From the IMG/VR virus record IMGVR_UViG_3300021142_000016: a DNA stretch of 35,419 nt. The stretch is one strand, 5' to 3'. A program made the translations under genes and the position numbers. Under the pieces are notes generated by a model that saw only the letters and a list, made by a program, of their open reading frames with translations, was not told the DNA's origin and did no database searches. Each line of letters begins with the position of its first letter. Position 1 is the stretch's first letter. Below are positions 1 to 35,419 of the stretch, piece by piece. This DNA comes from an uncultured virus (IMG/VR IMGVR_UViG_3300021142_000016). Its lineage: Duplodnaviria; Heunggongvirae; Uroviricota; Caudoviricetes.

Positions 1-588
1 TGTGGTTGCAGATGTTCCTGTATGAGACATACCAAGTGCTCCTGCTACACCAGTTCCAACTGTTGCTACTGTTGCTGTTGCTTTTTTACTTGTAGCAATA
101 GATTTTGTAGGTTGAACTGGTACTGGATATTTAGGTCTTACAATTGCCATAACATAAAGATATGGACGATGTTCTCTATAACATCCTCCACCGTTTGCAG
201 CAGATTTTCCTGTTGAATCACTAGTATTAAAACCAATTGTAGTTAGTCCATCAGAACTTGCTGCTTCAACAATTTCTACGTGTTCGGCAACACCTGTTCC
301 CCATGAAAAGAAAACAAGATCACCAGGTTGCGCTTGGTATTTATTTACAACTAATCCTTGACGTTGAAACCAATTTAACCCTGCAGGACAATATGCAAAA
401 CCTTTTGGAGTTTGTGCTGCAACAAGATTTGATAATCCAACTTGCGCAAAACACCAACTAACTCCCATTGCACAATAACTTGCATTTGGTATACCATACC
501 AAATTCCATATGGATTTTCATTCATAGGTCCTTCAATAAAACCTATTTGACTACGTGCAACGTTTAATACATCAAGTGCCGTAGCCAT
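1..588 (-). CDS. CHAP-domain peptidoglycan hydrolase (endolysin-like), 3' end runs off window
   Basis: Not in ORF track. Hand translation from ATG at 588: MATALDVLNVARSQIGFIEGPMNENPYGIWYG...SYCAMGVSWCF...QPGDLVFFSW...AEHVEIVE...GFNT. CHAP Cys/His motifs present, followed by a Thr/Ala/Gly-rich linker. Confidence 0.85.
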   Translation of the reverse strand, partial: MATALDVLNVARSQIGFIEGPMNENPYGIWYGIPNASYCAMGVSWCFAQVGLSNLVAAQTPKGFAYCPAGLNWFQRQGLVVNKYQAQPGDLVFFSWGTGVAEHVEIVEAASSDGLTTIGFNTSDSTGKSAANGGGCYREHRPYLYVMAIVRPKYPVPVQPTKSIATSKKATATVATVGTGVAGALGMSHTGTSATT

Positions 589-590
589 TT

Positions 591-2180
591 TTAATTACCT
601 TCTTGTGAGCCTTCGCCTTTTGCGTTCCTTGCCGTTCCCATTTTATCTGGAGCGTTTAAAGTTCTATTTTGATCACGTGTTTTATTTCCGCTGGCATCAG
701 ATGCAGCATCTTGTGCAGCTTTTGGATTAATAATTAAAACAGCATCTCCGCCAGCAAGTGGTGCAAGACCCTTACGTGCGCGAACTTCGTTAGGAACAAT
801 AACTTGATCTTTAAGATAACGGTCATCAATTCTAGATTGTGTCTCTTCATCTGTAAGTGCAAGTTCGTTAAACTGAAGCTTAAATGCATCAGTAAATTCT
901 TTTACAATAAGATTAATTTTAAATTCAAGCTCTTCTTGTCTTGGACGACATACCTGCTCTTTAAATGTCTTATCTGCATCTTTAGCATTTGCCAATGACA
1001 CACCTTGTGGCATACCTATCTTTGATACTGGAACACGGTGAGCAATAAGAATACGGTCTCTGTTTTCTACAGCATAGTTCTTGAATGAAGAATCTTGAAC
1101 TCCCGCTTCAATTGGATCCATCTTAAACTCAACACGAGCATTATCACCATCTGATGGAAGGGGAATATAAAGAGTTCTATGGTTTCTGCCTTTAAGTCCT
1201 GTTTGAAAGAATTCAAGCAATTTGCGCTCTGAATCAGCGGTAAGCTTTGCGCCTTTTACTGTAATAATATATCTAGGGACAGCTTTGTTTTCAAAGTAAT
1301 CTAGATTAAAGCGTTGAGCAAATTCATCACCAGCAAGGGCGTTCTTTGCAGAAAGAATATCTGGAATACCATAGTATGTATTTGATGGAGTAAAAATTTT
1401 AAAGTGAATAACTTCATTTGGTTGTGGATCTGTTCCAATCTGGTCTGGTGTTTCTGTATCCCCAAAATTTCTAAAGAATGTGTATCGGTTATAAACAACT
1501 TGCACAAAACCATCACGGTGACGACGAATACGCATTGTAGTTGTTGGAATATGACCAATATAGCCAATCTTTCCAGTTGATGTGCGACCTATTTCAAGAT
1601 AAGCATTTCCAGTTGACTCCAGGTCAATGTAGAGCTTTTTCATTGTTTCAATAAATGAATCATCTGAGTTTAATGATTCAATATAGTCACGAAGTTCTTC
1701 TTTTGCCTGTTCAATTTTGCCACGCAACTTGTCAAGTTTTTTTGGAGTATCCATTACTGCTTCAATTTGCTGCGTAGTCTTCCATGTGTTTTCAAATCTA
1801 TATCCCAGCCCAACAACGTTGGCAGCTTTAGCATTTACGGCTGAGTGGTGGTATGGAGAAACATCATAAAGTTGTGCCAAGTAAAGCACGTTATATGGTG
1901 GTTGAACAATTTGAAATAGTGAATATCCTGTTAGGTCTAATGGGTCAAGTTTCTTTGACTTTGCATCGCCAACACCAGTAAATGACTTTTCAATTCTATT
2001 TGCTCTGCGTCTAAAATTATCGCTAAGCCCTTCAACCTTTTTAATGTCATCCCATGTTTTATTAAATGGATCATCAAAAGTTTCTTCTGAATTTGTAATT
2101 AACTGGTAGTCTCTGTCTGATCTAATTTGAACTGTATCGTTCTCATCGTCATCAACAACTGTAGCTTTATGCGAGTCCAA
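591..2180 (-). CDS. Phage portal protein (PBSX/HK97-like)
   Basis: 529 aa; TGNAYLEI, EVIHFK...YYGIPD, YFENKAVP, ILIAHRVP...IG, PNEVRARKGLAPL are portal motifs; GGAGG RBS before TTG start. Confidence 0.92.
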   Translation of the reverse strand: MDSHKATVVDDDENDTVQIRSDRDYQLITNSEETFDDPFNKTWDDIKKVEGLSDNFRRRANRIEKSFTGVGDAKSKKLDPLDLTGYSLFQIVQPPYNVLYLAQLYDVSPYHHSAVNAKAANVVGLGYRFENTWKTTQQIEAVMDTPKKLDKLRGKIEQAKEELRDYIESLNSDDSFIETMKKLYIDLESTGNAYLEIGRTSTGKIGYIGHIPTTTMRIRRHRDGFVQVVYNRYTFFRNFGDTETPDQIGTDPQPNEVIHFKIFTPSNTYYGIPDILSAKNALAGDEFAQRFNLDYFENKAVPRYIITVKGAKLTADSERKLLEFFQTGLKGRNHRTLYIPLPSDGDNARVEFKMDPIEAGVQDSSFKNYAVENRDRILIAHRVPVSKIGMPQGVSLANAKDADKTFKEQVCRPRQEELEFKINLIVKEFTDAFKLQFNELALTDEETQSRIDDRYLKDQVIVPNEVRARKGLAPLAGGDAVLIINPKAAQDAASDASGNKTRDQNRTLNAPDKMGTARNAKGEGSQEGN

Positions 2181-2505
2181 GTTCTCTAGCCTCCTTGATA
2201 TATTCCATCATGGCAGGTAGATCTTGTGGATCTGGGACCATTCCCAAAGCTGCCCGTGATTTTTGTTCTTCTAACTCTTCATCTGAAACTGGTCTATGAC
2301 CAGCAAAAAATATTGGGTGTCCTTCTTCAAGACCGTAGTATTTAGCTAATTCTTTTAGCTTTTTAATCTGACGAATATCCCCACGCATTGATTGAACGGA
2401 CATATATGCCCCTTCTTCATCTCTAACCACGGAATCGTCTGGCATCTGCCAAACGTATATTCCCCAGTTTGCTTCATCTATCGGAGTTACTTTCATTTTT
2501 CCCAT
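2167..2505 (-). CDS. Hypothetical protein upstream of portal
   Basis: 112 aa ORF overlapping portal start; extended -10 directly upstream. Confidence 0.75.
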   Translation of the reverse strand: MGKMKVTPIDEANWGIYVWQMPDDSVVRDEEGAYMSVQSMRGDIRQIKKLKELAKYYGLEEGHPIFFAGHRPVSDEELEEQKSRAALGMVPDPQDLPAMMEYIKEARELGLA

Positions 2506-2511
2506 ATGCTT

Positions 2512-2520
2512 ATAATACCA
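2512..2520 (-). promoter_or_regulatory. Extended -10 promoter (TGG-TATTAT), leaderless start
   Basis: Minus strand TGGTATTAT-AAGCAT-ATG; ATG 6 nt after the -10 hexamer, no RBS. Confidence 0.55.
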
Positions 2521-2568
2521 TTCTATGACGTTAATTCGTAAATATCGTACACGCTACAACCATTTTTA

Positions 2569-3633
2569 CTAAAATGTGAATGCTTTAATACACTCTTTTT
2601 CATTTTTTTGAAGTCTTTCGTTGCTTGGGTCCATTTCCAGAGCTTTTTGTGAATACTCTAATGCCTTTTGATTTAACCCCAAATTAAAGGCTGCAACGCA
2701 TCCATAGTCGTATGCAGCATATCCCCAAGCATAATCCTCACATAAATAGTCTAGAGGCTTCTCGGAGGTTTCTATGGCTTTTTCTGAGTACTCTAGGCAT
2801 GACTTCCACATTTGATGATGATAATAAAGCTCTGCAAGATCCACTAGGGTCTCCCGCCTTTCAGGACTTTCTTCCAAAGCTGCCTTTAAAATCTTTTCTT
2901 TTTCGGTAAAAGTTTCTGATAGTTTTGCTAAATATCTTAAAGATGCAGCTCTTTCTGGTTTCCAAATTGCACTGGGCAAAATTAAATGTCTAACAAATTC
3001 TTCTTTTGCTTTATCATAAATTCCATAAAAATAAAGCTCTCTTGCATAATAAAAAGCAATTCTGTCGTTGTAAGGATCTTCTACGGCTGCATGAGATAAA
3101 AGCGATAGATATTGACCTCTAGATTTATTATTATCTGGGTGATGTTCAATTATTAAGCCAGACACTACTTGCTTTGATTCTATACGGTCTGCATATAGTG
3201 TTTCATGAACTGGGTGCTTCCACCTATACCCGTTTCTTGCATGTATTTTATCTCCATGAAAAACTGTTCCTGGAGATCCATCTTCATTCCAATTCCACAC
3301 GTAGTTATATCTAATTTGTGTTGCACCTTGCTCAAAAGCTTTTTCTATCTCTTGTCTCCAACCAGGAAGCAATACCTCATCCATGTCTAAGGAGACGCAA
3401 ATATCAATATCATGAGGTAGTACCGCTAAAGCAGCATTACGTGCGTCATCAAATCTCCAGGGTTTAATCGTAATTGGAACAACTCTAATGCCCAAAGATA
3501 TAGCTTTTGCAACAGTTGAATCTTGGGATCCCGTGTCCGCTATAAGCAAGTAATCTGCTTCTTTTGCAGACTCATACCATTTTTCAACAAATTGTTCTTC
3601 ATTTAATGCAATTGTATAAACTGCTATTTTCAC
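2569..3633 (-). CDS. Glycosyltransferase family 2 with C-terminal TPR repeats
   Basis: IALNEE, IADTGSQD, FDDARNAAL, SLDMDE (DxD), WKHPVHE; helical TPR-like C-terminus. Confidence 0.9.
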   Translation of the reverse strand: MKIAVYTIALNEEQFVEKWYESAKEADYLLIADTGSQDSTVAKAISLGIRVVPITIKPWRFDDARNAALAVLPHDIDICVSLDMDEVLLPGWRQEIEKAFEQGATQIRYNYVWNWNEDGSPGTVFHGDKIHARNGYRWKHPVHETLYADRIESKQVVSGLIIEHHPDNNKSRGQYLSLLSHAAVEDPYNDRIAFYYARELYFYGIYDKAKEEFVRHLILPSAIWKPERAASLRYLAKLSETFTEKEKILKAALEESPERRETLVDLAELYYHHQMWKSCLEYSEKAIETSEKPLDYLCEDYAWGYAAYDYGCVAAFNLGLNQKALEYSQKALEMDPSNERLQKNEKECIKAFTF

Positions 3634-4229
3634 AATGCGTCCTCAAAAAAATCTGATAGCGTTTCTTTGTGTTCTTTTGGTTCAAAATCAACCCAGGATA
3701 AGTGAGCCCTGATTTCATTTTCTGATAATTTTTTAGGGAAAAGAGCAAGGTCAAAAACATTATCAACTATAAAATGCTCTCCTACATCACTAAAAAGAAA
3801 TGAATCTGGCAGTGTAACCTTTTCTCCTGGGACTCCATTTACATAAACCTGCATAGTTCTTTGATCATAAACGCAGCAGACGTTTGTTCTATTATCTGAC
3901 AATTCAATTGTTTTAAAAGCAGTGTAATTATCTATCTCAAAATAAAAACAATTTTCTTTTAAAAATATTCTGACTACTTGACCGCCTGCAGCACCCTCCA
4001 TAACAATAAATGATTTTTTTTCACTTTTTGTGTCCAACCAAAACTCTACTGTAAAAGTACAATTTTCAAAGCCCATATCAAAAAATGAATAAACATTTTT
4101 AATCATTGCGCCATGCTCGTGCTTTCTAGCTGGGAACACGTTAAGTATGCGATTATAATAGTCTTCATTTTCTAAACGCCAATAACCAGCAGGGTAATCT
4201 AAAATTACCCTAGACATTAAACCATCCAT
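3630..4229 (-). CDS. Concanavalin A/LamG-like domain protein
   Basis: DYPAGYWRLE, FTVEFW, VCCVYD...QVYVNG, ALF..KLS..EIRAH pattern. Confidence 0.6.
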   Translation of the reverse strand: MDGLMSRVILDYPAGYWRLENEDYYNRILNVFPARKHEHGAMIKNVYSFFDMGFENCTFTVEFWLDTKSEKKSFIVMEGAAGGQVVRIFLKENCFYFEIDNYTAFKTIELSDNRTNVCCVYDQRTMQVYVNGVPGEKVTLPDSFLFSDVGEHFIVDNVFDLALFPKKLSENEIRAHLSWVDFEPKEHKETLSDFFEDAL

Positions 4230-4233
4230 TATT

Positions 4234-4869
4234 TTAACTTCCTACGTATTTTGTATATGAAAGACCTATTGTTGTTCCCGCCGAAACTGTAGTGTTTGGG
4301 GCAATAGATTGAATTTGAACAATTTGATCAAATGATTGTTTAATTGTTGGAATATAAGGCAACAAAGTAACAGTTAAGTTTGCAGCAGAAAGTGTTGCTG
4401 TAGCAGTTGTTAAAGATTCTCCGATAACGTATGGAACGACTGTACTATTTGCAAGATATTGATATGTTAATAAAAGAACAGAATTGGTTGGTTGATTACC
4501 AGCTGGAGGAGTTTGAGCAAAAACATAACCTCCCTGAGCATTATATTGTTGATATACTGGGTTATTTGTAATCTGATATTGGAAAGAGTAATTTAATCCA
4601 ATCGCGCCAAGTTGAACTATTGCTTGGTTTGCGGACTGATTTGTTACATTTGGGATTGAATTATAATTAATAACATTTGACGGAGGGGTATATGGCAATT
4701 CATTAGGACTAATCTCTCCAATTACATTTTGATATGGATTTGTTGAATACCCACCATAATGACCAACTTTACTAACATTTACACCGATCACATTTAAAAT
4801 TGGGATTGTTATTGTGGCAAGCGTTGTTGGGCTATAAGTACCTAATCTACCAACCCTATTTACACCCAT
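4234..4869 (-). CDS. Tandem PASTA-domain protein, paralogue of the N-terminus of 6804-8612
   Basis: IPNVTNQSANQAIVQL...VFAQTPPAG and VPYVIGESLTTATATLSAANL...QSIAPNTTVSAGTTIGL; start taken at ATG 4869 (TAATG overlap). Confidence 0.7.
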   Translation of the reverse strand: MGVNRVGRLGTYSPTTLATITIPILNVIGVNVSKVGHYGGYSTNPYQNVIGEISPNELPYTPPSNVINYNSIPNVTNQSANQAIVQLGAIGLNYSFQYQITNNPVYQQYNAQGGYVFAQTPPAGNQPTNSVLLLTYQYLANSTVVPYVIGESLTTATATLSAANLTVTLLPYIPTIKQSFDQIVQIQSIAPNTTVSAGTTIGLSYTKYVGS

Positions 4870-5591
4870 TATGTGAACCGTTTCCTTTCCCAATAGTTAT
4901 CTTTATAAACATTTAAAAAAGATGAGTTAATTGTTTGTGCTTCTTTTTCAAATCTTTCTGCTGGCTCATCAAAAATTTCATGAGACCATTCTTCTCTTTT
5001 AAATGGCATTACCAATGCTATTGGAGTACCTTTTTTTATAATGCCTTGATATCCTTTTTTTAACTCAAAAGGCAAAGCACCCGCTGCAAGAAGGTTATCT
5101 GAATCTACAATACCAGGTAAGGTATAAAATGGCAAGTCTTGCCTATGATGTGGATGTGTTACTAATATGCTGTAACCTGGCGGGGTTTCTATCATATAAG
5201 ATGGCAGCCACCTTAATGATTCTTTAATATAATTATCACTTTTTGGATAAGACCCCATTTGATCTTTGGTATGAATTGATATTAAATCTAAAGTTGGGTT
5301 TCTCCATTTGTAAACTACATTTTCACCCGTTGTATCAAAATATATGTCTACTGGAGATAATAAATAGTAGCCAGAAGACAGTGTATCAAAAATACTTATG
5401 CATTTCTTTGCAGTAACATGTTGATTATGCCCACCACCGTTTTCTTCTGGGCCAGAAAATAAATTTTTATTATTATTTATATATACAGACATTTCTTTAT
5501 ACCAGTCTGGTAACATTTTTTCAGCTGGTATTGGAGGTGGAGCAAATAAAGACATTTGGTGTGTTAATGGATAAAATTTTATCTTATTCAC
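4869..5591 (-). CDS. Conserved phage protein, possible dUTPase-like beta fold
   Basis: LPDWYK, KKC..IFD..SSGY, LPGIVDSD, IIKKGTPIALVMPFKRE; fold assignment is inference. Confidence 0.55.
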   Translation of the reverse strand: MNKIKFYPLTHQMSLFAPPPIPAEKMLPDWYKEMSVYINNNKNLFSGPEENGGGHNQHVTAKKCISIFDTLSSGYYLLSPVDIYFDTTGENVVYKWRNPTLDLISIHTKDQMGSYPKSDNYIKESLRWLPSYMIETPPGYSILVTHPHHRQDLPFYTLPGIVDSDNLLAAGALPFELKKGYQGIIKKGTPIALVMPFKREEWSHEIFDEPAERFEKEAQTINSSFLNVYKDNYWERKRFT

Positions 5592-6193
5592 ATATTCCTC
5601 ATGCTTCCGCCTTTAAGCATTTCTTGATAAAACCCATAAGGTTTTGTAAAAAACCAATGGTCTGGCTCGGCGTAGTGCAAGAATGTCATTTCAACAATAT
5701 TATTTTCTTTATCTGGAAATTCATCTCTCCAGTGCAATTGGTCTTCCCCATAAAAACAAAGAGCTTCATTTGGCTTAAGAGAATAGCCAACATTTTCAAC
5801 AAATAATGGCCAATCTGTTATTGACGATACACATACATCAAGTGTGTAGGTGCAAGCATTTGAATCTCTGTGTCTATGAAGGTTTGATCTATACCCTTGA
5901 TATCTTGAAAACAAACCATATGTTGGTAGCAAAGTTTTACTTTTAAAAACTTCTCTTGCAGCTTCTAGACCTTCATTTAACATTCTTTCTACAACAAAAT
6001 TTGCAGCTTGTGGTTTTAAAAGGTACCTGCCAAAATTTCTTTGATAATCAAAGTCTTCTTTTGTTATAGACGCAACATCTTGTAATACTTCCGACCAAAA
6101 TGTTTCATTAAACAAATTTGATTTAATAACTGGCTCATTAACTTGTGGTCTTGTGCCCATAAACTCCATAGGTGCTATATACTCATAGTTCAT
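5588..6193 (-). CDS. 2OG-Fe(II) oxygenase-like protein
   Basis: HxD in LHRHRDSNAC; distal His in QLHWR; FLHY. Confidence 0.75.
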   Translation of the reverse strand: MNYEYIAPMEFMGTRPQVNEPVIKSNLFNETFWSEVLQDVASITKEDFDYQRNFGRYLLKPQAANFVVERMLNEGLEAAREVFKSKTLLPTYGLFSRYQGYRSNLHRHRDSNACTYTLDVCVSSITDWPLFVENVGYSLKPNEALCFYGEDQLHWRDEFPDKENNIVEMTFLHYAEPDHWFFTKPYGFYQEMLKGGSMRNM

Positions 6194-6792
6194 AGCTTAT
6201 CTATCCAATTTACTATTGCATATTTTGTTCCAGACTTTACTGGGTGAGCAATATGCTGATAAATATAATTTGAAGGAAAAAATATCATAGAGTTAGCTGG
6301 TGGCTTTAAATTATAATCAAAGTGTGGGAATTCTATGTTTCCACCTTCATAATCATCATTTAAATACATCACAAAAGAAACTAATCTATTAAGTCCCCGA
6401 CCATCATCTGCATGTTGCTTATATTCTTGACCTTCTTGATACCTTAAAGCAATCATTGAAGTTGGAATTTCTTGTGTTTCTGGATTATATTTTTCTTTAT
6501 AAGTATTAAGACCTTGACTTACTTTTTCTATAATACCTAGGCATGTGGTGCCTGCTTTATTCATATAATGGTTTGAAGTATTTTGCCAAGAAGAATCTAG
6601 GATTAAATTAGAATTTGTTCTGCCTTCAGAGACAGTTAAATCTTCTTTTTTTGCCCCAGTGATGGCTCTTTTCCAAAATACAACCTTTGCTGGATCAGTA
6701 GTGATTTCTTCAATATCAGATATTACTTTGTTATAATCATCCCAAACGTCTGTAAATAACATTATGCCTGGGGCTACAATGCTTGAATTCAT
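6190..6792 (-). CDS. Prolyl 4-hydroxylase-like 2OG-Fe(II) oxygenase
   Basis: LRYQEGQEYKQHAD, SFVMYLNDDYEGG.IEF, FFPSN..YQH...PVKSGTKY. Confidence 0.88.
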   Translation of the reverse strand: MNSSIVAPGIMLFTDVWDDYNKVISDIEEITTDPAKVVFWKRAITGAKKEDLTVSEGRTNSNLILDSSWQNTSNHYMNKAGTTCLGIIEKVSQGLNTYKEKYNPETQEIPTSMIALRYQEGQEYKQHADDGRGLNRLVSFVMYLNDDYEGGNIEFPHFDYNLKPPANSMIFFPSNYIYQHIAHPVKSGTKYAIVNWIDKL

Positions 6793-6803
6793 ATTTTTCC
6801 TTA

Positions 6804-8612
6804 CTATTTGTTGTGAACTAAAATATTGTTTGCAAAGAACATGTCATAAGGTGAAGTTTGAATAATTTTAACATTAAACAAAACATCTCCATTTAACTTA
6901 ATGTCTGTAATTGGTACCCAGTCCTTTAACTCTGAGTCAAATATGTGATCTCCAATTACTAGACCTTGAGCCCTTGTATAATAATATTTTCCATCTTGTA
7001 TATCTTTTGTTATAAAAGGCTGAGTTGCCGTTGTTTTAATTTTACCATTAAAAATGTACTGAGCTTGATCTTCATACTCCCACATTTGAACAACAGTTGT
7101 TTCTACAATTTCTTCAAACGTTAAAGTATCTGAACTCCAAGTATCAATAATTAAATTGGCATTTGGATCATTTGGATCAATTTCTGCAAATTTAACAGAC
7201 ATAACAACATCACCAACTTTAAGGTCTTTTATCGGAACATATCCATTTGGTGTATTGATTGGAGTATCAATATCTAGGCAATAGCCTCCTGGATTTTGAG
7301 CAGTTGGAGGTGGCCCAGGATTACTACCGTAGTAGTAGTTTGACCAAGGTGCGTTTGGCGGACCGCTTGGCGGTGCTGTTGGCGGTGCTGTTGGCGGACC
7401 GCTTGGCGGTGCTGTTGGCGGTGCTGATGAATACGGTGCTGTTGGCGGACCGTATCCGCTAGGTGGACCTGAAGGAGGACCGCTAGGTGGACCTGAAGGA
7501 GGACCGCTAGGTGGGCCTGAAGGCGGTGCTTGAACTTGCAGCGATGCAATAGTAGCTGTTACGGCGGGGAGCACTGGAACTGAACCATTATAAATCTGAA
7601 CACTTACAGTTTGTCCTGCATAATTTGTTACGTTAATATTAGCATTTGTTCCTGGATTTGGGGACAAATTAACACCATTAATAGCAACGTTAGTAATTGA
7701 TTCAATAAATGTACCATTAATTGTAACATATGCATTTGATGTTGTGCTTGATGTTGAATATGTTCCAGTAACTGAAGATTGTTGACTTGGTGATTGCCCA
7801 CCACCACCACCTCCGCCTGACGGAGAATTTGAATAACCAGTAATACTTACAGTTCCACTATTTGAATAACCATTTTCTTGTGCATATACACTCAAATATG
7901 AACTTCCGCCCAGTGAAAGTCCAGTTACTGATATGTTTGCACCACTGATAGCTGCTGAACCTGAGGTTGCTGTTACAATGTAAGTTTGATTTGGATCATA
8001 GTTTGTAATTGATAAAGTAAAACCACTGTTATTTGAAGTTGGAGATGATAATACTGGTGTAGGCAAAACTGCAACATAAGAATAATATGCATAGCCAATA
8101 GCAGTTCCCGCTGTTGCTTGAGATCCCGCTGCGTGGTCTTGAGATGTAATAATTTGATCGTTTGCTTGATTTGATGTCAATATTGCATTTAATGCTGTTC
8201 CATTAAGTCCCGCTGCGGTAAGCAATGTAATTGCATTAGCAATAGTTTGACCAACAATATTGGGGACAGTTACTGATCCACTTACATATTTGTAAAGAGT
8301 TAAAACAACAGCATTTGTTGTTTGGTTACCTGCAGGAGGGGTTTGAGAATAAACATATCCACCTTGCGATGCATATTGCTGGTATGTAGAATTTGTAGTT
8401 ATTTGATTTACTGTTGTGTAAGATATGTTTGCTTGAGTTAATGCAACAATTGCCTGATTATAACTTAAACCTTGAACTTGTGGAATTGCATATGTATAAA
8501 CTATATTAGATGGAGGAACATATGCAGCTTGATTTGATGATATTTTACCGAATCTGTTGCCAAAAAAGTTGACTAAATAGCCTGCGTAATGCCCAATTTT
8601 AGATACTGCCAC
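6804..8612 (-). CDS. Virion-type protein: 2x PASTA, Ser/Thr/Gly beta region, Pro-rich stalk, C-terminal Hint domain
   Basis: VPNIVGQTIANAITLLTAAGL PASTA; PPSG/PPTA repeats; Hint CLDIDTPI...IKDLKVGDVV...FFANNILVHNK*. Start probably GTG 8612 (track gives 8645). Confidence 0.85.
   Translation of the reverse strand: MAVSKIGHYAGYLVNFFGNRFGKISSNQAAYVPPSNIVYTYAIPQVQGLSYNQAIVALTQANISYTTVNQITTNSTYQQYASQGGYVYSQTPPAGNQTTNAVVLTLYKYVSGSVTVPNIVGQTIANAITLLTAAGLNGTALNAILTSNQANDQIITSQDHAAGSQATAGTAIGYAYYSYVAVLPTPVLSSPTSNNSGFTLSITNYDPNQTYIVTATSGSAAISGANISVTGLSLGGSSYLSVYAQENGYSNSGTVSITGYSNSPSGGGGGGGQSPSQQSSVTGTYSTSSTTSNAYVTINGTFIESITNVAINGVNLSPNPGTNANINVTNYAGQTVSVQIYNGSVPVLPAVTATIASLQVQAPPSGPPSGPPSGPPSGPPSGPPSGYGPPTAPYSSAPPTAPPSGPPTAPPTAPPSGPPNAPWSNYYYGSNPGPPPTAQNPGGYCLDIDTPINTPNGYVPIKDLKVGDVVMSVKFAEIDPNDPNANLIIDTWSSDTLTFEEIVETTVVQMWEYEDQAQYIFNGKIKTTATQPFITKDIQDGKYYYTRAQGLVIGDHIFDSELKDWVPITDIKLNGDVLFNVKIIQTSPYDMFFANNILVHNK
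7357..7530 (-). repeat. Imperfect 12-nt tandem repeats encoding PPSG/PPTA tetrapeptides
   Basis: Plus-strand units GGCGGTGCTGTT, GGCGGACCGCTT, GGTGGACCTGAA, GGAGGACCGCTA. Confidence 0.9.
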
Positions 8613-8613
8613 T

Positions 8614-8940
8614 TCACTGCACCAATACTCCAGATATTGAGACATTAATAAAGCTATTTACGTTGGCATAACCATAAATAGATTCTCCAGGGTTAGCCAC
8701 CTGAGACATGTCTAGAATAACGGTTGTATTACCGTCAATTTGAATATCACCTAAGATTTTATATTGGTCTGCATATGAAGATCCGTTTGGAACCAGCCAC
8801 ATGCTAAAAGAAAGCAAACCATTTGAAATATTACTAATTAAAACTTCCTTCATAATTGCAGTAGAAGGAAAAGTATATAGTGGTGTTGGTGTTGCAGTTA
8901 ATAGGGTAGGACCCACAAATCTAGTTGGAGCGTATGCCAT
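8614..8940 (-). CDS. Small virion protein, paralogue of 13223-13543
   Basis: P.RF..P...LYT.PS...I.N...ISGV pattern shared between the two. Confidence 0.7.
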   Translation of the reverse strand: MAYAPTRFVGPTLLTATPTPLYTFPSTAIMKEVLISNISNGLLSFSMWLVPNGSSYADQYKILGDIQIDGNTTVILDMSQVANPGESIYGYANVNSFINVSISGVLVQ

Positions 8941-8951
8941 TTTTTATCCTT

Positions 8952-9677
8952 TTATGGTAGTGGAACTGCCCATTTAGCGATAAGGCTTTGTTCAATAATA
9001 TTATACACTGAAGATGACAAAGGCGCATTATAGAACAACATTTCTCCTACTGAGAATTGTCCATAAGTTGAGCCATATCTTCCGAGTGCCTGTCCAGTCA
9101 TACTTGAAAGTGAACCGCTAGACACACCTACACCGACGTCTACTCCATTTCTACGGATACGCTTTGAGTTATCTGCTGTGTTGTAAACAAGGGTATAAAC
9201 TTCTGCAACACCAGCGTTAGCATTTGTTACAATTGCTGCTGTATCATCGTTTCCAAATCCAAAACGGTATGTGTTACCTGAAAGATATCCTGTATAAAAG
9301 TTTGAGCGGGTATTTGAAGATGTTCCACCAATTACATATGAATTAGATGAAAGAGCTGTTTTAGTAGCAACAATAAATACCGTAAAAGATGTTCCTGCAA
9401 TAAAGCCCATTGTTTGATCTGAAAATGTCATAAATTGAGATGAGCCAGAAAAGGAAACTGCTCCAAGTCCGCCAATTCCTGAAGATTGGTAAACTGGCTT
9501 ATTTGCCTGAGTTCCTTGAACCAATGTTCTGACGTTATTTGTTCTATCTGTCCATTGAGAAACATAGTTGTTACCATCTCTTGATATAGTTGTTAATGCT
9601 GCTGCATCCCACCATGCCACCAAATTTTGACGGCTGTAACGTGGACGAGAAAATATAGAACGTTGATTATTTAGCAT
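8952..9677 (-). CDS. LamG/lectin-like tail-associated protein
   Basis: LVAWWDA, VSQWTDR, FTVFIVA, GEMLFYN..LS....IEQSL..KW. Confidence 0.75.
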   Translation of the reverse strand: MLNNQRSIFSRPRYSRQNLVAWWDAAALTTISRDGNNYVSQWTDRTNNVRTLVQGTQANKPVYQSSGIGGLGAVSFSGSSQFMTFSDQTMGFIAGTSFTVFIVATKTALSSNSYVIGGTSSNTRSNFYTGYLSGNTYRFGFGNDDTAAIVTNANAGVAEVYTLVYNTADNSKRIRRNGVDVGVGVSSGSLSSMTGQALGRYGSTYGQFSVGEMLFYNAPLSSSVYNIIEQSLIAKWAVPLP

Positions 9678-9993
9678 TTTTTACCTTTGCATCTGTATAT
9701 GTGATAATTTTATCAAAATCATCTTGAGCTTTTTTATGATTTTTCTTTTCGTCTTCTGTCATATTGACAACTTCAACACTATACCATACGCCATCTTTTT
9801 CATATGGTTCGCATGCAACTAAATGTTGTTTTTCTGAATCATGATCTAGGGTTGGTGTAACCAAGAATGCATTATTTGCCTTTAAGTAATCTTCTGTTGG
9901 AATCCCGTCAGGAAAGCTGACATTAGGAAACAGCTCTGCAGATGTTCCATCTTTTACTACTTCATTGTTTTTATCAACAATAACATAATGCAT
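9667..9993 (-). CDS. Hypothetical tail-associated protein
   Basis: 108 aa; LFPNVSFP motif; coupled to the lectin gene. Confidence 0.65.
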   Translation of the reverse strand: MHYVIVDKNNEVVKDGTSAELFPNVSFPDGIPTEDYLKANNAFLVTPTLDHDSEKQHLVACEPYEKDGVWYSVEVVNMTEDEKKNHKKAQDDFDKIITYTDAKVKNAK

Positions 9994-10003
9994 TTTTTAC
10001 CCC

Positions 10004-10444
10004 TTATACGTATAGATCTGAATATGCGTATCCGCCATATACTGTAGTTCCACCATTTCTTGTGTAGAAATTTAGAACTGTTGTATTGGTTGATAGTACT
10101 GGTGGGGTATTTGAAGCTCCACCGCCGTCCCATTTAACTGAAGCAGGCCATGTAATTGTATAAGCGTTTCCGCCCTTAACTTCTACTTGCCAGAACTGAG
10201 CAGAGTTTGTTGTTTGTGAAATATTTGCAAATGCAACTGTCATGTTTCCGCCAGCTGTGAAGCTGTAGATGTTTGAAAGCGACAGGTCAATTGTTGCTGT
10301 ACCCGCTGCTGCAATTGTTCCCAATGCAGTGTACTGCGATGGGATGTTGAAATATGTATAACCTTGACCATTGATTGGTGCCTGCAAATATGTGTATGTC
10401 CATAATGCTGGTGTCACTGGTTGAGGTGAACTTGTAATTGGCAT
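10004..10444 (-). CDS. Tail fibre-associated beta-sandwich protein
   Basis: TIDLS..N, ITWPASVKW.GG..P.LS, FYT.NGGTT.YG. Confidence 0.65.
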   Translation of the reverse strand: MPITSSPQPVTPALWTYTYLQAPINGQGYTYFNIPSQYTALGTIAAAGTATIDLSLSNIYSFTAGGNMTVAFANISQTTNSAQFWQVEVKGGNAYTITWPASVKWDGGGASNTPPVLSTNTTVLNFYTRNGGTTVYGGYAYSDLYV

Positions 10445-10480
10445 TTTTTATCTCCTAATTTTTATTTATTTACTTAAATT

Positions 10481-11482
10481 TTACTGCTTAACGTAATATG
10501 TAAGAACAATTACTCCAGAACCACCTGTGCCAGAAGAACTGTTCTGTCCTCCTCCACCGCCTGAGCCAGTTCCGTTATTTGCGTTAACGCTTGGTGAACC
10601 TATGTTATATGAGTAACCTATTCCGCCACCGTTAGAGCCACCTGCACCTGCTGCAACACCTGATCCTCCGCCACCGCCTGCAAGACCATAAAGCCCTTCT
10701 CCGCCAAGGCCACCTTGGCCGTCGTACTGGCCTGAACCTGTAGCAGCACCTGAGCCACCACAAGAAGATCCTTCTGAACTAATCTTAGAAGTTCCTCCTA
10801 CAAAGCCACCATATGTACCTTGCCAAAATTGCCAAGCGTTGTACCCTGCTCCGTTAGCTCCTCCGCCACCGCCTGCGCATGACCAAGATGTAATCCAGTT
10901 ACCGCCTCCGCCTCCGCTTGAACCATAACCAGTAATGTTTTGAGCACCTGCACCGCAGGATCCACCATTACCTTGACGACCAGCTTGTGCGTATGCACCT
11001 CCACCGCCTCCGCCGTAAGCTACAATATAAAATGAATCTCCTGAGGATCCAAATGATGAGTTACCACCATTTCCGCCATTTGTATTTGAGTTGCCACCTA
11101 TAGCACCGCCTCCGCCTCCAATAGAGAACGGGATAGATGCTGTTCCATTGTTTGCGTATGCGCTTGTATCTACAATTCTTCTTACGAGTTGTCCTGCGCC
11201 TCCACCGCCACCGCAATAAGCGTTAGAGTTACCTCCACCGCCACCTCCGCCACCACCGACAACTGTAACGTCAATATATGGTGCACATGAAGCTGGTTTT
11301 GTCCAAGAAGATCCGCTAGTAAGCGTAACAGTTTTTTGAACATAAGTTGTGGTTGGTGTTGCAGCTGCAATAGATGCAGATAAAAGTGAAGCAAATGGTT
11401 GTGCTTGAGCAGCTACTGCTGCAGTTGTTGCTGTATCAAGTCCAGGTACAAAAATTTGATTAATTGTGCCATAAGTTGTCAT
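10481..11482 (-). CDS. Glycine-rich tail fibre/adhesin protein B
   Basis: WTKP...VTVVGGGGGG...GGGGGAG...GSGVIVLTY glycine-rich domain. Confidence 0.8.
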   Translation of the reverse strand: MTTYGTINQIFVPGLDTATTAAVAAQAQPFASLLSASIAAATPTTTYVQKTVTLTSGSSWTKPASCAPYIDVTVVGGGGGGGGGNSNAYCGGGGGAGQLVRRIVDTSAYANNGTASIPFSIGGGGGAIGGNSNTNGGNGGNSSFGSSGDSFYIVAYGGGGGGAYAQAGRQGNGGSCGAGAQNITGYGSSGGGGGNWITSWSCAGGGGGANGAGYNAWQFWQGTYGGFVGGTSKISSEGSSCGGSGAATGSGQYDGQGGLGGEGLYGLAGGGGGSGVAAGAGGSNGGGIGYSYNIGSPSVNANNGTGSGGGGGQNSSSGTGGSGVIVLTYYVKQ

Positions 11483-11919
11483 TAGTTAGTTCCTCCTGAA
11501 ACAGCTGATGTTGCTGTTGTATTTGGTGCATCAACAGTTGGTGCCATAGCAGTTGCTGGTGCGTAAACTGTTCCATTTGCTTGTGCAATAATAGACTGTA
11601 CTTCATCAAATGTTGGAATTGTTTCTGCTGCAGGTGCGTTTGGATCTGGGAAGTGAGTTACAGCAGCTGGGACTGGGGGAGCAGTAAATTCTTTAGTTTT
11701 TGCATCATAAGTCCATAGAACAGAAGGTCTTGGAGACATATCTGTAACATCAATAATTGTAAGATCTACCCAATCTGGGTGTGATTTTACCCATTCTTCA
11801 TCATGACAAACTATAATATTGCCAACGATTCCATCTGGGGTAATTAAAGCAAATTCCCTAAACGTATCAAGCATTGGAATACCATTAGAAAAATCTTGTG
11901 TGTTTGTATCTGTTGACAT
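11482..11919 (-). CDS. Fibre-associated/chaperone-like protein
   Basis: ALI...IV.NIIV...HPD...PSV.W.YD, paralogous to 11919-12197. Confidence 0.65.
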   Translation of the reverse strand: MSTDTNTQDFSNGIPMLDTFREFALITPDGIVGNIIVCHDEEWVKSHPDWVDLTIIDVTDMSPRPSVLWTYDAKTKEFTAPPVPAAVTHFPDPNAPAAETIPTFDEVQSIIAQANGTVYAPATAMAPTVDAPNTTATSAVSGGTN

Positions 11920-12197
11920 TATTTAGCTCCTTTAATTTTTGCCAGGGCTGCTTCATAATCCGCAAGCATTTTTTCATGTTCAATCATAAGTTGTGTTTTA
12001 GGTTCTGGTTCTGGAGCAATAAACTTGCTTCCATCATATGACCAGCCTACAGATGGATAATTTGGAAATTCTAGATCTGTGATATTAACATGTGTATGAT
12101 TTAGATAATCTGGATGAGTTTTAAAATCATCCTCTGTATTACCAATTACAATATTTTCTACAATATTTTTTTCATCAATAAGAGCAATTTTTAACAT
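11919..12197 (-). CDS. Fibre-associated/chaperone-like protein
   Basis: ALIDEKNIVENIVI...HPDY...PSVGWSYDGSKFIAP. Confidence 0.65.
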   Translation of the reverse strand: MLKIALIDEKNIVENIVIGNTEDDFKTHPDYLNHTHVNITDLEFPNYPSVGWSYDGSKFIAPEPEPKTQLMIEHEKMLADYEAALAKIKGAK

Positions 12198-12200
12198 TTA

Positions 12201-13199
12201 TTATGCCACCTTCATCCAATAATAAATTATGCAAACACCTGAACCACCGCTGCAGGTTCCTTGTGCGCCCATGTAGCCGCCACCGCCACCGCCACCAGTT
12301 CCGTTTGCTCCTGGGTAACCAGTGTTTGTAATAGTGTTATCTCCACCCATTCCACCACCAGCAGAACCGCCACCTGGGCCAGCTCCACCGCCACCGCCAC
12401 CGCCTGCAAGTCCCATTAATCCTGGACCACCACGACCACCGTCACCTAAATTAGATGTCCAAGAGTTACAGATACCTGCTCCTCCTGAAGAGCTTCCGTA
12501 GCCCCAAGCAAAGCCGCCTGAGTGACCACCGCCTGGAGTTCCGTTAGTTCCGTTAATTTGTGCATTACCGCCTGCGCCACCTGCGCCACCACCGCCACCG
12601 CCTGCTGAGTATTGGTAGCTGTAATAACCACCGCCACCACCACCAGAACCAGAGCCGTAAATTGTATTATAAGTTGGATCACAATAACCATAGTTACCGT
12701 TGTTTCCTTGGTTTTGCTGGTAGCCACCGCCACCGCCACCATATGAAACTAGATAAAACGCTTGCCCAGAAACACCGAATGATGAGTTTCCGCCATTGTT
12801 TCCATTAGCTTGTGAACCTGGTGCGGATCCGCCACCACCAACTCCAATTGAAATACCTTGACCTGGAGAAATTGAAGAAATATCAACATATCTATCAAGA
12901 AGTTGACCTGCTCCTCCACCACCAGAACCAGCGTAAGATGTTGATCCTGTACCGCCAGAACCGCCACCACCAACCAAAACAACTCTTACTGTGCTTGCGC
13001 TGCCTGTTGGGCGAGTCCATGTTCCAGAGCCGTAGAAACGGGTTTCCATTGGAATGTACGCGCCACCAAAAACAGTTGAAAGTGCATTGTTAATATAAGA
13101 AGGTGTAAAAACCTGACTTAATCCCACTGTTGCTGCATTTTGAAGTGTTGTTGTTAGTCCTGGTAGGTAGACATTTCCACCTGTAGCTGATATTGCCAT
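12201..13199 (-). CDS. Glycine-rich tail fibre/adhesin protein A
   Basis: SGTWTRP...VVLVGGGGSGG...GGSGVCIIYY; paralogue of 10481-11482. Confidence 0.8.
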   Translation of the reverse strand: MAISATGGNVYLPGLTTTLQNAATVGLSQVFTPSYINNALSTVFGGAYIPMETRFYGSGTWTRPTGSASTVRVVLVGGGGSGGTGSTSYAGSGGGGAGQLLDRYVDISSISPGQGISIGVGGGGSAPGSQANGNNGGNSSFGVSGQAFYLVSYGGGGGGYQQNQGNNGNYGYCDPTYNTIYGSGSGGGGGGYYSYQYSAGGGGGGAGGAGGNAQINGTNGTPGGGHSGGFAWGYGSSSGGAGICNSWTSNLGDGGRGGPGLMGLAGGGGGGGAGPGGGSAGGGMGGDNTITNTGYPGANGTGGGGGGGYMGAQGTCSGGSGVCIIYYWMKVA

Positions 13200-13222
13200 T
13201 GTATTTCTCCCTTAATTTAAAA

Positions 13223-13543
13223 TCATGAAGATGTTACTTTAACACCTGAAATAAACATTGTTACTGCGTTTGCAGCAGATGCTGCAAGGTTGATAACATC
13301 ACCAGTGTTCATAACTAGCTTAGCATCTAGTACGGTCAAAGACTGTGGTGGGATGCTTAACTGGTAAGCAAGATATGTTCCTGCTATCTGGATTGTAAAT
13401 GTTTGTGCAGCTGATGTAATGTTCATTACGCTGATTGATGTAAGAACGTCTGTCTCTGCAGATGGTGTTGTATACACTGCTGTAGATGCTAGTGGCAGGG
13501 TACCTGCGTAGAATCTCTGTGGTAGACTTGTAATTGTTGCCAT
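13223..13543 (-). CDS. Small virion protein
   Basis: 106 aa; paralogue of 8614-8940. Confidence 0.7.
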   Translation of the reverse strand: MATITSLPQRFYAGTLPLASTAVYTTPSAETDVLTSISVMNITSAAQTFTIQIAGTYLAYQLSIPPQSLTVLDAKLVMNTGDVINLAASAANAVTMFISGVKVTSS

Positions 13544-13544
13544 G

Positions 13545-13877
13545 TTAGAATGCTCCCATATTTGAATTAATTACGTAATTATTAATAGCGGTTTGAATCG
13601 CTGATTGTCCCGCGGTTACTGCTGTTCCAATAGCTGCGACTTGAGTCGCTGCTGCTGAGTTAATTGATGTTACTCCACCTGATGTTGCATTGGAAATATT
13701 TGCGAGTTGGGTGTTTGTTGCAGCAACAACGTCGTTTACCCCAAGAAGATTTCCCATTGATTCAAGTGCTTTTGCCAAAAATACCAAATCCTGTGCTGCC
13801 AATGTGGCTGAGCTTAGGTTATTTACCTGATTTTGAAAAATGGTAATTTGACTTTGTAGGGTTGCGTAGTTTGCCAT
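13545..13877 (-). CDS. Hypothetical coiled-coil virion protein
   Basis: GAGGTG RBS; similar to the N-terminus of 15488-16165. Confidence 0.7.
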   Translation of the reverse strand: MANYATLQSQITIFQNQVNNLSSATLAAQDLVFLAKALESMGNLLGVNDVVAATNTQLANISNATSGGVTSINSAAATQVAAIGTAVTAGQSAIQTAINNYVINSNMGAF

Positions 13878-13897
13878 TTGTTATTCACCTCTCGTAT

Positions 13898-13906
13898 AGT
13901 ATAGCA
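13898..13906 (-). promoter_or_regulatory. Extended -10 promoter TGC-TATACT
   Basis: Intergenic, upstream of RBS GAGGTG. Confidence 0.55.
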
Positions 13907-13920
13907 TAACTGTTTATAAA

Positions 13921-14532
13921 TCAGTTATTGTTTCCACTTGTATTTGTTGCATTTAGTACTGGCCCAGTGGCGAATGGTGGAGGCACCATACCTCCTGGAT
14001 TGTGGTTTATTGAAGGATCAACTTCTGGTGGAGTTGGCCAATCAATATTGTGATCTGTAATTGTTGTTGGAAGATCTCTAAGTGCCTGGCGATAATCTTG
14101 CCATGCTTTCTTTTTATCTGCATCCATCGGAGCAGTTTCTACCCAGTCTGTTGAATTAAGAAGCACTTTTCTATGATTTCTTGCATGTGTAAGTGCTGCA
14201 GCAGTTGTTACTTCTGTCCACCATTGAACATGCTCACCATCAGTCATGTGTCTTGGAGAATTAGTTTTTTCATCCAAAATCATATGTTTTCCTTCTACAA
14301 AATAATCATCAACTTCATGCCAAACAGAACCATCTGACGCATTATCTGTTGGAGTTTCAACAGCTTGTCTTGTTTCAATTTGAATTTGTGAATCTGGATG
14401 AAATCTAGCATATTTTTTTAATTGAAGTGGTTCTGGAAGAGGTTTTGCATTTGCAACGTCAACAGAAATCTCTAAAGCATCTGGGTTTGTTAAAAAATCT
14501 TGTACTTGATCTGCTGTAATATCGTTAGCCAT
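13921..14532 (-). CDS. Tail fibre assembly chaperone-like protein
   Basis: R..R..LL..TDW...WQDYRQALRDLP...IDWPTPP. Confidence 0.85.
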   Translation of the reverse strand: MANDITADQVQDFLTNPDALEISVDVANAKPLPEPLQLKKYARFHPDSQIQIETRQAVETPTDNASDGSVWHEVDDYFVEGKHMILDEKTNSPRHMTDGEHVQWWTEVTTAAALTHARNHRKVLLNSTDWVETAPMDADKKKAWQDYRQALRDLPTTITDHNIDWPTPPEVDPSINHNPGGMVPPPFATGPVLNATNTSGNNN

Positions 14533-15488
14533 TATCTATCTCCATATAAGGTTGCTGCTCTATTCCATACAGAATACGAGTCAATAGTGCTTGTATAATT
14601 GTTATTTGTAATATCATCATATGTCCATGCTGCCATAGTCATACGCATATCTGGTCCGATCCAATAGTTTGGAGGGAATGTTCCTTGCATATTGTAATAA
14701 GAAGTATTTTCATCCCAAAGATAAGTGTTGTATCCACTAGTCCAATAATAAAATGTATTACACATTAACACTGCTGCCGTTGTTTGTGCTGGAAGAGTAA
14801 ATGTTCCAGATATACCGTAGTTTGAGTTTGTACTTCCAGTATATGTTGCCAAGTTAGTCCAGTTTACCGTAGTTGCTGTTGAATATTTATTTGTATTTGG
14901 AATTCCAACTTGCATACCACCGCCATCATAACCAGAACACCAATATGAGCTTTGAAGAGCCCAAACTGAAACGTTAATTGATGATGTTGGGTGATAATTT
15001 CTAACAAACATAACGCGAGAACCAAATGGGCCATAGCATGTATTTTGAGGATATGTGTGAAGCATCTTGTGACTTGCACCAGTTTGGTTATTTGTTCCCC
15101 AATCTAGTTGCTTACGTGTTCCCGCCCACGTTTTCATATTTTCATTTTGATGACGATATCCACCAAGTGCATACCAAAATGCTCTTTCAGCATCCCATGG
15201 CTGAGTTCCTGTAAGATATGTATAAAAGTTTGTCCAATCATCCGAGTTATTCCATGAATAGTTACCCATAGCTGAGTTACCGCGATTATTTACTGAATAA
15301 ATTGATGGTACTGCATATGGAAGACGAGATGCATCAGAAACTTCTTTAATAAGATTGTCAGTTCCAGTTGTCACGCCGAGTGAAGCTGCGCTAATTCCAA
15401 GTCCAGATGCCGTTACGTTTGCTGCTGATTGCAACTCAGCAAGAGTAATTCCTTGAGTTTGAAAGTTTAAATCATTTAAATTAGGCAT
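14532..15488 (-). CDS. Hypothetical virion protein (aromatic/Asn/Thr-rich)
   Basis: Long ORF with TAATG coupling at both ends. Confidence 0.7.
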   Translation of the reverse strand: MPNLNDLNFQTQGITLAELQSAANVTASGLGISAASLGVTTGTDNLIKEVSDASRLPYAVPSIYSVNNRGNSAMGNYSWNNSDDWTNFYTYLTGTQPWDAERAFWYALGGYRHQNENMKTWAGTRKQLDWGTNNQTGASHKMLHTYPQNTCYGPFGSRVMFVRNYHPTSSINVSVWALQSSYWCSGYDGGGMQVGIPNTNKYSTATTVNWTNLATYTGSTNSNYGISGTFTLPAQTTAAVLMCNTFYYWTSGYNTYLWDENTSYYNMQGTFPPNYWIGPDMRMTMAAWTYDDITNNNYTSTIDSYSVWNRAATLYGDR

Positions 15489-16165
15489 TAGATCTTTCTC
15501 CATCCATATGTTGAATTGTAATACACAAGGGTAACTGATCCGCCATTGATATTAAATACCAATGGATTTGAAGAACCCATGATTGGTTGACCATTACCCG
15601 CAATGCTAAAATTAGTTGATGCTGAAGTTCCTGTTGCATCAACAATCTGAACTTGATAACCTTGTCCTGGGTTAAGAGGTAAAGTTACTACTAATCCAGC
15701 TGCTGGAACAACTAACAATCTATCATTATTAACTGCATTATAATTTTGAGTAATTTGTTTCCAAGCTGTTGGCACGGTTGAAATAGAGTTTTGAATAGAG
15801 TTAAGTTGTGTAGTTACTGAACTATATTGAGCAGAGTTGGTTGCAATAAAGTTATTGGCATTTGCCATCTGATTTTGCAATGTTGAAATTTGACTTGTTT
15901 GTGTTGCAATAATTGAACCATTTGCAGATGCATTTACAGTTGAAACTCCCGCTGCTGCTGCAGCGTTAATTGCAGATATTTGAATTGTTGTAGCGTTATA
16001 AATATCAATAACACCAAGTGCTTGACCGATGGTATTTAAACCATTTCCAAGCACTCCAAGATCAGTTGCAGAAAGTCTGCTATTTGTCATCAAGCTTGTT
16101 GAAGCAAGCTGGAATAAGTTAATTTGGCTTCCGAGTATATTTGCTGTGGCTGATGGTGTTGGCAT
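15488..16165 (-). CDS. Tail fibre-related protein
   Basis: C-terminal VTLP..P..G..V.IVD...N..I..NG..I.G...LVY.....GW domain typical of phage fibres. Confidence 0.7.
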   Translation of the reverse strand: MPTPSATANILGSQINLFQLASTSLMTNSRLSATDLGVLGNGLNTIGQALGVIDIYNATTIQISAINAAAAAGVSTVNASANGSIIATQTSQISTLQNQMANANNFIATNSAQYSSVTTQLNSIQNSISTVPTAWKQITQNYNAVNNDRLLVVPAAGLVVTLPLNPGQGYQVQIVDATGTSASTNFSIAGNGQPIMGSSNPLVFNINGGSVTLVYYNSTYGWRKI

Positions 16166-16168
16166 TTT

Positions 16169-19100
16169 TTAGGCCTGCGCTTCAATCCAAGAAAGAATTG
16201 CTGATACGTTAGCAGCTGTTCCACCAATGTTGGTTGCAACAATTGTTAAGATATCTGGACCGTTAGGGAATCCTGGGTTAGTAGCATTTCCGTCACCATT
16301 CATATAACCGTTTCCAAGGTTTCTAACTTTTGTCAAGTCAAATGTGGTTGTGTTATAAGCGGTACCACCAGAACCACCCGCGTTATCGGTGTATAGTGAG
16401 AATACAACGTCTCCGCCTGAAACTGTGTTAGTTGGTGATGCAACCGTTGTACCCAAAGTACCTGTTCCATCGTGATAAATAATTTGAGATAATGATCCAG
16501 AACCAACCTTGTTAAGCAACCAGTCTCCTGGAATATTAACGCCGTTAAGTGATTGTGGATTCAAAATACCTTGAATCAAGAACTGTCCTTGAGCAAGAAT
16601 TTGCAGAGAATACAAGTTTAGCTGCATGTTATTTGCAAGTTCACGAACACCGAAGTTACGTCCTACACCATTGTCTACCGAAGGTGCTACGCGAATTGAA
16701 AGTAGCGGACGGGAAATTAATGTGTTACCGAACGTTTGAGAAATAAATCCTGGGCTTGTTAAGTTAACAGAATTTTCAGTCAATGTGCTTGAGCCCATTG
16801 TATATGTAATTGTTGTTGAAGTAACTGAGCTAATGTTGAAGGTACCGTTATAAGGAGTATTTGCAAATGTTACAACCGCTGCCTGAGCATTTACAGATGT
16901 TAGAGGAATCGTTGCTGAAACCTTAGCATAAGAAATTGAGCTTGCGGTTGTTGCTGTAATTGTATATGTTCCATTAAATACTGTATCAACACCGCTTACT
17001 GTTACAGAGTTACCTGGAACAAGAGCGTGAGCAGTAGAGAATGTAAGTGTTGCTACGTTACCAGTTAACTGCTTTTGAGTAACTGTGTAAGTATAGTTAA
17101 CACCAGTAATTGTTGCGTTGTAACCAGCTTGAATTGAGTGTGGTGCAGATGCTGTAATTGTTGCTACACCAGAAGCTGCTTGTCTTGATGTAATATTTGC
17201 AGTAACTGTACCAGATCCACCGACCTGTAAGTAACGTTGCATGTTAGCGGCAAACAAGAAGTTTTTATCGTTATCAAAACGACCATCCATGATAACAGAT
17301 GATCCCCAGTGTGTCATGACTGGTGCACACTGTTGAGAAATTGTTTGTACTGAAACTTGGTTTGTTCCATTACCGCCTGGGATAGATGCATCTGGGTTAT
17401 AGTTCCATAATACATAGCTACCACTTGTCTGATAAAGAGTTCCACCATAATAAACTGGTTGTTGAACACGACGAATAACTGTTACTGGATATCCTTGAGC
17501 AGTTTGATTAAATGCTCCTACCGATGTGTATTGACAAAGCTCAATGTTTGTACCATCATTAATTTTTAGATAACCAGATGATGGCCAGTTTAATGCGTTA
17601 TCAACATACAAGGTTGTATCTGTTGAATATAAAGTTGAACCAAGTACACCAGTTGCTCCCGCCACAAGTCTTGCAGAAGAAAGTGGTTCGTTAATTGATT
17701 CATAACGAGCAGGCATGTTACCAGAACGCTGGTATGCTGCAACGTTTGTATTGTTTTGAGATGCTTCGTGACACCAAGTAATCTTTCCGTTAATTCCTCT
17801 AAAGCCGTAACGAATTGTACCTGCTCCGTACCATGAGTAATCAATATATGTCATTTGCATCTTTGATGGATCAAATACATAACCAGAAGGGCCTGTTCCA
17901 TCCATCTTATCTAGGTTCCATGCTGTTTGTGGAACCTTTGAAACCTGTACTTTTCTAAAGTAAGTGTTTGCAGCTGATGGGCCACGGTAAGCTGGGTTAA
18001 TATTTAAAGAGGTGTCAGAGTTAATTTGAGAAACAAGATATGTTTGTCCCTTAATAATAATTCTCTCGCCAACAACTATTTGCTTTCTAAATGCTGTTAG
18101 CGTTCCTGTAACAACGTTGCTATATTGAGTTGTTGAAATTGTTCCAAACAATTCTTTTGTTCCCCAACGACGGCAAGCATACATTTGTTGTCCATCATAT
18201 TCAAAATAAAATCCGTCTTGTTCATTAAATAGGCCTGCACGTGTTGCTGCACCCTTCCAATAAACAACTGTTACATAAACGTTAATACCGCCTGGAACTT
18301 GGTCAATTGCATTAATTGGATTTGTAAAATTAATTGTAATTGTAAAGTTATTTACATCAATTATGCTAGAGACTTGGAATGTTCCATTATAGGGATTATA
18401 AGAACCTACACATTGAACGCCCTCAAGTTTTACATAAGCACCTGGTTGCAAATTGTGGTTTTGTACAGTTGTAATTGTAATAATATTTGAACCTGCAAAA
18501 GTAGTTTGAGCAATCATATATTGAACGTCAAAAGTAGGTGTAAACTTAGTACCAGTTGAGAACTGAATACCTTTACCTGCTTGATAACGGAAGTAACGAC
18601 GGGTTTGACGAATAGTTTGTGCACCACAAACGTTAGATCCTGTTGAAAGAATAACTCCACCATCAAGAGGTCTATGTTCTACATAACCCTGAGAAGATAC
18701 ATAAATTGGTTGATTAAGAGTTGAAATTGGATTAAGAACTTGTGCATTTGTTAAGAAAGAAAATGCATTTGGAGTAGCAACTGTATCAACAAAATACGTT
18801 CCAGACAAACCATCGCCTGAAATTTGTGGCAAAAGGATTTCGGTTCCTGGGAAAATACCATGAGGTGTTGGAGTTGTTACTGTAATTCTTGATTGTGCTT
18901 GTGTATCAGATACTGCTGTCCATGTACCGTAGTTACCAGTTACGCCACCCATTAGGTTTGCATTATCAAAAACACCTCCACCGTAAATTGTGGTTAGTGT
19001 GCCTTCAATAAATGAACCACTTACAACACCTTTTGCAGTATATGTAAATGTTGTTGAGCTTGTTGGATAAACTAGGAATGTACCTTCACCGTTGTTATTC

Positions 19101-19711
19101 AATGTTTCTTGAACAGATACAACGTCGCCAGCATTAAGTCCGTGTGGAGTATTTGTTGTCACTGTAACTGTTGAACGAGGTGATGCACCATCTCCTACGA
19201 TGGATGCAAGATCAAGTCCGTTACCACCTGTTGAACGTCCAAAGAAGTTAGGGTAATTTTGAATTAATGTAATTGCTTCCCATTTAGAAGGCTGTACACC
19301 ATATTCAAAGTCTGTATCAATCAAAGATTCTGGAGTTGAAACTCTTTGCTTTCCCGTTGGATCAAGAAGCGTTGATTCTGGCATAGTTGTTTCCCAGACT
19401 TCGTCAACCATAATAGCAAGTTGATCTGATGAGCTGAGAGCAGAGCAAGAATAGTTAAGAACAATTGTTGTTGTTGCGTGAGCAGCATCGGTTGTGTATG
19501 TGCTTTGGTTATTAATTGTTTGCGGGGTATTAAGTGTTGTTGTCCAGGTGGCAGCTTTAAGGGTTGGATCTGACCAGCTATAAATAATAGTACCTGTTGT
19601 TGTATCTGTAATTAACAATACACGTTCTTGCTTAAGAACTGCTGGTACAACAATTGTATTTGTTGATGGTGTAAATGTGTAACCTTCTAGTGGAAATACT
19701 CTTCTTGCCAT
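16169..19711 (-). CDS. Large baseplate/tail protein with five FCCH-like beta repeats
   Basis: 1180 aa; repeats T.TT..PHGL..GD.V.V...NGT(F/Y).(V/I); SLIDTDFEYG.Q..KWE. Confidence 0.75.
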   Translation of the reverse strand: MARRVFPLEGYTFTPSTNTIVVPAVLKQERVLLITDTTTGTIIYSWSDPTLKAATWTTTLNTPQTINNQSTYTTDAAHATTTIVLNYSCSALSSSDQLAIMVDEVWETTMPESTLLDPTGKQRVSTPESLIDTDFEYGVQPSKWEAITLIQNYPNFFGRSTGGNGLDLASIVGDGASPRSTVTVTTNTPHGLNAGDVVSVQETLNNNGEGTFLVYPTSSTTFTYTAKGVVSGSFIEGTLTTIYGGGVFDNANLMGGVTGNYGTWTAVSDTQAQSRITVTTPTPHGIFPGTEILLPQISGDGLSGTYFVDTVATPNAFSFLTNAQVLNPISTLNQPIYVSSQGYVEHRPLDGGVILSTGSNVCGAQTIRQTRRYFRYQAGKGIQFSTGTKFTPTFDVQYMIAQTTFAGSNIITITTVQNHNLQPGAYVKLEGVQCVGSYNPYNGTFQVSSIIDVNNFTITINFTNPINAIDQVPGGINVYVTVVYWKGAATRAGLFNEQDGFYFEYDGQQMYACRRWGTKELFGTISTTQYSNVVTGTLTAFRKQIVVGERIIIKGQTYLVSQINSDTSLNINPAYRGPSAANTYFRKVQVSKVPQTAWNLDKMDGTGPSGYVFDPSKMQMTYIDYSWYGAGTIRYGFRGINGKITWCHEASQNNTNVAAYQRSGNMPARYESINEPLSSARLVAGATGVLGSTLYSTDTTLYVDNALNWPSSGYLKINDGTNIELCQYTSVGAFNQTAQGYPVTVIRRVQQPVYYGGTLYQTSGSYVLWNYNPDASIPGGNGTNQVSVQTISQQCAPVMTHWGSSVIMDGRFDNDKNFLFAANMQRYLQVGGSGTVTANITSRQAASGVATITASAPHSIQAGYNATITGVNYTYTVTQKQLTGNVATLTFSTAHALVPGNSVTVSGVDTVFNGTYTITATTASSISYAKVSATIPLTSVNAQAAVVTFANTPYNGTFNISSVTSTTITYTMGSSTLTENSVNLTSPGFISQTFGNTLISRPLLSIRVAPSVDNGVGRNFGVRELANNMQLNLYSLQILAQGQFLIQGILNPQSLNGVNIPGDWLLNKVGSGSLSQIIYHDGTGTLGTTVASPTNTVSGGDVVFSLYTDNAGGSGGTAYNTTTFDLTKVRNLGNGYMNGDGNATNPGFPNGPDILTIVATNIGGTAANVSAILSWIEAQA

Positions 19712-19725
19712 GTTTTATTCTCCCC

Positions 19726-20346
19726 TTACATTGCCAAAGCTGTTGATAGAATATAAGCAGCTTGCTGTTGTTCTGTTGCAAGTGTCTTATATTTTGGATA
19801 ATAGATACCTAGATTTAGAATTTGGTCTACCGCCCAATAGTTGTACTGTGTTTGCAGTTGATTTACAACTACGTTTGATGTTGGTCCTGTTGGTCCAGTT
19901 GCACCAGTGGTACCTGTAGCACCTCTTGCACCCGCTGGTCCCATTATACTTCCTTGTAGTACCCAAGTCAAAGAACCTGAGCTATAAACATAATAGTTAC
20001 CGTTGCTTAAATTTAAAAATCCGTCTCCATTAATCATTCCTGTAACTCCGTAAGTTACTGGATCTGTTTGAGCGGTTGTAATTATTGTTCCACGAGTACC
20101 AGCTGTTCCCGCTGTACCTTGTGGACCTGTTGGTCCTTGTGGGATGATGAAGTTAAGAACTGCATTGCCATATGTACCAGTATTTGTTACAGAGGCTGGA
20201 TTTCCTGCTGTTGTTACGGTTGTTGTACCAATTGATACGCTACCTGCAGGACCCGTTGGTCCTGTTGGTCCTTGTGCTCCAGTTTGACCTGGACGTGAGC
20301 CAGCTACTACTACCCACGACGATCCATTCCAACGTTTTAATGACAA
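19726..20346 (-). CDS. Collagen-like (Gly-X-Y) virion protein
   Basis: GQTGAQGPTGPTGPAG and further GXY blocks; AGGAG RBS, TTG start. Confidence 0.8.
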   Translation of the reverse strand: MSLKRWNGSSWVVVAGSRPGQTGAQGPTGPTGPAGSVSIGTTTVTTAGNPASVTNTGTYGNAVLNFIIPQGPTGPQGTAGTAGTRGTIITTAQTDPVTYGVTGMINGDGFLNLSNGNYYVYSSGSLTWVLQGSIMGPAGARGATGTTGATGPTGPTSNVVVNQLQTQYNYWAVDQILNLGIYYPKYKTLATEQQQAAYILSTALAM

Positions 20347-20368
20347 TTACATCAACTCCTAATTTTAA

Positions 20369-20377
20369 ATTATACCA
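20369..20377 (-). promoter_or_regulatory. Extended -10 promoter TGG-TATAAT
   Basis: Perfect -10 in intergenic gap before RBS AGGAG. Confidence 0.6.
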
Positions 20378-20395
20378 GCAAACTGCTAAAAAGCT

Positions 20396-21163
20396 TTAAA
20401 TTCCCATCCATCTTAATGCTTGTTCATTTCCTAGATTTGTATTGGTTGTAGCAACTGATTGTTCAATAACTACAGCTTGAGGTATTCTATTCCATTGCCC
20501 GTTTGCCGAATAATATGGATTTCCAGTATTTTGAACATATACAAACATTCCATCTGATGTTGAGGCGGGAGGCAAATTTGAATAACTTGAATATTGCGCA
20601 AAGTTTAAATTGCTATATGGAAAAGGATTATTGACATCTGAGTCATCAATCCAATATTGAACCTGTGTTGGATCTGGGGCAATACCAAATGTATCTGTAA
20701 TTAATTGTCCTAAATTATCGGACAAGTTAACAAAATAATCTCCAACTGTTGGTGTTGTTGTTGGATCAACTACATCCGCTGGAATGATTGACAAACTTGA
20801 ATCTGTTGTATCAGCCCAAAGTGTATTTAATCCATAATTTGATGATGGTGGTGTGTCTTGAATCACAACATATTCTGTATTGTCATATTGTGAACCGTCT
20901 AACCAAAGGTCACCAATTGCTGCAGTATTTGTTGGATCACCCGTTCCCACCCAAAACTCTGTTGGTGCGGGAATGGTATCTGTGGTGATAAAGTTTGAAC
21001 CTCCACCACCACCAGATGAACCTGATCCTAAATCTTGCCAATAAGTTGTGTAACCACGAAATTTATTAGTGCTTGTATTAAAATAAACTTGTCCTGATTT
21101 TGCAACAGACGGGTCAGTAGGTAGATTAGCTACCTGAAGTGCTGTTAAAAAGGACTTTGCCAT
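20396..21163 (-). CDS. Acidic virion/fibre protein with repeated P..P...G.LW.D units
   Basis: 255 aa, AGGAG RBS. Confidence 0.7.
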   Translation of the reverse strand: MAKSFLTALQVANLPTDPSVAKSGQVYFNTSTNKFRGYTTYWQDLGSGSSGGGGGSNFITTDTIPAPTEFWVGTGDPTNTAAIGDLWLDGSQYDNTEYVVIQDTPPSSNYGLNTLWADTTDSSLSIIPADVVDPTTTPTVGDYFVNLSDNLGQLITDTFGIAPDPTQVQYWIDDSDVNNPFPYSNLNFAQYSSYSNLPPASTSDGMFVYVQNTGNPYYSANGQWNRIPQAVVIEQSVATTNTNLGNEQALRWMGI

Positions 21164-21178
21164 TTAATACTCCTTTAA

Positions 21179-23599
21179 TTACCCAGTGATTACTACGTTA
21201 TAAACTGTTCCGTTTGATGGGGCTGATGCAAATCCAATTGTTACTGTATTTGTATCAGTATGAACTACATCTGTTTCAACCTCTGACCATTGTAGGTCTG
21301 GAGAAGCTGATCCTTGATATACTGCAACAGTTACATCTCTTGAGCCAAAACCGTGTACAAGAGCAAAGCTTGTGAGTGTTCCATTTCCAGTAATTGCTGC
21401 TGTAAACTTTTGAACTCCGTAAGTTGTTGCTCCACCACTTACACCTGTTGCGGTTTGTGTAGATGTTCCACTTGCAAATGTAAGATTGTTGCTGGAGATT
21501 GTAAATCCAGTTCCAACATTTAGGCTTAAGCCATTTGAGCTAGTTGAAAGAGCACCAGCTGAGTTAAGTCTTAATTGAAGTGTTCCATTATTTACAGACA
21601 AACCAGATGCATTTGTTGATGCTGAGTTTGATGTGTCAGAAGATGTTCCAAGGTTTACAGATACTTGAAGACCTGTTACAGAAAGTCCAGCTCCTGCTGT
21701 AACTGTTCCAGAACCAGAGAACTGTGTAAAGTTAATTGGATCTGTACCAATTTTAATTTCTTGCTTTGTGCCAGTGCCTTGGTAGTTTTGTGTCCAACCT
21801 GTATTCTGTTGTGTTGGAGCTACTGTATATTCGCCATTATTTACGGCTACGAATACAAGGTCTCCTGGTGTGACCTGACCATCAATATGGTTATCGTAAT
21901 CAGTAGCACGAGTAAGTACCCACTTGCTTGAAGAGCTACCAGCATTTGTTACAATATAAATACCGTTTTGCTTAGCATCTGTTTGATTTTTAATCAAAAC
22001 ACGATCATTTTGATCTGGTGAGTAATTATCAATTGTAAATACGCCATTTACTCCAGATGTAAGTGTTGCTCCTACGCCAGTTCCGCCATCTGCTCCAGTT
22101 GTTCCTGGTGTGTAAACTACTGTTCCGTAATCTACTCCTAGGTCATGAACTGTTGCTGCTTCTACAGAGTCGTGAGAATTAAAGCCTGTTGAAATATTAT
22201 CAACATATTGCTTTGTTGCAACTTGTAGGGCTTGTGTTGGATCTGCAGCAACTGTTACTTGTGAGAATGATGGTGATGCAGTTGTGCGAAGATCTTGAAC
22301 TGTATCAAGGGTAATTGTTCCATTACCATTTGTAATAATAACGCTATTGTAAGCACCTTGTGTAAGTGTTGCAACAGCATAAGTTCCATCAGCTTTACCA
22401 ATTAAAAGCTTACCATTGGTTGGTGTTGTAGAAGTTCCTGTACCACCTTGACCAACTGATAGTGCTGTTGTTAAACCTGAAAGGCTTGTAATACTTGAGT
22501 TTGCACCAGATTCTGCTGCACCTAAGTTTGTGCGTGCTCCCGCTGCGGTTGTTGCTCCTGTACCACCATTTGAAACGCTAAGTGCGTTTGTTAGTGTTAG
22601 TGTTGGAATTGTTACTGTTCCGCTAAATGTTGGAGAAGCAGAAAGAACTACAGTTGAGCCAGTTCCAGTTACTGCGTTTACAGTATTTCCATTAATCTTA
22701 AATACGTTGCCAGTTGCAGCCGTATCAATTGTCTTGTTTGTAAATGTATCTGTTGTAGCTTTACCAACAAGGGTATCTGTTGCAGAAGGAAGTGTTAAGC
22801 TTCCAGTGGCATTTGCAAGTGGTGCTACTGTTGTTGCTCCAGATGCTGAACCATTAAATGTTACTCCACCAGGTCCAAATGTTGGTGCAGTAATTGTTGG
22901 TGATGAAGAAAGTACTACAGAACCACCGCTACCAGTTACTGCTGTTAATGATGTTCCATTAATTTTAATTGTGTTAGCATTTGCACCAGAGGTGTCAATT
23001 GTCTTGTTTGCAAATGTTTGAGCTGAATCAAGATCTGCAATTACATGTGTTCCAGAATTGTAATAGGCTTTAAATCCTGCTGTACCATCTAACCAAATAT
23101 CTCCAGCTACTGGTGAATTTGGAGTACCAGATGCTACTGGGATATTAATAGATGCTGCAGTTAATGATGCTGCAGTAAATGTTGCCTTACCGCCTGTTAC
23201 AGCAAGTGTACCGCCCAAAGATGTTGCTGAACCGCTTGGAACAGTTAATGAACCTGGGAGTGTTAAAGCGGAAGCAAGAGAAATTGTAATTGTGTTTGTG
23301 GCACTAGAAACAACTACCTGATTGCTTGTTCCAGATACTGTAACTGCACCAGTAAAGTTATTTACTGATGATACGGTATTGTAGGTAGAACTAATCTGCT
23401 CCCAAGCATAAGTTGCTGGGGTTGTTGGATAGTTTGACCAATATGATTGGTAAAGTGCACCACGGTTGTTATTTGCAGTAGTGCTAAAGTATAGTTGACC
23501 AGCAGCAGAAATTGTTGGTGCTGTGGATGCTGGGTGAATTACAGCATTAAGAAGCTGATTGCCCTTTAAATTAATATTTGTTAAAAACGTTTTTGCCAT
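21179..23599 (-). CDS. Long tail fibre-like protein
   Basis: 806 aa Thr/Gly/Ser-rich; GGTGATTAAGARTNLG, ATKQYVD, DRVLIKNQT...QNGIY...LTRATDYD. Confidence 0.8.
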   Translation of the reverse strand: MAKTFLTNINLKGNQLLNAVIHPASTAPTISAAGQLYFSTTANNNRGALYQSYWSNYPTTPATYAWEQISSTYNTVSSVNNFTGAVTVSGTSNQVVVSSATNTITISLASALTLPGSLTVPSGSATSLGGTLAVTGGKATFTAASLTAASINIPVASGTPNSPVAGDIWLDGTAGFKAYYNSGTHVIADLDSAQTFANKTIDTSGANANTIKINGTSLTAVTGSGGSVVLSSSPTITAPTFGPGGVTFNGSASGATTVAPLANATGSLTLPSATDTLVGKATTDTFTNKTIDTAATGNVFKINGNTVNAVTGTGSTVVLSASPTFSGTVTIPTLTLTNALSVSNGGTGATTAAGARTNLGAAESGANSSITSLSGLTTALSVGQGGTGTSTTPTNGKLLIGKADGTYAVATLTQGAYNSVIITNGNGTITLDTVQDLRTTASPSFSQVTVAADPTQALQVATKQYVDNISTGFNSHDSVEAATVHDLGVDYGTVVYTPGTTGADGGTGVGATLTSGVNGVFTIDNYSPDQNDRVLIKNQTDAKQNGIYIVTNAGSSSSKWVLTRATDYDNHIDGQVTPGDLVFVAVNNGEYTVAPTQQNTGWTQNYQGTGTKQEIKIGTDPINFTQFSGSGTVTAGAGLSVTGLQVSVNLGTSSDTSNSASTNASGLSVNNGTLQLRLNSAGALSTSSNGLSLNVGTGFTISSNNLTFASGTSTQTATGVSGGATTYGVQKFTAAITGNGTLTSFALVHGFGSRDVTVAVYQGSASPDLQWSEVETDVVHTDTNTVTIGFASAPSNGTVYNVVITG

Positions 23600-23622
23600 G
23601 TGTTGTTACACTCCCTTTTAAA

Positions 23623-24177
23623 TTATGACAAATACGCATAGCCAGAAACAGGCAAGTTAAACTCTAACTCAACATTGTTTGCATCTATCTGCGTAATATC
23701 ACATTCTAGATTATTTTGGCCATAATCCGTTACTTGCACATTTGGACGGTAATGCAAGTTATGGTTTATGTACCATGTGCTGCTATTTGTTTGTTGTTCA
23801 TATACGTAAGAAAAATTTGAAGGATTTACAAGAACCTGTCCTGCATTCCATACCGTTCCAGATTTTGTATAAACGGTATTGTTTGACGAATCAATAAAGA
23901 TATCACCTTGATATCCTATTGTGTTTGATGGTGTATTTGTTCCAATGTAGATCTGTTGTCCACCAATTGGAAAGTTTGGTGTTCCCCACCCACCTTGAGT
24001 TTTTGGTCCATAAAATTGTTTTGAAGCTGAATCAATATAGTAATCACCAACGACTCCTAGAGTTGAGCTTGGTGCTCCTACTTGACTATATATAACGCTA
24101 CCGCGTGGACCTTGTACTCCAGCTGAGTTAATATTGGCAATATTGTCTTGTCTGATAACGGTTACATTTTCAGTCAT
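23623..24177 (-). CDS. Hypothetical virion protein
   Basis: GAP....G..GD.YID repeats; W.I.HNL...P.V.V C-terminus. Confidence 0.7.
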   Translation of the reverse strand: MTENVTVIRQDNIANINSAGVQGPRGSVIYSQVGAPSSTLGVVGDYYIDSASKQFYGPKTQGGWGTPNFPIGGQQIYIGTNTPSNTIGYQGDIFIDSSNNTVYTKSGTVWNAGQVLVNPSNFSYVYEQQTNSSTWYINHNLHYRPNVQVTDYGQNNLECDITQIDANNVELEFNLPVSGYAYLS

Positions 24178-24533
24178 TATTGAATCACCCCTGGTTGTAC
24201 CACTAACCACCCATTAAGAATAGTTTGAGCTATTCCTCCAGAACTTGTTAGCTGAATTTGATAAGCACTTCTTGGAAGAACAAAGTTTTTTGTCATTGAA
24301 GGTGGTAGATTAATTTGAATGACACCTGATTGAAGATTTGGAATTGTAATTCCATTTCCAATAGATCCTGTGGCACAAAGAATTTTTCCGCCTGGCTTAT
24401 CTCTTACTTCAATTGTTGCTGTGTATCCAGTTAAATCAATTGGGTTTTGATTTGAATCTGTATATGTAATACTCAAAGTGAATGAATCACCTTGAATAAC
24501 ATCATAATTAACTTCTTTTTGATTCACTGACAC
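24177..24533 (-). CDS. BppU N-terminal-like baseplate-associated protein
   Basis: QGDSF...Y.D....PIDLTGYTA...VR, YQIQL. Confidence 0.65.
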   Translation of the reverse strand: MSVNQKEVNYDVIQGDSFTLSITYTDSNQNPIDLTGYTATIEVRDKPGGKILCATGSIGNGITIPNLQSGVIQINLPPSMTKNFVLPRSAYQIQLTSSGGIAQTILNGWLVVQPGVIQ

Positions 24534-24561
24534 ACCTCTATATTAAAGTATTTCAGTATTG

Positions 24562-24570
24562 ATTATAGCA
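24562..24570 (-). promoter_or_regulatory. Extended -10 promoter TGC-TATAAT for the tail operon
   Basis: Just downstream of the nrdJ terminator. Confidence 0.6.
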
Positions 24571-24590
24571 TTTTACTTTGTTAATTCATA

Positions 24591-24617
24591 GAAAAACCCC
24601 GTCCACTAGTGACGGGG
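24591..24617 (-). terminator. Intrinsic terminator after nrdJ
   Basis: Minus strand CCCCGTC-ACTAGTG-GACGGGG-TTTTTC. Confidence 0.85.
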
Positions 24618-24633
24618 CTGTTCTAAAATTATA

Positions 24634-26568
24634 TCAATTTTTGCCAATATCTACAATTTCACACTCTCCAGATACGCAAGCAAGTGCTTGAGTTCCAGTA
24701 GTGGTGTCCTCTAGTTCATATAGGGACAATGCTGACCAATTAATTTCGCCTGGCATTTTTTCTTCAAGATTAAAATATTGATCTTTAGTAATTTCTTGGT
24801 ATGGTGCCTGAACGTATGTATGCTCTGAATATGGTAAGAACGAAATTCCTGAAACCTCATCAAAATGCTTGTATACCCATGCTCCAACCTCCATCCACTC
24901 ATCTTCCTTTATAGATACTGTAATAGAAGGCTTATGTTCGCACCAATGTCTTTGATATGTAAGCCAAACCTCTAGCTGTTGAATAGCTGTAAGCTTATCT
25001 CTTGTAATTGCATGCTTTGGAGCTTGTACTGGAAATGAAAAAACAGTTGTGCTATCTGGCTTCATTACATCATCTTCTGCAGGAATTCCTGAATCTACCA
25101 AGAACTGTGTAATTGGATCTTTTTTATCTCCACGAACTGTACGAATATAGTATTCTGAATGCCATGGATGCATTCCTGAGCTAACCCCGACCAATTGGGA
25201 CACTGTGCCTGATGGCTTTACACATGTTACTGCTGCTGAGGCGGGAATCCCAATTTTCTCCGCCTCTTTAATATTAATCTGTACAGCATATTCACGAAGT
25301 CTATCTAATGTTATAGCAAGATTATCTAAACCTTCTTGTCCTGAAAAAAACTTATGACCAAATTGACCTGTTAATGAGACTCCAAGTAGACGCTCTTCTT
25401 CTGTGTTGTCTTTCCAGATTTTACGAATGTATTTAAAGTCTGTAAGAGTTGATTGCCATGTTCCAAGAATTGAAGCAAGGCGAATTTTATTTGCAACATC
25501 TTCAGGTGTGTCTTTTTCACGAAGTACGACTTCTGAAAGGTTACAAAACTGATAAGGACGTAAGATAATTTCTGAACACGGGTTAGTTCCATAGTGAATA
25601 TCCGCACTTCTTCTTCCGTACTTTGCTGCTTGGGTTTGGGCTGCTGCCACATTGTAGATACCTCTTTCGCCCGACTTTGAATCATATAAAGATTTCCATT
25701 CTGCTATAAACTGAGCCATCTCTGGTTTGCGGGAATATGCAACAGAGTTATTTGATAAAGCACGTTGACCATTTGACTCCCACCAATTACCAGCTTTAGC
25801 TGCAGCCATTTCAATATCATTAATATTTGAAAGTGAAATCATTGCAGAACGACGTACTCCGCCAACTACAACAACTTCTCCAATTTTACACATAATGTCA
25901 TGTGCTTCAATTGGCTTAAGGTTTCTTCCTAATGCACCCTTAAATACTTGAACAGTAAAATCAAAAAGATTAACTAGTGGTTGTGGCCCAGATGATCTGC
26001 CGCCCATTGTTTTAAGACGTGCTCCTGCAGGTCTTACTTTGCTTACATCAATTTGTGGAATTTGTCCTGCCCAAAGTAATGATAAGAATTCACGATATGC
26101 TTTTGCCCAACCTTCTTTAGAATCTCCAACAGAAACAACAGTATTTGATTTTTCTAATGTTTCAGGAAGGACGGGAAGTTTATTAATGTACTTATACTCA
26201 ACAGAGAATCCAACACCTGTACCACACATAAGAATATACATTGCTTCGTCAAATGAACGAGCATTATCTACTGGAAGAAATGCACAGTTATAGCCAGAAA
26301 CATTTTCTCTTTCTAACGCAGGTCCTGCAGTCATAACAGAACGCATTGATGGCATTACGTTGCGGTTAAACACTGCATCACGAAGTTCTGCAATAGTTTT
26401 TTCATCAGGAACATAGCCGTGCTTTTCACGTAGTTGAATAACCATAAACTTAAAGTAACGGTCTACAGTTTCTCCCCACGTCTCACGACGATTTTCGTTT
26501 TCTAACCATCTCGCATATCGGGATAGAGCAATAAAGTTTTCATATGGGTTTTGGATGGTATTAGACAT
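24634..26568 (-). CDS. nrdJ: Class II (adenosylcobalamin-dependent) ribonucleotide reductase
   Basis: YNCAF, GGVRRSA, TNPCSEI, CNLSEV, TCVKPSGTVSQL, HKPSITV, C-terminal ACVSGECEI; no small-subunit gene adjacent. Confidence 0.93.
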   Translation of the reverse strand: MSNTIQNPYENFIALSRYARWLENENRRETWGETVDRYFKFMVIQLREKHGYVPDEKTIAELRDAVFNRNVMPSMRSVMTAGPALERENVSGYNCAFLPVDNARSFDEAMYILMCGTGVGFSVEYKYINKLPVLPETLEKSNTVVSVGDSKEGWAKAYREFLSLLWAGQIPQIDVSKVRPAGARLKTMGGRSSGPQPLVNLFDFTVQVFKGALGRNLKPIEAHDIMCKIGEVVVVGGVRRSAMISLSNINDIEMAAAKAGNWWESNGQRALSNNSVAYSRKPEMAQFIAEWKSLYDSKSGERGIYNVAAAQTQAAKYGRRSADIHYGTNPCSEIILRPYQFCNLSEVVLREKDTPEDVANKIRLASILGTWQSTLTDFKYIRKIWKDNTEEERLLGVSLTGQFGHKFFSGQEGLDNLAITLDRLREYAVQINIKEAEKIGIPASAAVTCVKPSGTVSQLVGVSSGMHPWHSEYYIRTVRGDKKDPITQFLVDSGIPAEDDVMKPDSTTVFSFPVQAPKHAITRDKLTAIQQLEVWLTYQRHWCEHKPSITVSIKEDEWMEVGAWVYKHFDEVSGISFLPYSEHTYVQAPYQEITKDQYFNLEEKMPGEINWSALSLYELEDTTTGTQALACVSGECEIVDIGKN

Positions 26569-26598
26569 TTAATCTCCTAGTTTTTTATTTGAGTCTTA

Positions 26599-26607
26599 AT
26601 TGTAGCA
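26599..26607 (-). promoter_or_regulatory. Extended -10 promoter TGC-TACAAT of nrdJ
   Basis: Upstream of AGGAG RBS. Confidence 0.55.
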
Positions 26608-26631
26608 TACCGATTTTTTTAAAATCGGGTT

Positions 26632-27630
26632 TTAAAGATTTTTATTAATTTGCTTTAGTCTTTTAACGGCTGGAGCAGAAACTTTTTCCCAGCTGTATTT
26701 TTCATGAATAATAAAAGCATTTTTATAAGCAAGATTAGAAAGATTTTCATAGTTATCAAAGCAATTTTGCATATATTCTTTTAATTGAGCATATGATGGT
26801 TTTAACATCAATCCTGGGTGAGTTGATGGCCAAGGGGATGGTGCCCAGGAAGAATCCAATGGCATTGTTATTAAATCTTTGTAGGATGCCCAATCTGCTG
26901 TACAAATGGTTGGCATGCCTTGAGCCATAGCTTGAAGCGGGTTAAAGCCAAATCCCTCTCCCCATGAAGGATAAACAAAAACATCACATAGGTTATACAA
27001 ACCATTCATTTGCTCTACAGATAAAAATGATTCAATAATCTTAATGTTTTTATAAACAGCATCTGGCGATCCAATAACTTCACCATTTTTAGAATTAAAA
27101 ATTTTTGTAGTATTTATATTGCTGCATTTTAAAACCAACTCGTATTTTGGGTTATTGCCAAAAAGACTAGCAAACGCATCAACAACCATTTGAGCATCTT
27201 TTCTAGATGCTGGTTCTCCAACATGCAAAAATCTAAACGGGCGATCAGGATTTAATTCTCTTTTCTTTGGGATCCATTTATCTTCAATTCCATGTTCATA
27301 AACAAAAATAGGTTTGCTTGTATGTTTTGAATAAATATCTGCAACCCATTCTGATGTTGCCCAAATTTCATCTGGTATTGTATTCATAACAGGCTTCCAA
27401 CCAGGAAGAAGCTCTGTTGACTCCCATGGTGTATAAGCAATTTTGTATTGATCTTTGCCAAATGAATAATTACTTGGTTGAACAAATGCTATACCAATTT
27501 TAGGTTCACTTGATTTAATTAATGATTCAATACCTTGTTTTTTAAATTCTTCAAATATATGAAATGATGCTTCGCCATATCCGACATTGCGATCCATATA
27601 TTCTGGCGCACCCGTCCAAGATACTTTCAT
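26632..27630 (-). CDS. Glycosyltransferase family 4 (GT-B)
   Basis: TPWEST, FLHVG....RK, DVFVYPSWGEGFGFNPLQAMAQGMPTI. Confidence 0.9.
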   Translation of the reverse strand: MKVSWTGAPEYMDRNVGYGEASFHIFEEFKKQGIESLIKSSEPKIGIAFVQPSNYSFGKDQYKIAYTPWESTELLPGWKPVMNTIPDEIWATSEWVADIYSKHTSKPIFVYEHGIEDKWIPKKRELNPDRPFRFLHVGEPASRKDAQMVVDAFASLFGNNPKYELVLKCSNINTTKIFNSKNGEVIGSPDAVYKNIKIIESFLSVEQMNGLYNLCDVFVYPSWGEGFGFNPLQAMAQGMPTICTADWASYKDLITMPLDSSWAPSPWPSTHPGLMLKPSYAQLKEYMQNCFDNYENLSNLAYKNAFIIHEKYSWEKVSAPAVKRLKQINKNL

Positions 27631-27643
27631 TTACGCTCCCGAC

Positions 27644-27672
27644 TTGTTTTTCCCAGTATATCATGATACGAT
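27644..27672. promoter_or_regulatory. Overlapping divergent promoters
   Basis: Minus TGA-TATACT (27663-27655); plus TTGTTT-N17-TACGAT with TG extension; shared palindrome TATCATGATA. Confidence 0.5.
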
Positions 27673-27704
27673 TGTTTTTACTACTCTTTCCCTAGGAGGT
27701 ACAT

Positions 27705-28379
27705 ATGAACAATATGAACAAAGCAAGGATAAGAACAGCGTGGACAATGATATGTGTGAGTATTATCACATTGATTAGTGGAGTAAATTCTCCAGTTCAT
27801 GCATTAACAGCACCAACTATCGTGTATAATAAATATATATTATATATTAATAAATATACTAATTTAGTTAATATTAAAGATATTATTAATATAGATATAA
27901 ATAAAGCAAATTCTAGTAATACAGTTTATTTAATTAATGATCTGTCCACTGGAAAAACTTTTCAAATGCCCGCTTATAGCAAAATGCTTACATTAAACCA
28001 AAGAGTAGATCAAAGGGTAATAATCTCAAGACTAGCAAACGCAATCAAATCCCAGGAAACGGGAGGCGTTGGCGCATACCTGCGTCAGTCTTACTCCAGT
28101 AGTGCATGTGGTGCTTACCAGTACATGTCAACTTCATGGAATAACTTTATGGGCTACAAGAATGCTTGCGATGCCCCAGAATGGGTACAGGATGCACGTA
28201 TGGTCAGCGAACTAAAATCGTCATACGCCGTGTACCATGACTGGAGAAAAGCAGTAGCAGCACACCTGTATCCATCAAGAGCAGGCAATATGGCTACTTG
28301 GAACAAACCAGTTCCAGGAAATCCAACTGTCCGTGAATACGTCACATCTGTGTTTCAGAAAGCGAACATAGCGTACTGA
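27705..28379 (+). CDS. Secreted lysozyme-like/lytic transglycosylase protein
   Basis: N-terminal hydrophobic signal (..VHA); AIKSQETGG, SSACGAYQYM..SW, PEWVQD, YVTSV; AGGAGG RBS. Confidence 0.8.
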   Translation: MNNMNKARIRTAWTMICVSIITLISGVNSPVHALTAPTIVYNKYILYINKYTNLVNIKDIINIDINKANSSNTVYLINDLSTGKTFQMPAYSKMLTLNQRVDQRVIISRLANAIKSQETGGVGAYLRQSYSSSACGAYQYMSTSWNNFMGYKNACDAPEWVQDARMVSELKSSYAVYHDWRKAVAAHLYPSRAGNMATWNKPVPGNPTVREYVTSVFQKANIAY

Positions 28380-28615
28380 TGAAAATTAAAATTTTATCTC
28401 AGTATTATCAATTGGCTCAGGCGGGTAGGGTAAAACCTCTCGCCTGTCCCATGCATCCAGAAGATCCCGATGCAATTTTTCCATTAATGGTAGTTGAAGA
28501 AAACGAAAAGGTTATGCTACAATGTCTAGCATGCAGCTATGTAAATATGGCTGGTCAACAACTTTATGAAAATCTTATAAAATTAATCAGGGAAGCAGAA
28601 AATGAAAGAACCTAA
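28379..28615 (+). CDS. Small zinc-binding protein
   Basis: CPMH...CLAC. Confidence 0.7.
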   Translation: MKIKILSQYYQLAQAGRVKPLACPMHPEDPDAIFPLMVVEENEKVMLQCLACSYVNMAGQQLYENLIKLIREAENERT

Positions 28616-29105
28616 TATTGGAGATTACTTTGTAGTTAGAACTACAGGTATAGCAGCAAGATTAATTCAACTTGGAACATGGTCTAAGTGGAATCATGCT
28701 GGAATTTACATTGGAAATGGGCAAATTGTTGAAGCCCGCCCTTCTGGCGTTTCTGTTTCACCACTTTCTAAATATGACAATAATCAAATAATTTGGAATA
28801 CGGGCCACGATGGTTCACTTACCACTACAGAAAGAAAAACCCTTGTTGAATTTGCTTTGGGTTTTGTTGGAGATGGTTACGGAATATGGTCAATCATTGC
28901 ATTAGGATTTAAATGTCTTACTTTTGGTATTCCACTACTTCCAGCAAATTGGATGGCAATTCGTGAAAAGCGTGTAATTTGTTCACAACTTGTTGCTTGG
29001 TCATATTCTCACGTTCACATTAAACTTTCAAAAAAGCCTCATGCGCTTGTACGACCAAAGGATCTAGCAGAAAGATTGTCACATGGATCTTTTACCAATC
29101 GTTGA
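28602..29105 (+). CDS. Permuted papain-like amidase (YaeF/YiiX, NlpC/P60 superfamily)
   Basis: GD, WNHAGIYIG...VEA before ICSQLVAWSY (His before Cys). Confidence 0.88.
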   Translation: MKEPNIGDYFVVRTTGIAARLIQLGTWSKWNHAGIYIGNGQIVEARPSGVSVSPLSKYDNNQIIWNTGHDGSLTTTERKTLVEFALGFVGDGYGIWSIIALGFKCLTFGIPLLPANWMAIREKRVICSQLVAWSYSHVHIKLSKKPHALVRPKDLAERLSHGSFTNR

Positions 29106-29586
29106 AGGAAGATCTTGCGGGGATTGTACAAAGTGTTGTGAAGGTCATTTAAGGGCTGATATACAATTAAAAGACGGTAGCCCTAAAGCTTGGATGGGTT
29201 TAAACGAAGAAGGATTTCAACCTTGCCCATTTGTTAAAACAGGAGTTGGTTGCACATCTTATGATGTACGTCCAGATATACCTTGCAAAGTATTTAAATG
29301 TGATTGGCTTACAAATCCAGACATGCCAGAATCTTTTAAGCCATCAAGATCAAATGCTATATTTACAACTCGCACAATTAACGGTATTGAGTACACAAAG
29401 TTAATTGAAGCTGGAAGAAAGCTAGACTCAGAAGTTTTATCATGGGCATTTGAGTATTGCCTTTCAAACGGAATTAATTTTTCGTGGAACGTGTTAGAAA
29501 ATATTTTTTGGTTGGGCTCTGAAGAGTTTAATGAGATGATGGATAAAGATTACCCATTACTTAAAAGGGAGCTTGAAGGAAAATGA
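29083..29586 (+). CDS. CxxCxxCC (YkgJ-like) metal-cluster protein
   Basis: CGDCTKCC...CPF....GC..Y..RP...C..F.C.WL. Confidence 0.8.
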   Translation: MDLLPIVEGRSCGDCTKCCEGHLRADIQLKDGSPKAWMGLNEEGFQPCPFVKTGVGCTSYDVRPDIPCKVFKCDWLTNPDMPESFKPSRSNAIFTTRTINGIEYTKLIEAGRKLDSEVLSWAFEYCLSNGINFSWNVLENIFWLGSEEFNEMMDKDYPLLKRELEGK

Positions 29587-29873
29587 GAGCATGGATTGAA
29601 GTTTATCATCAAGATGTTAATATAGAAGGTTTTGACCTTCCTGAAAACAAACATGAGATTCTTATTCAAGATGAAAACCACAACACAATTATGAGTATAC
29701 CAATTCAAAGACCTTTGCCTTGCATGGGTATTAATGTTGTTGATGGAGAATTGCTAAGTAAAGCCACACAAAGCTTTCAGATAGAAAATAGAAGAAGTGT
29801 ACTTAATCCGATGGCACTAGAGCTTGCTGGTATTGAACTAAACCCAGAATGGATGCACAATGAGGAGTGGTAA
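29583..29873 (+). CDS. Hypothetical protein
   Basis: ATGA overlap, 96 aa. Confidence 0.65.
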   Translation: MRAWIEVYHQDVNIEGFDLPENKHEILIQDENHNTIMSIPIQRPLPCMGINVVDGELLSKATQSFQIENRRSVLNPMALELAGIELNPEWMHNEEW

Positions 29874-29875
29874 TA

Positions 29876-30079
29876 ATGGATGATGATGTTCTAATTAACA
29901 TTAGAGAACTGCTCGGTGCTACCTATATTCAAAATCAAAGAATATATGACATGCTTTCTATCATTGCAGATAAACTGGGCGCAGATGCTATTGGTTTATC
30001 TAAGCTTCATGAAAAAGGAGAAGTTCTTGCTCCCGAACCATCTTTTATTTTTAATGTAAGTAGCAATGATGAGCAATAA
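29876..30079 (+). CDS. Hypothetical protein
   Basis: GAGGAG RBS; helical 67 aa. Confidence 0.65.
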   Translation: MDDDVLINIRELLGATYIQNQRIYDMLSIIADKLGADAIGLSKLHEKGEVLAPEPSFIFNVSSNDEQ

Positions 30080-31325
30080 AAAAAAGATTGCAGTAGTAGG
30101 ACAAGGCACTGCTGGGATACAGGCAGTTGCATATTTTCTTAAATGGTTAAGAAGTGATTGGGAAGTGCATTCAATTGTTGATCCGACAAAGCCAATACTA
30201 GGTATTGGAGAATCTACTAATCCATCTTTTATTAAAACTATTGAGCAAGGAACAAGAACAAATATTTTTGATATCCTGCAAAACAAAGATCTTGACTCAA
30301 CCATTAAGCTGGGAACTTTAATTGAGGGCTGGCGGGAGAAAGAATTTATTAATCCTTTATTAGGATCCAATGCAGCCATACATATGAATACTTTTAAGCT
30401 TGGAGAATGGGCAATACCAAAGTTTAAAAAAGTATGGGGAGATAAGTTTGTAGAAGTATTTGGTACAGTTTCTGCTATGATTAATTATCAAGACAAAGCT
30501 GTAGTAGTATTGGATGGCAAAGAACTTGATTATGATTTTATTATTGATTGTACTGGTTTTCCAAGCAACTACGATGACTACACCGTTTGGCAGAACCCAA
30601 CAAACCATGGATTAGTCCATAATGTGCAGGTGGGCGAGGAACACTGGAATCATACGAAACACGTTGCAACAAAAGACGGGTGGATGTTTGCAGTTCCATT
30701 AACATCTCGTGTAAGTTATGGATATATGTTCAATGACACCATTACTGACCCGATTGAGGCGAAAAAGAACTTTTCAGAATTAATATCTATACCTTTAGAA
30801 TATATGGATGATATTGAATACAAGTTTGTATCATTTTGGGCAAACAGATGTATTGAAGGTCGCATTATTAAAAATGGCAATAAAGCAGCATTTTTTGAAC
30901 CAATGTTTGCTAACTCTTTATTTATGTATGACTCTATCAATAAGATAGCTTTACAGCATATAAGCGGTTACATGGCTTTAGATGCAGCAAATACGCATAT
31001 TCAGGTTATGATTGAAAAAATTAGAGAAAATATTTGCTTTTATTATCATGGCGGATCACAATACGATACTCCATTTTGGCAAAATGCTGTTAGTGTAACA
31101 AAACCTGTAGTTTTTGACAGTCAACCATTTTTTCAGGTATATCAGAAGATGCAAATGGCAAACAAGTATGGTTATACTGAAGAAATTGGCTGGGGTTTTG
31201 ATGAAGAAGGACTTAGAAAGATAGATGAAAACTTTGAATATCATTATTTCAGCGACGGAATAAGTGAGCCGAAAAAGGAATTTGAGCAGGAATTAAAAAG
31301 CAAAGGAATAAACACATTATGGTAA
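30066..31325 (+). CDS. Tryptophan halogenase-like flavoprotein
   Basis: VVGQGTAG, GIGEST, TIKLG, DFIIDCTGF, GWMFAVPL..R.SYGY, GN.AAFFEP. Confidence 0.82.
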   Translation: MMSNKKKIAVVGQGTAGIQAVAYFLKWLRSDWEVHSIVDPTKPILGIGESTNPSFIKTIEQGTRTNIFDILQNKDLDSTIKLGTLIEGWREKEFINPLLGSNAAIHMNTFKLGEWAIPKFKKVWGDKFVEVFGTVSAMINYQDKAVVVLDGKELDYDFIIDCTGFPSNYDDYTVWQNPTNHGLVHNVQVGEEHWNHTKHVATKDGWMFAVPLTSRVSYGYMFNDTITDPIEAKKNFSELISIPLEYMDDIEYKFVSFWANRCIEGRIIKNGNKAAFFEPMFANSLFMYDSINKIALQHISGYMALDAANTHIQVMIEKIRENICFYYHGGSQYDTPFWQNAVSVTKPVVFDSQPFFQVYQKMQMANKYGYTEEIGWGFDEEGLRKIDENFEYHYFSDGISEPKKEFEQELKSKGINTLW

Positions 31326-31528
31326 ATCCTTTAGATTTAATAAATGGGTCGGAAAGAGTGAGCGACGCAGTAAAAGAAGAAAGAATGTCCATATGTCGGG
31401 CATGCCCAGAACTCTTTCAATTTACTACATCCTGCAAGAGATGTGGATGTTTCATGAATGCAAAGACAAGATTAGCAGAAGCTGAATGTCCATTAAAAAA
31501 ATGGGGGGCAGTTGAAAGAAATCAGTGA
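31319..31528 (+). CDS. Small Cys-rich protein (DUF6171-like)
   Basis: R..IC..C...C..CGCF...KT......CP..KW. Confidence 0.75.
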   Translation: MVNPLDLINGSERVSDAVKEERMSICRACPELFQFTTSCKRCGCFMNAKTRLAEAECPLKKWGAVERNQ

Positions 31529-32294
31529 CATTGTGACGGACATCACATATATTATAGATGGTGATCTATGTCACATATATACCGATAAGCACACATTTTC
31601 CATACCTGCATCAAATTTAGATCGTTTAAGGTATGGGTTAGAAGCTCATTATACCCAAACAAAGATCCTAGAGGATGCAACACCAGAGGAGTTAGCCATA
31701 TTGCGTAAAATGAAGCCTAGAAATAATGCCCTAGAGGAAGTTAACTATCAAATAGGAAGAAAAGGCTATAATTCTAGAGTCATTCTGGCGAATGACCTTG
31801 TTTCCCGCCTTCCATATATGTCACAATCAAGAAATCGCAATGGAAAACAGCATATTGCAGATTCTAGATGGAAAAATGCTATCAAAAATTCAAATTTTAA
31901 GGTTTTATCCCTTATTGATTGGTATAAGGATGAAGAAATCTTCATTAAAGAGCTATTTCCAGATGTTGAATGGACAAAAGGTTCATTTGCCATATCTCCA
32001 TGTCATATTTATCCAGCTAAAAAAGATAGAGGAGAAGATTCTTGGACTCCCGACAAAATTTGTAGAGATTTAAGCATCATAAATAAAGTTTTTGATAAAA
32101 TTTCAGCATCTGATCTAGCTGGAAAGCATGCTATTACTACAGAAGATGCTAGAATAGCTTTAGATTACCTAGAATCTTTCTCTTGGGATGATCTTTCAAT
32201 CTCCCGCCAAGTTTTAGCGTATGTTTTAAAACGTAGATTGATGCTAGGATTCTACTCACATGTTGCTTTTACCGATATAGACTTAGGAATATAA
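31512..32294 (+). CDS. Hypothetical protein
   Basis: 260 aa ORF, TTG start with GGGGG upstream. Confidence 0.65.
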   Translation: MKEISDIVTDITYIIDGDLCHIYTDKHTFSIPASNLDRLRYGLEAHYTQTKILEDATPEELAILRKMKPRNNALEEVNYQIGRKGYNSRVILANDLVSRLPYMSQSRNRNGKQHIADSRWKNAIKNSNFKVLSLIDWYKDEEIFIKELFPDVEWTKGSFAISPCHIYPAKKDRGEDSWTPDKICRDLSIINKVFDKISASDLAGKHAITTEDARIALDYLESFSWDDLSISRQVLAYVLKRRLMLGFYSHVAFTDIDLGI

Positions 32295-32419
32295 TGCCAA
32301 AAAGATATTTTACTCAAAGTAAGATCTATTTTAGAGATCTTCCACGATTTAAAGAAGATAAATCTTATACTAGTTTTGCATCTAGGTTAAAAAATTTACT
32401 ATCCCGCCTTTTCAGCTAA
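32294..32419 (+). CDS. Small basic hypothetical protein (41 aa)
   Basis: Not in track; TAATG overlap, AGGA RBS; MPKRYFTQSKIYFRDLPRF... Confidence 0.55.
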   Translation: MPKRYFTQSKIYFRDLPRFKEDKSYTSFASRLKNLLSRLFS

Positions 32420-32548
32420 TTCTCAGAATCACTTTTGATCAAAATGTTAATGGGCATTTATTTTGGATGATGCAACTTTGCGAGCCGATTTCAAAAAAAT
32501 AATAGTACGCCCGAAATGTCCGAATTGATATGGTATGCACCCGTATAA

Positions 32549-32564
32549 TGTGGTGTACATCACA
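32549..32564. promoter_or_regulatory. CRP/GlxR-like box 1
   Basis: TGTGG-TGTACA-TCACA (9/10 to TGTGA-N6-TCACA). Confidence 0.6.
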
Positions 32565-32605
32565 AAAATATTTTTTAAAATGTCCGATTTGTTAGCATTT
32601 TCAAC

Positions 32606-32634
32606 TTGATTTTCTCAAAATAATATGCTAAACT
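32606..32634 (+). promoter_or_regulatory. Housekeeping-sigma promoter
   Basis: TTGATT-N17-TAAACT with TG extension. Confidence 0.7.
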
Positions 32635-32687
32635 TTCAGTATTGAAAGATTAAAGGTTAATCTTCAGAAAAAAGAAAGGTAGATAAA

Positions 32688-32912
32688 ATGTCTACACTAA
32701 ATGAATACTATAATGAAATCCGTTCCGATATTGCTAAAGACTTTGGTCTTGAGGCTGGTGGCTTTGCTCCCCGCCCTAAGTTAATGCCTATCCAAATTGC
32801 TCAGCGTATTGTCGCTAAGTATCCTAGCATAGATAACGGCACCCGATGGGGTCAGCCTAATCCTAAGGCGTTAGAAATCGCTAAGCGTTATCACGCTTTG
32901 TTTGTGGCGTAA
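32688..32912 (+). CDS. Small hypothetical protein (74 aa)
   Basis: AGAAAGGT RBS, own promoter. Confidence 0.75.
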   Translation: MSTLNEYYNEIRSDIAKDFGLEAGGFAPRPKLMPIQIAQRIVAKYPSIDNGTRWGQPNPKALEIAKRYHALFVA

Positions 32913-32918
32913 GTCACA
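32903..32918. promoter_or_regulatory. CRP/GlxR-like box 2
   Basis: TGTGG-CGTAAG-TCACA. Confidence 0.55.
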
Positions 32919-32946
32919 ATCAAGACACGGCGTGTCGGGTTGATAA

Positions 32947-32968
32947 TGTCAGCCCTATATGCTAGACT
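32947..32968 (+). promoter_or_regulatory. PafBC/RecA-NDp-like promoter 1
   Basis: TGTCAG-CCCTATATGC-TAGACT; also TTGATA -35 at 32940. Confidence 0.75.
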
Positions 32969-33078
32969 AGCGTCATCAAATTAAATAAAGAAAAATCCTG
33001 TGAGCCCTACATAGTAGGCAAATAATCAGGTCAAGGAAAAAGATTAGAAAAACTAATCAAAAAAAGAAAGGTGACAAA

Positions 33079-33231
33079 ATGTCATACTCGTTTGATAATA
33101 CAAATAAAGACCGCTGGTCAGAATTAAATGATGAATACCAATCTATGCTAGATGAATTGGCTACCTCAAATGATGAGGTTGCTAGTGTCTTCGTAGATGT
33201 AGAAGACTTTGACCTAGATGAGGTGCTATAA
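33079..33231 (+). CDS. Small highly acidic protein (50 aa)
   Basis: Not in track; AGAAAGGT RBS; MSYSFDNTNKDRWSELNDEYQSMLDELATSNDEVASVFVDVEDFDLDEVL. Confidence 0.75.
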   Translation: MSYSFDNTNKDRWSELNDEYQSMLDELATSNDEVASVFVDVEDFDLDEVL

Positions 33232-33348
33232 GTGATAGTTCTAACTTACATAATCCGCACCATAATGCTACTTGCCATAGTGCCTATGTCTATGCTAATG
33301 TATGCTATCTATCAAGATGTCAAGAATTGGGGTAATAATGAAAACTAA
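33232..33348 (+). CDS. Small membrane peptide (38 aa)
   Basis: Not in track; GAGGTG RBS, GTG start; MIVLTYIIRTIMLLAIVPMSMLMYAIYQDVKNWGNNEN. Confidence 0.55.
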   Translation: MIVLTYIIRTIMLLAIVPMSMLMYAIYQDVKNWGNNEN

Positions 33349-33532
33349 GATTATCGTACTAGGATTAGCACTCGCACTAATTCCCGCCGTTGCTAATGCG
33401 AAGACTCACAAAATAACTAGTGTTAATCGCTACACCTACGGGTATCACCGCACAGTTCACATTTATTGCCCGTTTCAAGGTTGTAAATCTAGTTTCTCGC
33501 ACTACACGGGAACGAACGGCTATAATAACTAA
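33338..33532 (+). CDS. Small secreted protein (64 aa)
   Basis: MKTKIIVLGLALALIPAVANA signal peptide; GGGGT RBS. Confidence 0.65.
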   Translation: MKTKIIVLGLALALIPAVANAKTHKITSVNRYTYGYHRTVHIYCPFQGCKSSFSHYTGTNGYNN

Positions 33533-33537
33533 ACAAA

Positions 33538-33559
33538 TGTCAGTGGTCTATGGTAGACT
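33538..33559 (+). promoter_or_regulatory. PafBC/RecA-NDp-like promoter 2
   Basis: TGTCAG-TGGTCTATGG-TAGACT; no canonical -35. Confidence 0.78.
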
Positions 33560-33594
33560 ACTATCAACAACAACAAAAGAAAAGGACAAAATAA

Positions 33595-33756
33595 ATGACA
33601 CTAGCAAATAAGACTTACCAAGTAGGCGATTTGTTCACAACTCAAAAGAGCAAGGTAACAGGAACAATCGTAGCGATTGAACCAATTAACGCTAACACTA
33701 CTCGCGTGCTTCTAGATGTAGACGGCGAGGAACGCTTCACAACTGTGAAGTTCTAA
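33595..33756 (+). CDS. Small beta-barrel-like protein, paralogue A (53 aa)
   Basis: Not in track; AAAGGA RBS; MTLANKTYQVGDLFTTQKSKVTGTIVAIEPINANTTRVLLDVDGEERFTTVKF. Confidence 0.8.
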   Translation: MTLANKTYQVGDLFTTQKSKVTGTIVAIEPINANTTRVLLDVDGEERFTTVKF

Positions 33757-33839
33757 GTTTGGCAAATTGCCAAATATCCTGAGCAAGATATAAAAAGGCT
33801 CACCAACCCAACAAAAGAAAAAAAGAAAAGGAAAACTAA

Positions 33840-34010
33840 ATGACTCTCCAAGGATACACATATCAAATCGGTGACTTGTTCACAACCTCAAATGTAGGTG
33901 TAACTGGTCGCATCAACTCTTTCGCACCTGTTAGCAAAACTGTAACTCGTGTTGGTCTAACTCTAGCAAATGGCTCAAAGCGTTTCGCTATGGTAAAAAC
34001 ATCAAAGTAA
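33840..34010 (+). CDS. Small beta-barrel-like protein, paralogue B (56 aa)
   Basis: Not in track; AAAGGA RBS; MTLQGYTYQIGDLFTTSNVGVTGRINSFAPVSKTVTRVGLTLANGSKRFAMVKTSK. Confidence 0.8.
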   Translation: MTLQGYTYQIGDLFTTSNVGVTGRINSFAPVSKTVTRVGLTLANGSKRFAMVKTSK

Positions 34011-34091
34011 TGCTATAATAAATCTTGGCGGGACTGCCCACTAACATTGACACTCCCGCCATCTACTAATAAAAAGGATAGTAAATAAAAA

Positions 34092-34271
34092 ATGATGACA
34101 AGAAAAGACTACGTTGCAACCGCTGAAATTATTAACTCATACGCAACTGAAATTAAATTAGAAGTGTTAGAAGATCTAGTTAACGATTTTATTGTAATGT
34201 TTGCAGATGATAACGAGCGTTTTGATGGTGATAGGTTTTGGGATGAATGTTTCAAAAACGTAAATCATTAA
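34092..34271 (+). CDS. Small acidic hypothetical protein (59 aa)
   Basis: Not in track; TGCTATAAT at 34011, AAAGGA RBS; MMTRKDYVATAEIINSY...FADDNERFDGDRFWDECFKNVNH. Confidence 0.75.
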   Translation: MMTRKDYVATAEIINSYATEIKLEVLEDLVNDFIVMFADDNERFDGDRFWDECFKNVNH

Positions 34272-34384
34272 TTGAAAAAGTAAAACGTATTCAAGAGCTT
34301 AGGCGTAGCAATGCTGCTACGCCTTTGCAAAATAAAAAAAAATACAATCGCAAAACAAAATATAAAAATCAACTTGACAATTAG
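34247..34384 (+). CDS. Small very basic peptide (45 aa)
   Basis: Not in track; MFQKRKSLIEKVKRIQELRRSNAATPLQNKKKYNRKTKYKNQLDN. Confidence 0.55.
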   Translation: MFQKRKSLIEKVKRIQELRRSNAATPLQNKKKYNRKTKYKNQLDN

Positions 34385-34428
34385 CCAAATTTTTGGCGCG
34401 CCAAATCGGACAAATTGGACATTTTGAA

Positions 34429-34444
34429 TGTGATTAAGGACACA
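34429..34444. promoter_or_regulatory. CRP/GlxR-like box 3
   Basis: TGTGA-TTAAGG-ACACA. Confidence 0.55.
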
Positions 34445-34484
34445 ATTTACACGCTCCAAATAATGAGATAAACCCTTAAGTTAC

Positions 34485-34513
34485 TAGACAGTAGCGATTT
34501 TTTGTGTTATACT
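34485..34513 (+). promoter_or_regulatory. Housekeeping-sigma promoter
   Basis: TAGACA-N17-TATACT with TG extension. Confidence 0.65.
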
Positions 34514-34576
34514 TCCAGTATTAAAAATTAAATAAATAAAAAAAGTTTGACGACACACGGCGTGTCGCCTTGAAAA

Positions 34577-34598
34577 TGTCGGTGGTCTATGATAGACT
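34577..34598 (+). promoter_or_regulatory. PafBC/RecA-NDp-like promoter 3
   Basis: TGTCGG-TGGTCTATGA-TAGACT, exact TGTCGG-N10-TAnnnT; TTGAAA -35 at 34570. Confidence 0.8.
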
Positions 34599-34632
34599 AA
34601 CGATAGTTAGAAAATAAAGAAAGGTGGTCAAA

Positions 34633-34827
34633 ATGACTACACTAGAAAATGTAAATCTTGGTAAAGTATTGGGTATCTCTGCTCAGTTAGAAAATCGTAT
34701 GGTTCACGATTTTAATAATGGAGGATTAAAGTCTACTTATGGACTTAATACTCGTCAGCGTGTTATCGCTATAAAAATCTTCTTAGGTGGAAATGCCCCT
34801 AAGTGCTACTGTGTGGAGTGTATTTAA
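34633..34827 (+). CDS. Small hypothetical protein with C-terminal CxCxxC
   Basis: AGAAAGGTGG RBS then ATG 34633. Confidence 0.75.
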   Translation: MTTLENVNLGKVLGISAQLENRMVHDFNNGGLKSTYGLNTRQRVIAIKIFLGGNAPKCYCVECI

Positions 34828-34832
34828 CACTC

Positions 34833-34854
34833 TGTCAGTCCCCCCTGATATAAT
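34833..34854 (+). promoter_or_regulatory. PafBC/RecA-NDp-like promoter 4
   Basis: TGTCAG-TCCCCCCTGA-TATAAT. Confidence 0.78.
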
Positions 34855-34888
34855 TAACCCAATAAACAAAAAAGAAAGGTGGCAACTA

Positions 34889-35113
34889 ATGCTAATCTCA
34901 GAAGCCTTAGAAGGCAAATATGTAAAGTCCTCAAAAGGACAAGGCATAATCCAGTATGCAGATTTCCGAAAGGATATGCACCACTCTACCCCCGAGGGTT
35001 ATCTTGCTTATGCTTGCAAGGTTCGCCCTACTTATAACCCTGAAGTGCATAAGTTTATTCCAGAAGATTTCTGGACAACAATTTATGTCGGATTGGATAG
35101 TGAATTACTATGA
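34889..35113 (+). CDS. Small hypothetical protein (74 aa)
   Basis: AGAAAGGTGG RBS then ATG 34889; the track start at 34787 would span the promoter. Confidence 0.75.
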   Translation: MLISEALEGKYVKSSKGQGIIQYADFRKDMHHSTPEGYLAYACKVRPTYNPEVHKFIPEDFWTTIYVGLDSELL

Positions 35114-35316
35114 CAATTAAACTTGGTGGGCTAGGGCAGACTATTTCTGCCTATTGCCCAGTATGCTCAGAAAAAATGACTCATATGTGTATCGCTACAC
35201 TTGGAACGGGTCGCACAATTCGCTATGCTTGGGAATGCCAGCCTTGCGAATTATCTCTTAAATCCGACAAAGATGGCTATGCTCATCTCTTAACAGAAAT
35301 GGCTTACTATGTCTGA
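35110..35316 (+). CDS. Small zinc-ribbon protein
   Basis: CPVC...CQPC; ATGA overlap. Confidence 0.7.
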   Translation: MTIKLGGLGQTISAYCPVCSEKMTHMCIATLGTGRTIRYAWECQPCELSLKSDKDGYAHLLTEMAYYV

Positions 35317-35419
35317 TAAAATTTTCATATGTGATGAATGTGATACCCTTGCCACAATGTCAGTGCAAGGTGATACAATAACTATAAATAAATGTAAGTG
35401 CTTAACTTTAGAATGGAGC
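35309..35419 (+). CDS. Small Cys-containing protein, runs off window
   Basis: MSDKIFICDECDTLATMSVQGDTITINKCKCLTLEWS. Confidence 0.45.
   Translation, partial: MSDKIFICDECDTLATMSVQGDTITINKCKCLTLEWS
35358..35379 (+). promoter_or_regulatory. PafBC/RecA-NDp-like promoter 5
   Basis: TGTCAG-TGCAAGGTGA-TACAAT. Confidence 0.7.

Follow-up and report, generated by a model that had tools for sequence, protein, structure and literature searches.

Putative PafBC-type promoters in the small-gene arm of an uncultured actinobacterial phage

Five sites of the form TGTCRG-N10-TANNNT were found packed into 2.4 kb of the DNA of an uncultured virus of the Caudoviricetes (IMG/VR record IMGVR_UViG_3300021142_000016), of which a stretch of 35,419 nt, referred to here as the window, was analysed. 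Judging from sequence, we put at roughly 60% the probability that these sites are promoters of the PafBC (RecA-NDp) type that the phage has borrowed. A wider proposal, for which we see the odds as evenly balanced, is that low-GC aquatic actinobacteria are infected by a widespread family of ~110-kb phages in which, with 5-14 promoters per genome, the entire small-gene arm is controlled through sigma adaptation by the single-stranded-DNA-sensing PafBC of the host. If so, a virus programme would for the first time be placed on a host WYL alarm protein, and the array of promoters may in addition compete with the repair and defence-like genes that PafBC drives in the host.

Promoter sites and their chance level

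The window contained exactly five matches to the motif, all on the plus (coding) strand (Table 1), at the positions and with the exact spacing that a first-pass annotation had reported from the letters alone. A scan of the full 46.6-kb contig yielded no further copies. Among 100 dinucleotide shuffles of the window, the mean number of matches was 0.55 (sd 0.76, maximum 3) and five or more were reached in none; this corresponds to ~0.04 per 2.5 kb, so the earlier estimate of fewer than 0.1 chance matches over that length was about right. For the contig, 200 shuffles gave a mean of 0.80 and a maximum of 4, and the observed count was again never reached. When the gap was varied from 6 to 14 nt across the contig, five matches were obtained at N10, one at N14 and none at any other length. 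The layout agrees with the PafBC consensus given in the available text of PMC8635444, tGTCgg(N10)tA(N3)T, with the element at -23 to -28 and the GTC triplet read by PafB residues R46 and R50, which bears out the RecA-NDp identity first suggested for the motif; all five exact matches possess the 22-nt motif with the fixed 10-nt gap by which the PafBC class is recognised.

Table 1. Promoter sites, open reading frames and neighbouring features of the small-gene arm, in window positions.
Feature	Position	Strand	Description
Promoter 1	32947..32968	+	TGTCAG-N10-TAGACT, TG extension
-35 hexamer of promoter 1, TTGATA	32940-32945	+	17 nt 5' of -10; hybrid type
Predicted target of promoter 1	33079-33231	+	50-aa gene, via 110-nt leader
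Promoter 2	33538..33559	+	TGTCAGTGG..TGGTAGACT
-35-like hexamer of promoter 2, TAAACA			weak, 4/6, at 18 nt
Predicted target of promoter 2	33595-33756	+	53-aa gene
Promoter 3	34577..34598	+	TGTCGGTGG..TGATAGACT
-35 hexamer of promoter 3, TTGAAA	34570-34575	+	17 nt 5' of -10; hybrid type
Predicted target of promoter 3	34633-34827	+	64-aa gene
Promoter 4	34833..34854	+	TGTCAGTCCCCCCTGATATAAT; without -35 (2/6); begins 5 nt past stop of upstream gene
Predicted target of promoter 4	34889-35113	+	74-aa gene
Promoter 5	35358..35379	+	TGTCAGTGCAAGGTGATACAAT; within Cys-rich 37-codon ORF 35309-35419
Small-gene arm	33079..35419	+	nine ORFs, 50-76 aa; cut by contig end
Arm ORFs 1-5	33079-33231, 33302-33532, 33595-33756, 33840-34010, 34092-34271	+	
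Arm ORFs 6-9	34633-34827, 34889-35113, 35110-35316, 35309-end	+	
Second promoter class, without TGTCRG	32606..32634	+	TTGATT-N17-TAAACT, TG extension; ahead of 74-aa gene 32688-32912
Like site of second class	34485-34513		TAGACA-N17-TATACT
Palindrome	32924..32936		GACACGGCGTGTC; just 5' of promoter 1
Imperfect related copy of palindrome	34549-34569		5' of promoter 3
Leader hairpin	32997..33030	+	3' of promoter 1; conserved, internal loops TGAGCC / GGCAAATAAT invariant

It was noted that a TG lies one base 5' of the -10 hexamer at all five sites, as had been claimed. Four of the sites are intergenic and stand ahead of a ribosome-binding site, again in line with the first description, with the -10 hexamer ending 110, 35, 34 and 34 nt before the ATGs at 33079, 33595, 34633 and 34889 and with GAAAGGTG- or AAAGGA-type words preceding these starts. 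The fifth lies inside a small ORF that runs open to the window end, where it is cut by the contig end; in the homologous ORF of a large relative (G001), a motif site is encountered at the same place and is followed by a ribosome-binding site and the next gene. Orthologous sites of promoter 2 are retained in the related loci L008, L010, L011, L012 and L013. The reading of TGTCRG as a displaced -35 was ruled out, with TTGTCA standing only 11 nt from the -10, far below the usual 16-18. A LexA-type box (GAAC-N4-GTTC) was not found near the phage promoters, and its single match in the window (9518) lies inside a structural gene. The palindromes upstream of promoters 1 and 3 are a possible candidate operator.

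None of the nine arm proteins matched a PHROGs or Pfam family, and the 'early' and 'counter-defence' roles first ascribed to these genes are unsupported guesses. The accompanying proposal that the phage wires genes into the host damage response is retained in its remaining part, on the strength of the motif, the actinobacterial lineage and the presence in candidate host relatives of pafB-pafC and of the motif on recA.

Related phages and the probable host

Relatives carrying the motif in the same small-gene arm comprise seven viral contigs, a 73-kb record and a 110-kb contig, with 1-14 copies each, and the relatives are 83-87% identical in the portal and 87-90% in the ribonucleotide reductase (RNR). 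All seven loci found through a 260-aa neighbour protein possess 1-10 sites, every one on the plus strand. The two large relatives, G001 and G004:C31, contained 11 sites on one strand (1.16 in shuffles) and 14 sites co-oriented with the genes (1.60 in shuffles), respectively. An RBS-like word precedes the next long ORF at 31 of 39 site instances, as counted by a crude script, while six are without one and two run off the contig. Among the matches listed, which come from at least 172 low-GC viral loci, 161 of 194 strict sites have a ribosome-binding site and ATG within 70 nt. A megablast of positions 27000-35419 against cultured phages returned no match, and a 36-nt promoter query against the same set returned only chance matches (E of at least 1) in coding regions of unrelated phages.

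We assessed 37 unique family sites. The two TG positions are kept in 36/37 and 37/37, and the sites have a flavour of their own, with AA before TGTC and A at the fourth -10 position (36/37). No -35 is fixed: 11/37 sites possess a hexamer matching at least 5/6 positions at 16-18 nt (background 1.9%), as do two of the five window sites (TTGATA or TTGAAA at 17 nt), and 21/37 match at most 3/6. The GTC core is present in all sites by design of the search, and independent support for it comes from the TG-extended -10 sites of the arms, which are bimodal with respect to TGTCRG, having either no mismatch or at least two (nearly all at least three) and never one.

Three features place the host among the actinobacteria: WhiB is encoded by both large relatives (38 bits in G001, 43 bits in G004:C31) and is described, in the available part of PMC10202952, as exclusive to Actinobacteriota; PASTA domains occur in two window proteins of the structural-gene block; and the window portal is 52% identical to that of Streptomyces phages. 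The phage GC content of ~38% indicates that the host is not a mycobacterium. Five small actinobacterial genomes (1.3-1.5 Mb, 45-48% GC) were examined as candidate host relatives, and all five possess two adjacent WYL genes (pafB-pafC). In G220, the WYL pair gave as best match the M. smegmatis PafB-like and PafC chains of 7P5X (E 1.4e-35 and 1.2e-30) and retains the RMFERDK arginines. In 5/5 of the small genomes the motif is encountered 5' of recA and is followed by a LexA-type box, and in 4/5 the recA motif has the TG extension and TCGAACAGATGTTCG directly 3' of the -10. At the level of the class, TGTCGGTG-N8-TANNNT was found in 264/301 genomes, far above the reversed control. Genome-wide, the loose motif did not exceed the reversed control in the five small genomes, and real sites there are told by position and context only. 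Other genes behind the same promoter type in small actinobacterial genomes include a DrmD/DpdE-like SNF2 helicase, a type II DNA methyltransferase, a HATPase_c_3 protein and an RNase T-like exonuclease, among others.

The phage GC range of 33-38% lies 7-15 points below the five genomes, which therefore may not be hosts. Tracing the host through the phage RNR gave best matches that were phage contigs binned into metagenome-assembled genomes (MAGs) and provide no host evidence; the MAG labels were Bacteroidia, Saccharibacteria, Brevundimonas, Aquiluna and a cyanobacterium. The phage GroES matched 5/401 genomes at 40-45% identity and the phage WhiB matched 1/301, the MAG holding phage contigs, and both were uninformative.

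Proposed mechanism and alternative readings

We propose 'sigma adaptation', in which host PafBC assists host RNA polymerase, carrying the housekeeping sigma, in reading the phage promoters. Counted from the -10 hexamer, TGTCRG would occupy roughly -28 to -23, the positions at which DNA is read by the PafB helix-turn-helix of mycobacteria. The trigger would be PafBC bound to single-stranded DNA, with injection, replication of the phage, recombination and nuclease attack as possible sources of that DNA, and the small-gene arm would be switched on or boosted by the LexA-independent alarm of the host. The published PafBC-dependent promoter class is defined as lacking a -35, and in the available text of PMC8635444 the consensus has no TG extension and the word 'extended' does not appear. 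Because two of the five sites (and 11/37 in the family) have a -35 and the TG is near-invariant, firing without PafBC is possible, and the TG extension could allow sigma-A to fire the phage promoters unaided. With about a third of family sites carrying a -35 and all but one the TG, the arm probably has a basal PafBC-independent level of expression, to which PafBC would add a boost.

An intriguing question is whether the reader of TGTCRG is a phage-encoded factor and the likeness to PafBC a matter of convergence or mimicry, which we regard as unlikely. Such a factor would be a small protein, expressed from the canonical promoters that open the arm or delivered with the virion, that redirects sigma-A to the -26 box in the manner of MotA/AsiA. 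The arms do hold a canonical class, TTGAYT-N17-TGnTAnAnT, able to make a factor first, most arm proteins are without a family, and the flavour of the sites is the phage's own. However, the same element, spacing and TG precede the host recA with its LexA box, where no phage factor acts, so a host reader exists, and a base-exact copy of the host site is easier to explain by use of the host protein. A WYL domain was not found by six-frame search with PF13280 in G000, G001 or G004:C31 (the sole G004 match, a weak one, falls on a different contig, C61), and Pfam matches of 132 ORFs of G004:C31 (3 skipped) and 42 ORFs of the window and contig included no WYL, sigma, MotA or AsiA family. The alternative that the phage encodes its own WYL activator, raised in the first-pass annotation, found no support in these searches and is rejected. 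With names available for just a part of the phage proteome, a small share of probability stays with a non-WYL factor.

Slightly less probable again is that the phage promoters, being of the extended -10 kind, need no help, and that the TGTCRG array acts mainly as a sink: with tens of copies in each genome, and more of them as replication proceeds, it would draw PafBC-RNA polymerase away from the repair and defence-like genes that PafBC drives in the host. The near-invariant TG, the -35 at a third of the sites and the kinds of host genes that stand behind promoters of the same type, from the helicase and methyltransferase to the HATPase_c_3 protein and exonuclease, are consistent with it. Yet a pure sink needs neither co-orientation with genes nor placement 18-130 nt before a start codon, and all sites have both. 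PafBC binds promoter DNA only together with RNA polymerase, according to the available text of PMC11804915, which makes a sink and a working promoter hard to separate, and both may hold. That the match is a by-product, either an accident of composition or coding or a sigma-A spacer preference peculiar to the lineage and without a dedicated reader, is highly improbable and, given the counts above, close to refuted: although the site at 35358 is part of a coding sequence, with its peptide ATMSVQGD conserved in G001, and chance copies of the loose motif are frequent in mid-GC genomes, none of the 100 and 200 shuffles reached the observed counts, the N10 gap alone is enriched, the sites fall into two classes (0 or at least two mismatches) and the strand bias is complete.

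Meaning and comparison with known systems

The known role of PafBC is that of a DNA-damage regulator of the host. A literature search covering part of the work on PafBC and phages found no report of phage genes under PafBC-type promoters, in agreement with the initial statement that no description of a phage PafBC regulon was known. A 2025 study by Rafique et al. is said to concern pafBC and mycobacteriophage resistance and may bear on the novelty of phage PafBC promoters. If borrowing of PafBC promoters is correct, it would explain in a simple way how a gene block is timed in a phage that has neither a sigma factor nor a recognisable activator of its own: single-stranded DNA would be awaited or made by the phage, and the switching left to the host alarm. 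It would also predict a tug-of-war with the host genes under the same promoters, including the DISARM/Dpd-like helicase and the DNA methyltransferase. Low-GC viral contigs often carry this promoter type, which may therefore matter for abundant freshwater bacteria.

The closest likeness is to the PafBC (RecA-NDp) promoters themselves (PMC8635444, PMC6789036 and PMC11804915, in their available parts), with which the phage sites have in common the housekeeping -10, the GTC core and the 22-nt layout with its fixed gap of 10 nt; this layout is also seen ahead of recA in small low-GC actinobacteria bearing pafB-pafC. At most of the phage sites a -35 appears to be lacking. The phage sites differ in occurring in arrays of 5-14 before tiny genes, in having mostly A rather than G at position 5 (27/37) and a near-invariant TG, in the -35 hexamer carried by ~30% and in the lack of a LexA box. 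The Stanwilliamsviridae phages of Streptomyces (Blueeyedbeauty, Tomas and Wakanda), the closest relatives in culture and the source of the 52% portal identity, are of a similar size class (~126-134 kb, against ~110 kb for the near-complete relative here). Unlike this phage family, they do not use the motif, with 0, 4 and 1 matches against 2, 2 and 0 in the control, and inheritance of the motif from Streptomyces phage relatives is ruled out on these counts. In the T4 middle promoters, as described in the available text of PMC8635444, a MotA box at -30 is combined with a sigma-70 -10; the phage sites described here would share with them a box near -26/-30 in place of the -35, next to an unchanged -10 of the host. 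In T4 the activator MotA and the co-activator AsiA are both phage-made, whereas here neither of these families nor a WYL family turned up in the phage genomes searched, and the box equals the site of a host activator. The regulators DriD of Caulobacter, a Moraxellaceae WYL regulator, CapW and BrxR, so far as the available accounts describe them, likewise link DNA damage, mobile elements and defence genes through a single-stranded-DNA-sensing WYL protein, but they govern host or prophage regulons of Proteobacteria through other binding sites. Unlike these cases, a large, apparently lytic actinophage here appears to plug into a regulon of its host.

Motif array and neighbouring elements in the small-gene arm

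We found five TGTCRG-N10-TANNNT matches in the window, on the plus strand only and with TG one base upstream of the -10 hexamer in 5/5 sites, which reproduces the exact spacing, coding strand and TG extension claimed by the first-pass annotation. Dinucleotide shuffling gave a mean of 0.55 matches per window, and 0/100 shuffles reached five. The window corresponds to 1-35419 on the minus strand of a viral record of 46,576 bases, estimated to be 42% complete; no additional copies were found in the remainder of this record, and 200 whole-record shuffles yielded a mean of 0.80 copies with a largest value of 4. When gaps of 6 to 14 nt were compared across the record, the proposed enrichment at N10 was borne out (five matches, versus one at N14 and none at any other gap). 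Because the record ends at window position 35419, the small-gene region is cut off. It was also confirmed that four sites are intergenic, upstream of GAAAGGTG- or AAAGGA-type RBS words and an ATG, while the fifth (35358) falls within a Cys-rich ORF of 37 codons (35309 to end). An older form of the motif is written tTGTCRgtg-8nt-TAnnnT, and TGTCRGTG was present in 3/5 sites.

Further elements were observed in the arm. The 110-nt leader after the first promoter (32947) contains a hairpin that is kept in three loci from relatives. Its internal loops (TGAGCC and GGCAAATAAT) do not vary, and 3/7 predicted pairs of the outer stem show both-side changes across two sequence types. The GACACGGCGTGTC palindromes, whose right arm is TGTCG, adjoin the upstream side of the two hybrid, -35-bearing promoters; an operator or a second reader site is a possible role. 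Four copies of the word ATGTCCGAWTTG lie in the arm's two long intergenic regions (five window matches with at most one mismatch, versus 1.36 expected). This word is kept 5' of promoters in loci L007 and L008 and is probably a second regulatory word. It was noted that two tandem paralogous small proteins share the motif TYQ(V/I)GDLFTT; a PafBC-type promoter precedes the first of them only, and their homologues in G001, a 73,470-base viral relative, are 75-86% identical.

Coordinates of promoter elements, phage proteins and motif clusters in small actinobacterial genomes
Feature	Location	Strand	Remark
TGTCRG-N10-TANNNT	window 32947, 33538, 34577, 34833, 35358	+	
ATG after RBS word	window 33079, 33595, 34633, 34889		
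-35 hexamer TTGATA	window 32940		with site 32947; 5/6 or better, 16-18 nt spacing
-35 hexamer TTGAAA	window 34570		with site 34577; 5/6 or better, 16-18 nt spacing
Leader hairpin	window 32997-33030		
Leader hairpin	L008 ~4436-4486; L010 ~5250-5300; L009 ~6247-6294		relatives
GACACGGCGTGTC palindrome	window 32924-32936		also L008 near 4360
GACACGGCGTGTC palindrome	window 34549-34569		imperfect copy
ATGTCCGAWTTG word	window 32516-32527, 32580-32591	+	
ATGTCCGAWTTG word	window 34402-34413, 34411-34422	-	
Tandem paralogues	window 33595-33756, 33840-34010		53 and 56 aa
Portal	window 591-2180	-	
PASTA domains	window 4234-4893 and 6804-8645		two structural-block proteins; 46.7 and 57.0 bits
Proteasome-like protein	L033:18652-19206 (G004:C31); L014:3338-3892 (G001)		184 aa; 29.5 and 17.3 bits
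Motif cluster	G220:C1 386-425 kb		
Motif cluster	G250:C1 411-433 kb		
Motif cluster	G265:C1 431-460 kb		
Motif cluster	G067:C1 477-507 kb		
Motif cluster	G172:C1 914-961 kb		

Phage relatives and host phylum

An IMG/VR search with the 260-aa protein adjoining the arm recovered seven loci (61-66% identity), one of them in G001. A near-complete relative, the 109,918-base contig G004:C31, comes from a MAG bearing a cyanobacterium label. Portal and ribonucleotide reductase were 83-87% and 87-90% identical between the window and these two relatives, and 21/48 and 13/48 window ORFs were matched in G001 and G004:C31, with order conserved. The scan of relatives that had been called for extended the array: the motif lies 3' of the 260-aa gene in 7/7 loci (1, 3, 1, 2, 1, 10 and 1 copies, plus strand only), G001 has 11 copies on a single strand of a 9-kb small-gene block (shuffles 1.16), and G004:C31 has 14 (shuffles 1.60). 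Twelve of the latter lie on the plus strand between 4484 and 14787, within a 17.7-kb small-gene arm, and the two on the minus strand each point the same way as the genes.

The 37 unique family sites gave the consensus AA-TGTC(A/G)G-T(G/C)(C/G)..T.TG.TA.A(A/C)T, with T and G of the extension kept in 36/37 and 37/37, A as the fourth base of the -10 in 36/37, and A (27/37) or G (10/37) at position 5. A crude script placed an RBS-like word ahead of the first long ORF in 31/39 site instances, with the -10 at 18-130 nt from its start; six had none and two ran off the contig. A stricter form, TGTCRGTGG-N4-TG-N-TA-N-A-N-T, matched at least 172 IMG/VR stretches, a total uninformative alone since by a rough estimate chance could yield a few hundred in a collection of such size. 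Among the matches listed, there were often two to six per contig on the same strand, RBS and ATG followed within 70 nt in 161/194 strict sites, and median locus GC was 40%. The Streptomyces phages Blueeyedbeauty, Tomas and Wakanda showed no use of the motif (0, 4 and 1 matches versus 2, 2 and 0 in the reversed control).

The phage itself has a GC of ~38%, and no close relative was found among cultured phages. Its portal is 52-53% identical to those of the same three large Streptomyces phages over 99% of the length, and an 1180-aa structural protein matches cyanomyophage counterparts at ~35%. Both large relatives encode WhiB (38.1 bits in G001 and 43.1 in G004:C31; cut-off 23.6), which is described as Actinobacteriota-exclusive and as an actinophage marker in the available text on 'Ca. 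Nanopelagicales' phages (PMC10202952). G004:C31 further encodes mycobacteriophage family GP88, PolIII alpha, DnaG, DnaB, ThyX, RNA ligases, PNKP, Ro60, GroES and thioredoxin. We conclude that the predicted host is an actinobacterium; host tracing via RNR, GroES and WhiB similarity pinpointed no host. Contigs of this phage family (L018-L028) fall in MAGs with diverse bin labels (Bacteroidia, Saccharibacteria, Brevundimonas, Aquiluna, cyanobacterium and others), which were rejected as host evidence. PASTA domains in the structural block are possible cell-wall-binding modules, and the second protein also has a weak Hint-domain match. A 184-aa protein with a weak N-terminal proteasome subunit match adjoins the thioredoxin, WhiB and GroES genes of the relatives, a curious finding given the link between actinobacterial pafBC and the Pup-proteasome locus.

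The motif in candidate host kin

We found TGTCGGTG-N8-TANNNT in 264/301 sampled genomes of the class of MAG G006, on which the sample was centred (up to 52 per genome; reversed control 0-2 nearly everywhere). Seven of these genomes are flagged unpublished (G248, G014, G037, G043, G034, G029 and G286), and the specific claims are independent of them. Nineteen are of 1.3-1.5 Mb, most being single contigs with a GC of 44.5-47.8% (first 15 kb), and five were examined (G220, G250, G265, G172 and G067). Regarding pafBC in the predicted host, two adjacent WYL genes were found in 5/5 of these small actinobacterial genomes, which are candidate kin and not the identified host. The G220 pair best matched the PafB-like and PafC chains of 7P5X, the M. 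smegmatis RNAP-PafBC structure (E 1.4e-35 and 1.2e-30), and conserves the RMFERDK stretch with R46 and R50.

The motif also stands 5' of recA in 5/5 small genomes. It reads TGTCAG in four, where a LexA-type box, TCGAACAGATGTTCG, immediately follows the -10 and the TG extension is present in 3/4; in G067 the box stands another 22 nt downstream. This arrangement indicates that low-GC actinobacteria use the same layout as the phage, including the A at position 5 seen in most phage sites, on a bona fide damage-inducible recA. GCGACAC was seen 8-10 nt 5' of TGTCAG in 4/5 host recA promoters. Genome-wide, the loose motif was not above the reversed control in the five genomes, and context alone marks real sites. 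Each genome has one 20-46-kb region of clustered motifs, often leaderless (ATG starts 6-7 nt past the -10), preceding genes that include those for a DrmD/DpdE-like SNF2 helicase, a type II DNA methyltransferase, a HATPase_c_3 protein, an RNase T-like exonuclease, a trypsin-like protease and TPR proteins, with a PbeA-like helicase, Fpg/Nei, NERD-UvrD and Phd/YoeB nearby. The clusters resemble an island of repair and defence-like genes of PafBC type.

Candidate readers and comparison with PafBC promoters

The earlier alternative of a phage-encoded WYL activator was not upheld: six-frame searches found no WYL domain in the window's genome or G001 and a weak match on another contig of G004. WYL, sigma-factor, MotA and AsiA were likewise absent from the Pfam matches of 42 ORFs in the window and its contig and of the 132 ORFs (60 aa or longer) scanned in G004:C31 bases 1-76000 (three ORFs spanning locus borders were left out). 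Many small phage proteins remain unnamed after these searches, and PHROGs and Pfam matched 0/9 small arm proteins. We regard a phage-encoded reader of the TGTCRG element as unlikely.

In the available text of PMC8635444, the PafBC ChIP-seq consensus is tGTCgg(N10)tA(N3)T, the SigA -10 forms its 3' part, positions -23 to -28 (termed the '-26 element') are touched by the PafB HTH, R46 and R50 read the GTC triplet, and the promoters are without a -35. On sequence and spacing, the phage sites match this definition. They differ in a near-invariant TG extension ('extended' is absent from the available text of that paper) and in a -35 hexamer of at least 5/6 at 16-18 nt in 2/5 window sites and 11/37 family sites (background 1.9%); 21/37 family sites score at most 3/6. 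Such hybrid sites, together with the TG extension, suggest basal PafBC-independent expression; the promoters could even be self-sufficient and the elements chiefly a PafBC sink, a reading we consider improbable. TG-extended -10 sites in three arms were bimodal, with perfect TGTCRG or at least two mismatches (almost always three or more) and no exactly-one-mismatch sites, and it is scarcely credible that the motif is a by-product.

We favour, with a probability of about 0.6, the reading that the phage copied the host PafBC promoter type and that host RNAP-sigma-A with ssDNA-activated PafBC would transcribe the small-gene arm. PafBC-RNAP binding at promoter DNA requires ssDNA-bound PafBC, according to the available text of PMC11804915. 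In the mismatch class, TTGAYT frequently stands 17 nt 5' of the -10, which makes these sites canonical promoters; since the arm has these as well, a two-step programme is plausible, in which canonical promoters would fire first and PafBC-type ones once ssDNA appears. Of the original PafBC interpretation, the sequence and spacing stood, and the five candidate host kin have adjacent WYL genes and the recA motif; the 'early' or 'counter-defence' role was not retained, gene size and position being the only features that speak for it.

In the portions of the literature available on PafBC with phage, prophage, mycobacteriophage or actinophage, and on sigma adaptation with phage promoters, no paper on phage promoters of the PafBC class was found. 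Rafique et al. 2025 reportedly concerns pafBC and mycobacteriophage resistance. Compared with known systems, the small-genome recA sites carry a LexA-type box, whereas none lies near the phage sites of the window. The PafBC mechanism has been likened by its authors to T4 MotA/AsiA (PMC8635444, available text), and in the present case a phage would deploy arrays of promoters that belong to an established host class.
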